This document shows positions 1 through 64,000 of a stretch of 64,000 nucleotides of DNA, piece after piece. Origin of the DNA: Fibrobacterota bacterium (GTDB taxonomy: Bacteria; Fibrobacterota; Fibrobacteria; UBA11236); contig JAHFCH010000004.1 in assembly GCA_023249635.1 (NCBI GenBank), forward strand, positions 13,730-77,729, read 5' to 3'. Within the stretch, counting starts at the first letter, position 1, and each line of letters opens with the position of its first letter. Made by a program: the position numbers and the translations under genes. A model generated the notes under the pieces. It did not search any database. It was not told the DNA's origin and saw only the letters and a list, made by a program, of their open reading frames with translations.

Positions 1-157
1 CCTCGCGTAATTGACCCAGAGGAATGGCGCGCATCGGCATATCGATGGCCGATCCCGTTTCCGGCGATGCGGCGGCGGCCCTTGCTGCCGCGCAGGCTAC
101 GCAGACGGCGGCAAATACGATGGCCCGTAAGGGCGTGGCATGGATCTGGGTACGCAT
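1..157 (-). CDS. 5' end of an exported-protein gene running off the left edge (partial)
   Basis: ATG at 157-155 (minus) opens a frame reading MRTQIHATPLRAIVFAAVCVACAAARAAAASPETG. This has a charged N-terminus, a hydrophobic core and an Ala-rich cleavage-like region. There is no stop before position 1. It is absent from the ORF track because it is open-ended. Confidence 0.35.
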   Translation of the reverse strand, partial: MRTQIHATPLRAIVFAAVCVACAAARAAAASPETGSAIDMPMRAIPLGQLRE

Positions 158-403
158 AAACGATTCGGGTATTTGAAATCTATACACTGGCAGGCGTAAC
201 CGGTACAGGCATCTCGCGCCGTTTGGGCGGATGGCGCGCCGAACCGAAAAGATTCCAAGTATCCCAATCCGGGCGACGCCCCGAAATCCGGCGAATTGGG
301 GCGTACACCTGCGGATTCCGGGAGGCAACTGCTTGACTTAACCACGATTCGCCTTACAATAAGCTTGTTTCCCCTCCGGAAGGAAGGGAAGCACCGGAGT
401 GCT

Positions 404-2002
404 ATGCGTTATCCGACCGTATCCGCTTTTTTCGCCTCGCTTTTCGCATGCGAAGCGATCGCCCTCCCGTCACAGACGGATCTTCCCACGGAAATCCGCT
501 TGCTCGTCCACGCCCGCTCCGCCGACGAGATCGAATCCGATCCCGGTAAACCTGCAGGTTACCCCGGCTTGCGCTTCCGGGCCCCGGCGCTTGCCGATTT
601 GGGCCGCCGCTTCGCCTGCAAATCCGTCGCCCGCCTTACTCCCTGGGATCATTCCGAAGGCACCTTGATCCTGCGCTTCCCCCGTACCTGGGCCGCGCGC
701 ACCTTGATTGAGGCCTATCGTGCCTCGGGCCGATTCGATGCGATTGAAGAAGACGGCATCGGCTTCGGGCACGGAGCGCCGGTACCGGCTGTCGCCATGG
801 CGGCGGCGAAGGCCGCGGACGCGACGGTCGATCCCAACGACCCTTATTTCGGTTGGCAATACGGCCTCAAGAACACGGGCACGCGCACCTTCGAATCCAC
901 CAAGGGGAAGAGCGGCGCCGACATAAAGGCGGTAGAGGCCTGGGCCATCCAACCGGGCAGCGAAGCGATCCTGGTGGCGGTGCTCGATTGCGGCCTCAAC
1001 CTCAATCATCCCGACATCGGATCCCGCGTCTGGACGAATCCGAAGGAGATCGCCGGCAACGGCAAGGACGACGACGGCAACGGATACGTAGACGATGTAC
1101 ACGGGTGGTCCTTCGCCAATGATCCCCAGATCGAATCCCAGCCGGGGACGGCCGACGTTTCCGACGGCTTCGGGCATGGTACCAACGTAGCGGGCATCAT
1201 CGGCGCCATCGGCGACAACGGCATGGGCGTTTCCGGGGTGGCGCGCTGCACCATCATGCCGGTGAAAGTATTGAACGCCCACAATTGGGGCTATTACAGC
1301 TGGTGGGCCGCGGGCCTGCGCTACGCCGTGGACCAGGGCGCGCGGATCGTGAACATGTCCATGGGCGGCCCCGACGGGAATACCGCCGCCTTGAAATCGG
1401 CGGTAACCTACGCGCTACAGCACGGGGTGACCATCACGGTTTCCATGGGCAATGAACGCGTGTCCACGCCCATGTACCCGGCCGCCTTCGATGGCATCAT
1501 CGCGGTGGGCGCCACCGGGCCCGATGACGATTGGGTGCATTCCTTCCCCTGGGATACCACCAAGGGCAGCAATTCGGGACCGCATATTTCGGTCTCGGCG
1601 CCGGGGAATTTCATCTACGGGCTCGACTACGCGAGCACGACGAATTACCAGGGATATTGGTCAGGCACTTCCCAGGCCGCCCCCCACGTGGCCGGGGTTT
1701 GCGCCCTACTGCTGGCGCAGGATCCCACCCGCACGCCCGCCGATCTCAAGCGCCTGATCGAAGCCGGGGCGGACGATCAGGTAGGCAACGCGAATCTGGA
1801 CAAGCCGGGATTCGACGCCTATTTCGGCCACGGCCGCCTGAACGCCAAGCGCAGCCTGGCGGCGGGCGTGACGTCGATCCTCAAGCCCTTGCCGCATGCG
1901 GATGGGGGATGGGGAAGGCTCCCATCCGGCATCGATTTCCTGGGGAGGTTGCTCCCGGCAGCCTCATTCCGCCGCGGAGCCCGCGGCATGATCGGTCCGT
2001 AA
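404..2002 (+). CDS. Secreted subtilisin-like (S8) serine protease
   Basis: Track ORF 296-2002. I prefer the internal ATG at 404, which gives the signal peptide MRYPTVSAFFASLFACEAIALPS. Subtilase triad motifs are present: D in VAVLDCGLNLNHPD, H in HGTNVAGIIGA, S in GTSQAAPHVAGV. Confidence 0.85.
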   Translation: MRYPTVSAFFASLFACEAIALPSQTDLPTEIRLLVHARSADEIESDPGKPAGYPGLRFRAPALADLGRRFACKSVARLTPWDHSEGTLILRFPRTWAARTLIEAYRASGRFDAIEEDGIGFGHGAPVPAVAMAAAKAADATVDPNDPYFGWQYGLKNTGTRTFESTKGKSGADIKAVEAWAIQPGSEAILVAVLDCGLNLNHPDIGSRVWTNPKEIAGNGKDDDGNGYVDDVHGWSFANDPQIESQPGTADVSDGFGHGTNVAGIIGAIGDNGMGVSGVARCTIMPVKVLNAHNWGYYSWWAAGLRYAVDQGARIVNMSMGGPDGNTAALKSAVTYALQHGVTITVSMGNERVSTPMYPAAFDGIIAVGATGPDDDWVHSFPWDTTKGSNSGPHISVSAPGNFIYGLDYASTTNYQGYWSGTSQAAPHVAGVCALLLAQDPTRTPADLKRLIEAGADDQVGNANLDKPGFDAYFGHGRLNAKRSLAAGVTSILKPLPHADGGWGRLPSGIDFLGRLLPAASFRRGARGMIGP

Positions 2003-2687
2003 CGGGGCCGTACCCCCTGCGTCCCGGCTCCCGGTATTCCTCCAGAGCCGCCTTGTTGAGCACTTGCAACTCGGTGCGCCGGTTCAAGGTCCGGCCTTCG
2101 GCCGTGCGGTTATCCGCTTTCGGGCTCGACTCCCCGAACCCTTTCGCCGACAACCTGCCGGCCAATTCCTGCGCCTCGGTCGTAAGGAAGGACGTCACCG
2201 CCGCCGCGCGGCCCTGGCTCAGGTTCTGGTTATAGGCGTCGTTCCCGACGTTGTCGGTATGCCCGTCGATCTCGATCTGCAGCTTGGGGTATTTCGTCAG
2301 CATGCGCGCGAGCATGGAAAGGTACGGTTTTGAATTGATGGAGATTTCCGTGCGGCCGGTCTCGAAATAGACCGCATCTAGCACTAGCAGACCCGTGGTC
2401 AGCAATTGCGTTTCCATCGCGCTACGCTTTGATTGCTCTTCCTTCAGGCGCCTTTGCGCATCGGTCAGGGCCAAGGAATCCTGCTTCGCCTTGTCTGCGC
2501 GGGCGAGGGAATCCTGCCTGGCCTTCTGCATCAGGGCGGCGGTATCGGGGCCCGGGGCCGCGGCGGGGCCGGGATTCTGAACCTTGATGTTCACTTGCGA
2601 TGCGGCATGCAGCGGAGCCGATGCGAAGGCCATCAGGCCGCCGAAGGCCAGGGCGAAATATCCGGGAATCGTTTTTCGGATGTTCAT
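1881..2687 (-). CDS. OmpA-family protein (signal peptide, coiled-coil region, C-terminal OmpA/peptidoglycan-binding domain)
   Basis: Track ORF 1881-2807. The internal ATG at 2687 gives MNIRKTIPGYFALAFGGLMAFASAPLHAAS. The C-terminal region has TGRTEI...IDGHTDNVGNDAYNQNLSQGRAAAV...NRRTELQV, the classic OmpA_C signature. Confidence 0.8.
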   Translation of the reverse strand: MNIRKTIPGYFALAFGGLMAFASAPLHAASQVNIKVQNPGPAAAPGPDTAALMQKARQDSLARADKAKQDSLALTDAQRRLKEEQSKRSAMETQLLTTGLLVLDAVYFETGRTEISINSKPYLSMLARMLTKYPKLQIEIDGHTDNVGNDAYNQNLSQGRAAAVTSFLTTEAQELAGRLSAKGFGESSPKADNRTAEGRTLNRRTELQVLNKAALEEYREPGRRGYGPVTDRSCRGLRGGMRLPGATSPGNRCRMGAFPIPHPHAARA

Positions 2688-2840
2688 GTTCACCTCGAAC
2701 GTTGGAATTAAGGCATTAGGCGCCCATGGCGCGATGCGCCTATAGCTCCAACTACTTTTCGCGGAGGGCATGCGCAACCGGCGCAGGCGTAAAACGCTTC
2801 GACGCAAAAAAAAGGGGGAGTGCCGTGCGCAGGCGGCATG

Positions 2841-3857
2841 TCAGTTCCGCCCCGCCATTTCCTCCGCGGCCTGGGGCTCGGGAGGCGGCACCACAACCAC
2901 GGTCGCCTGCTCCCAGGCTACCCCCTTGGTCGTGAAGGCCTTGAGGAAAACGACCTGGGATCCTTCGGAGGCGAAAGTGTACTGCCGCTGTGAGTTGCGC
3001 CGGACCAGCAGGGAATCTTGACCGATACGCACTTCCACGCGTACCACGGGATCGGCCAGGTTGGAAAAGGCGTACGTGTCGTCGAGCATGAACAGCACCT
3101 TGGCCGAGGTGAGGACGGAATCGGGAAATCCGACGGCGCGGAATTCTGCCGCAGTGAGGGCGGTCTGCCCAGGCCGGCGGAAATGGTACTTCACCCGCGC
3201 GGCCAGGATGGGCAGGCCGCCGGTGAAAGGGCTGGCGTCGACCTTGGCCGCGGCGCGCAAGGCAGGGACCTTGGGCAGACATTGGGCGCCGCCGTCGGCG
3301 GTCGCGAGGCGCAGTTGGGCGCGCTCGAGCTCGCCGGCGGTGCGATACGGGATGAAATCCGATCCGGCCGCGTAGTCGTTCTCGGCCGCTTCCAGGGTGG
3401 TTTCCAGCACCGGACCCATGCCGGGGGCCCCGGCTTTCCCCACGAAGATCACGCGCAAGGAATCCAACGGTTTGCCGAAGGCGGGTTCGCAAAAGCGCAT
3501 CTCCATCGGCCCGGAGAGATCGAAAGGCAAGCGCCAATCGGCGCGGAGACGGCCGTATGCGGTAGGGTCGGGCTTACGCAACAGGCGCCAGTGAGCGCCC
3601 GGCCGGCGTATCTGGACCATGGGCCGCAGCGAATCGCCGGCCTCCCAGAAGGCGGAAAGCCGTTCCCCGGCCACGAGGCCGGCGCCGGGAGGGAGTTCCT
3701 TGAGCGGGATGGCACGGAACACGGGAGCCGCGGTTTCGGCGCCGGCCTCGATGGCATTTACGCGGCACGGTACGGCGGCGGCGAGGACGGTCGCGCAAAG
3801 CGCGCCTATGCGCGCGCGCAACCGGATCGATACGGGTCGGGAAAACGGGGAACGCAC
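2841..3857 (-). CDS. Hypothetical exported protein
   Basis: 338-aa ORF with a GTG start and a signal-like N-terminus (RIGALCATVLAAAVPCRVNAIEAG). I recognise no family motif. The other frames here look like GC-driven shadow ORFs. Confidence 0.5.
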   Translation of the reverse strand: MRSPFSRPVSIRLRARIGALCATVLAAAVPCRVNAIEAGAETAAPVFRAIPLKELPPGAGLVAGERLSAFWEAGDSLRPMVQIRRPGAHWRLLRKPDPTAYGRLRADWRLPFDLSGPMEMRFCEPAFGKPLDSLRVIFVGKAGAPGMGPVLETTLEAAENDYAAGSDFIPYRTAGELERAQLRLATADGGAQCLPKVPALRAAAKVDASPFTGGLPILAARVKYHFRRPGQTALTAAEFRAVGFPDSVLTSAKVLFMLDDTYAFSNLADPVVRVEVRIGQDSLLVRRNSQRQYTFASEGSQVVFLKAFTTKGVAWEQATVVVVPPPEPQAAEEMAGRN

Positions 3858-4206
3858 GGTATCGAAAATCTACTCAAGCCCGAAGCGAATCCGTCCGTCC
3901 CGGGGAATCCCGGAAGCTCCAAATTCCTGCATCCATCCAAGCATCGCTACGGGAACGCCGGCTGGAAACACCATAAGTTCACCCGGCCCCCAACCCCGGC
4001 CGGGGTTTAAGTGAATTCGAGACTCGGCACAGCCCTCTGCTTGGCCGCCGGAGGGACCGTCCGTATCGCCGGGTACTGGCTCGTGCGGGGAAGCGGGTTG
4101 GTCTTTGATGTTTTAATCCTGAAGCAAATCATCGAAATCGCAACGAGACGCACCCAGGAAGGATTGACCTGAAACAAGGCTCAAAAGGGCCGCCCCTTGC
4201 ATTTTA

Positions 4207-4222
4207 ATCGTAGCTTTACGAT
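4207..4222 (+). promoter_or_regulatory. Putative ArsR operator (palindrome ATCGTA-GCTT-TACGAT) inside a candidate aqpS promoter
   Basis: The perfect 6+6 inverted repeat ATCGTAGCTTTACGAT lies in the 17-nt spacer between TTGCAT (4197-4202) and GATATA (4220-4225). The aqpS start codons (GTG 4230, ATG 4236) follow within about 5-11 nt. It is one of five ATCG-N8-CGAT sites in the island. Confidence 0.55.
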
Positions 4223-4229
4223 ATAGAAG

Positions 4230-4970
4230 GTGCAGATGCCAAAGCCACAGCCACCCACAGAATTTGCCCGGGAATGGGTCTCCGAAGCCTTAGGGACGTC
4301 CCTTTTGCTAACCGCCGTGATCGGATCGGGCATTATGGGAGAGAGGCTTTCCGGCGGGAATGCCGCAATCGCGCTTTTGGCCAACTCTCTGACTACAGGC
4401 GCTGTACTGGTCTCCCTCATCCTCACCTTCGGCCCGATCTCGGGAGCACACTTCAACCCAGCAGTCACAATTTGTGATGCCTTCCTGGGGGGAATCCCCT
4501 GGAAGAAGACTCCGCTCTATATCTCAGCCCAAATCATAGGCGCCTTCCTGGGAGTAGGCGTAGCTAACAAGATGTTCAACCTTCCGTTCTTCTTCACATC
4601 CCAGCACATTCGCCAGGGCCACAATCAAGTCTTCAGCGAGTTCGTCGCCACCTTTGGGTTGATGGCCGTCATTTGGGGCTGCTCCCGGCGCAGGGCCGCA
4701 TCCGTTCCCGCAGCCGTCGCGGCATACATAACGGCGGCTTACTGGTTTACCTCCTCTACCTCCTTCGCCAATCCCGCGGTTACTTTGGCGCGGACAGTCA
4801 GCGATACCTTTGCCGGGATTCGTCCCGCCGATGTGACCGGATTCATCCTGGCTCAGTTGGCCGGGGCAATGGTTGCGGCAGTGCTTTTTAGATGGCTCGT
4901 TCCGCCTTTGCCGCCGATCCATGATCCCGCCCAGAATTCAACAACCTCAGGCCGGCAACACCTACCATAA
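4230..4970 (+). CDS. aqpS: MIP-family aquaglyceroporin, AqpS-type arsenite channel
   Basis: Two NPA boxes are present (HFNPAVT and ANPAVTLAR), with six hydrophobic segments. arsC follows 10 nt downstream. The start is GTG 4230 or ATG 4236. Confidence 0.85.
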   Translation: MQMPKPQPPTEFAREWVSEALGTSLLLTAVIGSGIMGERLSGGNAAIALLANSLTTGAVLVSLILTFGPISGAHFNPAVTICDAFLGGIPWKKTPLYISAQIIGAFLGVGVANKMFNLPFFFTSQHIRQGHNQVFSEFVATFGLMAVIWGCSRRRAASVPAAVAAYITAAYWFTSSTSFANPAVTLARTVSDTFAGIRPADVTGFILAQLAGAMVAAVLFRWLVPPLPPIHDPAQNSTTSGRQHLP

Positions 4971-4980
4971 AAGGGCAATC

Positions 4981-5379
4981 ATGTTGGACATCAAGAAAAA
5001 ACTCCTGTTCGTGTGCATTGAAAACTCCAACCGCAGCCAGATGTCACAAGCTTTCGCGAAAATCTTGGGTGGGGAAACCGTTGAAGCTTACAGCGCTGGC
5101 TCTCGCCCTTCAGGCATCGTAAACCCTAAAGCTATCGCTTCGATGCAGGAACTCGGCTATGACTTGTCGAAGCATGATTCAAAATCGCTTTCCGACATTC
5201 CCGATGTGGAATACGACGCTGTAGTCACCATGGGATGCGGTGACGCCTGCCCTCACGTACGCGCAAAGAACCGGGTTGATTGGCAAATTCCGGATCCGAA
5301 GCACATGCCTCCGGATGAATTTCGGCGAGTACGCGACTTAATCAAATCCAAAATCAGCGAACTGCTGAATGTGATTTAA
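4981..5379 (+). CDS. arsC: Arsenate reductase, low-molecular-weight phosphatase (LMW-PTP) type
   Basis: Internal ATG of track ORF 4873-5379. The CX5R P-loop is in LLFVCIENSNRSQMSQAF. A downstream Cys pair sits in VTMGCGDACP. The layout matches thioredoxin-coupled ArsC as I recall it. Confidence 0.9.
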   Translation: MLDIKKKLLFVCIENSNRSQMSQAFAKILGGETVEAYSAGSRPSGIVNPKAIASMQELGYDLSKHDSKSLSDIPDVEYDAVVTMGCGDACPHVRAKNRVDWQIPDPKHMPPDEFRRVRDLIKSKISELLNVI

Positions 5380-5384
5380 CCGAC

Positions 5385-5720
5385 TTAACAACAATTCTTC
5401 TCGTGGTTTTTTTTCATTTCCCCGAAGATGCCGGAGAAGGTTTCCCACACATCTTTTAAGGCATCCCAGTCGATACAGTAGCAGGAATTCAGTCCGCTCA
5501 CTTCACCGGTGATGATGCCGGCCTGGCGTAAGTCTTTCAAGTGTTGGGAAACCGTGGATTGCGCCAGCGGAAGCACCTCTACGATTTCCCCGCAGACACA
5601 GGTGCCTTTTTTGGCCAAAATCCGGAGAATCGCCACCCGGGCGGGATGAGATAAAGCTTTGGCAAACTCCGCAACCTTGCGGTCTTTACTGCCGAATTCG
5701 GTCTTCTTACTAAATGCCAT
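5385..5720 (-). CDS. arsR: ArsR/SmtB-family repressor (CVC type with C-terminal CC)
   Basis: LSHPARVAILRIL and LAQSTVSQHLKDL form the winged helix-turn-helix (HTH). CVCGE lies in helix 3. CYC and a terminal NCC are also present. Confidence 0.9.
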   Translation of the reverse strand: MAFSKKTEFGSKDRKVAEFAKALSHPARVAILRILAKKGTCVCGEIVEVLPLAQSTVSQHLKDLRQAGIITGEVSGLNSCYCIDWDALKDVWETFSGIFGEMKKNHEKNCC

Positions 5721-5744
5721 GGTGACAATATTGAAAGGGGTGGC

Positions 5745-6554
5745 CTACGCGTCAATACGCATAGTCGGTTTCACACCGGACACGGTTATGCTTTTTATCG
5801 AGAATTGACCTATCGAGATGCCCGCCCCTTGCGGCAACTTCCCTTCAACCAGACCTTGAGGGAGTCGAATTTCAGTCTCCTTGACCACGAGAACATCCGT
5901 GAAACCGCTCTTCCGTATTGTTTCCAGGTAGCGGGATTTTTCCTCCGCTCCAGCGATGCAGCCGACATAAAGTTCAGCTACCGTTCTCAGAGCCGCCGGA
6001 AATTCCCCTTCCAAGACGACATCCGAAATACTGAAATGTCCTCCCGGTTTGAGGATTCTTTGGATTTCGCGATAGGCTTTCTGTTTATCGGGCACGAGAT
6101 TCAGGACGCAATTGCTGATGACCACATCCACCGAATCCGTTTCGACCGGGATAGCTTCGATCTCCCCGAGGCGGAAATCCACATTCCGGTATCCCAGCTT
6201 GCGGTTGTTGACATTAGCCTTGGAGATCATGGCTTCCGTCATATCGATTCCAATAACCCGACCCGCATCCCCGACAATGGCCCTGGCGACGAAAGCATCA
6301 TTCCCCGCACCTGACCCCAGATCCACGACGGTATCGCCGGACTTGATTCCCGCAAGATCCGTCGGGAGCCCGCAACCGAGACCAAGATCGGCATCCGATA
6401 CGTAGCCTTCGACCTTAGAATAGTCCGCGCTGAAGGATTCAACTTCAGGGATACCGCACCCGCCGCCACCGCAACACCCGAATCCATTGGGCTGATTGGC
6501 GATTTCGGCGTACCGTCTACGAACCGCTTCTTTGATTGATTCGTTGTTTTCCAT
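5745..6554 (-). CDS. arsM: Arsenite S-adenosylmethionine methyltransferase
   Basis: The N-terminal segment YAEIANQPNGFGCCGGGGCG is followed by LGLGCGLP and the SAM motif VVDLGSGAGNDAF. SNCVLNLVPDK and YVGCIAGA are also present, so all four canonical ArsM cysteine positions are there. Confidence 0.9.
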   Translation of the reverse strand: MENNESIKEAVRRRYAEIANQPNGFGCCGGGGCGIPEVESFSADYSKVEGYVSDADLGLGCGLPTDLAGIKSGDTVVDLGSGAGNDAFVARAIVGDAGRVIGIDMTEAMISKANVNNRKLGYRNVDFRLGEIEAIPVETDSVDVVISNCVLNLVPDKQKAYREIQRILKPGGHFSISDVVLEGEFPAALRTVAELYVGCIAGAEEKSRYLETIRKSGFTDVLVVKETEIRLPQGLVEGKLPQGAGISIGQFSIKSITVSGVKPTMRIDA

Positions 6555-6574
6555 TTCGAACCTCCAGAGGATGT

Positions 6575-6913
6575 CTACTTACAGCAGTCCATGCCTTCAC
6601 GATTTTCAAGTTCCAGAAAAACATCGAGGATCGCCTTGTGGGATTTTTTGATGGCGGCCCAGTTAATGCAATAGCAACAATTGAGGCCGTCCAATTCGCC
6701 GGAAATTAATCCGGCATCCAGTAGCTCTTTCAAGTGATTGGAGATGGTTGACTGGGCGAGCGGGAGAATCGCCACGATTTCACCGCATACGCAAACACCG
6801 CGCTTGGCGATGGTCTTCAGAATGGCAATACGGGCGGGGTGGGATAAAACCTTGGCGACCTCCGCGGCCTTCTGATCTTTCTTACTAAACTCCGCTTTTT
6901 TATTAAAGGCCAT
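6575..6913 (-). CDS. arsR: ArsR/SmtB-family repressor (CVC type with C-terminal CC), probably leaderless
   Basis: Track ORF 6575-6919. I start at the second ATG (6913, MAFNKK...), which parallels MAFSKK, MALSKK and MAQSKK of the paralogues. That ATG is exactly 7 nt after the -10 hexamer. Motifs: LSHPARIAIL, CVCGE, CCYC, terminal DCCK. Confidence 0.9.
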   Translation of the reverse strand: MAFNKKAEFSKKDQKAAEVAKVLSHPARIAILKTIAKRGVCVCGEIVAILPLAQSTISNHLKELLDAGLISGELDGLNCCYCINWAAIKKSHKAILDVFLELENREGMDCCK

Positions 6914-6919
6914 GACCAT

Positions 6920-6948
6920 ATAATCGTAAATCTACGATTCACTGTCAA
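6920..6948 (-). promoter_or_regulatory. Promoter of arsR-arsM-arsR with embedded ArsR operator
   Basis: The minus strand reads TTGACA (6948-6943), a 17-nt spacer, then GATTAT (6925-6920). The spacer holds the palindrome ATCGTAGATTTACGAT (6938-6923). Confidence 0.6.
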
Positions 6949-7062
6949 TTGGTAACTATGATTCGGTTGATAGCGGATACAGGTATATCGGTTTTTGGCA
7001 TTAATTTCAAAGCCAAAATCCCCAAGGGACGTAAAAAATGGCCCAAGAATGGTTACGAACTG

Positions 7063-7689
7063 CTATGGAAAAATACTTTGAAAGGAAGGTTGCAGCCCTT
7101 TTGATTCGAGTAGGGGCAACGCCAAATCAACCCGTTCTCCATTCAATTTAACGATGCGGGCAGGAGTCCCGGCCACGGTACTGTTTGGCGGGACATTGCG
7201 CATGAATATGAAGGAGTTGGCCCCGATAAAGGAATTCGATCCGACATGGATGGGACCAAGGAGAACGCTATTTGTTCCAACATAGACGCGGTCGGCCAAT
7301 GTCGGGTGCCTTTTTTCCCGATGTTTACCCGTCCCGCCTAGGGTTACGTTATGAAAGAGGGTGCATTGATTCCCGATTACCGCGGTTTCTCCAATCACGA
7401 CTCCGGTTCCATGGTCGATGAAAAAATCCAGACCAATCTGTGCACCCGGATGGATTTCCACTCCGGACCAGAAACGGGCCAATACGGACAAAAGCCTCGG
7501 AATCAAGGGGACGCCGGACCGGAAAAGGCTATGGCTAATCCGATACAGTAAAATCGCATGGAGCGGGGTATGGCATAAAAGGGTTTCCAAACCGTTTTTC
7601 GACGCAGGATCATTCCTGCGAACCGCTGCGTAGTCTCGATAAAGGGTTCTGAACAAACCTGGTTTTGGAAACTTCGCGCCCGAACTCAT
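7063..7689 (-). CDS. cysE: Serine O-acetyltransferase (short CysE type, hexapeptide-repeat)
   Basis: The internal ATG at 7689 overlaps the pstB stop as ATGA (7689-7686). The segment GVEIHPGAQIGLDFFIDHGTGVVIGETAVIGNQCTLFHNVTLGG...RHPTLADRVYVGTNSVLLGPIHVG is the CysE left-handed beta-helix signature. Confidence 0.85.
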   Translation of the reverse strand: MSSGAKFPKPGLFRTLYRDYAAVRRNDPASKNGLETLLCHTPLHAILLYRISHSLFRSGVPLIPRLLSVLARFWSGVEIHPGAQIGLDFFIDHGTGVVIGETAVIGNQCTLFHNVTLGGTGKHREKRHPTLADRVYVGTNSVLLGPIHVGSNSFIGANSFIFMRNVPPNSTVAGTPARIVKLNGERVDLALPLLESKGLQPSFQSIFP

Positions 7690-8507
7690 CCCTTCATTCC
7701 TTTTACATAGGCGGCCGTCAATTCTTCCCTGGGACTTCCAAAAACCTGATCGGCTGGTCCGCATTCGACCAGGCATCCGCAATCATCTTTGACCCAGAAT
7801 AGGGCCGCATGCGTGGCGATACGCCTGGCTTGGGATAAATTATGCGTAACAACCACAAGGGTATATCGCGCTTGAAGCTTAAGTATGAGCTCCTCCACCT
7901 TTCCCGAGGAGATGGGATCGAGCGCGCTACAAGGTTCATCCATGAGCAGGATTTCCGGCTCCAATGCCAGGGCCCTAGCGATGCACAGCCGCTGCTGCTG
8001 CCCTCCGGAGAGCGTTAATGCGGAGGTATCCAGGCGGTCTTTCACCTCATCCCAGAGGCCCACGTCCACCAATACTTGCACTAGCCTAGCCTCCAACTCG
8101 CGTTTTGAGGTAATCCCATGTTCCCTAAGGGGAAAAGTGATGTTTTTGCGTATGGACATGGGGAATGGATTTGGCTTCTGGAAAATCATTCCCACGCGTT
8201 TATGCAGTACGGTTCTATCGATGCTTCCTTCGAGAAGACTTTCCCCGTCCAAGTGAATCGATCCTTCCACTTCGCAGCACGGGATAAAATCCGAGAGCCG
8301 ATTCAATGCGGAGAGGAAACTCGACTTGCCGCAGCCGGAGGGTCCCATAATCACGGTAACCGAGTTGCGGTCCAAATTCAGGGAGATGTCCCGGAACGCG
8401 GCCTTCTTTCCGTAGAAGAGGGATAGGTTGGTCGTCTTGATACAGCAAGGAATCGTTACCGGAGGAGCATCCTTAGGTAAGTGGAGGGAATTCCGGGTAA
8501 TGTCCAT
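7686..8507 (-). CDS. pstB: Phosphate ABC transporter ATP-binding protein
   Basis: Walker A is GPSGCGKSS, the ABC signature is LSGGQQQRLCIARALA and Walker B is ILLMDEP. It lies downstream of pstSCA. Confidence 0.9.
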   Translation of the reverse strand: MDITRNSLHLPKDAPPVTIPCCIKTTNLSLFYGKKAAFRDISLNLDRNSVTVIMGPSGCGKSSFLSALNRLSDFIPCCEVEGSIHLDGESLLEGSIDRTVLHKRVGMIFQKPNPFPMSIRKNITFPLREHGITSKRELEARLVQVLVDVGLWDEVKDRLDTSALTLSGGQQQRLCIARALALEPEILLMDEPCSALDPISSGKVEELILKLQARYTLVVVTHNLSQARRIATHAALFWVKDDCGCLVECGPADQVFGSPREELTAAYVKGMKG

Positions 8508-8533
8508 TCAGCAACCTCACGGGAAAAGCGGAT

Positions 8534-9427
8534 TCAAGAAATCGAGATCATCCTTCTTGACCATGCCCTACCGATGAGCCCGGTAATGAAGTTGATCAAG
8601 ATCAGAGAGACAATCAAAACCAGCGCTGCGCTATACGCCCTCTGGTCACCGCCCGCCACGTTCATGGACAAGTCGTAGATATGGACAGATAACGATCGTC
8701 CTGAATCATAAAGGGATTCGGGCATTCTATCCACGTATCCGCTTGTGAAGATCAACGCCGCGGTTTCCGAAAGCGATCGGCCAACCGAGAGGATAATGGC
8801 GCCAAGTATGCCGGGCACCGCTACCGGAAGGATCAAGCGCATGATTTGCGTCGACTTGGACAAACCCAATGCCACCGCCCCCATCCGGTAGGATTGCGGA
8901 ACCGAGCGAATGCTCTCCTCGGCGATGCGGATAAAATAGGGCAGGACCATGCACGCCAAGGTAAGGCCTCCGGACAGAATGGAAAACCCCATCCCCAGCA
9001 TTTTGCAGAAGAAGGCATTTCCGAATAGCCCGAAGACGATGGAAGGGGTCCCAGCCAATACGTTCAAACTCAAGCGGATTTTCCGGGAAACCGTGTCTTC
9101 AGGTCCGGTATATTCCGCCAGAAATATCGCCGTGCCCAATCCGATGGGTAACGCGGACACGAGGCATACGATCAAAATGAGGCCGGTGGAAACCAGAATG
9201 CTGGAAATGCCGCCCAGACGTCCCGCGCTTTCCGGTTCCTGCGTGAAATACGCGAGACTTATTTCACGCCAACCATGCCAGAGGATGTCGGCCATGAGCC
9301 AGGCAAAAAGCGCCGCGACGAATATGGCACCACCCCAGATCACGGCGGCGGCAATCCTATTCTGCAGCCGCGCCCTGCTTGCTCGGATGCGGGATGTACG
9401 GGTCAATACTTGCCGGGAAACCATCAT
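8534..9427 (-). CDS. pstA: Phosphate ABC transporter permease PstA
   Basis: Polytopic permease with an EAA-like loop (GRSLSETAALIFTSG). Its position and 4-nt overlap with pstC fit the pst operon. Confidence 0.85.
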   Translation of the reverse strand: MMVSRQVLTRTSRIRASRARLQNRIAAAVIWGGAIFVAALFAWLMADILWHGWREISLAYFTQEPESAGRLGGISSILVSTGLILIVCLVSALPIGLGTAIFLAEYTGPEDTVSRKIRLSLNVLAGTPSIVFGLFGNAFFCKMLGMGFSILSGGLTLACMVLPYFIRIAEESIRSVPQSYRMGAVALGLSKSTQIMRLILPVAVPGILGAIILSVGRSLSETAALIFTSGYVDRMPESLYDSGRSLSVHIYDLSMNVAGGDQRAYSAALVLIVSLILINFITGLIGRAWSRRMISIS

Positions 9428-10272
9428 GCCTGCCTGCTAGTCCGGGTTTGCGCCGTCGACATCAGGATCGCAACCAATACCATCATGATAAGCCCGGTGA
9501 AAAAAAGTGCTGAGCGATGCACATTCATCGCGAAAGGCATTTCCAGGGCGATGTTTGCCGTTAAGGTCCGGATAGGATTGAATACGCTTGTTGGGAAACG
9601 GACGACGTTACCGCATACCATAAGGATTGCCATCGTTTCACCAATGGAACGAGCCAGGCCAAGCAGAATGGAAACGCCTACTTGTTTCCGGAGATTGGGA
9701 AGGATCAACCCTTTTAGAGCGCCCCACTTGGATACCCCTAAGGCCACCGTGCTATTCAAGTACAAGCGGGAAAGATTCGCTATGGCATCATCCAAAATGA
9801 CCATGATGGTTGGCAGAATCATGATTCCCAACACGATGACGCCCGCAAGCAAACTGGGACCGGGAGGATGGATACGCGCGACCAGGGGAACGAGCGAAAC
9901 CAGACCCCAGAAGCCGAAGATTACCGAAGGGATACCCGCGAGTAAATGAACCATGGAACGATAGAATCCGGCAATTGCACTGGGGGCATAGAAATGACAG
10001 AAGAGTCCGGAGAGGATGCCCAGAGGCGTGGCAAATGCCACCGCGCCAACGGATACCAAAACCGAACCCCATAAAAGCGGTAGGACATTGTATTGATTCT
10101 CGGACGCGAACCAGGTTTCGTCCATCACGAATTGGCTCAGTCCGATACCGGCCATGGCCGGCACCGACTCCTTGGCCAGGAAAAAGAAAATAAAAATGGA
10201 AATGACGCCAGCCAGGCTGGCGCACACCGATAAGACGAAAAGGAAAGCCTTATCTTTTTGCCAGAGGGACAA
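9424..10272 (-). CDS. pstC: Phosphate ABC transporter permease PstC
   Basis: Polytopic permease with RSIGETMAILMVCG. The start codon at 10272 is TTG, so the exact start is uncertain. Confidence 0.8.
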   Translation of the reverse strand: MSLWQKDKAFLFVLSVCASLAGVISIFIFFFLAKESVPAMAGIGLSQFVMDETWFASENQYNVLPLLWGSVLVSVGAVAFATPLGILSGLFCHFYAPSAIAGFYRSMVHLLAGIPSVIFGFWGLVSLVPLVARIHPPGPSLLAGVIVLGIMILPTIMVILDDAIANLSRLYLNSTVALGVSKWGALKGLILPNLRKQVGVSILLGLARSIGETMAILMVCGNVVRFPTSVFNPIRTLTANIALEMPFAMNVHRSALFFTGLIMMVLVAILMSTAQTRTSRQA

Positions 10273-11083
10273 AATACTGGCCTTTCACGATTGAGTCGTT
10301 CTCCGGAGCAGCGGCGAATGCGATAAATTCCTTTGCTATTCCGGTAGGTTCGGTTTTGGTGACCAGGTTCAAAGGCCGGGATAGCGCGAATTTATGATCA
10401 ATCAACGCCTGCATCGACGGTTGGATCCCGTGCAAGGGAAGCAACTTGATCTGGGTTCCATGGGTTGCGTTGTATTCCGCGGTCCCGATTGAAACATAGG
10501 CGACGGAATAGGGGTTTCCCGCCACGGTCTTAATCCCTTGCTCATTGTCGCCTATAATGACATCAGCCTTGATATCCGGCAGCTTTAGTTTGGTATAGTG
10601 CAGGAACAATTCCAGGGTAGACCGCCCTTCGGCCTTATTCACGACCATGATCTGCTTGTCCAGTCCGCCGACATCTTTCCAATTCTTGACCCTCCCGGTG
10701 TAAATGGCGACGATCTGGGAATCAGTTAGTTCCTTGACCGGGTTGGTAGAATGGACAATGACGCAGATTCCATCCAGCGCAATGGGGTAGGACTTAAGAT
10801 CCTGCTCATCCTCCTTGAGAGCGCGGGAAACCATCCCGATGTCCGCCGTACCTTGGCGGGCATCCAAAACGCCTCTTGACGATCCGCCGGTCTGCACATC
10901 GACGCGGACGCCAGGATGAGTTTTCTCGAACTTCTTAGCCAAATCGCTTACCAGCGGGGCGATGGTGCTCGACCCTGTTAGGGTCAGTTTTCCGGTCAGG
11001 TTCTCTTGTCCTGCCGCATGATTCGATCCTGTCATGGCCAAATAAGCCAAGCAAAATACGGGAAGGCTGTATCGGATTGCCAT
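10250..11083 (-). CDS. pstS: Phosphate-binding protein PstS (PBP fold)
   Basis: Track ORF 10250-11167. I choose ATG 11083 because AGGAGA lies 6 nt upstream. The signal peptide is MAIRYSLPVFCLAYLAMTGSNHAAG. LTGSSTIAPL and QTGGSSRGV are typical PstS-family motifs. Confidence 0.8.
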   Translation of the reverse strand: MAIRYSLPVFCLAYLAMTGSNHAAGQENLTGKLTLTGSSTIAPLVSDLAKKFEKTHPGVRVDVQTGGSSRGVLDARQGTADIGMVSRALKEDEQDLKSYPIALDGICVIVHSTNPVKELTDSQIVAIYTGRVKNWKDVGGLDKQIMVVNKAEGRSTLELFLHYTKLKLPDIKADVIIGDNEQGIKTVAGNPYSVAYVSIGTAEYNATHGTQIKLLPLHGIQPSMQALIDHKFALSRPLNLVTKTEPTGIAKEFIAFAAAPENDSIVKGQYFVPLAKR

Positions 11084-11108
11084 ATTCATTCTCCTGTTCA
11101 TGGGTTGG

Positions 11109-12155
11109 TTAGTAGCTGAATTCCGTGTTGAGTGCGACCTTGTGCTGCAAGACTTGCTTGGAGTCATATGGCGAGATGGCTTGATAGTCTAAGGCCAGTT
11201 TGATGCCGTTGAACGGCGAATATTGCAAGCCCCCGATGTAGGTTTCCCCATCGGCGGCGGCATTCCAGTTGCCCTCCGAGGTCGCATAATCAATACGGCC
11301 GAAGACTTCCAGATTCGAAACGGTTTGGACCGCCGAATAAAGGGAGAGACCGGAAAGATCTTGCTTGTCAACGCCAAGATGGTTCATTTGGAAATCATAT
11401 TCCGCGCCGATCCTGAATTTCTTTGCAAGCGAGTATCCCAGGAAACCTGCGAGAGTAGTCTGCCCGGATGCATTGTCGACCGGCATATAGTCCCCGAAGC
11501 CGAATACGGTCACGCCCAAGGGGGCATTGAATTCGAACCCGCCACCGGTCTTGTAATTGCTATTCAGATCCTGTTGCGCGGTGAAACCCTCCCCCTGAAG
11601 GACGGAAGCATAAAGTTTCGTGGTCGGATGCACCTGGATCTGGACGTTGGCGCCTAGATCGGCCGAGGAACTGTATTTCTTCTCGTCCATCATGCTTTTT
11701 GCCACGTAACGATAGCCCCAGGCCTTTTCCTGGATAGCGAAAAGGCGCGTGCCTACCAGTCCCAATTCGAAGCACGTTAACGGAATGACTTGCTTGACTT
11801 CAAGGGAGGCATTCTTGAGGAAGGATTCGTATCGGGTCTCCTTCTTCGTCGACAGAACTTTCTTGGTCGTATCGAAGGCCCCGGAGTTCAACTCCCCCAA
11901 GCGGGCGACGTCGAGCACCAACCGGGACGAGTAGTTATCGCTCCAGTCATATTGGTACCCGAAATAAGCCCGGGTGATTTCCAGGCGTGAACCGTCCTGC
12001 CCGAAATAATCACGTGACCATTCCGAGAATGCCTTCACGATAGGCTTTCCCTTGGGTAGCTCCACCGTTTTAACCTGTAAGCTATCGGCTGCGTTCACGG
12101 TCACCGCAGCGGTTAAGGCCGCCAATACCAGTGATATCGAACACCTTTGATTCAT
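11109..12155 (-). CDS. Outer-membrane porin, possibly phosphate/anion-selective
   Basis: The signal peptide is MNQRCSISLVLAALTAAVTVNA. The body shows an alternating beta-strand pattern and ends aromatically (...LNTEFSY). It heads the pst genes. ATG 12170 is the alternative start. Confidence 0.6.
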   Translation of the reverse strand: MNQRCSISLVLAALTAAVTVNAADSLQVKTVELPKGKPIVKAFSEWSRDYFGQDGSRLEITRAYFGYQYDWSDNYSSRLVLDVARLGELNSGAFDTTKKVLSTKKETRYESFLKNASLEVKQVIPLTCFELGLVGTRLFAIQEKAWGYRYVAKSMMDEKKYSSSADLGANVQIQVHPTTKLYASVLQGEGFTAQQDLNSNYKTGGGFEFNAPLGVTVFGFGDYMPVDNASGQTTLAGFLGYSLAKKFRIGAEYDFQMNHLGVDKQDLSGLSLYSAVQTVSNLEVFGRIDYATSEGNWNAAADGETYIGGLQYSPFNGIKLALDYQAISPYDSKQVLQHKVALNTEFSY

Positions 12156-12281
12156 AGGATTCCCTTTCATCCGGATTTTCGTTGAGCGTATTCCGCCGCG
12201 GCAGGTGCGGCGAATCGAGATCGGGAGCAAATATACGATGATTGGTTTTGATCCAAATGAATTATTTGCCAATAACCCAAC

Positions 12282-12297
12282 ATCGGTTATCTACGAT
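12282..12297 (-). promoter_or_regulatory. Putative ArsR operator copy between arsR and the porin gene
   Basis: ATCGTAGATAACCGAT on the minus strand keeps the ATCG-N8-CGAT frame and the TACGAT half-site. No good -35 hexamer is nearby. Confidence 0.4.
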
Positions 12298-12396
12298 ATT
12301 CATTTTGGCGGATTTTTATTTTATGCGTTACAATTCGAGAGGCGCATACGTCAATTGCGATTCACCACTCACCATTAATCATGGTGACAAATGCGA

Positions 12397-12741
12397 TCAT
12401 GAAATAACGGAATGAAAACTCTGAGCTGTAGTGATCAACCCATGGAGCGCAATCTGGAAAATCCCCCAAAACTCCGAAAAGGTTCCGCGACTTAAGGAAA
12501 AAAAGGATTTAGGCCCAAAAGTCCTCACCTCAATCAACCCCGAATCGGACAAATCCCGCAAATGGCGCGAGACCGTTGACTGGGCGAGAGGCATCCGATC
12601 CACAATTTCCGAACAGCTTATGGAGTCGTATTGAGCAATGAGCGTGAGGATTTCCAGACGCGCAGGGTGCGAAAGCGCCTTTGCGAAAGATGCAGCCTTT
12701 TGGCTCGCCGCGGGGAATACGGACTTCTTGCTGAGCGCCAC
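12397..12741 (-). CDS. ArsR/SmtB-family regulator lacking the As(III)-binding cysteines
   Basis: LSHPARLEILTLI and LAQSTVSRHLRDL form the HTH. There is only one Cys (SISCSEIV). It has no CxC, no CYC and no C-terminal CC. The GTG start lies 7 nt after the -10 hexamer. Confidence 0.85.
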   Translation of the reverse strand: MALSKKSVFPAASQKAASFAKALSHPARLEILTLIAQYDSISCSEIVDRMPLAQSTVSRHLRDLSDSGLIEVRTFGPKSFFSLSRGTFSEFWGIFQIALHGLITTAQSFHSVIS

Positions 12742-12747
12742 GTTCTT

Positions 12748-12776
12748 AATATCGTCTATTTACGATTTAAAGTCAA
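12748..12776 (-). promoter_or_regulatory. Promoter of arsR-porin-pst-cysE with embedded operator
   Basis: The minus strand reads TTGACT (12776-12771), a 17-nt spacer, then GATATT (12753-12748). The spacer holds ATCGTAAATAGACGAT (12766-12751). The GTG start at 12741 is the 7th nt after the -10. Confidence 0.6.
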
Positions 12777-12820
12777 GCGCGCACCTTCCTCATTTTCCGG
12801 AAATTTCCCGGGTATTCTTA

Positions 12821-12836
12821 ATCGTTTATCTGCGAT
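12821..12836 (+). promoter_or_regulatory. Putative ArsR operator facing the arsI block
   Basis: ATCGTTTATCTGCGAT fits the same ATCG-N8-CGAT frame. Its right half overlaps TGcGATTTA, a possible extended -10, about 100 nt upstream of the arsI ATG. Confidence 0.45.
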
Positions 12837-12936
12837 TTATGTTTTTTATTGTTTTCCATGCCGGATAATGGCATCGGGTGATGTAGATTAACGCTTATCG
12901 GATTTTCAACCGCAACCGCATCTCAAGGAGTCGAAG

Positions 12937-13458
12937 ATGGAAAAGGCAAGCGCCGGGAGTTGTTGCACGACACCCTCGGAATCCCCGCTAAAGCACATGC
13001 AATCCTCAGTGCAATTCAAGGGTGCGATGCGCCCGCACATCAGCATCAACGTAGCGGACGTGTTACGTTCCGTGGAATTCTACCAGGCCCTGTTCGGTCA
13101 GAAGCCGGTAAAGACGAAATCCGACTACGCGAAGTTCGAACCCGAAAATCCTCCTGTGAACTTCGCAATCAACCAAGTCGATGTTCCCGGCAAGCGTGAT
13201 GGCCATTTCGGCATCCAGGTCAAGTCGAAGAAGGCCGTGCAGGATTTCGTGGAGCGCTTCCGGAAGACCGGAGTCAAGATCGAGGAAACCGAAAGCGCCG
13301 TGGCCTGCTGCTATTCGGTTCAAGACAAAGTGTGGCTCACCGATCCCGACGGAAACCATTGGGAGGTCTTTGTCGTAACCGAGAAGGAAGCCGACGAAGG
13401 GTGCGGCGTGACTTGCGTCTGTTACAATGCCGAAACCGGCGGCTGCGACTGGTCTTAG
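12937..13458 (+). CDS. arsI: ArsI C-As lyase (VOC/glyoxalase-fold Fe(II) dioxygenase), copy 1
   Basis: AAGGAG lies 6 nt upstream. The motifs PHISINV, DYAKF, GHFGIQV and VACCYSVQDKVWLTDPDGNHWEVFVV give the vicinal CC and the His/His/Glu pattern I recall for ArsI. The C-terminal tail is Cys-rich (CGVTCVCYNAETGGC). Confidence 0.85.
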   Translation: MEKASAGSCCTTPSESPLKHMQSSVQFKGAMRPHISINVADVLRSVEFYQALFGQKPVKTKSDYAKFEPENPPVNFAINQVDVPGKRDGHFGIQVKSKKAVQDFVERFRKTGVKIEETESAVACCYSVQDKVWLTDPDGNHWEVFVVTEKEADEGCGVTCVCYNAETGGCDWS

Positions 13459-13505
13459 ATCCGAAAACACGGGCATAAGCAAACACCCAAGAAAAGGAAT
13501 AGCGA

Positions 13506-14015
13506 ATGAAAAGCATATGGGAACGTGTCGCGGAATCGGAGAAGGTCGAGAACGACAGCGCTGTCGACTTCCCTACCGATAGCCGCATGCATGTCAGCCT
13601 CAACGTCTCAAACCTGGAAGAGTCGGCCAAATTCTACCGCGTGCTGCTCAACCAGAATCCAAGTAAGGTCAAAGAAGGGTACGTCAAGTTCGAGTCGGTC
13701 GAGCCCGCCATCAATCTAACCTTGAACGATTTCCCCAACGAGACCTCGACGGATGGCCACTTCGGAATCCAAGCCAAAGGGACGGAAGTCATCATGGCAA
13801 ACTACGACCGCTTCAAGGCCAGCGGCTTCAAAATCACCACCGAAGACGATATCGAGTGCTGTTACGCGGTTCAATCCAAAATCTGGGTGGCCGACCCGGA
13901 CGGGAACCGGTGGGAATTATTCGTGACCACCGCCCCTGAAGCGGAGGAAGGTTGCGGTCCCGAGTGCATTTGCCATCGGGAGTTCGAACGCAGTTACGTC
14001 ATCGAGGGCAAGTAA
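13506..14015 (+). CDS. arsI: ArsI C-As lyase, copy 2
   Basis: The motif set is the same as copy 1: MHVSLNV, GYVKF, GHFGIQA and IECCYAVQSKIWVADPDGNRWELFVT. The tail reads EEGCGPECIC. Confidence 0.85.
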   Translation: MKSIWERVAESEKVENDSAVDFPTDSRMHVSLNVSNLEESAKFYRVLLNQNPSKVKEGYVKFESVEPAINLTLNDFPNETSTDGHFGIQAKGTEVIMANYDRFKASGFKITTEDDIECCYAVQSKIWVADPDGNRWELFVTTAPEAEEGCGPECICHREFERSYVIEGK

Positions 14016-14063
14016 GCGAATTTTTCCCGAATCCAATTCTAAACATCCAACAAGGAGTCCATC

Positions 14064-14333
14064 ATGAAATTGAACAACATCAAATCCGTCAATGAGACCA
14101 AGAAAGGCGTTTCCGTCCATCTAGGCGGCGATATCGAGGTCGATAAGGTGAAGGCCATGGTCGCAAAATGCGGCACCGGAACCTGCAGCTGCTGCGGCCC
14201 CGAGTTCGTCCAAGCCCTCCAAGGCATCGACGTCGACGGGAAAGACGGAAGCGTAACCATGACTATCAAAGGCCCGGTTACCAAGGACGTCATTTCGGAA
14301 AAGCTCGCCATCTGCGACTGCTATAACACATGA
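14064..14333 (+). CDS. Small Cys-rich protein of unknown family (89 aa)
   Basis: AAGGAG lies 7 nt upstream. The protein has a KCGTGTCSCCGPE cluster and a C-terminal ICDCY. It has no signal peptide and matches no family I recognise. Confidence 0.6.
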   Translation: MKLNNIKSVNETKKGVSVHLGGDIEVDKVKAMVAKCGTGTCSCCGPEFVQALQGIDVDGKDGSVTMTIKGPVTKDVISEKLAICDCYNT

Positions 14334-14340
14334 ATAACCG

Positions 14341-14366
14341 TAGGGAAGCGCGCGCCTCCCTATTTT
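14341..14366 (+). terminator. Hairpin plus T-tract after the Cys-rich gene (terminator or attenuator)
   Basis: TAGGGAAG-CGCGCG-CCTCCCTA (one mismatch) is followed by TTTT, 8 nt after the stop at 14333. Confidence 0.5.
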
Positions 14367-14433
14367 CACAACCCGCGCAGGCATTGCCTCCGCCCAACAA
14401 TGACGGGGAGGGAAGCTCCCGGAGAAAGGAATT

Positions 14434-15408
14434 ATGAGTCAAAAAGTAGCCGAGAAAACAGACAAGCACGCATCAGTCGAGGAACTGTACAGCACCGCTG
14501 CAAAGGCGCCCCAACCCGGGCTATGCTGCCCCAAGCCCTACATGAACGAAATGACGGCCCACATCCCCAAGGAAGCCTTCGAATTCAACTACGGTTGCGG
14601 GAGCCCCGTCCTCAAAGCCGGGATCAAGGCCGGGGACACCGTAGTGGATCTCGGATCCGGAGTCGGGATTGACTGCTTCGTAGCCGCCAAGCTCGTAGGG
14701 CCCAAAGGCAAGGTGATCGGAATCGATCTCACCGAAGACATGCTTGCGAAGGCCAACAAATATAAAGCCATCGTCGCCCAAAACCTGGGATACGATGTGG
14801 TGGAATTCCGCAAGGGTCTGATCGAATCCATTCCGCTCGAAGCCCAATCCGCCGATGTCGTCCTCTCCAACTGCGTCGTCAACCTGTCCCCGGACAAGGA
14901 AAAGGTCCTCAATGACGTCCGTCGCGTACTGAAGATCGGCGGCCGCGCCGTGATCTCGGACATCGTAAGCGATCGCGATGTGGAACAGGTCCATCAGGAT
15001 GACAAGAAGCTATGGGCGGAGTGCTATACCGGCGCGCTTTCCGTGAAGGCGTTCCTGGAGGCGTTCAAGAAGGCCGGCTTCTACGGACTCTCCCAACTCG
15101 CCGAAACGGCATGGCAAGAAGTCGAAAGTTACAATTTCGCGTCCATCACCGTGGAAGCGTTCAACTATCCCAAGAGCTCGTGCTGCGGAGCACTCGATCA
15201 TTTCGCCGTTTATCTCGGGCCGTACGAATCAGTTGCGGACGAAGATGGCCACCAATTCCCCCGGTTCAAGGCGGTCCCGGTCTGCGCAGAGACCGCGTCA
15301 CGACTGGCTGGGAGCCCGTTCGAATCCAACTTCGTCGTGGCCTTCGCGGGTCGCGAACTCAAACCCGACGCCAATTCATGCGCCCCTGGGGGAGCCTGCT
15401 GCGGCTAA
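14434..15408 (+). CDS. Second, divergent ArsM-like SAM methyltransferase with C-terminal extension
   Basis: The N-terminal region has GLCCPKPY and NYGCGSP. The SAM motif is VVDLGSGVGIDCF, followed by SNCVVNLSPDK and WAECYTGA. An extra roughly 100 aa ends in SSCCG...CAPGGACCG. Confidence 0.75.
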   Translation: MSQKVAEKTDKHASVEELYSTAAKAPQPGLCCPKPYMNEMTAHIPKEAFEFNYGCGSPVLKAGIKAGDTVVDLGSGVGIDCFVAAKLVGPKGKVIGIDLTEDMLAKANKYKAIVAQNLGYDVVEFRKGLIESIPLEAQSADVVLSNCVVNLSPDKEKVLNDVRRVLKIGGRAVISDIVSDRDVEQVHQDDKKLWAECYTGALSVKAFLEAFKKAGFYGLSQLAETAWQEVESYNFASITVEAFNYPKSSCCGALDHFAVYLGPYESVADEDGHQFPRFKAVPVCAETASRLAGSPFESNFVVAFAGRELKPDANSCAPGGACCG

Positions 15409-15418
15409 GCCGGATGCG

Positions 15419-15452
15419 GGTATCCAGGGCAGAGCGTTTTGCCCTGGATACC
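15419..15452 (+). other. Perfect 13-bp inverted repeat between the methyltransferase and the PLP enzyme genes
   Basis: GGTATCCAGGGCA, loop gagcgttt, then TGCCCTGGATACC. There is no clean U-tract after it. It could be an attenuator, an RNA processing or stability element, or a protein-binding site. Confidence 0.5.
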
Positions 15453-15498
15453 ATACCGCATTTGTTACCCACTTTTCACCGAATGGAAGACTGATTGC

Positions 15499-16821
15499 AT
15501 GTTCACCCAAGCCGAAATCAAGGAACTCCGCAAGGATTTTCCCGCCTTGAACCAGGTTAATCCCAAAAACGGTCGGCCACCGGTCTATCTGGATAACAGT
15601 TGCATGACCATGAAGCCCTCGGCCGTTGCCGAAGCGGAATGGGACTATAACACCAAATACCCGGCCTGTGGGGGGCATCGGGGTAGCTATTGGTTCGCTG
15701 AAATCGTGCATGAAAAGGTCGAAGCCGCCCGGGCAGCGCTCGCATCTCTAATCAAGGCACCGGCAGCGAAAAGTTCCGAAGGGAAACCTCTTTACCCCAT
15801 CATCTTTACCCGGAACGCGACAGAAGGTTTGAATCTAGTGGCCTCTACCCTGGGTCTTATGCCCGGTGAAACCGTCCTTATAACCGACAAAGAACACAAT
15901 TCCAACCTGTGCCCCTGGCAGGAATTCGAGAAGCGAGGCGGCAAAGTCATCATCCTTGCCACCAAGGCGGACAACACGTTCGACATGCCTGCCTTCAAGG
16001 CCGCCCTGGCAAAAGACCGCTCCATCAAACTCGTCTCCCTCAACCACAGCTCAAACCTCGACGGGGTTACCAACCCTCTCCAACAAATCGTTAAGGCCGT
16101 TCGCGATACGGAAAAGAAGCAGGCCAGGAATATCTTTATCGCCGTTGATGGCGCCCAAAGCCTCCCCCATCTGCCGTTGAATCTTGGCGAACCCGAGGCG
16201 CCTGGCTTCCTCGACGTCGATTTTTTCGCCGGCTCCATCCATAAAATGTTAGGCCCCTCAGGCATCGGATTCCTCTATGGCAAGCCGGAACTTTTAGACT
16301 GCCTCCCGCCGTACATGGTCGGAGGGTCGACCATATACGAAACCTCGGCCTACCATCGACCGGTTTATGCCGAATGGCCCGCGCGATTCGAAGCGGGCTT
16401 GCAAAATTACGGTGGGATCATCGGTGCGGGTGCGGCGGTCAAATACCTTACCTCCATCCTGCCCCGCATCAAAGGCTATGAAAACCATTTGAACGGGATC
16501 CTGACCGATGTCCTGAAACCTCTGCACGCGGCCGGGAAAATCCGCATCCTCGGGCCCGAAGATGCCCACCAGCGGGGGGGGGTCCTTACCCTGCTGGCGC
16601 CGGAACGCCCGGAAGGAGATCGGATGCGGGCGCTGCGGGAAAAATCATGGCAGCACAACCTCATGTATCGAACCGGCCATTTCTGCGTTGACGTTTGGTT
16701 CTCGACCCGTCAGGACAAGCTCTATCCCGCTTACACGCCGATCCGCCTGTCGGCCTACTTCTACAACACCGAATCCGAAGTCGAGACAACCGCCAAGGTC
16801 ATCCGGGAAATATTCGCTTAG
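15499..16821 (+). CDS. Class-V aminotransferase, cysteine desulfurase / selenocysteine lyase-like (SufS/CsdA-like)
   Basis: Internal ATG of track ORF 15439-16821. The PLP lysine is in FFAGSIHKMLGPSGIGFLYG. The active-site loop is YRTGHFCVD (compare RTGHHCA of SufS). The N-terminal motif is RKDFPAL. Confidence 0.85.
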   Translation: MFTQAEIKELRKDFPALNQVNPKNGRPPVYLDNSCMTMKPSAVAEAEWDYNTKYPACGGHRGSYWFAEIVHEKVEAARAALASLIKAPAAKSSEGKPLYPIIFTRNATEGLNLVASTLGLMPGETVLITDKEHNSNLCPWQEFEKRGGKVIILATKADNTFDMPAFKAALAKDRSIKLVSLNHSSNLDGVTNPLQQIVKAVRDTEKKQARNIFIAVDGAQSLPHLPLNLGEPEAPGFLDVDFFAGSIHKMLGPSGIGFLYGKPELLDCLPPYMVGGSTIYETSAYHRPVYAEWPARFEAGLQNYGGIIGAGAAVKYLTSILPRIKGYENHLNGILTDVLKPLHAAGKIRILGPEDAHQRGGVLTLLAPERPEGDRMRALREKSWQHNLMYRTGHFCVDVWFSTRQDKLYPAYTPIRLSAYFYNTESEVETTAKVIREIFA

Positions 16822-16829
16822 GAACAATC

Positions 16830-17630
16830 ATGCCCACCAAGACTCTCCCCCACCCCCTCACGGCAGACCCATTCGATCGGACGAAACGCCGACTCTTTGA
16901 ATTGTACCGGATGGGAAGCAAGCCCTATCATGCTTGGTTCCATGGCTATGCCGAAATCACGGCCCGGTGCAGCAACAACAATCTCCATGCCTATGGCCTA
17001 TATGTAGGCATCGAAAAAGGCGTCATTACCCGAGTCGGCTACACCAAAGGCGCAGGTAAAGCCCGCAATGCGGCATCCACCGATGAGGTTCACGCTTCGG
17101 TTGCCGCTTTCTGCGGCTATGTCAAGGGGAAACGCATTGAAGACGCCTTGGCTGTGGATATGAAATCCATCCTGAGCCACTACGGCTGCTGGAATGGCCA
17201 CTCACCGGGCCTTCTGAAAACCTTGGAGCGTTCGCGACCGGAAGACCTGGTCCAGTTCAAGGCTACGACTCCGGATGCTCTGTTCAGCCTCGCTTTGGGT
17301 GGAGGCCTCCCTTTCGTTCTCCTGAACTGGGCGATTCTCAATTACACCATCAAGAACGAACTCGTCAATATCGTCGGGGATGCGGCACAGCCCTTCGTGC
17401 GGTTCAAGGACGTAAACCAGGCCCTTAAGTTGGTCAATGCCCTGAAGAATCACCCGGCCCTCGGGGCTCAACGAAGAGCGATGGAAATCGGCGTACGCGC
17501 GTTGCAATTCAATTCCGTGGATGATTCCAGCTTAAGGCTTGCATACCAACGGCATACCTTCGACGGATTCGCGAAGAACGCGAACGCCAAGGGATTTTAC
17601 ATCCTCGATCGATTCCTGTTGCTCAAGTGA
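16830..17630 (+). CDS. Degenerate IscU/NifU-N-like domain protein with an unknown C-terminal half
   Basis: ATG 16830 lies 8 nt after the desulfurase stop. By eye, ARCSNNNLHAYGLYVGIEKGVITRVGYTKGAGKARNAAS...FCGYVKGKRIEDAL aligns to IscU APACGDVMKLQIKV..GIIEDARFKTYGCGSAIASSS...WVKGKSLDEA. The second scaffold Cys is replaced by Ala. Confidence 0.5.
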   Translation: MPTKTLPHPLTADPFDRTKRRLFELYRMGSKPYHAWFHGYAEITARCSNNNLHAYGLYVGIEKGVITRVGYTKGAGKARNAASTDEVHASVAAFCGYVKGKRIEDALAVDMKSILSHYGCWNGHSPGLLKTLERSRPEDLVQFKATTPDALFSLALGGGLPFVLLNWAILNYTIKNELVNIVGDAAQPFVRFKDVNQALKLVNALKNHPALGAQRRAMEIGVRALQFNSVDDSSLRLAYQRHTFDGFAKNANAKGFYILDRFLLLK

Positions 17631-17658
17631 ACCCCGGCAATTCTGAAAGGACAGGGAA

Positions 17659-20600
17659 ATGAAAAAGAGCTTTCTCGTCGATTTCTCAATCAAGCGACCC
17701 AAGACCGTCATTGGCCTTACCATGGCGCTTACCGCCATAATGATGCTTCCCTTCCCGAAGGTGAAGCTGGATACCAATCCAAAAAATATGCTGCCGCCCG
17801 ATGCGGAAGTCCGCATTTGGAATGCCGAGGTGGAGAAAACCTTCGGTCTTTACGAAGATCTGATCGTCGTAGGCGTGACCAACCCGGCAGGGGTGATGAA
17901 CAATACCACCCTTAAAAACATTTCCGTATTGACCGATGGGATCCAGAAAATCACGGGGGTGGCCGCCGCCGATGTATCCAGCTTGGTCAACGTGGATGAT
18001 GTCTCCGCGAATGGCAAATCCCTGGAAGTCAAACCGATCGTCAGCGGACTGCCATTGGAGGAAAAGGATCTGGCTGAAATCGGCGCCTCGGCGATAGCCA
18101 ATCCGCTGCTTGCCGAAAAACTGCTTTCCAAGGACGGAAAGACCACCGCCGTTTATGTCCCCATGGAAAAAGGCGCCAATGGAAAAGTGATCGCGGAAGC
18201 CATCAAGTCCATGATCGCGAAACTGCCGGTTTCCGGAAAAGGGGGTGACAAATTCTTTGTCACAGGCGACCCGGTAGCCAGGGACACTTTCGGCGATTTC
18301 ATGTTCAAGCTGATGGCGGTATTTTCCCCGGTGTCCTGCTTTCTCATGATCGCAGCCATGTACCTGATGTTCCGAAGCATCCCGCTGTGCATCAGCATGA
18401 TGGCCGTCTCGAATATCGCGATCATCTGGAGCGTTGGCCTGGTAATCGCTTTGGGGTTCCCCATCCATCTGATGGCCTCAATGGCCCCGGTCTTTCTGAT
18501 GGCTATCGCGACCGATAGCATCCACATTTTCACGGAGTTTTACTTCCGTTATGCAGAAACCCGGGACCGTAAGCGCGCAATCCTGGAGACCATGGCGGTT
18601 GTAAGCCATCCCGTGAAGTACACCGCATTGACGACTGCGGTGGCTTTTTCCGTGCTCCTATTCATGAAAATCATACCGGTCCAGGTATTCGGAGGCATGA
18701 TCGCCTTCGGCACCATCGCGCTTCGGCTTCTCAGCTTCTCATTCATACCCGCCATCATGGCCCTGCTTGGTGAGAAATCCCTGCTGAAAGTCGCCGCGAA
18801 ATCCCAGGCTTCCGCGGGGCGCCCGGCCGGATTCTTGCGTGGTCTGGCAATGGCCGGCGCCGGCAATCCCCGCCTTGTCGTAGGCGTTGGATTGATATTG
18901 TGCGCGCTGTCCATCGTGGGGATTTCCCGGGTCGTCGTGAACAACAACATGGTCGAATGGTTCAACAAGAAAAATGAAGTCCGAATCGCCGATATGGCGC
19001 TGAATAAAAGCCTCGGGGGCACCTCGCTAGGGTACATGGTTGCCATTGCCGATCCCGGCCAAGGTGAATACATGAAGACCCCCGAGGGACTGCGGTTCCT
19101 TGCGGGACTTCAGCGTAGGTTGGAAAACATCCCGGAAGTCGGCAAGACCAGTTCCATCGCCGACATCGCATCCCGCATCAATCTTGTGTTGCACGGGAAC
19201 GACCCCGTCTACGCAGGCATACCTAAGACCAAGGAAGAAGCCGGGCAATTCCTCTTTCTTTTCTCAATGTCCGCCAAACCGTCGGACGTGAAAAACCTGG
19301 TGGATGACTCCTACGGGAAGGCGAACGTCTGGATCCAGATGAAAACCTGGGATGCTAAGGCGATGCGGTCGGTGATACGTGAATCCCAAGCCTATTTGAG
19401 GGAAAATCCTGCGCCCGTACAATTGAAACCCGCGGGTATCGCCTACTTCAACCTGGCGTGGAACGACGAAGTCCTTTACGATATGTTGAAGGGCTTCGTG
19501 TTGGCCATCTGCGTGGTTTATTCCATCCTCGTATTGAATTTCCGTTCCTTCAAGTGGGCCTTGATAAGCTACGTACCCCTCCTCTTCACTATTCTCCTTA
19601 TCATCGGAATGGTGGGCTTCGTCGGCAAGGACCTCGACATGCCCATCTCCGTCTTGTCCTGCCTTTCCCTGGGCATGGCGGTCGATTTCGCCATCCATTT
19701 CATCAACCGCTTCCGGCAGAAGATGGCTGACAGCGGGTACACGGGGACCGCTGCCGAAGTCAGGGAATGCCTCCTCTGGACCGCTTCGCGGCCGGGTCGC
19801 GGCATTCTGCGGAACGCAATCCTTTTCGGATCGGCATTCCCGGTGATGATGCTTTCTCCCCTGACCCCATATGTCACGGTGGGTGCTTTCATCCCCAGCA
19901 TGATGATTCTAAGCGCATTCCTGACTCTACTGTACCTTCCGGCCCTAATCGTGCTCCTCCGCAAATGGCTATTCAACGGGCAACAAGCGGGACGCGCGGG
20001 AAAACCCGCGGCAGCGGAAAATCTTTCGGTTTCCGCCATGAAAATGGGTCTGTTGCTTATTGGCTCAATCGCGATTCCGCTTCATTCCGAAGAAAACCCG
20101 GCCGCAATAGTGAAGGCTTACCAGAACTCCTTCTATTACCAAGGCTCAACCTTTCGCGGGCGCCTCAAATTGAGCCTGATTGATGCGGACGGAAAGGCCC
20201 GTACCAAAGACATGACCATGGTTCGCGCCACCACGGTTCCCGGAGCGGATCAACGGTACTTCATGTATTTCCATGCCCCAGGCGACGTAAAGGGCATGTC
20301 CTTCCTGGTTTTCAAGTACCCGAACAAGGAAAGCGATCGTTGGCTGTTTATCCCCAGCGTTGACATGGTGCAGCGCATCGCCGCACGGGATGCGGGCTCC
20401 AGTTTCGTGGGATCCGATTTCTCCTATCAGGATATCTCCGGACGGTCAATGGAGGCTGACGAATTCTCCTATGTGAAAGAGGAATTAGTGGCCGGAAAGA
20501 AGTGCCAGGTAGTAGCCAGCGTTCCAAAAAGCAGCGCTGGCTATACCAAGAAGACGTCCTGGATTGACGTGGAGACGTTCCTCCCCATTAAGGAGGAGTA

Positions 20601-20817
20601 TACAGACGTTCAGGGTAAAGTCTTCAAGCGATTCACGGCCGATAGCATTGCCGATCTTTCCGGCCACCCGTTAGTCGTAAGGGGAACTATGACCAACCTC
20701 AAGACCAATCACTCTTCCAAATTCGAATTCAGCGATGTTGCATATGACTTTAAAGCCAACGGGGACGAATTCACTGAGAGGGCCCTCCGGAATCCGCCTC
20801 GGGGTTGGATCAATTGA
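17659..20817 (+). CDS. MMPL/RND-superfamily exporter (COG1033-like, 12 TM) fused in frame to a LolA-like 'outer membrane lipoprotein-sorting' domain
   Basis: The 1052-aa ORF has two 6-TM bundles with large periplasmic loops. From about aa 794 it reads FRGRLKLSLIDADGK...VKGMSFLVFKYPNKESDRWLFIPSVDMVQRIAARDAGSSFVGSDFSYQDISGR, the LolA-like (DUF4367/PF17131-type) signature as I recall it. Confidence 0.8.
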   Translation: MKKSFLVDFSIKRPKTVIGLTMALTAIMMLPFPKVKLDTNPKNMLPPDAEVRIWNAEVEKTFGLYEDLIVVGVTNPAGVMNNTTLKNISVLTDGIQKITGVAAADVSSLVNVDDVSANGKSLEVKPIVSGLPLEEKDLAEIGASAIANPLLAEKLLSKDGKTTAVYVPMEKGANGKVIAEAIKSMIAKLPVSGKGGDKFFVTGDPVARDTFGDFMFKLMAVFSPVSCFLMIAAMYLMFRSIPLCISMMAVSNIAIIWSVGLVIALGFPIHLMASMAPVFLMAIATDSIHIFTEFYFRYAETRDRKRAILETMAVVSHPVKYTALTTAVAFSVLLFMKIIPVQVFGGMIAFGTIALRLLSFSFIPAIMALLGEKSLLKVAAKSQASAGRPAGFLRGLAMAGAGNPRLVVGVGLILCALSIVGISRVVVNNNMVEWFNKKNEVRIADMALNKSLGGTSLGYMVAIADPGQGEYMKTPEGLRFLAGLQRRLENIPEVGKTSSIADIASRINLVLHGNDPVYAGIPKTKEEAGQFLFLFSMSAKPSDVKNLVDDSYGKANVWIQMKTWDAKAMRSVIRESQAYLRENPAPVQLKPAGIAYFNLAWNDEVLYDMLKGFVLAICVVYSILVLNFRSFKWALISYVPLLFTILLIIGMVGFVGKDLDMPISVLSCLSLGMAVDFAIHFINRFRQKMADSGYTGTAAEVRECLLWTASRPGRGILRNAILFGSAFPVMMLSPLTPYVTVGAFIPSMMILSAFLTLLYLPALIVLLRKWLFNGQQAGRAGKPAAAENLSVSAMKMGLLLIGSIAIPLHSEENPAAIVKAYQNSFYYQGSTFRGRLKLSLIDADGKARTKDMTMVRATTVPGADQRYFMYFHAPGDVKGMSFLVFKYPNKESDRWLFIPSVDMVQRIAARDAGSSFVGSDFSYQDISGRSMEADEFSYVKEELVAGKKCQVVASVPKSSAGYTKKTSWIDVETFLPIKEEYTDVQGKVFKRFTADSIADLSGHPLVVRGTMTNLKTNHSSKFEFSDVAYDFKANGDEFTERALRNPPRGWIN

Positions 20818-22064
20818 AATCGATTGTTCCTTTGGCCGCCTTAAAAGTGGCGGCTGTGCTTGCGTATGGCCAACCCGTGGACGTTTCGGGCGGACTCAAT
20901 GCCGTCTATTCCGCCAGGGTGGGAAATCATCCGGAACCCAATCCGGTGTCAGGTTCATTCCTGGCGGGAGAGGAAATTCTAAGGCTGAAGGCGGAGGCAC
21001 GATCGGAATCCGGTAGCGGTGGGTTTATGGCCCTCGTGGAAAACACCTACGACAACCTTAGCCAAGATAACCGATTGGATATCCGTGAGGCATACGCCAC
21101 CCTTCCATTAGGCGCATTCGATATCCGGGCCGGCAAACAGATCATCACGTGGGGAACCGGAGATTTCCTCTTTATCAATGATTTCTTCCCCAAGAACTAC
21201 GCCGCATTCTACGCTGGCCTACCCATTGATCATCTAAAGGAGGGCCTGACCGCACTAAGGATTTCGGGCTATAGTTCAGCGGCGAATCTTGAAATCGTAG
21301 CCACCCCATTTTTCCAGGAAAACATTTTCCCCGGCCAGGATCGATTCATTTTGCCTAAAGATCCCGCGGGCGGCCTCGCCCCGCCCCTCATTCATCCTTC
21401 CCTCCGGTTTGAAAACGGAGAAGTGGCGATTCGCCTTTACCGCAACATCCTGGGTTGGGATGCGGGCCTTTATGGGTACACCGGGCATAACCGACAGCCC
21501 ACCTTGCAGATTTTACCTGCGGATACGGGGGCCAATCTTCGGATCGCCTTCCCTCAAATTGCCTCCGGGGGAATCAGCCTTACCGGCAGCCTACCCCTGG
21601 CCGTGATCAACCTGGAAGCCGGATTTTCCCATCCGTTCGCCGATGGCGCGTGGAAGGCCCCGCTTCTCCCGGATCAAGAATTGAAATTTCTCGGCGGATT
21701 AAAAGCCGGACAGACAGGGGCATGGTCACTCGGCGTCCAATATTATGCCGAGCTCAACGAATTCAATCCCAATACCGCGAACATGCGATCCGGGAATCCT
21801 TTTGTGCCGGAAAATATCCACCAAATATTGACATCCAGTCTGGACTTGAGCCCGGGTTACCAGACTTTGCGAATCTATTGCTTCGCCTACTACGACCTTA
21901 CCTACCGGGAATCCTTAGTCATGCCGGAAATATCCTACCAGGTTACCGATCGGGCGACGATCGCTCTCGGCGGTCGCGGCTATTACGGAAACGGTGATCC
22001 AAGAAGCTTTGGTTACTATGGCTCGAATGATTGTGTGTTCACCCGCGTCTCGTATAGTATCTGA
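20805..22064 (+). CDS. Putative outer-membrane beta-barrel partner of the exporter
   Basis: TTG starts at 20805 or 20814; the latter overlaps the upstream stop as TTGA. The signal-like N-terminus is KSIVPLAALKVAAVLAYG. The body is rich in Y/G/N alternating segments. The C-terminus is ...FTRVSYSI. I cannot assign a family. Confidence 0.5.
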   Translation: MDQLKSIVPLAALKVAAVLAYGQPVDVSGGLNAVYSARVGNHPEPNPVSGSFLAGEEILRLKAEARSESGSGGFMALVENTYDNLSQDNRLDIREAYATLPLGAFDIRAGKQIITWGTGDFLFINDFFPKNYAAFYAGLPIDHLKEGLTALRISGYSSAANLEIVATPFFQENIFPGQDRFILPKDPAGGLAPPLIHPSLRFENGEVAIRLYRNILGWDAGLYGYTGHNRQPTLQILPADTGANLRIAFPQIASGGISLTGSLPLAVINLEAGFSHPFADGAWKAPLLPDQELKFLGGLKAGQTGAWSLGVQYYAELNEFNPNTANMRSGNPFVPENIHQILTSSLDLSPGYQTLRIYCFAYYDLTYRESLVMPEISYQVTDRATIALGGRGYYGNGDPRSFGYYGSNDCVFTRVSYSI

Positions 22065-22068
22065 ACCC

Positions 22069-23358
22069 ATGAATATGCGCGCAACGCCCTATTTCCAAAC
22101 CCAGGTGATCGGCTGTGGGCCGGGCGCTTTGGGGTTGGCAGTTGCTGCCGACAGGTTGAAACTGCTGGACTCCCTGCTTGGGCAAGGGATCGCTTTCTTG
22201 GAAAAGGCGCCGAATCCGAAGGAACTATTCAACCAGCGGTTTCCCTTTCTCATCGAATCCAATTCTATTGCCGACGACTTTTTCAAATCCATCGATAGCG
22301 AAGGCGCCTTCTCGGAAACCTGCCGGAATGAAAATTCCAGGCTCGTATTCTCACGAGAAGGCCGCACCCTACCCCTTGAATTGATAAAAGCCTTCATGAA
22401 CGACTTAACCAAAGCTTTCCTGGAAAAATGCTGCTTCTCCGGGGCCAGCGGAATCTTTTTTGGCCGGGAAATCGATCATCTTCAAATCGGTGAAGATGGG
22501 TCTGTAACGAGCTTCAATCGTTCCGGAGCGCCTATCGCCAAGTCCATGTACGCAGTGCTGGCGACTGGGGCGGGAGAAAACCTGCCTTTACATGCGCATG
22601 GTCCAGGCAATCTTTTCCATTTCCTTCCTTCCGGTGAGGTTTTATCCGGAAAATTCGCTGAGATCTCCCGGGAAATAGCCTCCGGTAAGCCAATCATCAT
22701 TCTCGGCGGTTCCCATAGCGCCTTTTCGGTTGCGCTTTTAATCCTTGATCGCTTCGGTTCCCGGCTCTCCACCGGCCAAATCCAACTTTACCACCGCGGC
22801 GTCTGCCTTTACTTTACCTCCCAACGCGAAGCTTCAGAATCCGGCTACTTCCTTCCCGGAGCGCATATTTTCCGCTCTACCGGGGAGGTGAATAAATTCA
22901 ATGGCTTGCGAGGAAGGGCGAAAAACCTCTATCAGCAAGTTCAATCCGGCATAGAAATGCGCGTCTCCGTAAAAGGCAAAAACGCATACGCGGATTTCCT
23001 CGCCAAAGCGGAATTCCCCGCCCTTATCATTCAGGCTACCGGATATAAGACTCGCCGAATCGGAATCATAAACCACATGGGCGTGCCCATCCGTAATCTG
23101 CATTCCAATAAGAACTGCATGGTCGATTCCCAATGCCGCCTACTCGATTCCTCGGGGGAAATCCTGCCCAACCTCTTCGGCATCGGCATCGGATATCCCC
23201 GCCTGAGCGAGAACAAGGAATTGAAAATCGGAGTCAATTTCTTCCATGGGCCGGATGGGGAAACCATCGTGCGGCAGATCGTATCGCCGTCAAAGACTAC
23301 CGTCTCCGCTGAGACTGCGCTTGCATCAAACTCAAACCTGAATGGAGTCCCAAGTTGA
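22069..23358 (+). CDS. FAD/NAD(P)-dependent flavoprotein monooxygenase, N-hydroxylase (SidA/IucD/PvdA)-like or FMO-like
   Basis: Internal ATG 4 nt after the upstream stop. The motifs are VIGCGPGALGLA (GxGxxG), AVLATGAGE, IIILGGSHSAFSVA (second dinucleotide motif, GGxxSA) and IIQATGYK (ATGY motif). Confidence 0.65.
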   Translation: MNMRATPYFQTQVIGCGPGALGLAVAADRLKLLDSLLGQGIAFLEKAPNPKELFNQRFPFLIESNSIADDFFKSIDSEGAFSETCRNENSRLVFSREGRTLPLELIKAFMNDLTKAFLEKCCFSGASGIFFGREIDHLQIGEDGSVTSFNRSGAPIAKSMYAVLATGAGENLPLHAHGPGNLFHFLPSGEVLSGKFAEISREIASGKPIIILGGSHSAFSVALLILDRFGSRLSTGQIQLYHRGVCLYFTSQREASESGYFLPGAHIFRSTGEVNKFNGLRGRAKNLYQQVQSGIEMRVSVKGKNAYADFLAKAEFPALIIQATGYKTRRIGIINHMGVPIRNLHSNKNCMVDSQCRLLDSSGEILPNLFGIGIGYPRLSENKELKIGVNFFHGPDGETIVRQIVSPSKTTVSAETALASNSNLNGVPS

Positions 23359-23474
23359 ACAAGGACAAACTCTCCAAGGCAATCGGCAACTCCCCGGAGG
23401 CGAACAGCTCTGTAACCTGGTCGAATAACCTGAAACGCGGGCGGGTTCCCGGACCCAGGATGAAGGAAAACAAA

Positions 23475-24656
23475 ATGCTTCCCGATACGTTGGGGGGCTC
23501 TACCATCGCAGTGCATGGGGGAACCTATGAGGATCCGATCACCGGTGCGGTCGGGACTCCTATTTTCCAAAGCAGCACCTTCAACTTTTCCAAGCACACG
23601 TACGATTCATTCGCACAAGGCCTGATTCGGGATATCCCGACCTATACGCGGTATGGCAACCCTACCGTTTGGAGCACCCAGGAAAAGATTTCCCAGCTTG
23701 AAAACGCGGAGAGCACCATTCTGTTTTCCTCGGGAATGTCCGCAATCACCACGACGCTGGTAGGCCTTACGAATCGTGGGGGGCATATCATCAGTTCCTT
23801 TGACGTGTACGGGGGAACGTATAACTTCCTCCGGGAGGATATCCATCAGTTGGGGCGTGAGACGACTCTCGTGGATGGCACCGACCTTGCCGCCGTCGAT
23901 GCCGCGATAAAACCCAATACCCAGGTCCTTTTTTTCGAAACACTTTCCAACCCGCTCCTGAAGGCGCTTCCGCTACGCGGCCTCGCCTCGCTGGCCAAAG
24001 CCAGGAATCTTCTGCTTGTCGTCGACAACACCTTTCTCTCCCCTATCTGCCTCCGTCCCCTCGATGAAGGGGTTGATATCGTCCTGCACAGCTGTTCCAA
24101 ATACATGAATGGCCACAGCGACCTAATTGCCGGATCGGTCTCCGGATCAAGAAAATATGTCGACCGTATCTGGTCGCAAATGCTCAAGTTCGGCGGCAAC
24201 GTGAATCCGCTTTCCGCCTTTCTTTTGGAACGCGGCCTGAAAACGCTTGCTTTACGCATGCAGGCACATGTCTCCAATTCCAAGCAGCTGGCCGCGTTCC
24301 TTGCGAATCATCCCAAGGTCACACGCGTGCATCACCCGTCCTTGCCCAACTACGAATATCCGTGGATTCAAGAATATTGCCGGAACGGGTACGGAGGGAT
24401 GGTCAGCTTCGAAGTGAAAGGCGGGAACGAAGCGGCGCTGGCTTTACTCACCCATTTGAAAATCCCGCTCGTCGCCACAAGTTTGGGCGGCGTAGAGTCC
24501 TTGATCTCTTTGCCTTTCAATACGTCCCATTCCTTTCTAACCGAAAAGCAACGCCAACAAATCGGCATCATGCCGGGTCTTATCCGCCTCTCCGTGGGCG
24601 TCGAGAACATCCAGGACCTCACGGCCGATTTCGATACGGCGCTCGGTCAGATTTAA
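23475..24656 (+). CDS. Cys/Met-metabolism PLP enzyme (cystathionine gamma-synthase / gamma-lyase / O-acyl-homoserine sulfhydrylase family)
   Basis: The PLP lysine is in HSCSKYMNGHSDLIAG. Other motifs are AVHGG...PIFQSSTF, YTRYGNPT and VVDNTF. I chose ATG 23475 because AAGGAA lies 6 nt upstream. Alternatives are ATG 23460 or TTG 23355, which overlaps the upstream stop. Confidence 0.85.
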   Translation: MLPDTLGGSTIAVHGGTYEDPITGAVGTPIFQSSTFNFSKHTYDSFAQGLIRDIPTYTRYGNPTVWSTQEKISQLENAESTILFSSGMSAITTTLVGLTNRGGHIISSFDVYGGTYNFLREDIHQLGRETTLVDGTDLAAVDAAIKPNTQVLFFETLSNPLLKALPLRGLASLAKARNLLLVVDNTFLSPICLRPLDEGVDIVLHSCSKYMNGHSDLIAGSVSGSRKYVDRIWSQMLKFGGNVNPLSAFLLERGLKTLALRMQAHVSNSKQLAAFLANHPKVTRVHHPSLPNYEYPWIQEYCRNGYGGMVSFEVKGGNEAALALLTHLKIPLVATSLGGVESLISLPFNTSHSFLTEKQRQQIGIMPGLIRLSVGVENIQDLTADFDTALGQI

Positions 24657-24689
24657 AGCAGGACACCCTCCAAACCATCGGGAGCAAAG

Positions 24690-25949
24690 ATGAAAAACGG
24701 TTTCAATGTCAGCGGCGTCAGCGAAATGGTCCATGAGTTCAAGGCGAAACCCCGGGAAGCACAGTTGGATTTTTCGGCCCAGGCCTCCTGGCGCGAGGAC
24801 CGATATGACCTTACCATCCAAACCCTTAATGCGGGAACCATCCGGATTCCGCGGGATTTCGGCCTTGAAGTCCGTCCGTTCAATGAAGTGATTAACGACA
24901 TTCCTACTCCGCAAGAACTTTTGATCCTCGCGTTGGGGAGCTGCGTCCTTGTCACCTATGTCCAGGGGTGCAGCGCCAGAGGCATTACCTTGACCAGCCT
25001 TGAAGTGCATTCGGAAGGGCTGGTGCCAAGCGGGGAAGGTACGTTTGGGCAAAAAGCCACCGGACTTAAGCTCAAGGTCGACATCGATTGCGAAGGGGCT
25101 CCCGAAGCCATCAAGGAGATTGCCCAGTTCGCGGGCTGTTTCAGCCCCAATCACCGCACCTTTGTCGAAGACAACAATCCTAGTGTGGAACTATCCATTA
25201 AGGATGGCTCGAGTCGATCCTTCCTGGGCGAATTGAATCCGGAAGCTCCCACGTCGCGGAAGCAGGAAAGCCCAACCGGTGGCCTTCATCCGGTAATCGC
25301 CAAGTCCATTTGGAGATACGGGCTGCAAATCGATTCGCGACTCGAATCCGAGTCTCCGTTCCCTCCGAATTCCCATTCGACGAAAGGCCAGAAACCCGTT
25401 CACAAGTTAAAGGTGGATCAGCCGAAGCAGCTTGGCGGTATCGATCTGGCGCCGAATCCGCAAGAATATCTCCTCGCGGCGATGGCCGGCGAATTGGCCG
25501 CTAATTTTGTCCGACTCGCAAGGAGAGAGGGTTTGAACATCAAATCCGTTTCGGTAAACGGTTCAGGTCGCCTCGATTTACGGGGCATCCTGAATGTGGC
25601 GCCCGTCCCGGTCAAAATGCACAACCTGAGGTTCCATTTGGAAGTGGTCTCGGATGCCTCACAGGAAATCCTGAAACGGATAGCGGGAGATGCTCTCAGC
25701 GACGCGACATCCTTTGCCACCATATCCCAAGCGAACGAGATCGCCGTATCCGTGAAAATGGGCGGTAAACCGCTCCTGGAGTTCACAAGCAATATGCGTC
25801 ACGTGGAAATGTTTCTGACGAACATGCGCGAAAAGATGCGAAAGGCCCAGGAAGAGAAGGAAAAATCCGCCGCTCCCGAAACGGTTCCTTTCTATAAGCG
25901 CGTATTTCCCTTCGGGAAGCTGAAAGGCATGAAGCAGGGCGCGCAATGA
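24690..25949 (+). CDS. Tandem OsmC/Ohr-fold protein (two OsmC-like domains in one chain)
   Basis: Domain 1 has TPQELLILALGSCVLV and FAGCFSPNHRTF, so both peroxidatic and resolving Cys positions are present. Domain 2 has NPQEYLLAAMAGELAANF and no Cys. Confidence 0.7.
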   Translation: MKNGFNVSGVSEMVHEFKAKPREAQLDFSAQASWREDRYDLTIQTLNAGTIRIPRDFGLEVRPFNEVINDIPTPQELLILALGSCVLVTYVQGCSARGITLTSLEVHSEGLVPSGEGTFGQKATGLKLKVDIDCEGAPEAIKEIAQFAGCFSPNHRTFVEDNNPSVELSIKDGSSRSFLGELNPEAPTSRKQESPTGGLHPVIAKSIWRYGLQIDSRLESESPFPPNSHSTKGQKPVHKLKVDQPKQLGGIDLAPNPQEYLLAAMAGELAANFVRLARREGLNIKSVSVNGSGRLDLRGILNVAPVPVKMHNLRFHLEVVSDASQEILKRIAGDALSDATSFATISQANEIAVSVKMGGKPLLEFTSNMRHVEMFLTNMREKMRKAQEEKEKSAAPETVPFYKRVFPFGKLKGMKQGAQ

Positions 25950-25973
25950 ACCCGAAACGGGAGGGGATTTGAG

Positions 25974-26315
25974 ATGGCCCAAAGCAAGAAATCGGAATTC
26001 GGGATTAAGGATCAGAAGTTGGCCGACTTCGCCAAGGCCTTTTCACATCCCGCTCGGGTCTCGATATTGCGGATACTGGCCAAGCAGGGAACATGCATTT
26101 GCGGTGAACTCGTAGACGCGTTGCCTTTGGCTCAATCCACGGTCTCCCAGCATATCCGGGAATTGAAGGACGCCAACATTATTACCGGTGAAGTGGAGGG
26201 CCCCAAATCCTGTTATTGCATCAACTGGGCCGTGCTGGAAGATCAATGGAAGGCCTTTAACTCCATCCTACATGAGATGGAAGCCCATCAAGCCAAGCTT
26301 TGCTGCAAGACCTAA
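25974..26315 (+). CDS. arsR: ArsR/SmtB-family repressor (CIC type with C-terminal CC)
   Basis: FSHPARVSILRIL, CICGE, LAQSTVSQHIRELK, CYC and terminal LCCKT. Confidence 0.9.
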   Translation: MAQSKKSEFGIKDQKLADFAKAFSHPARVSILRILAKQGTCICGELVDALPLAQSTVSQHIRELKDANIITGEVEGPKSCYCINWAVLEDQWKAFNSILHEMEAHQAKLCCKT

Positions 26316-26347
26316 TACCTAGCCAGGAGACCATCACTTTGAAGAAG

Positions 26348-26725
26348 ATGCTTTTTGTTTGCGTAGAGAATTCAAACCGAAGCCAGATGTCCCAGGCCTT
26401 CGCGATTATCCATGGTGGACAATCCGTAGAAAGCTACAGCGCCGGTTCACGGCCCTCCGGGAAGGTGAATCCTAAAGCGATCGCATCAATGCGGGAATTG
26501 GGCTATGACCTCTCCCGGCATGCTTCCAAGAGCCTTGAGGAAGTGCCTGACCTTGAATACGATGCCGTTGTGACAATGGGCTGCGGGGATGCCTGTCCGA
26601 ACATCCGTGCGAAGCGGCGTATCGATTGGCAGATTCCCGATCCGCGGAATATGGAACCCAATGAATTCCGCAATGTCCGCGATCTGATTCAGGGTAAAGT
26701 TCGAGACCTAATCTCTGAAATTTAG
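26348..26725 (+). CDS. arsC: Arsenate reductase, LMW-PTP type (second copy)
   Basis: MLFVCVENSNRSQMSQAF is the CX5R loop, and VTMGCGDACP is also present. It is a close paralogue of 4981-5379. A TTG at 26339 with AGGAGA upstream is an alternative start. Confidence 0.9.
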   Translation: MLFVCVENSNRSQMSQAFAIIHGGQSVESYSAGSRPSGKVNPKAIASMRELGYDLSRHASKSLEEVPDLEYDAVVTMGCGDACPNIRAKRRIDWQIPDPRNMEPNEFRNVRDLIQGKVRDLISEI

Positions 26726-26784
26726 TTCCCCGAACCGATCCGGAATTTTGCCGATCTTTTTGGCCCGGGCCTACTATGAAGTAT

Positions 26785-26813
26785 ACCCAATCGGCGGGTA
26801 CGGCCGATTGGGT
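26785..26813. terminator. Perfect 11-bp inverted repeat at the right island border (bidirectional terminator candidate)
   Basis: ACCCAATCGGC, loop gggtacg, then GCCGATTGGGT. It sits between the convergent arsC (stop 26725) and the lipoprotein gene (stop 26914). Confidence 0.5.
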
Positions 26814-26913
26814 CTCGTTGGCACACTACGCTCTCAGGAAGGGAGGGCATAGGCAATTCGCCCCACGCCCTCCCTGCGATAACCCGGCCCCCAACCTCGG
26901 CCGGCTACCGAAT

Positions 26914-29076
26914 TTATCCGCACATATTGGCGACGACCAAGGCATAGGTGATGGCCTTGATTTGGTCCGCGCTGGGCGCGCCCAATCCACCGGTGAAGGA
27001 AGCCTTCACTTCCGCTTCCACCTTGGCGGCGAATTCCACCTGGGCCTGGGCGGCCGCTTCGGCGTCGGCCGCGGCGGCCAGCTTGGACATCAGCACGGCG
27101 CGGGCGCCGTCCTTGGTGCGAATGGCTGCGTCGCATTTTTCCACGGTCGCGGCCTGCAGCAACAGGGTGGCCTTGAGGCTGGCGGTCACGGAGGCATGGT
27201 AGCTCTCATAGGCAGCCGCGATGGCTTCGGCGGTGACGGAGGCTTCCACCGAGGCCTGCAGCGATGCGCCGGCTTCCGCCAGGGCCTTCAGGGACGCTTC
27301 GGAAGCGCCCGCGGCTTTGGCCTGGCCCTCGGCGGCGATGCGCAGGGACTTGCAAGCCGTGGCATGGGCGCCTTTAAGCAGGGCGAACTTGGCCTGGGCC
27401 GACATGTCCACGGAGAAATGCGCCAGCGCCTGGGCGTACAGCTCCAGGGAGCGCGCTTTGACCACGGCCGAATCCGAGGTCTCAAGCCCGGCGGTGAGGA
27501 TGAGCTTGCTCTGGGCCTTCGCCGCGATTTCCAGGCTGGTCAGGACATGCGCGATGGCGCTGTCATTGCCTTTGACTTCGGCGGCCACGTTGCTGTCGAT
27601 GGATGCCTTGACGTCCGCGTTGGTCACGCCTTCAGTTCCGGCCTTGGCGATCTGCTGTACTATTTGGGCTTCCACCGTGGTCTCGGCGCCCACCAGCACG
27701 GGCGAATGAGTGCTGCTATCCACGAAGACCATCAACTTGGATTCGTTCTTGGTCACCACGACCACCACCGAGTCGGGCAACTTGGTATCCGTGTTGATGC
27801 TGAAGCCGCCTTCCGCGTCGGTCTTGCCTTGTACGCCCGCGAGGATCTCGAGGGAACCGTCGGCCTTGACCTTGGCCACGGAAACGTCGGCGCCGGATAC
27901 GTTGCCTTCCACCTTGCCGTTCAAGGTGAAGCCGGGCAGGATGATATGGCCGTCGCCGCCGGGAACCTTGATCTGCAGGGCCGTGCAGGCCGAGCGGAAG
28001 GACACGAAGGCCGAATCGACGCCGGCTTCGGTATTGGCGCCCTTGAGGGCGGTCTCCAAGGCCAGACCGGCGGTAACCGCGCCGTTAACCTGCAGCGTGG
28101 TGCCGCCCGATGCCTTGGCGCTCTCCTGCACCGCGATTTCCACGTCGGCCGCGTGGTCGATGGAAATCTTGCGCAACCAGGCCAGCTTGGCGTCGGCATC
28201 GGTCTGGACTTCCGCGCCCGACTTGATCATGGCATGGAAGCAGGATTCGCGGGCCACGGAGATGGCTTCCACGGTGATACCCGCATCGCTCCAGGCTTTG
28301 AGGGAGGCCTGGCGGGAATCGGATTCCAGCTTGGCTTTGGCTTCGGCGGAAGCGTCGATGGCCGCATCGAGATCGGCATCGAGCTTGGCCCGCACGTCGA
28401 GGCGGGCCTCCTCGGCCTTATCCACCTGGGTGCGCGTTGCCTTGATGCTCCCGTTGAGCAGCGTCTGCACGCGGGCCTTGGCTTCGGCCTGCACCTGACT
28501 GGAAATAAACGCTTCCACCTGGGCCTTGCTTTCGCCCTTGGCTTCGATCTGCGCCGACATTTCGGCGTCGATCTTGGCGGCGATGTCCACGAAGGAGACT
28601 TCATTGTTCTTCGCCTCGCCGCGCACCTTGGCGAATACGTCCGCTTCGATGGAGGATTCGACATTGAGCGGGCGGCACACGACCGTCTTGCCCTTCTCCG
28701 CCTTGGCGCTCACGACGGCCTTCCATTCCTTGCCGTCCTTCTTGGCTTTGACGATCAGTTCGCGGGCGCCATCGACGGCGGCCGAGACCGAGAAATGCCC
28801 TTGCATATCGGTCTTGACCTCGGTGGTGGATACCACCTGGATGGACCCGTCGCTTTGGATGCGGGTCACGGAGACCACGGCGCCTTCCACTCCGGCTCCG
28901 GCCGAAGAGCGCTTGCCCAGACCCATGTCACCTTGCACGCGGCCTTCCACGGTGGCGGTGGATCCCATCGAGGAGCCATCCGAAGTGGTGGAATCGTCGC
29001 GGAAACATCCGGAGAAAAAGAGGGCGCCCGCCGCGGCGGCGGCGAGCAGTTTGGGGGTGAGGTTGGTGCGCTTCAT
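26914..29076 (-). CDS. Large Ala-rich lipoprotein with two carboxypeptidase-regulatory-like beta domains
   Basis: ATG 29076 has AAGGAG upstream. The lipobox is ALFFSGC. The beta modules VEGRVQGD...VVSVTRIQSDGSIQV...TDMQGHFSV and LNGKVEGN...VSVAKVKADGSLEIL...TDAEGGFSI are each followed by long A/E/K-rich helical stretches. Confidence 0.7.
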   Translation of the reverse strand: MKRTNLTPKLLAAAAAGALFFSGCFRDDSTTSDGSSMGSTATVEGRVQGDMGLGKRSSAGAGVEGAVVSVTRIQSDGSIQVVSTTEVKTDMQGHFSVSAAVDGARELIVKAKKDGKEWKAVVSAKAEKGKTVVCRPLNVESSIEADVFAKVRGEAKNNEVSFVDIAAKIDAEMSAQIEAKGESKAQVEAFISSQVQAEAKARVQTLLNGSIKATRTQVDKAEEARLDVRAKLDADLDAAIDASAEAKAKLESDSRQASLKAWSDAGITVEAISVARESCFHAMIKSGAEVQTDADAKLAWLRKISIDHAADVEIAVQESAKASGGTTLQVNGAVTAGLALETALKGANTEAGVDSAFVSFRSACTALQIKVPGGDGHIILPGFTLNGKVEGNVSGADVSVAKVKADGSLEILAGVQGKTDAEGGFSINTDTKLPDSVVVVVTKNESKLMVFVDSSTHSPVLVGAETTVEAQIVQQIAKAGTEGVTNADVKASIDSNVAAEVKGNDSAIAHVLTSLEIAAKAQSKLILTAGLETSDSAVVKARSLELYAQALAHFSVDMSAQAKFALLKGAHATACKSLRIAAEGQAKAAGASEASLKALAEAGASLQASVEASVTAEAIAAAYESYHASVTASLKATLLLQAATVEKCDAAIRTKDGARAVLMSKLAAAADAEAAAQAQVEFAAKVEAEVKASFTGGLGAPSADQIKAITYALVVANMCG

Positions 29077-29402
29077 GGTCAGGTCTCCTTGTGTTGGGCT
29101 GGAGGGCTTTCCGCCTCCGGGTTGCTTCACATCTATAGGATACCTGAATTACGGGCGCAGGAATATATCATCATATCTACTGTATTACATCTGGAAGGAT
29201 TTTAATCGCTTTACATCGTTATTTTAGCGGTTATTGTCCCTATCGGTACATCTTATTCATCTTATTTCATATTACAATTGACACCTTGAATACGCATAAA
29301 AACAGGTTTTCCATATTACGGATTAGCCCGATTGGAAAAGCCTTTGGCTTACGGAGCGGTTCCGGCCGGAAAGGTTCCGGGGTGAAGGGATTCCGCCCCG
29401 CT

Positions 29403-30863
29403 TCAGGGGCGCAGGGTAACTTTGCCGCTACGATCGAACGAGACGGATAGGCTGGCGCCCGAAACGGCCTTCACCGTTCCCTCCATCCCCGTCGCCATGG
29501 CAGAACCGGTGAACGCCGTCTTGGCGCCGTCCAGGTAGACGAGAGCGGCTTCCACAGCGCCGACCTGGATCCACCGGCCATCGGCGACGGGAGCCGTAGC
29601 GGCCAGGGAGAATTCGAATCTCCCGTAGGTCTTGCCGTGGAATTGATCCTTCGCTTCGATCTTGAGCAGCAGATCGGAGGAGAAGGCTCCCGGCATGGCG
29701 GGCAGGCGCACGGTGAATGCGCGGGCGCGCGCGGACAAGGAATCGTTGGCGGCAAGATGGGTCGTTACGCTCCAGACGGCGTCATCGCCGGGACGGAAGG
29801 TGGAATCGGAGCGGGGGCCGACGGCGCTGATGGCGATCACGGCGCCGTCCTTGCCCAGGGCCAGGCTGCGGTAAAGCACGGCATAGTTGCGGGTGGAGTC
29901 CTTGGAATACACCACCAGGCGCGTATGCGCGGTCAGGGAGGCCAGGGTCCCGTCGCCGGGATACTTGTGGGACTCTTCCAGGTCCACCAGGTTGGTGTCC
30001 TTGGAGAAATCGATGGCGATGGAATCCCCGTCGGCGTCCAGGATTTTGAATATGTCCAGGGTATCGCTGCCTTGGGTCACCGCCACCAGGCTGGACAGCA
30101 GGCGATTGTCCCCGCGCTTGTTGAAATCCAGATCCACGCCGGAGCCTAGACGCTGCACGGTATGCGTTACCAGGCCATCCTTGCCCTTGACCGCCAGTAC
30201 GATGTCGACCAGGTTCTTGGAACCCACGCGGGGCGCCAGCAGGCCGTCGCCATCGGCGTCGCGGAACAGGTAGGTTTTCCAGACGGAGGTATCGGCATAA
30301 GTCACGCGGCCGGCCACCTGCAGCACGCCCGGGACCACGCCGGGCTTGGCGGGATCGGCGGGAACGAAGACGGTGCTGTCGATGGTGCGGACCTCGTCCT
30401 TCACCACGCCATGCACGGTTTCCACCGTGCCCTTGACGGTATCCACCACGTGGGCCACCAAGGTATCCACGGGCTTGAGCAGGGACAGCGAATCCAGGGG
30501 AGGGATGCCCGCTTGGCTCGCCGGGGTATTGGACAGGTTACCGGGGACGGCGGAGTCACCGGTCAGGCCGGAGCGCTTCGTCAAGGCGGTCTTTTTCGCG
30601 GCAGGCTTCCCCGTGCCGGTCGTGTCGGGAACGGAATCGGGCACCGCAGTGGAATCGTACATGCCCGGGCTGGTGCGGGGCGTGGTCTTGAATCCGTTCC
30701 ACTCGGTCGAATCGTCGCGGGCGGCCGCCGACTTCTTGCCCAGGGGTTCCACGTCGTTGGGGATATCATCACCGCCGGCCACGCGCACCGGCTGCTTATC
30801 GGCAAGGCAGCCGGCCAGCAGCAGCGCCAGGGCGGCGAGCAGGGTATTCGCATTCGTCTTCAT
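29403..30863 (-). CDS. Lipoprotein of unknown function
   Basis: The internal ATG 30863 overlaps the upstream stop as ATGA. The lipobox is LLLAGC. Repeated DADGD motifs resemble calcium-binding or thrombospondin-type repeats. Confidence 0.65.
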   Translation of the reverse strand: MKTNANTLLAALALLLAGCLADKQPVRVAGGDDIPNDVEPLGKKSAAARDDSTEWNGFKTTPRTSPGMYDSTAVPDSVPDTTGTGKPAAKKTALTKRSGLTGDSAVPGNLSNTPASQAGIPPLDSLSLLKPVDTLVAHVVDTVKGTVETVHGVVKDEVRTIDSTVFVPADPAKPGVVPGVLQVAGRVTYADTSVWKTYLFRDADGDGLLAPRVGSKNLVDIVLAVKGKDGLVTHTVQRLGSGVDLDFNKRGDNRLLSSLVAVTQGSDTLDIFKILDADGDSIAIDFSKDTNLVDLEESHKYPGDGTLASLTAHTRLVVYSKDSTRNYAVLYRSLALGKDGAVIAISAVGPRSDSTFRPGDDAVWSVTTHLAANDSLSARARAFTVRLPAMPGAFSSDLLLKIEAKDQFHGKTYGRFEFSLAATAPVADGRWIQVGAVEAALVYLDGAKTAFTGSAMATGMEGTVKAVSGASLSVSFDRSGKVTLRP

Positions 30864-31678
30864 GGCTTGATCCTCGACTTGGGCACGTACGCCAGGCTCA
30901 ATTGCATGATGCGCTGGGGGTTGCGGTCGCCTTCCACCTTGCGGAAAACCTCTTCGCGGAATTTTTCCACCATCTCGTTGATCTCGCGCGCAAGCGGTTC
31001 GCTGATGTTGAGCACCATGGTGGAAACGTGGCGTTTTTCCTTGGGCAGGCGGTGCAGGGCCTCGCGCGCCTGCGCCAGCCATTCCCCGTTCAACTGCCGG
31101 CCCATGCCCGGCATCAGGCTGCCCGGCTCCACCACGGACGATGTGGTTTGATAACGGCCATCGGGGCCTTGCTCCACCAGGTTCCATTCGCACAAATCCC
31201 GCACCAGTTTCTTGACCATGGCTACCGGCACCGGCGGATCGAGGAACACGGCCAGGGCATCGTAATCGCCGCGGAAGTCGAGCACCTCGATGGCGCCGCG
31301 CACCAGCAGGTAGCGGTAGTCCTGGTAGTATTTGCTCATGGCGGGATTGAGGCGCGTGAAGCGGCTGCGATTGCGGCGCACCGTGATCTGTTTGTAGTAA
31401 TGCTCCTTCTTCTCCGGGGAGCGCGCCTGCCCGAAGGCCGCCAACAATTTCAGGAATTCGATTTCATGGGGCTTGAGCTGGAACACCTTCCCCATCTTTT
31501 CCGCGGCGTTATCGCTCAAAGGCTTGAAGCCTTTGATGACATCGTTCAGGTAGCCGAGATTGGCGAAGCCGGCCTCCTTGGCGAATTTGCGATAGGAATA
31601 CCTCGGCTCATCCAACATCTTCTGGTGGTACCTCTCCTTGAGGAATAGCCGGAAATCGTCGTAGCTGTAGATATCCAT
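30860..31678 (-). CDS. TIGR02147/DUF4423-like protein
   Basis: The N-terminus YDDFRLFLKERY...PRYSYRKFAKEAGFANLGYLNDVIKGFKPLS matches my recollection of the TIGR02147 family. I could not verify this. Confidence 0.6.
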   Translation of the reverse strand: MDIYSYDDFRLFLKERYHQKMLDEPRYSYRKFAKEAGFANLGYLNDVIKGFKPLSDNAAEKMGKVFQLKPHEIEFLKLLAAFGQARSPEKKEHYYKQITVRRNRSRFTRLNPAMSKYYQDYRYLLVRGAIEVLDFRGDYDALAVFLDPPVPVAMVKKLVRDLCEWNLVEQGPDGRYQTTSSVVEPGSLMPGMGRQLNGEWLAQAREALHRLPKEKRHVSTMVLNISEPLAREINEMVEKFREEVFRKVEGDRNPQRIMQLSLAYVPKSRIKP

Positions 31679-31942
31679 ATCGTAGTTGCCTGCCGCTACC
31701 TTAGAATATACTCCCGGCCACCCTCTTTCAACAAAGTGTTGGTTACTTGTTTATTACGGTTGATAGCTTAAATTCCGTCTATTTATGAAAATTAGTGGAA
31801 TTTCTTTAGATCCTGCCAAGGCCCCTGCTAAGATTATGTATTACATCCCGATACGGATCCCCGCCTCCCGGATCCCTTGATGCCGGCTTAGCCGTGGGCG
31901 GTGGGCGGACGCGGGACCGGGATTATGATAAGTTCTACGCGC

Positions 31943-32779
31943 ATGCCCCCCGCCCCCATCCGGATCGTCATCACCGACATCGACGGCACGCTCCTCGCCG
32001 ACGACGGCTCGCTGCCCGATGCCAACCGAGCGGCACTCGCGCATTGCAAGGCCAAAGGCGTAAAGGTGTGCCTGGCCACGGGACGTCGCTGGACCACCTG
32101 CCGCCGCCTGTTGGATCGCCTGGAGTTGTCCGGCCTCATCGACTATTGCATCCTCAACAACGGCATGCTGGTCAAAGAGGTGGCGGGCGACCGAATCCTG
32201 TTCCGGCGCGACTTCCCCCTGGAATTGCTGGTGGGCTGCGCGGATCGCCTCAATACCGCCGGATTGGATCCCATCGTGCTCGGGCATAATCCCGACGGTT
32301 CCACCGCGGATGTCTTCCACCGACGCGATGCCCTGCTCAATGGGGATTTCATCGGCAAGAACGCCGACCATGCGCGCCGCGTGGAAGCCTGGCGCGAATT
32401 GGAAGGTGAGCATCTGGTGGAACTGGTGCTGATCGGGGAGCGAAGCGATCTGGAAGCGGCGGCGCGCACCCTGGACGGGTTGGAAGTGGAAACCGCCATC
32501 CTGCGCAATACCTATTACCGGGAGTACATGCTCGAGATCACTCCCCGGGGCGTTTCCAAGCTGCTGGGCGCCGACCAATTGCTCGGCCATCTGGGATGGG
32601 AGCGGAGCGACGCCCTCGCCATCGGCGATTCGGACAATGACCTGGCCCTGTTGCAGGGGATACCTTTGTCCATCGCGGTGGCCAACGCGGACGCGAAAGC
32701 CAAGGCGGTCGCGCGCGAACTTACCGGAAGCAACGCCGAGGGGGGATTCGCCCAGGCCGTCTTCCGCCACCTGCCGTAA
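31943..32779 (+). CDS. Cof-type HAD-IIB hydrolase
   Basis: IVITDIDGTLL is motif I (DxD). GDSDNDLALL is motif IV. The start was chosen at ATG 31943 within track ORF 31901-32779. Confidence 0.85.
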   Translation: MPPAPIRIVITDIDGTLLADDGSLPDANRAALAHCKAKGVKVCLATGRRWTTCRRLLDRLELSGLIDYCILNNGMLVKEVAGDRILFRRDFPLELLVGCADRLNTAGLDPIVLGHNPDGSTADVFHRRDALLNGDFIGKNADHARRVEAWRELEGEHLVELVLIGERSDLEAAARTLDGLEVETAILRNTYYREYMLEITPRGVSKLLGADQLLGHLGWERSDALAIGDSDNDLALLQGIPLSIAVANADAKAKAVARELTGSNAEGGFAQAVFRHLP

Positions 32780-32793
32780 CAAGGAAGTTACCC

Positions 32794-33522
32794 ATGCTGA
32801 TTGAGGAACTGACCCAGGAAGAAGCCCGCGTACTCGGCACCCTGATCGAGAAAAGCCTGGCCACCCCCGACTACTATCCGCTGACCCTGAATTCCCTGCG
32901 CACGGCCTGCAACCAGAAGAGCAGCCGCGACCCCGTGACTGAGTACGACGACGCCACGGTCTCCATCGCCTTGGCGGGACTCAAGCGTAAATGCCTGGTG
33001 ACCTTCATTCCCTATGGCTCATCGGGCACTACCTACAAGTACCGGCATTTCCTGGAAGACCTGCGCTTCAACCTGGAGAAGCCGGATATGGCCGTACTGT
33101 CGGTTCTGCTGTTGCGCGGGGCGCAGACCCTGAACGAAATCAAGCTAAGGGCAGCGAGCATGCATCCGATGGACTCCCTGGAAGCGGCCGAAGCGGTGCT
33201 GAAGGGATTCGCCGAACGGCCGGAACCCTTGGCGGAACTGTTGGCGAAGCGTCCGGGTTGGAAAGAGCCGCGCTGGCGGGATACCGTGCGTGCGCATGTG
33301 GACGCGACGGGCGTCCAGGGACGCGGATCCGATGAGACGGAAGCCGGTCCGGCGGATTTGGCGGCAATGGAATCGCTGCGCCCTGGCTCCCTGGCTTCTA
33401 CACCCCCGCGATCGGCCCGCGAAGAAATCGACGCGCTCAAAGCCGAGGTGGCGGAATTGCGCGCTAGCCTGGAAGCGCTTCAGGCCGACGTAGGCAAAAT
33501 CAGGAACGAATTGGGCGGCTGA
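32794..33522 (+). CDS. YceH-like (DUF480/UPF0502) protein
   Basis: LTQEEARVLGTLIEKSLATPDYYPLTLNSLRTACNQKSSRDPV and VLLLRGAQTLNEIKLRA parallel E. coli YceH. The C-terminus is a coiled coil. Confidence 0.8.
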   Translation: MLIEELTQEEARVLGTLIEKSLATPDYYPLTLNSLRTACNQKSSRDPVTEYDDATVSIALAGLKRKCLVTFIPYGSSGTTYKYRHFLEDLRFNLEKPDMAVLSVLLLRGAQTLNEIKLRAASMHPMDSLEAAEAVLKGFAERPEPLAELLAKRPGWKEPRWRDTVRAHVDATGVQGRGSDETEAGPADLAAMESLRPGSLASTPPRSAREEIDALKAEVAELRASLEALQADVGKIRNELGG

Positions 33523-33534
33523 GTCTCGCTGCGA

Positions 33535-34332
33535 TCATTTCGTTTTGAGAGACTGAGGAAGCATCGATAGGAAGGGTAGCGCCTTCCCGTAGTTCAATTC
33601 CTCGAAGAACATCCCCAAGCGATTCAGATTCTTGTAATAGCGATCGGCATTATGGTAATAGTGCAAATCACTTTGCAGGAACCACGCTTTTTCTCCCAGC
33701 TTTTCCGATAGAAACCATTTCTCCAGAAGCCTGGCAGCGCGTCCGTTCCCATCTTCAAATGGATGGATGTTTACGAAAACCAGATGGATGAGCGATGCGT
33801 AAAAGAAGGCTTGCTTGATGCCGAGATTCGCCTTCTGCAATTCCCGGATATCCCCCCACATCGAAGCGTATAACTCCGGAACTACTCCCGCTGGAGCCGC
33901 TTCGTATTGGATCCGCTGCGCGCCATGTTGCATCACCACCATTTCGGTTTTCCGCAGCACGCCCTGGGCGGCTACCGGGAGCAGATGCGCCGTGATTTTC
34001 CGATGGGCCTGAAGGAATCGCTTGGGAGTCAGGGGATGGGACTGCGCAAGAAGATAAGCCGCGTATAAGTCATCCGGTTTACGTACCAATTCAGGGAGGT
34101 ACTTCGTTTTCAGCATGCGATGCTTGACGAAACTGTCAACTTCGAGCGGTTCCCCTTCAATCTTGGAAGAAGCAATGGCGGAAACCGAAGCGTAGAAGCT
34201 GAAGCTCCGGGTTGAGTAAGGACTTTCATTGAGGGCTCGGAAACGCTTGGCGAGATCCGATGGCAGCTTGGCCTTGAAATCGCGTAAAAGGAAGCGGGGT
34301 AACTTCAGGGATTCCATATCCACCATGTCCAT
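33535..34332 (-). CDS. Fic-family protein (class II, N-terminal inhibitory motif)
   Basis: The Fic motif is HPFEDGNGRAARLL. The upstream SSKIEG fits the (S/T)xxxE(G/N) autoinhibition motif. The gene is visibly AT-richer than its neighbours. Confidence 0.9.
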   Translation of the reverse strand: MDMVDMESLKLPRFLLRDFKAKLPSDLAKRFRALNESPYSTRSFSFYASVSAIASSKIEGEPLEVDSFVKHRMLKTKYLPELVRKPDDLYAAYLLAQSHPLTPKRFLQAHRKITAHLLPVAAQGVLRKTEMVVMQHGAQRIQYEAAPAGVVPELYASMWGDIRELQKANLGIKQAFFYASLIHLVFVNIHPFEDGNGRAARLLEKWFLSEKLGEKAWFLQSDLHYYHNADRYYKNLNRLGMFFEELNYGKALPFLSMLPQSLKTK

Positions 34333-34366
34333 TTTCCGATGCGGAAAAATAGCCTGTTTGCCGTCT

Positions 34367-35164
34367 TCAAACCGGCACCAAAGCCCTGAGCGCCTTCACC
34401 CGTAGCGGCCCGCCCGCCGCGAACAGGCCGTCGCAGCCTTCCAGGAACATTCCCTTCCATGCCGCTTCGTCGGCGGCGCCGGTGAGATGCTCGCCATGCA
34501 GGAATACCAGCGGTTCGATCTTGCCTTTGCCCCGCAACGCCGAAGCGAAACCCGGCCATATCTCTTTGCGGGCCATCGCCAAAGGCAGCGGGAGGAATTC
34601 GGCTGTCAGCCCCAGGTGTACGATGAGCGCATCGCAACCCGCCTCGGCGCAAGCCACCGCGTCTTCGGGGCGGCAGGCCAGCCCGATGGCGAAGAAACCC
34701 GCCTCCCGCGCCTCGCGCAGGCAAGCGATCTCGCGCGCGTATCCCAGTCCCGAGGATTCCAAATCGGCGCGGAAGAACCCGTCGGCCAGGCCGATGGTGG
34801 GGAAGTTGGCGACGCCCTCCAGACCGGCCGCGCGCCAGGCCGCGAAGGCGGGGCCGCGCAGCAATAAGGGATCGGTTCCGCATACGCCCATCGCCACCGG
34901 GCAAGGGGCGCATAGTTCCGGCAGCGGCGCCAGGCTCGCGGCGGCCGCCTCGTTGGCGTTGCCCGAGGCTTGCAAGGCGGAGAGCATTCCGGTTTCCCCC
35001 GCCGGGGGCCGCGAGGGGAAGGCGGGATGATAGAGGATGAGATCCGGAGCCAGCGGCAGGCAGGCGCCGGCCTCGGGGGCGGAAGCGCAAGCGGCGGCGA
35101 ATAGGGATGCGCCGCGGCGTCGTTTGTCGCGCCAGTACTGGACGCGCGGTGAGAATTTGTTCAT
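34367..35164 (-). CDS. PEP-hydrolase-like TIM-barrel protein (PF09370-type)
   Basis: The internal ATG 35164 overlaps the upstream stop as ATGA. The signature is GVANFPTIGLADGFFRADLESSGLGYAREIACLREA...AGCDALIVHLGLT. Confidence 0.7.
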   Translation of the reverse strand: MNKFSPRVQYWRDKRRRGASLFAAACASAPEAGACLPLAPDLILYHPAFPSRPPAGETGMLSALQASGNANEAAAASLAPLPELCAPCPVAMGVCGTDPLLLRGPAFAAWRAAGLEGVANFPTIGLADGFFRADLESSGLGYAREIACLREAREAGFFAIGLACRPEDAVACAEAGCDALIVHLGLTAEFLPLPLAMARKEIWPGFASALRGKGKIEPLVFLHGEHLTGAADEAAWKGMFLEGCDGLFAAGGPLRVKALRALVPV

Positions 35165-36372
35165 GGGCGCAGGATTTCCTCGAGGGCGTTGAGGGCCACG
35201 CGGGCGAACGCGAGATCGTTGATGTGGAAGGGGACGCGCTGCACGCGGCGGAGCGCGGTGGGCTTCACATGCCGTTCCAGGGCTTTGAACAGGATCTCGT
35301 CGGCGGCGGGATCGTGGAACGGTTGCCCGGGCGCGTCTAAGGCCGAGATGCCGCCGGTAGGCAAGAGCAATACGCAAGGCCCGGCCCCCATGTTCAGGCG
35401 CGCGGCGATGTGGCGGGCGAAGGCTTCGTTCTCTTCCGGGCTGGTGCGCATCAAGGTGACCATGGGGGTATGCGTATACAGCAGTCGATGCCGGAAGCGC
35501 GCCGGCACGGTCGCGCGCGGGCCGAAGTTGGCCATATCCAAGGCGCCCACGCTTACCACCGCGGGAATATTATGCAGCGCGATGGCATCGAAGCGTTCCG
35601 GCACCGCAGGGAAAATGCCTCCCAGCAAGGCGTCCGCCACTTCCGTGGTCGTCAAATCCATCAAGGCCCGGAAGGCGCCTTGCGCCGCCATCTCCTCCAT
35701 GGCCGCGCCGCCCGTCCCTACGGCATGGAAAGCCACGCCTTCCCAACCCTTCGCCTCCAATCCCGCCCGCACCATATCCACGCAAGGCGTGGTCACGCCG
35801 AACATGGTGAGGCCCACCGCGGGCGCGACCGGGACCGCGACGGCGCCCGAACGCGCCATGCCTGCGGCGGCATAAGCCGCGTTGCGCAACACCTGCCGCG
35901 AAAGGAAATTGAGACCGGCGATGTCCGAGACCGGGAAGAGCATGCACAGATCCGAAGTGCCGACATAGGCGCGGGTATCCCCGCCCGCCAAGGTCGAGAC
36001 CATCAGCTTAGGCACCCCGCGGGGAAGGCCGCGCAGGGCCGGGGCGATAAGCGAAGTGCCTTCGCTGCCCCCCAGGCCCACCGCGGCCTGCAGCCTACCG
36101 GCCGCGGCTTCTTCCGCCAGGAAACGCGTCAGGGCCTCGCTCATGGCATGGATGGAGGCTTCCCGCTCCTGGCGCGCGAATACGGCTTCGCGCCCTTTGG
36201 GATGGCGTTCGGCCACCTGCTCGCGGCTCACGTCCGGGATGATCTGCGGCGGTCCCTTGAGGCTTACGTCCACCAGCACGACCTCGGCTCCGGCTTCACG
36301 CGCGGCCTGGCCCAGAAAGGCCAGCTCCTTGCCCTTGCTGTCCAGGGTCGCGATGGCGTAAACGCGGTTCAT
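35161..36372 (-). CDS. UPF0261 / Tm-1-like ATP-binding domain protein
   Basis: MNRVYAIATLDSKGKELAFL...VVLVDVS is the typical N-terminus. ATGA overlaps link it to both neighbours. It is the usual partner of PF09370 proteins. Confidence 0.7.
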   Translation of the reverse strand: MNRVYAIATLDSKGKELAFLGQAAREAGAEVVLVDVSLKGPPQIIPDVSREQVAERHPKGREAVFARQEREASIHAMSEALTRFLAEEAAAGRLQAAVGLGGSEGTSLIAPALRGLPRGVPKLMVSTLAGGDTRAYVGTSDLCMLFPVSDIAGLNFLSRQVLRNAAYAAAGMARSGAVAVPVAPAVGLTMFGVTTPCVDMVRAGLEAKGWEGVAFHAVGTGGAAMEEMAAQGAFRALMDLTTTEVADALLGGIFPAVPERFDAIALHNIPAVVSVGALDMANFGPRATVPARFRHRLLYTHTPMVTLMRTSPEENEAFARHIAARLNMGAGPCVLLLPTGGISALDAPGQPFHDPAADEILFKALERHVKPTALRRVQRVPFHINDLAFARVALNALEEILRP

Positions 36373-38255
36373 GGGGCTTCCAGCCAAGCGTACAGGGTCT
36401 TGCGCGTAACGCCCAGGGCGGCGGCGGCGCGGCTCTTGTTGCCGGCGTGCTCGGCGAGCGCATGGCGCGCGGCCTCGCGGCGATCTTTGGCGGAAGCGCC
36501 CGCGGGTAAGAGGGGAGCGGTTCCGGGTGCAGGCTCGGACGGACCTGCCGTCGATGCGATGGTATGCGCGAAATCCTTGCCTTCCAACAACATCCCATCC
36601 TCGAGCAGGGCGGCTTGGGTAAGCACATGCTGCAACTCGCGTACGTTGCCGGGCCAGGCATGCCGCTTGAGGCGCGCCATGAATCGGGGCGAGACCCCTG
36701 AGATGCGTCTCCCCAAGAGCGCCTGCAGGCGGGCCAGGGCATCCTCGATGAGGAGGGGCAGATCGTCCAGGCGCTCGCGCAACGGGGGTACCATCAAGGT
36801 TACGTTGTTGAGTCGGTGGTAGAGGTCGCCGCGGAAGCGGCCCTGTTCCACCAGGCGCGCGAGGGGCTGGTTGGAAGCCGCCACGATGCGGACATCAACG
36901 GGTATGGGGCGCTCGCCGCCTACCCGGGTGATTTCGCGCTGCTGCAATGCGCGCAGGAGCGCCACCTGGCCATGCGGTGACAGGTCGGCGATTTCGTCCA
37001 GGAACAAGGTGCCTTGCTGGGCGAGTTCGAACTTGCCCAGGCGTTTGCGATCGGCGCCCGTGAAGGAACCGCGCTCATGCCCGAACAATTCGCTTTCCAG
37101 CAGGCTATCCGGAATCGCGCCGCAATTCACGGTAACGAAAGGATGCGCGGCGCGGCGGTTGTGCTGGTGCAATTGGATGGCCACCAGTTCCTTTCCCGCT
37201 CCCGATTCTCCCTCCACGTAAACGCTCACATCGAAGGGCGCCACCCTTCGGATGGTCTGGAACAGTTTCCCCATGGCCGCGCTCTGGCCCAGGATGGGAC
37301 CCATTCCCGGGGCCCGCCCCTTCGCGCCCTCGCGGGATCCGGCCGCGGGGCCGCCTTGCGCGGACTGCACCAGCACGCCTTTGAAACGGCGCACCGTGGC
37401 GTCGAGGATGCCGCCCACCGGCAAGCGCTCGAATACCGATCCCCCGGCGAAGCCGTCCAAGGGACAGTAACGCAGCAGCTCCTCGAGATCATCCGGTTCG
37501 GTGACCGCGCCGCCGAAGGCCAGGCATTGCGGTCGGCGCCCGCCGCCGCGGGCCGCGTCCAACATGGCGCGCAAGGCGCTCTGGTTCAATTGCAGCATGT
37601 CACGCGTGGCATGCACGTCCTCGGGCTGGCGCGTAAGACCGAGATGCAGAATGAGCGTGTCCACGCCCGCATCGGCGAAAGCGCGGGCCTCGTGCGGCGT
37701 GAACACGAAACCGAAAGTGCGGAACCCGGCGGCTTTGGCTTCGCGCAACATCGCGATCTCGCTTTGCACGCCCCGGCCCGCGCGTTCCCAGGCCGCCCGC
37801 AAGGCCCCGTCCAGGAATCCCGCTGCCGGCCAATTCGCGATCCCATGCACTCCCAAGGCCCGGTACTGCGCGAGCAGTTCCGCAGCGGGATGGGCCGCAT
37901 CTCCCGCTTGGATGCCCGCCACCGCCGGCAAGCCTCCCGCCACGGGGAGGATATGCCTGCGCAACAAATCCAGGGTCTGGGCATTGGCATTGCCGAAGGG
38001 CAGAAAAGCGGGCAGGGAGCCTTGGCCCTGATTGCGGTATACGCCGGCGTTCAAGGCGATGAGGTAATCGGCCCCGGCTTCGGCTGCGCTGCGGGCCACC
38101 TGCCCTGAACCCGCCACCACGGCCAGAACGGGGTTTCCAGGGTTTCCAGGGTTTCCAGGGTTTCCCGGGCTTCCATTGCCTGCCGCATCATCTGTATACC
38201 GCATATCCATAACTGGATACCATGGTACGTCGGGATGGGTCATTGCGCAACCCAT
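36369..38255 (-). CDS. Sigma-54-dependent transcriptional activator with an N-terminal PEP-hydrolase-like sensor domain
   Basis: The AAA+ core has GESGAGKE and ESELFGHERGSFTGA. The Fis-type HTH is AAALGVTRKTLYAWL. The N-terminal approx. 250 aa (GADYLIALNAGVYRNQGQGSL...GIANWPAAGFLDG...GVDTLILHLGLT) are homologous to 34367-35164. Confidence 0.9.
   Translation of the reverse strand: MGCAMTHPDVPWYPVMDMRYTDDAAGNGSPGNPGNPGNPGNPVLAVVAGSGQVARSAAEAGADYLIALNAGVYRNQGQGSLPAFLPFGNANAQTLDLLRRHILPVAGGLPAVAGIQAGDAAHPAAELLAQYRALGVHGIANWPAAGFLDGALRAAWERAGRGVQSEIAMLREAKAAGFRTFGFVFTPHEARAFADAGVDTLILHLGLTRQPEDVHATRDMLQLNQSALRAMLDAARGGGRRPQCLAFGGAVTEPDDLEELLRYCPLDGFAGGSVFERLPVGGILDATVRRFKGVLVQSAQGGPAAGSREGAKGRAPGMGPILGQSAAMGKLFQTIRRVAPFDVSVYVEGESGAGKELVAIQLHQHNRRAAHPFVTVNCGAIPDSLLESELFGHERGSFTGADRKRLGKFELAQQGTLFLDEIADLSPHGQVALLRALQQREITRVGGERPIPVDVRIVAASNQPLARLVEQGRFRGDLYHRLNNVTLMVPPLRERLDDLPLLIEDALARLQALLGRRISGVSPRFMARLKRHAWPGNVRELQHVLTQAALLEDGMLLEGKDFAHTIASTAGPSEPAPGTAPLLPAGASAKDRREAARHALAEHAGNKSRAAAALGVTRKTLYAWLEAP
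38132..38167. repeat. 9-bp tandem repeat x4 (GGTTTCCAG) inside the EBP gene, encoding (GNP)n
   Basis: There are three perfect units and one with 1 mismatch. On the minus strand they translate as PGNPGNPGNPGN. Confidence 0.9.
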
Positions 38256-38430
38256 TCCTTGGGTTCGCGGGAGTCGCTAATCGGGCAGGGGTCAAAAGGT
38301 GAGGGAAGGCAGGCTCGGCACGGGCCGGTTCGTCGAGGGTGGGGCTCAAGCGAACGTGTGGTGTATGGCCCGTGCCGATTTCTTTGTGCCTTGCGGCCGT
38401 CGCCTGTCAGCGTCAGCCGTAAGGAGGTAT

Positions 38431-38446
38431 TGCAAAGGCCGTGCCG
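38431..38446 (-). promoter_or_regulatory. Candidate sigma-54 promoter of the EBP operon
   Basis: The minus strand reads CGGCACGGCCTTTGCA. The -24 GG and -12 GC have the correct spacing, about 175 nt upstream of the EBP ATG. Confidence 0.5.
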
Positions 38447-38510
38447 ACTCCGAAGGGCCGAAATCTGAATGGAAATGCGACTACACGGTGGTGGTATCCG
38501 CATGGGAACA

Positions 38511-38542
38511 GCCAGGACTGTATACAGGTATACAGTCCTGGC
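38511..38542 (-). other. Perfect 14-bp inverted repeat: terminator of the kinase gene and/or upstream activator sequence (UAS) for the EBP
   Basis: GCCAGGACTGTATA, loop cagg, then TATACAGTCCTGGC. It lies 28 nt after the kinase stop and 65-96 nt upstream of the candidate -24 element. Confidence 0.55.
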
Positions 38543-38569
38543 CGCGTAGAAAGGGGCGGGTGGATCCGC

Positions 38570-40555
38570 TCAGCGCGGAGAGGTCACATTCAGGAGTTCC
38601 CGGACCTTTTCGAGCAAGGATGCGGGAGGGAAGGGCTTGTTCATGAAGGCCGTCTCGCCATCCAACACCCCATGCTGCAAGATGGCGTCGTCGGTATAAC
38701 CCGATATGAAAAGCATGCGCATCGCCGGCCGCAGCCGGGAAAGCTTCTCCGCCAGTTCGCGGCCACCCATGCCGGGCATGACCACGTCGGTGAGGAGCAG
38801 ATGGATTTCGCCGGGAAAGGCTTCGGCAGCCATCAGCGCCTCGTTGCCGTTGGATGCCTCCAGAACCGTGTATCCCTGCGCCGCCAACAATTGCCGCAAG
38901 AACACGCGCACCGAGGTTTCATCTTCGGCCACCAGGATGGTTTCCCGGCGTCGCTCCCGCGTGGTCTGCAAGGGAGCGGCCTCTTCCTCCTTGGCCGGCG
39001 CCTCGTTCAACGCGGGGAAAAGCACTTCGAAGGCCGATCCCTTTCCGGGGGCGGTCTCCACGGAAATGTGCCCGCCCGATTGCTGCACGATACCATACAC
39101 CGTGGAGAGACCCATGCCCGTCCCTTTGCCCATGCTCTTGGTCGTGAAGAACGGATCGAAGATGCGCCCTTTCAACTCTTCGGACATGCCCACCCCGGAA
39201 TCACGCACCGTCAAGGCCACGTATTGCCCCGGTGGCAGACTGCCGTAGCGTGGATGCCTCCGTGCGTCGCGCCGGAACTGCCGGGTTTCGATTTCCAGTC
39301 GGCCGCCCATGGGCATGGCGTCCCGGGCATTGAGCGCCAGGTTCAAGAGCACTTGTTCCAACTGGCTGGGATCGGCCTTGATGCTCGGCAAATTCGGATC
39401 CAGTTTCAACACGTGCTCGATGTCCTCTTGCAGCAGGCGCTTGAGCAGGCCCACCATGCCTTCCACCACGCCGTTCAGATCCACCAGGCGGAAAGCCATG
39501 ATCTGCTGGCGGCTGTAGGCGAGCAGTTGATTGGTGAGGGCGGCAGCGCGCCGTCCCGAGCGCAGGATTTCACCCAGCCCCAGGTTCAGCGCCGCCTTAT
39601 CGTTGAGCTGCCCCAGCAGCAGCTCGCTGTACCCGTTGATGGCGGTGAGCATGTTGTTGAAATCATGCGCGATGCCTCCCGCCAGCTTGCCGATGGCTTC
39701 CATCTTCTGCGCCTGTTGCAGGCTTTCCTTACCCATACGCAAGTCCTCTTCCACCTGCTTGCGTTCGCTCACGTCCATGGCCGCGCCCACCAGGCGGGCG
39801 GGGCGGCCGTCGCGGTCCCGGAACAGCTTGGCGCGCGTATACAGCCAACGGAATCCCCCGTCGGGGCGCAGCACGCGGAATTCCATTTCGCAATCGTTTC
39901 CCGATTCCACCGCCCACGCCACGGTATCGCGGAAGGGCCGCGCATCATCGGGATGGATGCGCGCGATAAGATGTTCCAGCCCCCCGGCCACGGCGCCTTC
40001 GAGCAGGCCCAAGAAGTCATAGAAGCGCAGGGAAGCCAGCATGCGATCGCCGCGGATGTTCCATTCCCACGCGCCGATCTTGCCGGAATCCAGCGCCAGG
40101 CGCAGGCGCTCCTCGCTCTCGCCGAGGTTGGACAGGGTGCCGCGCAACTGGTATTGCCGATGACGGGCGCGCTGGGCCATCTTCAGGGTGCTGAGCAGGG
40201 TAAGCTGGCGGAAGGGACGCTCCAGGAAGGAGACATTCCCCGAGGGCGCGAAGGTATTCAGGGTGGCGAGGCGCGCCTGGCTCAGGTCGCCGTTGCCGGT
40301 GAGGATAACGATAGGGATATCGGACCAGGCCGGCTGCCGCGCGATGACGGCCGCAAGCCGCGGCATGCCGCGTGCGTTGACGCCCTCCTCGGCCAAGAGC
40401 AGCACCCCGGCGCCGTTCTCCAGTTCGTCCGCAACCGCTTCCAGGTTCGCGCAGATATCCGCGGCGAAGCCGGCATTGCGCAACACGGTGCTGACGATAT
40501 CGGCATCGCGCCCCGTGGGCGCCAGCACCAGTACGCGATCTTCCCTGCCGGCCAT
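38570..40555 (-). CDS. Hybrid sensor histidine kinase (receiver-like, PAS, HisKA, HATPase, receiver)
   Basis: The internal ATG 40555 lies 1 nt after the KaiC stop. The H-box is AGGIAHDFNNML. The G-boxes are DSGVGM and GTGMGLSTVYG. The C-terminal receiver has LLLTDVVMPGMGG. The N-terminal receiver-like domain has LAPTGRDA and LLLAEE. Confidence 0.9.
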   Translation of the reverse strand: MAGREDRVLVLAPTGRDADIVSTVLRNAGFAADICANLEAVADELENGAGVLLLAEEGVNARGMPRLAAVIARQPAWSDIPIVILTGNGDLSQARLATLNTFAPSGNVSFLERPFRQLTLLSTLKMAQRARHRQYQLRGTLSNLGESEERLRLALDSGKIGAWEWNIRGDRMLASLRFYDFLGLLEGAVAGGLEHLIARIHPDDARPFRDTVAWAVESGNDCEMEFRVLRPDGGFRWLYTRAKLFRDRDGRPARLVGAAMDVSERKQVEEDLRMGKESLQQAQKMEAIGKLAGGIAHDFNNMLTAINGYSELLLGQLNDKAALNLGLGEILRSGRRAAALTNQLLAYSRQQIMAFRLVDLNGVVEGMVGLLKRLLQEDIEHVLKLDPNLPSIKADPSQLEQVLLNLALNARDAMPMGGRLEIETRQFRRDARRHPRYGSLPPGQYVALTVRDSGVGMSEELKGRIFDPFFTTKSMGKGTGMGLSTVYGIVQQSGGHISVETAPGKGSAFEVLFPALNEAPAKEEEAAPLQTTRERRRETILVAEDETSVRVFLRQLLAAQGYTVLEASNGNEALMAAEAFPGEIHLLLTDVVMPGMGGRELAEKLSRLRPAMRMLFISGYTDDAILQHGVLDGETAFMNKPFPPASLLEKVRELLNVTSPR

Positions 40556-40556
40556 C

Positions 40557-42056
40557 TTAGTGCAGGACCTCCCTGCCCTCCGACAAGATGGCTTCGGGTC
40601 CCCCGATATATTGGGGTACGCCCTTGAGTACTCCCTGGAACTGGGTAAGGGGCTCGCCCACCACCAACCGGTTATCCCGGATGGCGAACTCGCGGATGGA
40701 ATTCTCATGCGCGCCGCTGCGCTTCTTGATGGCGGAGATGGCCTTTTTGAGCATCCCCCCGTATTCGAAATAGCGCAGGAGCAATACGGTGTCGGCCAGA
40801 TAAGTGAGGTCCGCCGGCGTATGCATCTCCCCCAGAAATCCATGTTGGGCCATCACCAGGATGGAGGCTACGCCGCGTTGGCTCAGGTGGGCCAGCAACT
40901 CATGCAATTGCAAGAGCAGGAATTTCTCTTCCGGCATGGCGTTGAGGTAGCCGTTGAGGCTATCGATAACCACCACCCGCACGTTCTCCTCGTCCACCAT
41001 TTTGCAAATGACGTTTCCCATTTCCCCCGGGGATATTTCCGAAGCGTCCAGGTGGCGCAGGGTGATAAGGCCGGTATTGAGATGGGTTTGGATGTCCATG
41101 CCCAATTCGGCGATGCGCCGCACGTAGGTATGCATGTTCTCGTCGAACAGCATGATGGATACCCGTTCGCCGCGATCCGCGGCGGAAACCGCGAAGCGTG
41201 CCGCAATGGTGGATTTGCCCGCGCCCGCGGGTCCGATGATGAGCGACCCCGTGCCCCGCTCCAGGCCTCCGCCCCCCAGGAGTTCGTCCAATTCGGGAAT
41301 GCCGCTGGGAAGGGATTCCGGCGTGAATGCGGTAACGTTATTCGTGACCTTGAGGCGCGGGAACACCGCCAATCCGCCGGTGGTGATGGCGTAATCGTGG
41401 GCGCCGGTTTCGTATTTCAAGCCGCGCAGCTTGACCACGCTCAATTGCCGGCGTTCCGATCCGAACTCGGATACGATCCGCTTGAGGCTGACCACGCCGT
41501 GGGCGATGCTTTGCACCAATTGCTCTTCATTGCCGCTGCAATCCTCCAGGAACAGCACGGTCGCGCCCATGCGCGCGAAAAATTGCTTGAACCCCAGCAT
41601 CTGCCGGCGGTAGTGCAGGGCATCATGGGCCAGCAGGCGGAACTCGGAAAGGGAATCGATCACCACGCGCTCCGGGGCCGAGCGCTGGATCCTGTCCTGC
41701 ACCAGCCGCACGGTTTGCATCAGCTCCACCTCGGAAGGATGGAACATGGTGTTGGGCGCATCGGTCAGCGATTCCTGCTCGAAGGAGGAGAGTTCCAGGA
41801 TCTCGAGGGTATCCAGGGACCAGCCATGCGACTCCGCCACGGCGGCCAATTCATCCTGGGTTTCCGAAAGGGTGATGTATAGGGACTTCTCGCCCTTGCG
41901 CGCCCCCGCCATCAGGAATTGCAGCGCCAAAGTCGTCTTCCCCACCCCGGGATCGCCTTGCACCATGTACAAGCGATGGCGCGGGAAGCCCCCGTGCAGG
42001 ATCTGGTCCAGGCCGGCAATTCCGGTTTGACAGGGTTCGGCGCGCTTCGCAGACAT
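40557..42056 (-). CDS. KaiC-like double RecA-fold ATPase
   Basis: The two Walker A motifs are GDPGVGKTT and GPAGAGKST, each preceded by G(I/L)(A/P)xLD. The start was chosen at ATG 42056 within track ORF 40557-42164. Confidence 0.85.
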   Translation of the reverse strand: MSAKRAEPCQTGIAGLDQILHGGFPRHRLYMVQGDPGVGKTTLALQFLMAGARKGEKSLYITLSETQDELAAVAESHGWSLDTLEILELSSFEQESLTDAPNTMFHPSEVELMQTVRLVQDRIQRSAPERVVIDSLSEFRLLAHDALHYRRQMLGFKQFFARMGATVLFLEDCSGNEEQLVQSIAHGVVSLKRIVSEFGSERRQLSVVKLRGLKYETGAHDYAITTGGLAVFPRLKVTNNVTAFTPESLPSGIPELDELLGGGGLERGTGSLIIGPAGAGKSTIAARFAVSAADRGERVSIMLFDENMHTYVRRIAELGMDIQTHLNTGLITLRHLDASEISPGEMGNVICKMVDEENVRVVVIDSLNGYLNAMPEEKFLLLQLHELLAHLSQRGVASILVMAQHGFLGEMHTPADLTYLADTVLLLRYFEYGGMLKKAISAIKKRSGAHENSIREFAIRDNRLVVGEPLTQFQGVLKGVPQYIGGPEAILSEGREVLH

Positions 42057-42207
42057 TCGGACTCCAGGCTGGGATTCCCCGGGGGCACGTCCCGGGTCGG
42101 GGAAAAAGCGGATTTTCCCGTAGCATTCCGTTCGAAAATATCTTTCTCCGGGGTGCGTACGCAAATGATTTGCGCGAATCCCCGCGGAGCGGAGATATCT
42201 TATACGG

Positions 42208-43815
42208 GTGGGGATTCCAGGGTCAAAAACCGATCAAATCCGGTATTTGGGCGCCTGGAAACGGCTTGCTCCGGCGATCCTGGTCTTGCTGTCCGGTCTC
42301 GGCTGCGACTTCAAGAATGATGGGAAATCCAAAACCATTCCCACCGCCCCCGAGTACATCACCCGCGATGTAAGCGGCCTCGATGCCGTCCGGCCCATGC
42401 CGGCCTTGGGGCTTAAGGACGGCGATACCCTGCGGCTTTCCGCCGGGCCCGTGAAAAAAGTGATCCACGGCAAGGAAACGCGGATGCTGGCCTATAACGG
42501 ATCCATTCCCGGCCCTTTGGTCAAAGTGCCCCAGGGCGCCACCATCACCGTGCTGCTGCAGAACCATACGGGACTCGCCACCTCGCTGCACTCCCATGGC
42601 GTGCGCATGGCCTCGGCCTTCGACGGAGGCCTGGATACCATCAGCGACGGGGCTGCGGGTACCTACACGCTGCATTTCCCCGATCCCGGCATCTACTGGT
42701 ACCACAGCCACGAGCGCGAGGATTACTCGCTGGAACTGGGCATGTACGGCAATTACCTGGTCGCGCCGCGGGATACCGGGGTGTGGAAACCCGTCGACCG
42801 GGAAATCGTCCTGATCGTGAACGACATCCTCACCGACAGTGCGGGCATCAAACCCTACCGCAAAGACGGTGCGGACTACGCGATGATGGGGCGCTTTGGG
42901 AATGTGTTTCTGGTGAACGGGGATACGGCGTGTACGTTGGACGTGAAACGCAACGAGGTGATCCGCTTCTTCCTGACCAATGCCTGCAATGCGCGGGTAC
43001 TGGCGATCAGCTTGCGGAACGGGGGCACCCTCAAGGTGGTGGGATCGGACAACGGCCCCTACGAAGCGCCTCGCCTGGGACAATGGGAATACGTGGCACC
43101 GGGGGAGCGCAGCGTATTCGAGGCTTACTTCAACGATGCCGGAGAGGATTCCATTATGCACGTTACGCCTACCCGGGCCTTCGGACTGGCCAAAATCAGG
43201 GTCTCGGCCGATTCCGCGACTTCGGGTTTGCATCGCTATTTCCAAAACTACGATACCAACGCCCATGCCATCGCCAGCATCGATTCCTTCCGCGCCGATT
43301 TCGAAAAGCCCGTCGACAAGGAACTGCTGCTGAGCGTGCGCATGGCGGGAATGATCGGGATGGCGGGGGTCGCCAAGACCGCGGCGGCCCAACACGATCC
43401 CAACGGCATGGAATGGGAAGACCACATGGGCGGGGCCAACGAATTATCCACCTCGGAAAACACCACCTGGATCATCCGGGACGTGAAGACGGGATTGGAG
43501 AACCACGATATCCATTGGACCTTCAAGCAAGGCGACCGCGTGAAAATCCGTATCTATAACGATTCCACTTCGATGCATCCCATGCCGCACCCGATCCATT
43601 TCCACGGGCAGCGCTTTCTGGTCACGAGCAGCAATGAGCTGCCCAACGGCGTGGAGTTGGGCTGGAAGGACACCTACCTGGTGGGCCGCGGCGAGCGGAC
43701 GGAAATATTGCTGGACGCCTCCAACCCCGGCGAGTGGATGGCGCATTGCCATATCGCCGAGCATCTGGAGGCCAGCATGATGTTCCACTACACGGTGGAA
43801 AAGGCCGCTCCCTAA
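42208..43815 (+). CDS. Multicopper oxidase (CopA/CueO-like)
   Basis: The copper ligand motifs are HSHGV, WYHSHE, HPIHFHG and HCHIAEHLEASMM. A short Met-rich segment is present. The start is GTG 4 2208 in the ORF track and the N-terminus is uncertain (possible lipobox LLSGLGC). Confidence 0.9.
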   Translation: MGIPGSKTDQIRYLGAWKRLAPAILVLLSGLGCDFKNDGKSKTIPTAPEYITRDVSGLDAVRPMPALGLKDGDTLRLSAGPVKKVIHGKETRMLAYNGSIPGPLVKVPQGATITVLLQNHTGLATSLHSHGVRMASAFDGGLDTISDGAAGTYTLHFPDPGIYWYHSHEREDYSLELGMYGNYLVAPRDTGVWKPVDREIVLIVNDILTDSAGIKPYRKDGADYAMMGRFGNVFLVNGDTACTLDVKRNEVIRFFLTNACNARVLAISLRNGGTLKVVGSDNGPYEAPRLGQWEYVAPGERSVFEAYFNDAGEDSIMHVTPTRAFGLAKIRVSADSATSGLHRYFQNYDTNAHAIASIDSFRADFEKPVDKELLLSVRMAGMIGMAGVAKTAAAQHDPNGMEWEDHMGGANELSTSENTTWIIRDVKTGLENHDIHWTFKQGDRVKIRIYNDSTSMHPMPHPIHFHGQRFLVTSSNELPNGVELGWKDTYLVGRGERTEILLDASNPGEWMAHCHIAEHLEASMMFHYTVEKAAP

Positions 43816-43825
43816 GGGGAGCGCT

Positions 43826-44332
43826 TCAAGCCTCCGGGACGGGCTCCGCGCGCATCAACTGCGCCGATGCCACCGACAGGATGCAATAGCCCAGGAAGAA
43901 CCAGAACCCGTCGTGCAGGGTGGCGGCTACGCCCTCGGACGCGCCGGCGGCCATATACGCCAGTAATATCCCCATCACGAACACGTCGGCCATGGACCAT
44001 TTCCCGATCAGGGCCACGAAGCGGAACAGGGCCATGCGCCCGGGCGCGCGCTTCCATGCCAGTACATAAAGCAGGGACAATCCCTTGGCGAAGGGTACCA
44101 CCACGCTGAACAGCAGGATCAGGGCCGCCACCAGCATGTTTCCGGTATCATACAGGTTACGGATGGTTCCGATGATGCTGCGGGTCTGGTGGAAGATGGT
44201 CATCTTGCCCAGAAAAGGCAGCACGGGGGTGATGTCCAGGGTCAGCGCCGGCCGCGTAAGGCCGGGAACCAGGCAGGCGAAAGAGGCCAAGATCAGGATC
44301 AGGGCGGCGATATTGGCGGGGCGGGTTTTCAT
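43826..44332 (-). CDS. PqiA-like (paraquat-inducible protein A family) membrane protein, single domain
   Basis: There are four hydrophobic segments. NMLVAALILLFSVVVPFAKG is typical of PqiA. No pqiB lies nearby. Confidence 0.6.
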   Translation of the reverse strand: MKTRPANIAALILILASFACLVPGLTRPALTLDITPVLPFLGKMTIFHQTRSIIGTIRNLYDTGNMLVAALILLFSVVVPFAKGLSLLYVLAWKRAPGRMALFRFVALIGKWSMADVFVMGILLAYMAAGASEGVAATLHDGFWFFLGYCILSVASAQLMRAEPVPEA

Positions 44333-44408
44333 CGGTCCAAATTAATTAATTTGGCCCCGGACCCTCCGCCCGCCCGGTCCGGCGCGGCGGGAACCCGGAG
44401 GCCCGCCC

Positions 44409-45119
44409 ATGCATCAGCCCAAGGCCAATGTCACCTGCACCCTGTGCCAACGCCCCTTCCCCAGGCACGCATGTACGCCGGTATCGGCGCTGCGGCCCGC
44501 CTTGGTCGAACGCTTGCGCAAAGCGCGGCCGGACGCGAATGGCGAAGGCTTCCTATGCATAGAGGACCTTTCCAGGTTGCGGGGCGAGATGGTGACGGAG
44601 ATGCTGGAGGCGCAGAAGGGCGAACTCTCGAGCATGGAAGCCCAGGTATTGGGCAGCATCAAGCGCGAGGAGGTGCTGGCTCGCAAGCTGATGCGCGAGG
44701 ACCGCCATCAGATAACCCTGGGGCAGCACCTGGCGGATTTGCTGGCCCGCTTCGGGGGCAGCTGGAGCTTCCTGATTTTTTTCGCCTGCATGCTGTCCTT
44801 GTGGATCGGCGGGAACGCCATCGCCTCCATGGTGTTCGCTAAAAGCGTTTTCGATCCGTATCCCTTCATCCTGCTCAATCTGGTGCTCTCCTGCCTGGCC
44901 TCGGTGCAGGCGCCGATCATCATGATGAGCCAGAACCGGTTGGAAGGAAAGGATCGCAAGCGGGCCGAAAGCGATTACCAGGTGAACCTGAAGGCCGAGC
45001 TGGAAATCCGCAGCCTGCACGACAAGCTGGACCATTTGCTGGACCACCAATGGAAGTACCTGATGGAAATCCAGCAGATACAATTGGAGTTGATGGAGGA
45101 AATCGCCCGCCGCAAGTGA
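44409..45119 (+). CDS. DUF1003 membrane protein with N-terminal Cys motif
   Basis: FGGSWSFLIFF...FDPYPFILLNLVLSCLASVQAPIIMMSQNR...DYQVNLKAELEI is the DUF1003 signature as I recall it. Confidence 0.7.
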   Translation: MHQPKANVTCTLCQRPFPRHACTPVSALRPALVERLRKARPDANGEGFLCIEDLSRLRGEMVTEMLEAQKGELSSMEAQVLGSIKREEVLARKLMREDRHQITLGQHLADLLARFGGSWSFLIFFACMLSLWIGGNAIASMVFAKSVFDPYPFILLNLVLSCLASVQAPIIMMSQNRLEGKDRKRAESDYQVNLKAELEIRSLHDKLDHLLDHQWKYLMEIQQIQLELMEEIARRK

Positions 45120-45155
45120 CCGGGGCGGGCGAAGGGGAAAGCCGGAGAGGCCCGC

Positions 45156-45578
45156 TTAGCCCAGGCGGGCGTCGAGATTGATGGTCACGGCCGCGAGGGC
45201 GGTGGCCACGGGGCAACCCTTCTTGGTGCCTTCCGCGATTTGCAGGAACTTGGCCTGATCGATGCCGGGCACTTCGGCCTGGGTCTTCAAATCGATCTTG
45301 GTGATGCGGAAGCCCGCCTCCACTTTTTCGATCCACACGTCGGCCTCGCTCTGGATGCGCTTGGGCGTGAAGCCCGCCCGACCCAGGTCGGCCGACAGGG
45401 CCATGGAAAAGCATCCCGCCAAGGCGCCGCCGATCAATTCCTCGGGGTTGCTGCCGTTGCCGTTCTCGAAGCGGGTCGAGAAGGAGAAAGGCTGCTCGAA
45501 GCGCCCTCCGAAGGACATCTGTCCGTTTCCGCCTTTCAGATCTCCGAGCCAGGTGGCTTTGGCTTTACGTGCCGGCAT
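45156..45578 (-). CDS. osmC: OsmC-family peroxiredoxin
   Basis: The protein is 140 aa and has NPEELIGGALAGCF and KGCPV. Confidence 0.85.
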   Translation of the reverse strand: MPARKAKATWLGDLKGGNGQMSFGGRFEQPFSFSTRFENGNGSNPEELIGGALAGCFSMALSADLGRAGFTPKRIQSEADVWIEKVEAGFRITKIDLKTQAEVPGIDQAKFLQIAEGTKKGCPVATALAAVTINLDARLG

Positions 45579-45623
45579 GGTTGCGCTCCTTGGGTGCGTG
45601 TGATGTCCGGGAAACTAGCTTTC

Positions 45624-46433
45624 TCATTGCAAGGAGGAAAGCCGATAGGTAAAGCCGAAGGAAAACCCGACTTCACGATCGATTCCCAGGTTCGCGGGCG
45701 GGATTTCCTCGTCTCCGAATTGCCCGGCCAGGGAGAATGCCCAGGGACCGTAACCCTGATCCATGCGCAATATGCCCAAGGTGCTCGATCCGTTCCAACC
45801 GTACTCGCCGACCCCGACCCAGGCGCGCGTCGACTGGAATTTGAAACCCAGCCCTGCGTTGCGCGCTCCCCCCCCGGTCAGGTAGGGGTTGGAGCCGGCC
45901 AGTTCGGTCGAGAAATAAAGCAAATCGGTCAGGCCCACCCGTAGCCCGGCAATGGGATTGACGGTCTTCTTCTCCGCGTCCTTGACGCCCAGGTTGAAGA
46001 GGACCGCCGAAAAGCCCGCGTTCACGCCCACCCATTTCCAATCCAGCCCCAGATAGCCCCCGCCCTCGAAGGCCCGGGCCGATTCCGTTTGGCCCAGGGT
46101 GCTCGGCTGCGCGCTGTCCTTCACCACGGTCAGGTCCTGGACGATGAAATCGCCGTGGTATCCCACCGTCGTGTATTGGGGCAGCAGCTTTTTCCAACCC
46201 GGCGCCTCGGGATTCACGGCCTTGGTGTTGAAGCTATGGCGCATGCTCACCTGGCCCTCATAGAACTCGGAATCGAAATCGCGGGTGCAACCCGTGAGAT
46301 GGTAAGTGCCGCGGCCTCCGGAAACCTTGGCATAGGTGCCGGAGGAATCCGGCATATCAAATCCCACCACGAAAGGCAGGGCGATGCAGAGGAGGAGAAG
46401 GTGAGCGCGGCGGATCCGGGGGAAGGCAGGCAT
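45624..46433 (-). CDS. Hypothetical exported / outer-membrane protein
   Basis: The internal ATG 46433 gives MPAFPRIRRAHLLLLCIALPFVVG. The body is G/Y-rich and beta-like, with a C-terminal FGFTYRLSSLQ. Confidence 0.45.
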   Translation of the reverse strand: MPAFPRIRRAHLLLLCIALPFVVGFDMPDSSGTYAKVSGGRGTYHLTGCTRDFDSEFYEGQVSMRHSFNTKAVNPEAPGWKKLLPQYTTVGYHGDFIVQDLTVVKDSAQPSTLGQTESARAFEGGGYLGLDWKWVGVNAGFSAVLFNLGVKDAEKKTVNPIAGLRVGLTDLLYFSTELAGSNPYLTGGGARNAGLGFKFQSTRAWVGVGEYGWNGSSTLGILRMDQGYGPWAFSLAGQFGDEEIPPANLGIDREVGFSFGFTYRLSSLQ

Positions 46434-46461
46434 GCGGGCTCCTGGACTCGGGTCTGGTTCT

Positions 46462-47088
46462 CTACTTGATTCCCAACTGGCGCATCTCGGCGATGGAGGA
46501 AACGGAAACATTCAGATCGCGCAACAGCCCGTCGGTGATGCCGTAGATCCAGCCGTGCACGGTCAGGTCCCGTCCCGCATCCCAGGCATCCTGGACTACG
46601 GTGGTATTGCAGACGTTGAACACCTGGTTGACCACGTTTATCTCGCACAGGCGATCCACGCGCTTGGAGGCATCCTGGATGGCATCCAATTCCTTCTCGT
46701 ACAGGAAATAGGTCTCCCGGACGTTGCGCAGCCAGTTATCGATAAGGCCGTGCCGGCGTTCTTCCATGGCTGCCACCACGCCGCCGCAGCCATAATGGCC
46801 GCAGACGATGATATGCCCCACTTGCAGCACCGAGACCGCGTACTGCATCACCGAGAGGCAGTTCATATCGGTATGCACCACCAGGTTGGATACGTTGCGA
46901 TGCACGAACAGCTCGCCGGGCAAAAGGCCCACGATCTCGTTGGCCGGAACGCGGCTGTCGGAGCATCCGATCCACAAGTATTTGGGTGATTGTTGTTTGG
47001 AGAGCTTCTCGAAGAAGTCCCCGTCGGTCTTGAGGATATCCTTGGCCCATTGGCGGTTGTTGTCGAAAAGCGATTGCAGCGTATCCAT
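46462..47088 (-). CDS. can: Beta-class carbonic anhydrase
   Basis: CSDSRV and HYGCGGV are the zinc ligands. The start was chosen at ATG 47088. Confidence 0.9.
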   Translation of the reverse strand: MDTLQSLFDNNRQWAKDILKTDGDFFEKLSKQQSPKYLWIGCSDSRVPANEIVGLLPGELFVHRNVSNLVVHTDMNCLSVMQYAVSVLQVGHIIVCGHYGCGGVVAAMEERRHGLIDNWLRNVRETYFLYEKELDAIQDASKRVDRLCEINVVNQVFNVCNTTVVQDAWDAGRDLTVHGWIYGITDGLLRDLNVSVSSIAEMRQLGIK

Positions 47089-47116
47089 GCCAGTAAGGGT
47101 AATTAAATTTCTCCCC

Positions 47117-47896
47117 ATGGATACCGCCATCGCCTGCGAAGGCTTGCGCAAGACCTATTCCAACGGCGTCAAGGCCCTGGACGGCGTCTCTTTCGCCGTC
47201 AAGCCCGGGGAAATCTTCGGCCTGCTCGGGCCCAACGGGGCGGGCAAGAGCACCACGGTCCGCATCCTCGCCACCTTGACGCGACCCGACGGGGGCACGG
47301 CCAGCGTGGCGGGCGGCGACGTGATCGGGGATCCCGCGGCGGTGCGTCTGCGCATCGGCTACGTGGCGCAAGCTTCCGGGGTCGACAAATGGGCCACCGG
47401 CCGCGAGAATCTGGCTCTGCAAGCGCGGCTGATGCGGGTCCCCCCCGCCGCCATCGCCGATCGCGTCCGTTCCCTGCTCGAACGCGTGGCCCTGGCCGAT
47501 GCGGCCGATCGCATCGTCAAGACCTATTCGGGCGGGATGAAGCGGCGCCTGGATCTCGCCATGGGCCTATGTAACGAGCCCGCGGTATTGTTCTTGGACG
47601 AACCCACCACGGGCCTGGATCCGGAAACCCGCGCGGCGCTATGGCGCGATCTCGAGCGGCTGCGCAAGGAACGCAACCTGGCCGTACTGCTCACCACGCA
47701 CTATCTGGAAGAAGCGGACCGCCTCTGCGATCGCCTGGCCATCGTGGACCACGGTAAGGTGGTGGCCGCGGGAACGCCGGGAGAGCTGAAGGCGCAAGTG
47801 GGCGCGGGCGCGACTTTGGACGACGTGTATTTGGCGCATACCGGTAAGCATATCCAAGCCGCGGGACCGTCCGTCATCGGCGGGGAGGCGGAATGA
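47117..47896 (+). CDS. ABC transporter ATP-binding protein (DrrA/ABC-2 type)
   Basis: GPNGAGKST, YSGGMKRRLDLA and LFLDEPTTGLD are present. The start ATG 47117 lies within track ORF 46808-47896. Confidence 0.9.
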   Translation: MDTAIACEGLRKTYSNGVKALDGVSFAVKPGEIFGLLGPNGAGKSTTVRILATLTRPDGGTASVAGGDVIGDPAAVRLRIGYVAQASGVDKWATGRENLALQARLMRVPPAAIADRVRSLLERVALADAADRIVKTYSGGMKRRLDLAMGLCNEPAVLFLDEPTTGLDPETRAALWRDLERLRKERNLAVLLTTHYLEEADRLCDRLAIVDHGKVVAAGTPGELKAQVGAGATLDDVYLAHTGKHIQAAGPSVIGGEAE

Positions 47897-48666
47897 ACAC
47901 ATTCCTCTCCGACACCTGGCATTTGCTGCTGCGCCATGTGCGCACCACCATCCGCATCCCCATCTGGATCGCCATCACCCTCATCCAGCCCGTCATCTGG
48001 CTCACCTTGTACGGGCAATTGTTCCGGCGCGTGGTGGAAATCCCCGGCTTCGGAGCCGGCTCCTACATCCAATTCCTGACGCCCGGCGTCGTGGTGATGA
48101 CCGCCCTCTTCGGATCGGCCTGGTCGGGCATGGGCATCATCGAGGATTTGACCGAAGGGGTGATGGACCGGTTGCTCGCGACCCCGGTAAGCCGCATCGC
48201 CATCCTCTCCGCACGCGTGCTGCATGCCGCCTTGACCGTAGCGGTGCAATCAATCATCATTCTGTTATTCGGCCTGCTGCTGGGAGCGCGCATTCCGGGT
48301 GGCGTCGCGGGCTGCGTTGCCATCCTGTGGGTGAGTTCGCTTTTGGGTGCGGGCATGTCGGCCCTCTCGAACGGCCTGGCCCTGGTCACGCGCCGCGAAG
48401 AGACCCTGATTGCGGTGATTAATTTCTTCGGGTTGCCGCTGACATTCCTGTCCACGGCCTTCATGGCTTCGGAGCTGATGCCGCCGTGGATCCGGACCTT
48501 GGCCCGGGCCAACCCGGTGGACTGGGCCGTGAATGCGGCCCGGGACGCCATGCTGGGCCTGCATTGGGCCGAGGTGGCTCGGGCGGGGGCCATGCTGCTG
48601 GCGTTCGCGGTGGGGTCGGTGTTGGCGGCGACCCAGGCGTTCAAGGCCTACCGTCGCGCATCCTGA
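47893..48666 (+). CDS. ABC-2 type transporter permease
   Basis: It overlaps the ATPase gene as ATGA and has six hydrophobic segments. Confidence 0.8.
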   Translation: MNTFLSDTWHLLLRHVRTTIRIPIWIAITLIQPVIWLTLYGQLFRRVVEIPGFGAGSYIQFLTPGVVVMTALFGSAWSGMGIIEDLTEGVMDRLLATPVSRIAILSARVLHAALTVAVQSIIILLFGLLLGARIPGGVAGCVAILWVSSLLGAGMSALSNGLALVTRREETLIAVINFFGLPLTFLSTAFMASELMPPWIRTLARANPVDWAVNAARDAMLGLHWAEVARAGAMLLAFAVGSVLAATQAFKAYRRAS

Positions 48667-48667
48667 T

Positions 48668-49120
48668 TCAGCGCCAACAGGCCAGGATCATTCCCTGTGA
48701 AAGCAGGATGGCGAACGATCCCGAGGTATTCATCGCGCATAATTTCCAGGATTTGTTCTCCCATGCGACCGCTCCGAGGTGCTGGGGAAGGAAGAAGCCC
48801 AACCAGGTAAAGAACGCGCTCATCAATCCGAACAGGGCGTTGGGCCCGTCGCCCGTACCCAGACCCCAGGTCGAGAACGGCCGCCAGATCTCCTCGCTAT
48901 GCGCCAACACGTACACGGTGAGGAAGGCGCCGATGAATTGCAGGATCATCGCGGTGGCGAACTGCTTGTTGGTGGGTTTGAAGTCCGGCGCCATGCCCAT
49001 CTCCTTCGCCCAGGCTTTCCCGAACAACGGGCCATACCAGAGGAAGCCTATGGCCATGCTCGCCACGACCGCGGCGGCGATGGCTAGCCAGTTGATGTGG
49101 ATGTGGGGTTGGACTGGCAT
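48668..49120 (-). CDS. DUF1761 membrane protein
   Basis: The N-terminus INWLAIAAAVVASMAIGFLWYGPLFGKAW is typical of DUF1761. Confidence 0.65.
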   Translation of the reverse strand: MPVQPHIHINWLAIAAAVVASMAIGFLWYGPLFGKAWAKEMGMAPDFKPTNKQFATAMILQFIGAFLTVYVLAHSEEIWRPFSTWGLGTGDGPNALFGLMSAFFTWLGFFLPQHLGAVAWENKSWKLCAMNTSGSFAILLSQGMILACWR

Positions 49121-49217
49121 GGGAGGCTCCTAGGATAGAAGGGTGTGAGGCCGGAAAGGGCACCGCTAAAAGGTAGTCAGCCGAAGCGAAACGGCGACTT
49201 AGATCAAGCCGGAGGAT

Positions 49218-51278
49218 TCACGCCATCCCCAGTACGCGCATCAGGAAGGCCCAACGATCCGCGGTTTCCTCGATCACCTTGGACATGGGCTTCCCTCCCC
49301 CATGCCCCGCCTTGGTCTCGATGCGGATGAGCGCGGGACCCGCGTCGGGGACGCCCGCCACCGCGGCCTGCAGCGCAGATGCGAACTTGAAGCTATGCGA
49401 AGGGACCACGCGATCGTCGTGATCCGCGGTCGTGATCATTGTCGCGGGATATGCGATACCGGGTTTGAGGTTGTGCAGAGGCGAGTAGGCCAACAAGGTA
49501 CGGAATTCCTCCGCGCGATCCGGGCTGCCATAATCGGATTCCCAGGCCCATCCGATGGTGAACTTGTGGAAGCGCAACATGTCGAGCACGCCCACGGCGG
49601 GCAACACCGCGCCGAACAGTTCGGGACGCTGGACCATGCAGGCCGCCACCAATAGCCCGCCATTGCTGCCGCCGCCGATGGCCAAGCGCGCAGGCCGGGT
49701 ATACTTTTGCGCGATGAGCCATTCCGCCGCGGCGATGAAATCGTCGAAGCCGGTCTGCTTGCGCTCCAGGATTCCCGCCTGGTGCCACTCCTCCCCGTAC
49801 TCGCCGCCCCCGCGGATGTTAGCCACCGCCAACACGCCCCCCGCTTCCAACCAAGGCAGGTTGCCCACCGAAAAGGATGGGGTGAGGTTGATGTTGAAAC
49901 CGCCGTATCCGTATAGGTAAACCGGCGCGTTACCGTCCTTGGCCAGTCCGAGCTTGTGCACCAGGAACATGGGGATGCGCGTACCGTCCTTGCCGGGATA
50001 GAAGACCTGTGAGGTTTCGTAGGCGGCCGCATCGAAATCCAGCCGAGGGGCGCGGAATATCTCCGAGGCTCCGGTTGCGAAATCGTGGCGCCATACCGCT
50101 GCCGGTGAGGTGAACCCGCTGAATCCGAAAAAGGACTCCTTGTGCTCGCGCTGTCCGGAGAATCCGCTCACGGTTCCCAACCCCGGCAAGGCGATCTCGC
50201 CGATGGATTCGCCCGCCAGCGAATAGGCACGCACCACTGAATGCGCATCGCGCAAGTACGAAGCGACCAGGCGGTTCCCCACCGCATGCACCCCTTCCAG
50301 GGTGTCCGGCGATTGCGGAATCAACTCACGCCAAGCCTGCTCTTCCGGCCGATCGAGATCGATGGCGAGCACGCGGCCGCGGGGCGCGTCGAGATCGGTG
50401 GTAAACCAGAAGGTGCGGCCCAGGTCCCCGGAGTGGGAAAACTTGGCGCGGAACTCCGGAACCAACTCGCGCACAGGGGCGGCGGGATCCGTGAGGTCCT
50501 TCCAGAACACCAGGTTCTTGGGATCGGTGCCCTTCCAGACCGTGATGATCAGGATCTTTCCGTCTTCGCTCACCTCGGGGGAAAATCCCCATTCGCTTTG
50601 ATCCGGCCGATCGTAAACGAGAATGTCCTTTTCCTGCGCTTCGCCCAACCTGTGGAAGAAGAGCTTTTGAAAACGGTTGACCTCGTCAAGCTTGGAGGGA
50701 TCGCCGTCGAAGCGGCCATAGTAGAACCCGGAGCCGTCCTTGGCCCATGCCGGAGCGGAAAACTTTATCCGCTCCAGCTTGTCATCAAGGTCGACACGAT
50801 CGGCGACCCGACGCACACGCCAGGACTCCCAATCCGAACCCGATGCCGAAGTACCATAGGTCAACAGCTCCCCGTCTTCGCTCAACCCCAAGGTGGCCAA
50901 GGCTACCGTGCCGTCCTGGGAAAGCAGGTTGGGATCGATCAGGACCGTGGGCTCCTCGGCGAGGGAGGTCATGGTATAAAGCACGCTTTGGTTCTGGAGG
51001 CCGTCGTTCTTGAAGAAGAAGTAATGGCGGCCCTTGCGCCAAGGTACCCCGTAGCGTTCGTAATTCCACAGGCCGGTAAGCCGTTCCTTGAGGCGGGCCC
51101 GCGCGGGGATGGCCTCCAGGAAGCCGAAGGAGACTTTGTTCTGGGCCTCGACCCAGGCGGCGGTTTCCGGAGAGTCGAGGTCTTCGAGCCAACGGTAGGG
51201 ATCGGCGATTTCCAAGCCGTGGAGGGTGTCGCGTTGATCGGAGCGGCGGGAGGGGGGATAGGCGGGAGGATTACTCAT
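49218..51278 (-). CDS. Prolyl oligopeptidase (S9A)
   Basis: The N-terminal motif is DPYRWLED. The catalytic Ser is in GGSNGGLL. ADHDDRV carries the Asp and GHG the His. Confidence 0.9.
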   Translation of the reverse strand: MSNPPAYPPSRRSDQRDTLHGLEIADPYRWLEDLDSPETAAWVEAQNKVSFGFLEAIPARARLKERLTGLWNYERYGVPWRKGRHYFFFKNDGLQNQSVLYTMTSLAEEPTVLIDPNLLSQDGTVALATLGLSEDGELLTYGTSASGSDWESWRVRRVADRVDLDDKLERIKFSAPAWAKDGSGFYYGRFDGDPSKLDEVNRFQKLFFHRLGEAQEKDILVYDRPDQSEWGFSPEVSEDGKILIITVWKGTDPKNLVFWKDLTDPAAPVRELVPEFRAKFSHSGDLGRTFWFTTDLDAPRGRVLAIDLDRPEEQAWRELIPQSPDTLEGVHAVGNRLVASYLRDAHSVVRAYSLAGESIGEIALPGLGTVSGFSGQREHKESFFGFSGFTSPAAVWRHDFATGASEIFRAPRLDFDAAAYETSQVFYPGKDGTRIPMFLVHKLGLAKDGNAPVYLYGYGGFNINLTPSFSVGNLPWLEAGGVLAVANIRGGGEYGEEWHQAGILERKQTGFDDFIAAAEWLIAQKYTRPARLAIGGGSNGGLLVAACMVQRPELFGAVLPAVGVLDMLRFHKFTIGWAWESDYGSPDRAEEFRTLLAYSPLHNLKPGIAYPATMITTADHDDRVVPSHSFKFASALQAAVAGVPDAGPALIRIETKAGHGGGKPMSKVIEETADRWAFLMRVLGMA

Positions 51279-51336
51279 GGCGCTAATATACTTTCGCCCG
51301 CGGCGGAGTTACATCATGGCGCCCGCACCCGGACGG

Positions 51337-51374
51337 AAAAAGCCCGGGCGATCCGCTGACGGATCGGCCCGGGC
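51337..51374 (-). terminator. Rho-independent terminator after the porin gene
   Basis: The minus strand reads GCCCGGGCCGATCCG, loop tcag, then CGGATCGCCCGGGC, followed by TTTTT. The stem is 14 bp with one bulge. Confidence 0.7.
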
Positions 51375-51434
51375 CGGCATCGGGGTCGGGGTCCGGTCCG
51401 AACCCGAATTATTTCTTCGGCTGAATCGCCCCGA

Positions 51435-52787
51435 TCAGAAGTTGAAGGTCGGCATGAAGTACAGGAACATGCCGTTCTCCGTGTTCTTGGATCCCTTGGC
51501 GAGCACCGCCGTGGGTACCCCGGGCGACCGCTGGGACGCGGCGGGAAGCAGATAAGCATCGTCGCCGGGCATGAAGATGCCCGCGCCTAACACGATATTC
51601 GACTTGGGGAACCAGGCGATATGGGCTTCCAGGTTGATTTCCGATCCGTACGGTTCATCGGCCTTGGTCGCTCCCGAGGTAGGCGCGGCCTGCGGCGTGA
51701 AGTAATGGAATGCGGGCTTTACAGTAACACGCGGGTTACCTGTGGGGCCGGGGAGGAAACCGAAATCACCATCGATACGGTAGTCGACCACGCCATAGCG
51801 GGGGTTGGCGGCGAAGTAATCCATCCAACCGTACAGGTGATGCGCGAAATAGTAGTTGGCGCGGTAGGTGTGGAATTCGTTATCGGTGGGGGTATCATCG
51901 CCGCTCATCATATCCACGCCCACGTTGGCCTTGTAATTCCCCATCACAAATCCAAGGCGGGTGGCCAACTGGAAAGCGGCGCTGGTCCTGGCCGCGCCTT
52001 TGTTCGTCGCAAGCTCGCCTGCCTGGTAGATGAATTCCTCCTCGAAGGAAACCATTCCCACCTTACCCGCGACCCGCTCCCCGTAATACATGAGATCGTA
52101 GTTCGAGGTGGTGTCGCCGTTGTGGATTGTGGTCAGGCGGTTTTGATCATAGAACGAGTAGGCTTCCGCCACCAGGTCCGCATTCACCTGATGGCTGTAG
52201 TACAGTCCGCCCAGCAGATCATGATCCTTGGTGACCGTGGCGTTGGTATCGCGCACCAGAAAGGCCAGACCGGTCAGGTTGCCGGGATCGAGGTTGAGGT
52301 TGAAGGACCAGCCGTCGAAGGCGCGCGAGGTGGGGCTCCATTCCAAGGTGCTCAGAAAGCGCCCGGCGCCCAGCGACATCTTCTGGCGCCCCAGCGCGGT
52401 CTTGAAGGGGCCTTGCTCCACGGCGAAATATCCCTGGGTCAAATCAACGCCGGATTTGTTGCCCACCGTTGCCGAGGAAGGATTGCCCGCCACGTTGGGC
52501 TCAATGCCCATATAGCGCATGTCCTGGAGTTCAACCTTGATTTCCACCGCGGGCGATGGCACGGCCACGAAGCCGAGCCGGGTGCGGAGCTGGGTATTCA
52601 TCAGGCCCTTCTTGGTCACCGTATCGGCCATGGCCTTGGCGTCCACTTCGGTGCGGGTACGGACCTGGCCGTAAAAAGGCGGCTGGGGAACGGAGTAGGG
52701 GGATTCCGCGGGAACCGCGCCCAACAAAGGGATGGCGCACAAGGCGGCAAGGGGGATGATCAGGGTCGGCAATTTCGGGGCTCTCAT
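51435..52787 (-). CDS. Outer-membrane porin (alginate-export-like barrel) linked to the nitrate transporter
   Basis: GAGGAG is upstream. The signal peptide is MRAPKLPTLIIPLAALCAIPLLGA. The protein ends ...FMPTFNF. The family call is tentative. Confidence 0.6.
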   Translation of the reverse strand: MRAPKLPTLIIPLAALCAIPLLGAVPAESPYSVPQPPFYGQVRTRTEVDAKAMADTVTKKGLMNTQLRTRLGFVAVPSPAVEIKVELQDMRYMGIEPNVAGNPSSATVGNKSGVDLTQGYFAVEQGPFKTALGRQKMSLGAGRFLSTLEWSPTSRAFDGWSFNLNLDPGNLTGLAFLVRDTNATVTKDHDLLGGLYYSHQVNADLVAEAYSFYDQNRLTTIHNGDTTSNYDLMYYGERVAGKVGMVSFEEEFIYQAGELATNKGAARTSAAFQLATRLGFVMGNYKANVGVDMMSGDDTPTDNEFHTYRANYYFAHHLYGWMDYFAANPRYGVVDYRIDGDFGFLPGPTGNPRVTVKPAFHYFTPQAAPTSGATKADEPYGSEINLEAHIAWFPKSNIVLGAGIFMPGDDAYLLPAASQRSPGVPTAVLAKGSKNTENGMFLYFMPTFNF

Positions 52788-52894
52788 GGTACTCCTCGGA
52801 GTTTCAGGGTGACGGACAATCTTCTCCCGGTGGCGGCTTCGGCCGCATGCGGGAACACTTATTCCAGAACGGCCGGTAGGACCGGCCTTAGCGA

Positions 52895-53719
52895 TCAGGC
52901 CGCGGCCGCGTGGCCCGTACCTATCAGGTAATGCAAAAGTTCCTTGCGGATTTCCAGGTAATGGGAATCCTCGAGCAGCGCCTCGCGCGTGCGCGGGCGG
53001 GGGATGGGCACGTCGACCACTTTCGCGATCGTCGCCGCGGGACCGTTGGACATGAGCACTATGCGGTCCGAAAGGAACACGGCCTCGTCCACATCATGCG
53101 TGATCATCATGACGGTTTTGCGGTTGCTTTCCCATATCGTCGTCAATTCATCCTGCATGCTGCCGCGTGTCAGCGCGTCCAAAGCTCCAAATGGCTCGTC
53201 CAAGAGCAGTACCTGGGGATCGGCGGCGAAGGCGCGGGCGATGCCGACGCGCTGCTTCATGCCTCCGGACAACTGTCCGGGCTTCTTGTGGATATGCGCG
53301 CCCAGGTGCACCATCTCCACGAAGCGCTTGGCCTCGGCGATCCGGAATTCCTTGGGTTTGCCGGGATGGACCGAATCCACCGAGACCAGTACGTTTTCGA
53401 GGACGGTCAGCCAAGGCAAAAGCGAGTGGCTCTGGAACACTACGGCACGGTCGAGGCCCGGGGCGGAAACCTCCTTTCCGTTCACGGCTACGGTTCCGGT
53501 GGTCGGCAGGTACAACCCGGCTACCAGGTTCAGCAAGGTCGACTTTCCGCATCCGGAATGGCCGATGATGCTGACGAATTCGCCTTTGGCGATGCGCAAA
53601 TCCACGCCGGCGAGCGCATGAAAGCGTGACTTTCCCGATCCGAAAAGCTTGTGCACGCCGGAGATATCCACGAATCTGGCTTCGTTCTCGGCCAATTTAT
53701 CGGCGACAGGATCTCTCAT
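52895..53719 (-). CDS. nrtD: Nitrate/nitrite ABC transporter ATP-binding protein
   Basis: GHSGCGKSTLLN, LSGGMKQRVGIARA and LLLDEPFGALD are present. It lies directly downstream of nrtAB. Confidence 0.85.
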   Translation of the reverse strand: MRDPVADKLAENEARFVDISGVHKLFGSGKSRFHALAGVDLRIAKGEFVSIIGHSGCGKSTLLNLVAGLYLPTTGTVAVNGKEVSAPGLDRAVVFQSHSLLPWLTVLENVLVSVDSVHPGKPKEFRIAEAKRFVEMVHLGAHIHKKPGQLSGGMKQRVGIARAFAADPQVLLLDEPFGALDALTRGSMQDELTTIWESNRKTVMMITHDVDEAVFLSDRIVLMSNGPAATIAKVVDVPIPRPRTREALLEDSHYLEIRKELLHYLIGTGHAAAA

Positions 53720-53720
53720 T

Positions 53721-54701
53721 TCAATCTCCCGAGGTTCCGAAGAGGGTTGCGATTTTTGCCATGATGCGGTCCAGCAGCAGGCCCACCAAGCCGACGTAGA
53801 ATACCGATACGATGATGTCGCTCATGCGCGACGAGTTCCAGGAATCCCAGATGAAGAATCCGATGCCCACCCCGCCGGTGAGCATTTCGGCGGCCACGAT
53901 GGCCAACCAGGCCATACCGATGGAAATACGCAAGCCGGTGAAGATGTAGGGCGCTGCGGAGGGGAGCATGACTTTGAAGAAGTAGCGATGACCGGTGAGC
54001 CGATATACGCGCGCCACATTCTCGTAGTCGGCCGGGATGCGCATGATGCCCACGGAGGTGTTGATGATGATGGGCCAGATGGCGGTGATGAAGATTACGA
54101 ATATGGCGGAGGGGTTGGCCTGGTTGAAGGTAGCCAGGGAGATAGGCAGCCAGGCGAGCGGCGGAATGGTGCGCAGTACCTGGAAGATGGGATCCAGGGC
54201 CTTGAATGCCATGGCCGACTTGCCGATGATGATCCCCAGCAATACCCCGACTACCGCGGCTAAGCTGTAGCCCGTGGCCACGCGTTGCAGCGAGGAAAGC
54301 AATTGCCATCCCAGGCCCTTATCATTGGGCCCGTTGTCGAACCAGGGATGGGCGATGAGCTTCCAGGATTCCGTTACGGTCTTGATGGGTCCGGGCAGGG
54401 TTACGCCGTCCCGGGAGGAATAGATCTCCCAGAAGAGACATAGGAAGAATATGGCGACGAGGGGCATGATGAAGGTGCGCGCCCGATCACGGATGCGGGC
54501 CGCGCGTTCGGGGTCTTCGCTGGGCGTCGGCAGCAGGGCCGCCGGTTTCACCAGGGGTTTAGGCATGTTGGTTTCCATCTTGTTCAGGCCGGCCAGCATG
54601 GGCTTGGGCCGTTCCGATATCACGTGTTGCCCGATAGGCTTGGGCTTGGGCTTTACCGGCGACGCTGCGGCCGCGGGGGACTTGCCGGTATCCATGATCA
54701 T
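53721..54701 (-). CDS. nrtB: Nitrate ABC transporter permease
   Basis: The internal ATG 54701 overlaps the nrtA stop as ATGA. It is a polytopic permease with the TFNQANPSAIFVIF...WPIIINT region typical of NrtB. Confidence 0.85.
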   Translation of the reverse strand: MIMDTGKSPAAAASPVKPKPKPIGQHVISERPKPMLAGLNKMETNMPKPLVKPAALLPTPSEDPERAARIRDRARTFIMPLVAIFFLCLFWEIYSSRDGVTLPGPIKTVTESWKLIAHPWFDNGPNDKGLGWQLLSSLQRVATGYSLAAVVGVLLGIIIGKSAMAFKALDPIFQVLRTIPPLAWLPISLATFNQANPSAIFVIFITAIWPIIINTSVGIMRIPADYENVARVYRLTGHRYFFKVMLPSAAPYIFTGLRISIGMAWLAIVAAEMLTGGVGIGFFIWDSWNSSRMSDIIVSVFYVGLVGLLLDRIMAKIATLFGTSGD

Positions 54702-56065
54702 TTCTTCGCCCCTTTCTTGCCATCGAGATTCTTGATCTTCAGTTTGGCCAGGTAGGCTTCCGGATCGGCGGGGTCGAAGGTGACGCCGTCGAAAAAGGTC
54801 TCCACGCCGCGGGAATCGCTGGCCGGGATCATGGCTTCCTGCCCGATGGCCTTGGCGCATTCCTTCCAGATGTCGGCGCGGTTGACCTCGCCCACCACCT
54901 TGTCATAGTCGACTCCGTTGGGGAGGAAGCCCCAGCGGCGGGTTTCGGCCAGGAACCACTTGTCATGGCTCTTGTACGGGAACCCCGCATGGTCGCGCCA
55001 GAATTTCATGAACTCGCCTTCCTTGGGCTTGCGCTTGCCGTCGCCGTACTCGGTGTGGCCCTTGATGCGGGGCAGCAAATCCTCCACGTTGCAATTGATC
55101 CAATTCTTGTTCGCCAGGATCTTGGCCATCTCTTCGGCGTTCTTGGGGTTATCGCACCAGATCTGGGCTTCCATCACCGCCTTGAGCAAAGCCCTGGTGG
55201 CGATGGGATGGGCATCCACCCAATCCTTGCGCATGCCGAAGGACTTCTCGGGATGATCCTTCCAGATCTCCTGGGTCTGCACGGCGGTGTAGCCGATGCG
55301 CTGGTTGATGAGCTGCTGGCCCCAGGGTTCGCCCACGCAGAATGCGTCCATGTTGCCTACGCGCATGTTGGCCACCATCTGCGGCGGCGGGATCACGATG
55401 GTGGCCACATCGGCGTCGGGATCGATTCCGCCCGCGGCGAGCCAATAGCGGATCCAGTAATTATGCGTTCCGGTGGGAAAGGTCATGGCGAAGGTGAGGG
55501 GCTTGGCGCCTTTCTTCTTGGCCTGATCGATCCAGGGCCTGAAGCCCGCCGAGCTCACTCCGATCCCGTCTTCCATGTATTTGGAAGCCACCGAGATGGA
55601 CTGGTTATTGTAGTTGAGGCGGGCGAGGATATACATGGGGCAGGGCTTGTTGCCCTTGGTCACCAAGCCCAAGGTGAGCGCATACGGCATGGGGGTCAGG
55701 ATATGCGCGCCGTCGATACCTCCGTTCCCGGATCCCAGTTCGAGGTTGTCGCGGGTGGCGCCCCAGGAGGCTTGCTTCAAGACTTCCACGTCGGGCATGC
55801 CGTACTTGGCGAACAGGCCTTTCTCCTTGGCGATGGCCAAGGGCGCGAAATCGTTAAGGGCGATGAAGCCCAGCTTGGCTTTGGTCACTTCGGGCTTATC
55901 CTCGGCATGGGCCGGCGTGGAACCTAGCACTAGGACCAGTAGCAGCGAAGCCGCCGCCGCGTAGCCCGCTGCCAGACCGCTTACACGGCGTAAAGCGGCC
56001 GAACCTGCGCGCAACCGACGCGCGGGACCGGAGTGGAAAGGAAGTGATTGGATGGCGACCTGCAT
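54698..56065 (-). CDS. nrtA: Nitrate ABC transporter substrate-binding protein
   Basis: The internal ATG 56065 has AAGGAG upstream. A long signal sequence ends in AHA. The mature part has GFIALNDFAPLAIAKEKGLFAKYG, the NrtA/CmpA family motif. Confidence 0.85.
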   Translation of the reverse strand: MQVAIQSLPFHSGPARRLRAGSAALRRVSGLAAGYAAAASLLLVLVLGSTPAHAEDKPEVTKAKLGFIALNDFAPLAIAKEKGLFAKYGMPDVEVLKQASWGATRDNLELGSGNGGIDGAHILTPMPYALTLGLVTKGNKPCPMYILARLNYNNQSISVASKYMEDGIGVSSAGFRPWIDQAKKKGAKPLTFAMTFPTGTHNYWIRYWLAAGGIDPDADVATIVIPPPQMVANMRVGNMDAFCVGEPWGQQLINQRIGYTAVQTQEIWKDHPEKSFGMRKDWVDAHPIATRALLKAVMEAQIWCDNPKNAEEMAKILANKNWINCNVEDLLPRIKGHTEYGDGKRKPKEGEFMKFWRDHAGFPYKSHDKWFLAETRRWGFLPNGVDYDKVVGEVNRADIWKECAKAIGQEAMIPASDSRGVETFFDGVTFDPADPEAYLAKLKIKNLDGKKGAKK

Positions 56066-56136
56066 TTTAGGACTCCTTGGGATGTTCGAAATGGGCGCGC
56101 GGGCGCCTCCATTGCCTGTCTGGGTAAAGGTGCGGT

Positions 56137-56179
56137 CCCCCGGTAGGATGGGGTATGCGGGGCATATTCCTACCGGGGG
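56137..56179 (-). promoter_or_regulatory. Long hairpin in the nrtA leader (attenuator candidate)
   Basis: CCCCCGGTAGGA (56137-56148) pairs with TCCTACCGGGGG (56168-56179). An inner stem is TATGC-ggg-GCATA. The hairpin lies about 70 nt upstream of the nrtA ATG and has no U-tract. Confidence 0.45.
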
Positions 56180-56318
56180 ATGGGGATGGGGAGCATCCCC
56201 TCCCGGGGCCGGGATTGCCTTTCCGCGGTTGGACGGAAGGGCGGCTCCGGGATTCCGCTGGGGGGCGGCGAGGTAACTTGCGCGGTACTGGGTACCGCCC
56301 CGTCCCTCATTACCATTA

Positions 56319-56409
56319 CCGATTCCTTCCAAAGGCCACATGGGCATACTCCTTAGGCGCAACGGCCTGGGTGCATGTCCAAAGGCCCGGACGGACCGGA
56401 ATCAGTTGG
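56319..56409 (-). promoter_or_regulatory. Conserved 5' leader element, copy A (nrtA leader)
   Basis: The minus strand reads CCAACTGATTCCGGTCCGTCCGGGCCTTTGGACAT...GGAGTATGCCCATGTGGCCTTTGGAAGGAATCGG. It is near-identical to 59003-59111 and starts about 28 nt after the -12 element. Confidence 0.5.
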
Positions 56410-56436
56410 CTATTAACACGGACGCATGGGTAAAAA

Positions 56437-56452
56437 AGCAAAGGCCGTACCA
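56437..56452 (-). promoter_or_regulatory. Sigma-54 promoter of nrtABD
   Basis: The minus strand reads TGGTACGGCCTTTGCT, fitting TGGYAC-N5-TTGCW exactly. Confidence 0.7.
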
Positions 56453-56557
56453 GATATGTTACCTGGTCGAAATGGCGCGTAACACGGCACAAGACGGTAG
56501 CGTGAAAGGATAGTGTCAAGGATTACGCGCATGAACGCGCGCGAGTGGCATGTGGTG

Positions 56558-57598
56558 TCAGCGAATGCCGCGCACTGGCTGACAATAAGGAAACGGTAAA
56601 GTGGAAGTAGAGGATTTGTGGAAGGCTTCCAGGCATAGCGAGGATAAATCCAGTGAGCCGGTGCTCGTGGGCTGGGCATGCCCCCACAGCGCCATCTGAT
56701 CGAGGTACCAGCGCGCATGTGAATGCGAAGGGGCATGCAAGCCGCCCTCCATGAACTGGGAAAGCACGGATTGGGAGGTAGCCGCCAAGCGCGCCTGCGC
56801 GTCCTTCAAGGCGCCTTCCACCACGGAGCGCGGCGTGTTTACATAGCGCTTGGAGGCGACGATATCGACGGCGGCGTCGAAGTGCGCGGGATCCGCCATC
56901 CATTCCGAGGCCTGGGCCAGGGCGCGGATGATGCGCGCATGCTCCAGGCTATGGCCCCGGTGCCAATCGGCGCGCACGCCGAGCACCTTTTCGCCCAGGC
57001 CCGGAAGCAGCGCGCCGCTCTCGGCGACCAGGCGCCCTAACTTGGACGCAGCCGCGCGCCGCGACCACGGCTCTCCGGCGCAGAAGCCGTCTATCTCGGC
57101 CTTGCGTAAGCGCCCCACCATTTCCTGGGGCGCGATGATGCTTAAGGTAATGCGGTCGGCCAGGGCGAGTCCGCCGCGGGCCAACCATGAGCGGAGCAGA
57201 TATTCCTGGGTCCCGCGCGGGAAGACCACCCCCAGGCGTACCAGCCGCTTGGGGTTACGCGCCATCCAACCTGCGAGCCCGGCCCCGTCGCGGACGCCGT
57301 CGTTCCATAACGCGTTGGCGAGGATGATGCCGTTGCCGTTACGGCTCAGCGTGAATGCATAGAGGATGGGAGGGGCCCCGGGGGACGCCAAGGCGGCCTG
57401 CAGGGGCATGGTCAGGAGCAGATGGGCCGCGTCGAGTTCGCGGGTTTGCAGCTTGTCGCGTACCTGGCCCCAGGATTGGGCCTTGCGCAACTCCACGTCG
57501 ACATGTTGGCGGGCGAAGAAACCCTGTTCCTGGGCGACCGCCAGCAAAGCGCAGTCGACCAGGGGAATGAAGCCGATCCGGATTACCTCGCCTGGCAA
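56558..57598 (-). CDS. Cytoplasmic NrtA-like protein (NasS-like nitrate/nitrite sensor candidate), copy 1
   Basis: There is no signal peptide. IRIGFIPLVDCALLAVAQEQGFFARQHVDVELRKAQSWGQVRDKL...LDAAHLL is the NrtA/NMT1 fold signature. The start is TTG. Confidence 0.75.
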   Translation of the reverse strand: MPGEVIRIGFIPLVDCALLAVAQEQGFFARQHVDVELRKAQSWGQVRDKLQTRELDAAHLLLTMPLQAALASPGAPPILYAFTLSRNGNGIILANALWNDGVRDGAGLAGWMARNPKRLVRLGVVFPRGTQEYLLRSWLARGGLALADRITLSIIAPQEMVGRLRKAEIDGFCAGEPWSRRAAASKLGRLVAESGALLPGLGEKVLGVRADWHRGHSLEHARIIRALAQASEWMADPAHFDAAVDIVASKRYVNTPRSVVEGALKDAQARLAATSQSVLSQFMEGGLHAPSHSHARWYLDQMALWGHAQPTSTGSLDLSSLCLEAFHKSSTSTLPFPYCQPVRGIR

Positions 57599-57619
57599 AA
57601 CATCCTTTCGGGTTCCCTA

Positions 57620-58834
57620 TTAAACGCGGGCCCGGGCCACGGCGGGGGATCCCCAGGTCGAGCGCCAGCGCAGCTTGACTTTGAAGAGGATGCCGAATGC
57701 GCAGAGCCCCAGCAAGGCGTACAGGATGAAACCCAACCGGTAATCGCCGGTCAGTTGCTTGGACATGCCCAGGGACGAGGCAAGGTAGAACCCACCGACG
57801 CCGCCTGCCATGCCTACGAGACCGGTAAGGGTGCCGATCTCGCGGGTGAAACGCTGCGGCAGCAATTGGAATACCGCGCCGTTGCCCATGCCCATCGCCA
57901 TCATACCGACCACGAAAAGGGAAAGGGTAATCGCCAGCGTCGGAGGGATCACGGCCACGCCGAGCATGGAAAGCACTACCACGATATACATCACCTGCAA
58001 GGCGCGGGCGCCGCCCACGCGATCGGCCACCGTGCCGCCGATGGGGCGGAACATGGATCCGCAGAACACGCAGCCTGCAGTAAGGTAGCCCGCCACCTGG
58101 GGGGCGATGCCGAACTGGCTGTTGAAGTAGATGACAAGGCTGGAGGCGAGGCCTACGAAGCCGCCGAAGGTTACGAGGTAGAACAACATGAACCACCAAG
58201 CGTCGCGCTCCTGGAGCACCTTGAAGTATTTGGCCAACGGCTGCGCGGCGGGGCGTCCCGGGGCATCCTTCGCCATGAAGGCGTAGATGACGGTGGTGAT
58301 GGAAAGCGGGATCAGCACCAGCCCGAACACGTTGTTCCAGCCGAAATGGTTGGCCAGCATGGGGGCGAAGAGGGCGGAGAAGACGGTTCCGGAATTTCCC
58401 GCGCCCGCGATGCCCAAGGCCAGGCCTTGCGCTTCCGGCGGATACCAGCGGGAAGCCAGGGGTAGCGCCACGGCGAAGGAAGCGCCGGCCACGCCCAGGC
58501 ATACGCCCAAGGCATATACGGCATGCAGGCTATGCAGGCCCGTGAGCCACGAGGTGCACAGGGCGGCGAGTACCACCACCTGGCCGATAAGACCGGCGCG
58601 CTTGGCACCGATGCTGTCCACCAGCAGACCCATGAAGACGCGCATGATCGCGCCCGAAAGGACCGGCACGGCGACCATCATGCCTTTCTGGGAAGGCGAC
58701 AGGCCGAGGTCCTTGGCGATGTGCACTCCCAACGGTCCGAGCAACACCCAGACCATGAAGCTCATGTCGAAATAAAGGAATGCGGAGAAAAGCGTGGATG
58801 GGTGGCCTACTTTTGCGAAGTCTTTGAATCTCAT
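57620..58834 (-). CDS. narK: MFS nitrate/nitrite transporter (NarK/NasA), copy 1
   Basis: The internal ATG 58834 has AGGAG upstream (MRFKDFAKVGH...). The nitrate-signature motifs GIAGAGNSGT and FRPIGGTVADRVGG are present, with 12 TM segments. Confidence 0.9.
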   Translation of the reverse strand: MRFKDFAKVGHPSTLFSAFLYFDMSFMVWVLLGPLGVHIAKDLGLSPSQKGMMVAVPVLSGAIMRVFMGLLVDSIGAKRAGLIGQVVVLAALCTSWLTGLHSLHAVYALGVCLGVAGASFAVALPLASRWYPPEAQGLALGIAGAGNSGTVFSALFAPMLANHFGWNNVFGLVLIPLSITTVIYAFMAKDAPGRPAAQPLAKYFKVLQERDAWWFMLFYLVTFGGFVGLASSLVIYFNSQFGIAPQVAGYLTAGCVFCGSMFRPIGGTVADRVGGARALQVMYIVVVLSMLGVAVIPPTLAITLSLFVVGMMAMGMGNGAVFQLLPQRFTREIGTLTGLVGMAGGVGGFYLASSLGMSKQLTGDYRLGFILYALLGLCAFGILFKVKLRWRSTWGSPAVARARV

Positions 58835-59002
58835 ACCGAGGTGCTCCTGGTTAAGTCTCCGGTCCAAACAGGCGCTTCCATTTCCGCGATGCGGATGGAC
58901 GCCAGGCCGATGGAAAACAGGGGACTTAGGCCGGGACTCCGCCGGGGGGCGGATAGGTAACCTGCACGGTACGTAGGCTCGTGGGTTTCCATGGGGCTGT
59001 AT

Positions 59003-59111
59003 CCGATTCCTTCCAAGGGCCGCATTGGGCATACTCCATAGGCGTACAGGCTGGTGCGCTATAAGCCAGGGTGTGTATGTCCAAAAGCCCGGACGGACCG
59101 GAATCAGTTGG
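59003..59111 (-). promoter_or_regulatory. Conserved 5' leader element, copy B (narK leader)
   Basis: The minus strand reads CCAACTGATTCCGGTCCGTCCGGGCTTTTGGACAT...GGAGTATGCCCAATGCGGCCCTTGGAAGGAATCGG. Confidence 0.5.
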
Positions 59112-59137
59112 TGATTGACACGGACGTACGGATGAAA

Positions 59138-59153
59138 AGCAAATCGTGTACCA
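59138..59153 (-). promoter_or_regulatory. Sigma-54 promoter of narK(copy 1)-nasS-like
   Basis: The minus strand reads TGGTACACGATTTGCT. Confidence 0.7.
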
Positions 59154-59254
59154 TTTCCAATCCGCTTCGGAATCGGGGGTAACTTCCAAGTTTCTCAATC
59201 GGTATGCGCGGCAGTGGCAGCTTGTGTAAGCAACCCGCCGACAAATGGTGACAA

Positions 59255-60247
59255 TCAAGTAACGGTAAAATTACCGGAGCGATAAAACCCGTCCAGGCAG
59301 ATCGAATCCAGATCGGCGGCGGCGCAAACGCCGCCGGTCGCATGCCCCCACAGCGCCATCTGGTCCAGGTACCAGCGGGCATGGGCGGGAACCGGGGAGC
59401 GGATTCCCGCGGGAGCCCCGGGAGCCTGTGGTTGCGCCCCGAGCGCATCCCGGAGCGCGGCGTCCACGACGGATTTCGAGGTGTTCACGTACCGCTTGGA
59501 GCAGACGATTTCGACCGCGGCCTCCAGATTGGCGGCGTCCGCCATCCATTCCGAGGCTTCGGAGAGCGCGCGCAGAACGCGCATGTGCTCCGGAGCGTGC
59601 TCGCGATGCCATTCGGCGCGCACGCCCAGCACCTTTTCGCCCAGACCGGGAAGCAGGCTCGCGCTGGCCGCCACCAGGCGCCCGAGTTTCGATTCCGTAG
59701 CGCGGCGGGTCCAGGGTTCTCCCACGCAGAAGCCGTCGATTTCGCCCTTGCGCAAGCGGCCCACCATTTCCTGCGGAGGGATGATGAACAAGGTGATGCG
59801 ATCGCCCAGGGCCAGTTTCCCCCGCGCCAGCCAGGAGCGGAGGAAGTACTCCTGGGTGCCCCGGGGGAATACCACTCCCAGTCGCAGTGGCCGTTCCGGA
59901 TTCGCATCCAGCCACTCCGATAGGCCGACGGCGTCGCGGACGCCGTGGTTCCAGAGCGCGTTGGAAAGGATGATGCCGTTCCCGTTACGGCTGAGGGTAA
60001 ACGCGTATTGCAACGGAGGGGGTTCGCCGGGATGCTCCAATGCCGTTTGCAGCGGAACCGTGATCAGCAGATGGGCCGCATCCAGCTCGCGGGCCTGCAG
60101 CTTATCCCGCACCTGTCCCCAGGATTGCGCCTTGCGCAACTCCGCATCTATCCGATAGCGGGCGAAGAAGCCTTTTTCCTGGGCCACGGCCAACAAGGCG
60201 CAATCGACCAAGGGCACGAAACCGATACGGACAGCATCACCGGACAC
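59255..60247 (-). CDS. Cytoplasmic NrtA-like protein (NasS-like), copy 2
   Basis: It is a paralogue of 56558-57598 (VRIGFVPLVDCALLAVAQEKGFFARYRIDAELRKAQSWGQVRDKL). The start is GTG. Confidence 0.75.
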   Translation of the reverse strand: MSGDAVRIGFVPLVDCALLAVAQEKGFFARYRIDAELRKAQSWGQVRDKLQARELDAAHLLITVPLQTALEHPGEPPPLQYAFTLSRNGNGIILSNALWNHGVRDAVGLSEWLDANPERPLRLGVVFPRGTQEYFLRSWLARGKLALGDRITLFIIPPQEMVGRLRKGEIDGFCVGEPWTRRATESKLGRLVAASASLLPGLGEKVLGVRAEWHREHAPEHMRVLRALSEASEWMADAANLEAAVEIVCSKRYVNTSKSVVDAALRDALGAQPQAPGAPAGIRSPVPAHARWYLDQMALWGHATGGVCAAADLDSICLDGFYRSGNFTVT

Positions 60248-60269
60248 GGAAAGGCCCTGCCGCTCGGGT

Positions 60270-61484
60270 TCAAACGCGGGCGCGGGCCACGGAGGGCGCG
60301 CCCCAGGTGGAGCGCCAGCGGAGCTTGACCTTGAAGAGTATCCCGAAGGCGCAAGCCCCCAGGAGCGCGTACAACAAGAAGCCCAGGCGATAATCGCCGG
60401 TCAGTTGCCGGGTCAAGCCCAGGGAAGAAGCCAGATAGAACCCGCCCAGGCCGCCCGCCATTCCGACCAGGCCCGTGAGGGTTCCGATTTCGCGCTGGAA
60501 GCGCTGCGGCAGCAGTTGGAATACGGAACCGTTACCCATCCCCATGGCGATCATCCCTACCACGAAAAGGGGGAGGGAAATGGCCAGCGAGGACGGTAAC
60601 AAGGCCACGCCCAGCATGCTCGCCACCACCACGAGATAAATGATTTGCAGGGCGCTGGCCCCGCCGACCCGGTCGGCAACGCGGCCGCCGATGGGCCGGA
60701 ACATCGAGCCGCAGAAGACGCAGCCCGCCGTGATATAGCCCGCCACCTGCGGCGACAGGCCGAACTGGCTGTTGAAATAGATCACCAGGCTGGAAGCCAG
60801 GCCCACGAAGCCGCCGAAGGTCACCATATAAAAGAGCATGAACCACCATGCGTCGTTCTGTTGCAATAGGCTTGCGTAACGGGACAGTTTCTGCCGCGGG
60901 GGCAGGTTCGGGATATCCTTCGCCATCAAGGCGTAGGTCAGGAAGGTGGCGGAGATGGGGATGATCGCCAGGCCGAACACGTTCTGCCAACCGAAGTGGG
61001 CCGCGAGGATGGGGGCGAATAAAGCCGATGTCACGGTTCCGATATTCCCGGCGCCTACGATACCCAGGGCGAGTCCCTGCGCTTCCGGCGGATACCATCG
61101 GGAGGCGAGCGGCATGGCCACCACAAAGGCCGAACCGGCCACGCCCAGGCAAGCGCCCAGCAGGTAGACCTGGGCCAGGCTATGCACTCCCAGCAGCCAC
61201 GCGCATAGCAGTACCATAACCACGAATCCCTGCGTGATGAGACCTGCCTTTTTTGCCCCGATGTAGTCTACGAGGATGCCCATGGGCAGGCGCAACATGG
61301 CCCCGGATAGCACCGGGATCGCCACCATCATGCCCTTCTCGGAGGCCGAGAGCCCCAGCTCCCGGGCGATATGCACTCCCAACGGACCGAGCATGACCCA
61401 CACCATGAAGCTCATATCGAAATAGAGAAAAGCCGAGAAGAGAGTCGGAGCGTGGCCGACCTTGGCGAAGTCTTTCAATCTCAT
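60270..61484 (-). CDS. narK: MFS nitrate/nitrite transporter (NarK/NasA), copy 2
   Basis: The internal ATG 61484 gives MRLKDFAKVGH.... It is a close paralogue of 57620-58834. Confidence 0.9.
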   Translation of the reverse strand: MRLKDFAKVGHAPTLFSAFLYFDMSFMVWVMLGPLGVHIARELGLSASEKGMMVAIPVLSGAMLRLPMGILVDYIGAKKAGLITQGFVVMVLLCAWLLGVHSLAQVYLLGACLGVAGSAFVVAMPLASRWYPPEAQGLALGIVGAGNIGTVTSALFAPILAAHFGWQNVFGLAIIPISATFLTYALMAKDIPNLPPRQKLSRYASLLQQNDAWWFMLFYMVTFGGFVGLASSLVIYFNSQFGLSPQVAGYITAGCVFCGSMFRPIGGRVADRVGGASALQIIYLVVVASMLGVALLPSSLAISLPLFVVGMIAMGMGNGSVFQLLPQRFQREIGTLTGLVGMAGGLGGFYLASSLGLTRQLTGDYRLGFLLYALLGACAFGILFKVKLRWRSTWGAPSVARARV

Positions 61485-61800
61485 GATGCGGTGCTCCCTG
61501 CAGGGATAGGGAAGCAAAGCCCGCGCCACGCTGCGGTTGTTGCGCGGTTCTGTCATTGATTGTCAGGGAAAGTCCGCTTTATATATAGTCTGGCCGGATC
61601 GCGGGGGATGCCGGGAGGATCTTGACTCGGGGCGGGAGAATTCAAAGAAGCGTAAAGACCACAATTAGTGGCGACTTTTGTTAGTGCCGGATATGACAAA
61701 CGTTGGCAATTGATAACTGACCATTCCTTGACTTGCGGTTTTGGGAGCGAAATCGCGCCTTCTTCGTCGATAATTCTTCCAGTTCCGCTGATTTCAAGGA

Positions 61801-61816
61801 TGGTACGGCCTTTGCA
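61801..61816 (+). promoter_or_regulatory. Sigma-54 promoter of nirA
   Basis: TGGTACGGCCTTTGCA on the plus strand has the same core as 56437-56452. Confidence 0.7.
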
Positions 61817-61841
61817 TTAAAACATGTTACACGCCAACCGT

Positions 61842-61868
61842 TTCCGGTCCGTCCGCGCCTTTGGCCAT
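61842..61868 (+). promoter_or_regulatory. Short version of the conserved leader motif in the nirA leader
   Basis: TTCCGGTCCGTCCGCGCCTTTGGCCAT starts 26 nt after the -12 element. Compare TTCCGGTCCGTCCGGGCCTTTGGACAT in copies A and B. Confidence 0.45.
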
Positions 61869-61901
61869 CGCAATTCCCCCTGGATGCAGGAGGAGAGGGC
61901 T

Positions 61902-63782
61902 ATGGCATTGGACCGGCCCGGCAACGAAACGCCGGGAGTAACTCAGTTGATACCTACGGGCGGTCAGAACTTCTCGCCGGCACAAAAGGAATACCTGGAA
62001 GGATTCCTGCGCGCCTTGTCCGCACCCTCCGCCGCCGCCCAAGCCGCCACCGCCGCGACCACGGCTGCCGGCGCTTCCGCCCCTGCCGCCGACCTGGCAG
62101 GATTGCCCCCGGGCAAACAGGCCCAGCATGCCTGGCTCGCCGCCGGCAAGCGCCTGTCCAAGGAAGAGAAGATCAAGTTCGACGCCGATCCCCTGGACGC
62201 CTGGCCCCGCATCGCGGAACTTTCCTCCCAGGATAAATTGCCCGAAGGCGATGACCAGTTCCGCCTCAAGTACCACGGTCTGTGGAACGTATCGCCCGCG
62301 CAAGAGGCGATGATGTGCCGCCTGCGCATGCCGGGCGGAGTACTCAAGGCCTACCAGGCCGAGGCCATCGCCGCCGCGGCGGAAGCCTACGGCGGCGGCT
62401 ACGTGGACGTGACCACGCGCGCCAATTTGCAAATCCGGGAGATCCCGGGCCGCCACATGGCACCGCTCCTCACCGACCTCCATGAAGCCGGCATCGTGCC
62501 CCGCGGCTCGGGCGCCGACAATATCCGCAACGTGACCGGCAATCCCACCTGCGGAATCGATACCCATGAGTTCTACGACGTGCTGCCCTTGTGCCGGGAA
62601 CTGCACCACGCCATCCTGCACGACCGCGGCATGTACGGCCTGCCCCGCAAGTTCAATGTCGCCTTCGATGGCGGCAACTCCATTTCGGCGCTGGAAGATA
62701 CCAACGACATCGGCTTCAAGGCCGTCAAGGTGGAGGCGGGTCACGGCTTTGAGGAGGGCGTCTACTTCCGCATGGCCCTGGGCGGCATCACTGGACACGG
62801 CGATCTCGCCCGCGATACCGGCCTGCTCCTCAAGCCCGAAGAATGCATCCCCTTGACCAAGGCCATCGTCATGGTCTACGTCGCCAACGGCGATCGCGGC
62901 AACCGCAAGAAGGCCCGCCTGAAATACGTGCTCGACTCCTGGGGCATCCCCAAGTTCCTCGACGAGACCCAGAAGTTATTGCCGTTCCCCCTGCGCCGTC
63001 TGCCCGAGTCGGAATGCCGTCTCGCGCCCATGGTCGACAAGGCCGGACACCTCGGCATCCATCCCCAGCGCCAACCCGGCCTCTGCTACATAGGCGTGGA
63101 CGTGCCCGTCGGCCGCCTCTCCGTCGCGCAACTGCGTGGCCTGGCTTCCCTCGCCACCCGCTTCGGATCGGGAACGCTCCGCCTTACCGTATGGCAGAAC
63201 CTGCTCATCTCCGATGTTCCCGAGGATCGCCTGGGCGATGCGCTCAAGGCCTTGGGCGACCTGGGGCTGACGCACGAACCCGATCCCATCCAGGCCGGCT
63301 TGGTCGCCTGCACCGGCGGCGAAGGTTGCAAATTCGGATTGGGCCCCACCAAGTCCACGGCGCTCGCCATCTCGGCGCACTTGCGGGGCCGTACCGCCAA
63401 GCTCGGGCTCGATGCCCCCGTCAACATCCATCTCACCGGTTGCACCCATTCCTGCGCCCAGCATTTCATCGGTGATATCGGCCTCTTGGGCACCGGCGTG
63501 GAAATCCCCGAATACAAAGGCGCCGGTTTCCATTTCTACATCGGCGGCGGCTATGGCCGCGAAGGGCGCATGGCGGTGCCCGCTCGCCGTTCCGTGCCGG
63601 TGCCCGAAGTTCCCGCCGAAGTGGAGCGCATCCTCGCCATCTACCTGGAGAAGCGCCTGCCCGCGGAAACCTTCACCGCCTTCGCCGCCCGGCATCCGGA
63701 CGCGGAACTCGCGGCCTTGTTCGCCTGGCCCGCCGATCCCGTAGCGGCCGAATCCGCCATGCTTGCCGGGGAGAATGCCTGA
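61902..63782 (+). CDS. nirA: Assimilatory nitrite (or sulfite) reductase hemoprotein, NirA type
   Basis: ATG 61902 has AGGAGG upstream. The siroheme/4Fe-4S cysteines are in CTGGEGC...GCTHSCAQ. The NIR_SIR repeats are duplicated. Confidence 0.85.
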   Translation: MALDRPGNETPGVTQLIPTGGQNFSPAQKEYLEGFLRALSAPSAAAQAATAATTAAGASAPAADLAGLPPGKQAQHAWLAAGKRLSKEEKIKFDADPLDAWPRIAELSSQDKLPEGDDQFRLKYHGLWNVSPAQEAMMCRLRMPGGVLKAYQAEAIAAAAEAYGGGYVDVTTRANLQIREIPGRHMAPLLTDLHEAGIVPRGSGADNIRNVTGNPTCGIDTHEFYDVLPLCRELHHAILHDRGMYGLPRKFNVAFDGGNSISALEDTNDIGFKAVKVEAGHGFEEGVYFRMALGGITGHGDLARDTGLLLKPEECIPLTKAIVMVYVANGDRGNRKKARLKYVLDSWGIPKFLDETQKLLPFPLRRLPESECRLAPMVDKAGHLGIHPQRQPGLCYIGVDVPVGRLSVAQLRGLASLATRFGSGTLRLTVWQNLLISDVPEDRLGDALKALGDLGLTHEPDPIQAGLVACTGGEGCKFGLGPTKSTALAISAHLRGRTAKLGLDAPVNIHLTGCTHSCAQHFIGDIGLLGTGVEIPEYKGAGFHFYIGGGYGREGRMAVPARRSVPVPEVPAEVERILAIYLEKRLPAETFTAFAARHPDAELAALFAWPADPVAAESAMLAGENA

Positions 63783-63783
63783 G

Positions 63784-64000
63784 ATGAACACGCCCGTCCT
63801 TCCCGAATCCGCCCCCTTCAGCCTCGATCAACGCATGTGGCTCAACGGCTTCCTGGCCGGTTTGGCGAACGGCCTGGTCCCGGCGTCCTCCGCCAACGTA
63901 GCGCCGGCGTTACCCGTGCTGGTGCTTTACGCTTCGCAGTCGGGGACCGCCGAGGGCCTGGCCCATGCCCTATCCGACAAACTCAAGGCCGCCGCCTTCG
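63784..64000 (+). CDS. 5' end of a flavodoxin-domain reductase (CysJ-like), partial
   Basis: The ATG lies 1 nt after the nirA stop. The reading frame gives MNTPVLPESAPFSLDQRMWLNGFLAGL...VLVLYASQSGTAEGLA, with the flavodoxin FMN-loop SQSGT. It runs off the window. Confidence 0.6.
   Translation, partial: MNTPVLPESAPFSLDQRMWLNGFLAGLANGLVPASSANVAPALPVLVLYASQSGTAEGLAHALSDKLKAAAF

Follow-up and report, generated by a model that had tools for sequence, protein, structure and literature searches.

A recurrent flavoprotein-PLP-OsmC cassette inside an arsenic-regulated operon hints at enzymatic arsenic-sulfur chemistry

The arsenic-regulated operon and its island

The window, by which we mean the whole stretch of 64,000 nucleotides analysed here, holds an arsenic island whose ArsR-controlled operon encodes a flavoprotein, a Cys/Met-family PLP enzyme and a tandem OsmC-like protein (Table 1). 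The open reading frame of the flavoprotein spans 21994-23358, with an ATG at 22069, 4 nt past the TGA of the preceding outer-membrane gene. The PLP gene begins at a TTG in a 4-nt overlap with the stop of the flavoprotein gene, and a GGAG stands 7 nt upstream of it. Both open reading frames are confirmed as real genes, not chance reading frames. The cassette genes are translationally coupled to their neighbours and lie between the arsR genes behind a conserved operator; a search within the operon found no internal promoter or terminator above chance. The island also encodes its own serine O-acetyltransferase, as the earlier note had claimed, with matches to the EpsC/CysE models at 7063-7689/7782. 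No homoserine O-acyltransferase was found in the island.

Table 1 Features of the arsenic island in the window
Feature	Position	Strand	Basis or remark
Serine O-acetyltransferase, CysE/EpsC type, end of the island's pst-like operon	7063..7689	-	
Divergent ArsR, operon head	12397..12741	-	
Two ATCG-N8-CGAT palindromes, between arsR and arsI	12751-12766, 12821-12836	.	conserved in L001
Two ArsI/CadI-family genes	12937-13458, 13506-14015	+	132.8 and 126.8 bits (cut-off 116)
89-aa protein, no family match	14064..14333	+	93% identical in L001
ArsM-like methyltransferase	14434..15408	+	219.5 bits, under the arsenite-methyltransferase cut-off of 263
SufS-like class-V PLP enzyme, then 266-aa partner outside recognised families	15439..17630	+	
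MMPL/HAE3 pump fused to LolA-like domain, then DUF1302-like outer-membrane protein	17659..22064	+	
Flavoprotein, 429 aa, predicted two-dinucleotide-binding fold	22069..23358	+	translation, family profile, fold comparison
Cys/Met-family PLP enzyme, 433 aa, catalytic Lys249	23355..24656	+	PF01053, PDB profile matches, clade alignment
Tandem OsmC-like protein, 419 aa	24690..25949	+	PF02566, alignment, fold; invariant partner of the PLP enzyme
Terminal ArsR and LMWP-type ArsC	25974..26725	+	

The operon has an orthologue in a groundwater relative (L001), where the operator palindromes are the same sites in the same place. A 13-gene order is common to these two lineages, whose synonymous sites are saturated, and all operon genes are under purifying selection (dN/dS 0.03-0.13). 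Against the groundwater orthologues, dN/dS is about 0.13 for the flavoprotein and about 0.03 for the PLP enzyme, both rough values because dS is saturated. The operon bearing the cassette was acquired horizontally.

The three cassette proteins

The motifs that the earlier note had read in the flavoprotein (GxGxxG, ATG, GGSHSA and IIQATGYK) are all present by translation and regular-expression search: residues 15-22 read G-C-G-P-G-A-L-G, ATG occurs at 165 and 323, GGSHSA at 213 and ATGY at 323 within IIQATGYK. The family, with 588 representative relatives, has as its hallmarks SNS at 64-66, GxSHS at 213-217, R281 and AxGY at 323-326, with H216 and S217 conserved in 54 of 55 members. The invariant Asn65 of the S-N-S motif resembles the Asn of the FMO motif 'SNSSKE'. 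No Cys is conserved across the 55 members. C16 lies in the glycine-rich loop, a site that holds Cys in only 6/55 relatives and Phe in 32/55. YpdA/Bdr disulfide reductases have a conserved Cys in the glycine-rich FAD loop, and we rejected this identity for the flavoprotein on the scarcity of that Cys among its relatives.

No model in Pfam (E <= 1) or NCBIfam (E <= 0.01) matched the flavoprotein. The best PDB matches of its family profile were MbtG (1.7e-6) and DesB-type enzymes (5e-6 to 1e-5), with KtzI, PvdA and SidA also matched. N-hydroxylases were likewise the best Foldseek matches of the predicted structure (mean pLDDT 92.8), with TM scores of only 0.55-0.60. In structural comparison the top scores went to two small class-B FMOs, SMFMO (4a9w, Z 22.6) and an S. 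aureus protein (3d1c, Z 22.3), and to YpdA/Bdr (7a76, Z 21.3), a disulfide reductase of FMO fold, with an rmsd of 3.4-3.8 over about 300 residues; DesB reached Z 21.4 across 342 residues and SidA Z 20.2 across 349, scores equalled by SMFMO and YpdA. AhpF (Z 17) and the Allium S-oxygenase 6wpu (Z 15.9) were further fold matches. The earlier note had placed the flavoprotein among the SidA/IucD/PvdA N-hydroxylases (NMOs) and related class-B FMOs; these are its nearest known relatives by profile and fold, but direct membership did not hold. Searches of the genome with PF13434 and PF00743 at E <= 10 did not match the gene, and PF13434 matched just 17/55 of its relatives, weakly (best 9.6e-8). The FMO motif FxGxxxHxxx[YF] occurs in 0/55 family members. 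Of the NMO signatures, the dinucleotide motifs are present (G15-x-G17-x-x-A and GGSHSA at 213-218, of the GxGxSA type). The full NMO motif D(x)3[LF]ATGY(x)4P is absent, with ATGY at 323-326 standing alone, lacking the flanking D and P. The flavoprotein shares with the NMOs (SidA, PvdA, IucD, DesB, KtzI and MbtG; PF13434) the FAD GxGxxG, a second Rossmann motif GG(G/S)(Q/H)SA and ATGY, but differs from them in its identity of 13-16% and in its partners, a Cys/Met PLP enzyme and an OsmC protein in place of siderophore synthetases. The family is rare and uncharacterised, and by these comparisons its kinship with the N-hydroxylating and class-B flavin monooxygenases is distant. A Shinella relative carries the PGAP label 'SidA/IucD/PvdA family monooxygenase'.

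A suggestion in the same note of an ArsO/ArsV-like monooxygenase was not borne out for ArsO: the NCBIfam scan at E <= 0.01 returned no match, and NF040505 (cut-off 425 bits) matched this genome only on another contig, at 23 bits. ArsO and ArsV are, like the flavoprotein, flavoproteins of arsenic-regulated operons (ArsV compared by description only), but the family described here occurs mainly outside ars clusters.

The PLP enzyme belongs to the gamma-subfamily of the Cys/Met family, confirming the earlier assignment (PF01053 Cys_Met_Meta_PP, 400.1 bits against a cut-off of 27, residues 49-430), and its PLP lysine is K249 in SCSKYMNGHSD, aligned with the lysine of methionine gamma-lyase (MGL). 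It resembles MGL, cystathionine gamma-lyase (CGL)/homocysteine desulfhydrase and cystathionine gamma-synthase (CGS) over its full length (PDB matches 1e-91 to 1e-75); the closest solved structures are MGL and CGL/homocysteine desulfhydrase (1e-91 to 1e-86). Common to all are the PLP lysine, the Tyr-Gly stacking pair, the Asp of VVDNTF and the Arg of RLSVG. Among the best 25 of 45 matching NCBIfam equivalog models (MGL, CGS, CGL, CBL and OAH/OSH sulfhydrylase), all scores fell far under the cut-offs, the best being 334 against 594 bits, followed by 332 against 550 and 327 against 495. In MGL an active-site Cys follows the Tyr-Gly pair (YGC), whereas here the residues are Y152-G153-G154, with G154 invariant in the clade. 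We therefore rejected an MGL identity for want of this Cys. The clade also differs from MGL, CGL and CGS by about 70 clade-specific invariant residues, by constant pairing with OsmC and by its own N-terminal extension with conserved W22, L26, R28, R30 and G33-P34-R35. Within the Cys/Met family this clade is distinct and highly conserved. The branch of the window falls inside the clade found in biosynthetic clusters, to whose orthologues it is about 65% identical, and the PLP enzymes of the ars lineage share changes at otherwise conserved sites, including T248S beside the catalytic Lys and C288A.

The tandem OsmC protein, the third partner, was absent from the earlier note. PF02566 matches it at 82 bits (cut-off 27.5) in two stretches, and its fold matches 2opl (Z 12.5 over 171 residues). 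It thus has the fold of the OsmC/Ohr thiol peroxidases (PF02566; GSU2788, 2opl) and a Cys, Cys85 of domain 1, in the peroxidatic position, invariant in 33 sequences. Unlike OsmC/Ohr proteins it is a fused pair genetically locked to a PLP enzyme; the resolving Cys149 of domain 1 is usual without being invariant, and domain 2 has lost its cysteines, with none at the matching positions. A resolving Cys in every active domain, as in OsmC/Ohr, is accordingly not a feature of this protein.

Recurrence of the cassette in other genomes

The genes of the flavoprotein, PLP enzyme and tandem OsmC protein recur together as a three-gene cassette. In each of the close contexts compared (the window, L001, L003, L009-L016, L035, L116, L118-L120 and further places), the PLP and OsmC genes lie side by side. 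The flavoprotein joins them in the window, L001, L003, L009, L010, L011, L014, L035, L116, L118, L119 and further places, and is missing, within the DNA examined, from four contexts (L012, L013, L120 and an Inhella-type sister clade). Conversely, it is tied to both partners in all contexts but one type (L004-L006). We know of no characterised enzyme in any of the three clades and of no product for any cassette cluster, and no description of the cassette was found in the searchable literature.

Apart from the window and the groundwater relative, the settings of the cassette are clusters of NRPS/PKS type. Ars genes are absent from 12 of the 13 distinct contexts of the flavoprotein family, namely 11 cassette contexts and the L004-L006 type. 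In five loci an adjoining adenylation domain carries a cysteine code: DLFNMSLIW (L009), DLYNMSLIW (L014, L116, L010) or DLYNFSLVW (L118). Signatures known to activate Cys include DLYNMSLIWK (PMC12283262), and L010 provides an internal control, where DLHNLSLIW is paired with a Cy motif and an Ox domain. The cassette of L011 has as neighbours ThiF-rhodanese, JAB, ThiS, a CoA-transferase and an AMP ligase; a further context has PALP and a second Cys/Met enzyme alongside, and that of L120 a GFA domain.

Proposed role, alternatives and known systems

The position of the cassette inside an arsenic-regulated operon hints at enzymatic arsenic-sulfur chemistry. We propose, at a probability of roughly one in three, that the cassette oxygenates a heteroatom of a cysteine conjugate, cleaves the conjugate with a C-S lyase and handles the resulting sulfenate, and that it has been co-opted here for arsenic-sulfur species. 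We infer every chemical step of this pathway. The substrate would be a cysteine-derived (sulfur amino-acid) compound. The flavoprotein, with NADPH and O2, would oxygenate a cysteine S-conjugate at a soft heteroatom, which is S or, in this operon, As. The PLP enzyme would then cut the C-S bond, so that the cysteine side becomes pyruvate and ammonia while the partner retains the sulfur in sulfenate or thio-oxo form, and the peroxidatic-type Cys85 of the OsmC protein would reduce or carry this reactive product. In most bacteria the cassette would serve cysteine-loading NRPS/PKS clusters; in the window and one groundwater relative it would have been inserted into an ArsR-controlled operon. Judging from general arsenic-thiol chemistry, the substrates here would probably be adducts that (methyl)As(III) forms spontaneously with cysteine, and the products probably thio-arsenicals, exported via the MMPL-LolA-barrel system. 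As precedents, MGL-family enzymes split the sulfoxides of amino acids, giving sulfenic acids and thiosulfinates (PMC4717258), and EgtE cleaves a cysteine sulfoxide conjugate via a sulfenic acid (PMC4493562).

In favour of this pathway we counted the cysteine-coded neighbours, the sulfur contexts, the kinship with MGL and CGL, the SufS-like pair and CysE in the island, the class-B/NMO-like flavoprotein with no conserved Cys and the invariant Cys85. The operon and operator palindromes common to the window and L001 count for arsenic control, as do the lack of an internal promoter or terminator above chance, the purifying selection and the changes shared by PLP enzymes of the ars lineage. On the other side, the profile of the flavoprotein family lies nearest to N-hydroxylases and not to S-oxygenases; the activity known for OsmC proteins is the reduction of hydroperoxides, not of sulfenates; and the four contexts lacking the flavoprotein speak against a joint pathway. 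No adenylation domain or carrier protein is encoded in the ars operon, so the substrate must differ from that of the NRPS clusters. The high identity of the PLP enzyme to its cluster orthologues, in turn, argues for an unchanged, not an arsenic-specific, substrate. That the cassette catalyses an undescribed arsenic-sulfur or arsenic-carbon transformation, either a thio-arsenical formed via an oxygenated cysteine adduct of methylated As(III) or a C-As bond made or broken in an arsinothricin-like amino acid, is rather unlikely.

The cysteine link gives some support to a reading as thiol or sulfur supply. More specifically, the PLP enzyme could be a cysteine/homocysteine desulfhydrase or cystine lyase that yields H2S or cysteine persulfide, with the flavoprotein oxygenating sulfide or thiol (to HSOH or a disulfide) and Cys85 of the OsmC protein carrying a persulfide, the sulfane sulfur passing to acyl-carrier intermediates (as thioacids) or, here, to methylated As(III). 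The bifunctional CGL/homocysteine desulfhydrase among the closest solved relatives, the neighbours in L011 (ThiF-rhodanese, JAB, ThiS, CoA-transferase and AMP ligase), the SufS-like pair in the same operon and the single invariant Cys of the OsmC protein all suit such a reactive-sulfur generator. Yet, in contrast to known sulfide-oxidising flavoproteins, this one lacks a conserved Cys, a persulfide on the OsmC protein would be hypothetical, and a second sulfur donor beside SufS would be redundant, which leaves this reading rather unlikely. We consider it improbable that the flavoprotein, like ArsO or ArsV, turns a trivalent arsenical such as MAs(III) into its pentavalent form while the PLP enzyme, the OsmC protein and CysE do no more than keep thiols and redox state in balance under arsenic stress. 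A class-B-like oxygenase fold does lie inside an ArsR-controlled operon, and the flavin monooxygenase ArsV is reported in a preprint to oxidise MAs(III) (bioRxiv 10.1101/2021.08.12.456183). This has to be set against the absence of a match in the NCBIfam scan, the lone NF040505 match on another contig and the rarity of ars genes around the family; moreover, its bond to the PLP and OsmC genes in all but one context type argues for a joint pathway and not for an independent arsenic oxidase.

We weighed three further explanations. The PLP enzyme might form a C-As bond, through beta- or gamma-replacement of O-acyl-serine or O-acyl-homoserine by As(III), or release MAs(III) for the two ArsI proteins by gamma-elimination of an arsinothricin-like compound, with the flavoprotein setting the oxidation state of arsenic. 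The lone pair of As(III) is a competent soft nucleophile, as in ArsM; the enzyme is of the gamma-subfamily with all catalytic residues and has lineage-specific changes beside its catalytic Lys; and ArsI and ArsM-like genes share the operon, with CysE in the island. Such chemistry is nevertheless quite improbable, given that a homoserine O-acyltransferase is missing from the island, export runs through an MMPL-LolA system of lipid type and not through a polar amino-acid permease, the other cassette contexts are arsenic-free and cysteine-linked, and the SufS-like pair is left without explanation. Equally improbable is a flavoprotein that acts as the dedicated NADPH-dependent reductase of an OsmC peroxidase, in the manner of AhpF with AhpC or of YpdA with bacillithiol disulfide, so that the two together would clear peroxide or hydroperoxide from an O2-reactive PLP enzyme. 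YpdA/Bdr (7a76) and AhpF are among the fold matches and domain 1 keeps Cys85 and usually Cys149, but the flavoprotein lacks a conserved redox cysteine, NMO/FMO alignments cover more of its model (342-349 against 299 residues) and several PLP-OsmC pairs have no flavoprotein. Finally, the cassette may be a fragment of a biosynthetic cluster carried into the island with no arsenic-related role, as the placement of the PLP branch and the absence of ars genes from the other cassette contexts (0/11) would allow; its retention in a 13-gene order under purifying selection in two lineages, coupled to its neighbours behind a conserved operator, makes this very unlikely.

Whatever the substrate in the window, the constant company of cysteine-coded adenylation domains points to an unrecognised use of cysteine, probably sulfur installation, and makes the cassette a new marker of sulfur chemistry for genome mining. 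Thiolated methylarsenicals are toxic, and are usually ascribed to abiotic reaction with sulfide. If the proposed oxygenation and C-S lyase route is true, arsenic thiolation would gain its first dedicated enzymatic pathway. With ArsM-like, SufS-like and C-S-lyase-type enzymes and a lipid-type exporter all under ArsR control, the operon would open arsenic thiolation by enzymes, or another new organoarsenical step, to direct testing. Should the cassette do no more than supply thiols, it would be ordinary as regards arsenic, yet would still merit characterisation.

Among known systems, the specialised amino-acid pathway of the ibotenic acid cluster (IboF, IboG1 and IboG2) likewise pairs a flavin monooxygenase with PLP enzymes resembling cystathionine gamma-synthase (PMC7383597). 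It differs in being fungal, with roles that are only proposed, in N-O chemistry on hydroxyglutamate and in having no OsmC protein or cysteine link. For the EgtB/EgtE, OvoA/OvoB and Allium FMO/alliinase/lachrymatory-factor synthase systems the likeness is a mechanistic inference only. They draw on other protein families, with a non-haem iron enzyme in EgtB, a class-V PLP enzyme in EgtE and the EGF-alliinase fold in alliinase. To our knowledge, none of these systems has an OsmC partner. The logic proposed for the cassette is nevertheless alike in all of them, joining thioether oxygenation, a PLP-dependent C-S lyase and the handling of a sulfenic acid (PMC4493562, PMC4717258).

The operon and its three-gene cassette

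The earlier note had paired an N-hydroxylase-like flavoprotein with a Cys/Met-family PLP enzyme and pointed to a CysE in the same island. Every flavoprotein motif that it quoted was present in the translation (GCGPGALG at 15-22, ATG at 165 and 323, GGSHSA at 213 and ATGY at 323). The gene directly downstream proved to encode a Cys_Met_Meta_PP protein, matched over its full length at 400 bits and with its lysine within SCSKYMNGHSD, and CysE was confirmed at family level. The two genes are indeed adjacent, but the pairing was incomplete, as the gene following the PLP enzyme encodes a tandem OsmC protein. PLP and OsmC genes were adjacent in every close context read, and the flavoprotein joins them, in either gene order, in the window, in ten related loci (L001, L003, L009, L010, L011, L014, L035, L116, L118 and L119) and in two further places; the cassette is therefore a trio with the PLP-OsmC pair as its core. 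In L012, L013, the Kocuria plasmid L120 and the sister clade of the PLP enzyme, the available sequence showed no flavoprotein gene. OsmC always has Cys85, in the peroxidatic position, and often but not always Cys149; its second domain is devoid of cysteines.

Coordinates of features in the window and in related loci
Sequence	Position (strand)	Feature	Observation
Window	~4.0-26.7 kb	Lower-GC island	GC ~0.53, against 0.62 in the flanks
Window	5745-6554	Second ArsM of the island	Score 312.6, above the arsenite-methyltransferase cut-off
Window	7063-7689	CysE	
Window	11109-12272 (-)	387-aa gene	Between a pst-like operon and arsR; no Pfam or NCBIfam match
Window	14434-15408	ArsM-like protein of the operon	Score 219.5, below the arsenite-methyltransferase cut-off of 263
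Window	14884-15095	Metatranscriptome match in the ArsM-like gene	212-nt contig, one mismatch
Window	20805-25949	Mosaic divergence against L001	PLP gene (89%) far less diverged than the barrel, flavoprotein and OsmC genes around it
Window	21994-23358 (+)	Flavoprotein ORF	ATG at 22069, 4 nt past the stop of the upstream outer-membrane gene
Window	23355-24656 (+)	PLP enzyme ORF	TTG start overlapping the flavoprotein stop; GGAG 7 nt upstream
Window	24690-25949 (+)	Tandem OsmC	
Window	26776-29205 (+), 26914-29130 (-)	Pair of long, overlapping ORFs immediately beyond the island	No clear family; weak CarboxypepD_reg match on the minus strand
L004, L005, L006	about 1500-11224	Cluster with flavoprotein relative P0006	No PLP or OsmC gene
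L009	2392-7734	NRPS condensation domain near cassette	Neither HHxxxDG nor Cy-type DxxxxD
L014	4073-8734	NRPS condensation domain near cassette	Neither HHxxxDG nor Cy-type DxxxxD
L116	4578-8198	NRPS condensation domain near cassette	Neither HHxxxDG nor Cy-type DxxxxD
L010	3529-6948	NRPS condensation domain near cassette	Neither HHxxxDG nor Cy-type DxxxxD
L015	9869-11807	Sister-clade PLP/OsmC pair	PLP 51-53% identity; single-domain OsmC
L016	9845-11786	Sister-clade PLP/OsmC pair	PLP 51-53% identity; single-domain OsmC
L036	4133-about 6000	Sister-clade PLP/OsmC pair	PLP 51-53% identity; single-domain OsmC
L120 (AP022833.1)	127-9859	Compact cluster on a small, unannotated Kocuria plasmid	2OG-Fe dioxygenase, two aminotransferases, PLP-OsmC, GFA-domain protein, MFS transporter

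A divergent ArsR gene heads the operon, which continues as a co-directional block. Its products are, in order, two ArsI/CadI proteins (both above cut-off), an 89-aa protein, the ArsM-like methyltransferase, a SufS-like enzyme and its 266-aa partner, an MMPL-LolA fusion pump and a DUF1302-like barrel; the cassette comes next, and ArsR and ArsC close the series. A scan for promoters and terminators gave no signal above chance within the operon. The arsR-arsI gap contains two ATCG-N8-CGAT palindromes, both here and in the groundwater metagenome contig L001, one of them identical in the two copies. The SufS partner gave no match by tblastn against plasmids. A single metatranscriptome from this sample yielded two short contigs within the ArsM-like gene: the tabulated one, which could be RNA or carried-over DNA, and another of ~35 nt. 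No contig covered the cassette, which is uninformative on its expression.

L001 has the same gene order. Most operon genes are 81-93% identical between the two, and a less conserved group comprises the barrel (65%), the flavoprotein (61%), OsmC (66%) and the divergent ArsR (66%). Given this shared order and divergence, and a dN/dS of 0.02-0.13 with dS saturated, the operon is old and under selection. A search of 296 genomes of the phylum gave no flavoprotein relative, which together with the drop in GC indicates that the operon was acquired horizontally. Equally, none was found among the 60 nearest genomes. The window DNA is of groundwater origin and is likewise present in a second sample from that study.

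Affiliation of the flavoprotein

The flavoprotein matched no Pfam or NCBIfam model. Searches of its own genome with PF13434 (NMO), PF00743 (FMO) and NF040505 (ArsO) did not touch the gene even at E <= 10; of the two enzymes to which the earlier note likened the flavoprotein, ArsO and ArsV, it is therefore not ArsO. Exhaustive searching with HMMER brought up 588 representative relatives (79 at < 1e-30), and a word-indexed search of 5.8 billion proteins returned only 21 (the nearest 61% identical, the next ~35%). When a 55-member family profile was compared with solved structures, N-hydroxylases ranked top (MbtG at 1.7e-6, DesB-type, putrescine N-hydroxylase, KtzI, PvdA and SidA), followed by ferredoxin-NADP and thioredoxin reductases. 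The AlphaFold model was confident (pLDDT 92.8), with SidA, DesB and KtzI at the top Foldseek ranks (TM 0.55-0.60). In an exhaustive structural search the scores were Z 22.6 for SMFMO, 22.3 for a S. aureus FMO-like protein, 21.4 for DesB, 21.3 for YpdA/Bdr and 20.2 for SidA, against about Z 16 for generic pyridine-nucleotide disulfide oxidoreductases. The kinship with SidA/IucD/PvdA and class-B FMO proteins suggested earlier thus stood in the best profile and fold matches, which are N-hydroxylases and SMFMO (YpdA/Bdr scoring equally in fold), but not in PF13434 or PF00743.

Within the family, 17 of the 55 members matched PF13434 weakly, and a Shinella member is named 'SidA/IucD/PvdA family monooxygenase' by the NCBI pipeline. 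The FMO motif was found in 0 of the 55; the hallmarks are S-N-S at 64-66, GxSHS at 213-217, R281 and AxGY at 323-326. No cysteine is conserved, and a classical disulfide reductase or sulfide:quinone reductase was therefore rejected as the lead role. In our reading the flavoprotein represents a new family among the class-B/NMO-like oxygenases, ArsV being known here by description alone.

Three distant relatives (P0126, P0136, P0160) are fusion proteins in which a DegT aminotransferase or UDP-GlcNAc 2-epimerase accompanies the flavoprotein fold, which suggests amino-sugar substrates in these remote branches. P0006 in L004-L006 adjoins two LolA-like genes, a 421-aa gene and an MMPL pump that is not fused, in a cluster that also encodes a carbamoyltransferase, PIG-L, GT2, DegT and B12-radical-SAM proteins; the flavoprotein family thus has a second, independent association with this MMPL/LolA pump type.

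The PLP clade and its link to cysteine

The PLP enzyme has the full set of gamma-subfamily catalytic residues. Among solved structures, methionine gamma-lyase (MGL) and cystathionine gamma-lyase/homocysteine desulfhydrase are closest to it, yet it falls far short of the equivalog cut-offs in the 25 best of 45 matching NCBIfam models. Its clade holds more than 100 proteins (57-65% identical) from Actinomycetota and Pseudomonadota, with many clade-specific invariant residues and a conserved N-terminal extension (W22, L26, R28, R30, G33-P34-R35). In a quick tree with SH-aLRT support, the window enzyme and its groundwater orthologue formed one branch inside this clade, and the partner in the sister group (Inhella, L036) was a single-domain OsmC. 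The sister-clade pairs lie near a second, canonical Cys/Met enzyme; in Inhella, genes for a TonB receptor and an S9 peptidase adjoin them. A metagenome scan with the PLP alignment, run on generic patterns, returned mostly canonical enzymes (36-48% identity), only L036 (53%, PLP and OsmC) being useful; a genome-contig scan gave only five close loci. The ars-lineage enzymes share eleven changes at sites elsewhere 85-97% conserved, including A129S in the SGMAAI loop, T248S beside the catalytic lysine, L251M and C288A, which may reflect a retuned active site or drift on a long branch.

Outside the window and L001, the cassette always lies in clusters of specialised metabolism. In actinobacteria (L009, L014, L119 and one of the two further places) it accompanies a C-A-PCP-TE synthetase, together with P450s, an AMP ligase and two KASIII-like genes. 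L010 and L116, from Azospirillum and a Shinella plasmid, are hybrid PKS-NRPS clusters. L118 is minimal, with a stand-alone A domain and a carrier protein beside the cassette and ABC transporters, and L003 is a GriH/GriI-like aminobenzoate cluster. L011 combines the cassette with ThiF-rhodanese, JAB and ThiS as well as a CoA-transferase and an AMP ligase, and in the other further place its neighbours are a PALP enzyme and another Cys/Met enzyme. Culturable carriers include Streptomyces zinciresistens K42, Azospirillum agricola and a Shinella sp. The adjoining adenylation codes were DLFNMSLIW (L009), DLYNMSLIW (L014, L116, L010) and DLYNFSLVW (L118); they are approximate, having been mapped by GrsA landmarks, and come close to DLYNMSLIWK, listed among cysteine-activating signatures (PMC12283262). 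As an internal control, a Cy motif and an Ox domain occur together with DLHNLSLIW in L010. The cassette is thus tied to cysteine in three independent cluster architectures, in addition to its sulfur-carrier, PALP and GFA contexts. The condensation domains of these Cys-coded modules may be non-canonical C-like domains with another role.

Proposed chemistry and known systems

We infer, with a probability of roughly one in three, that the cassette acts on a cysteine conjugate: the flavoprotein would oxygenate it, the PLP enzyme would cleave the C-S bond and OsmC would handle the sulfenate. In the ars operon, cysteine adducts of (methyl)As(III) would be the natural conjugates, and oxygenation and C-S cleavage of such an adduct would yield a thio-arsenical, a product that would fit the SufS-like sulfur donor, the island CysE and the lipid-type exporter. 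The flavoprotein resembles oxygenases of soft nucleophiles and has no redox cysteine.

Other roles can be proposed for the same genes. It is doubtful that the cassette is a generator of sulfide or persulfide, and unlikely that the flavoprotein is an ArsV-like MAs(III) oxidase with the rest as thiol support, the more conservative reading of the earlier note. We consider it quite improbable that the PLP enzyme forms or cleaves a C-As bond, and we give as little credence to OsmC and a reductase working as a pair; a mere passenger fragment, in an operon that is old and under selection, seems very unlikely. It is the sequence of oxygenase, C-S lyase and sulfenate handler that brings in all three proteins together with the cysteine link.

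A literature search for the trio, or for arsenic operons with these genes, found no description, and one lead (PMC13149037) proved unrelated. All three proteins belong to known superfamilies and, by the tests run and with ArsV known by description alone, none to a characterised family. Parts of the proposed sequence have precedents: EgtE cleaves a cysteine sulfoxide conjugate via a sulfenic acid (PMC4493562), and MGL-family enzymes cleave amino-acid sulfoxides (PMC4717258). These precedents and the traits of the flavoprotein are consistent with those parts; the PLP enzyme itself has YGG where MGL has YGC.
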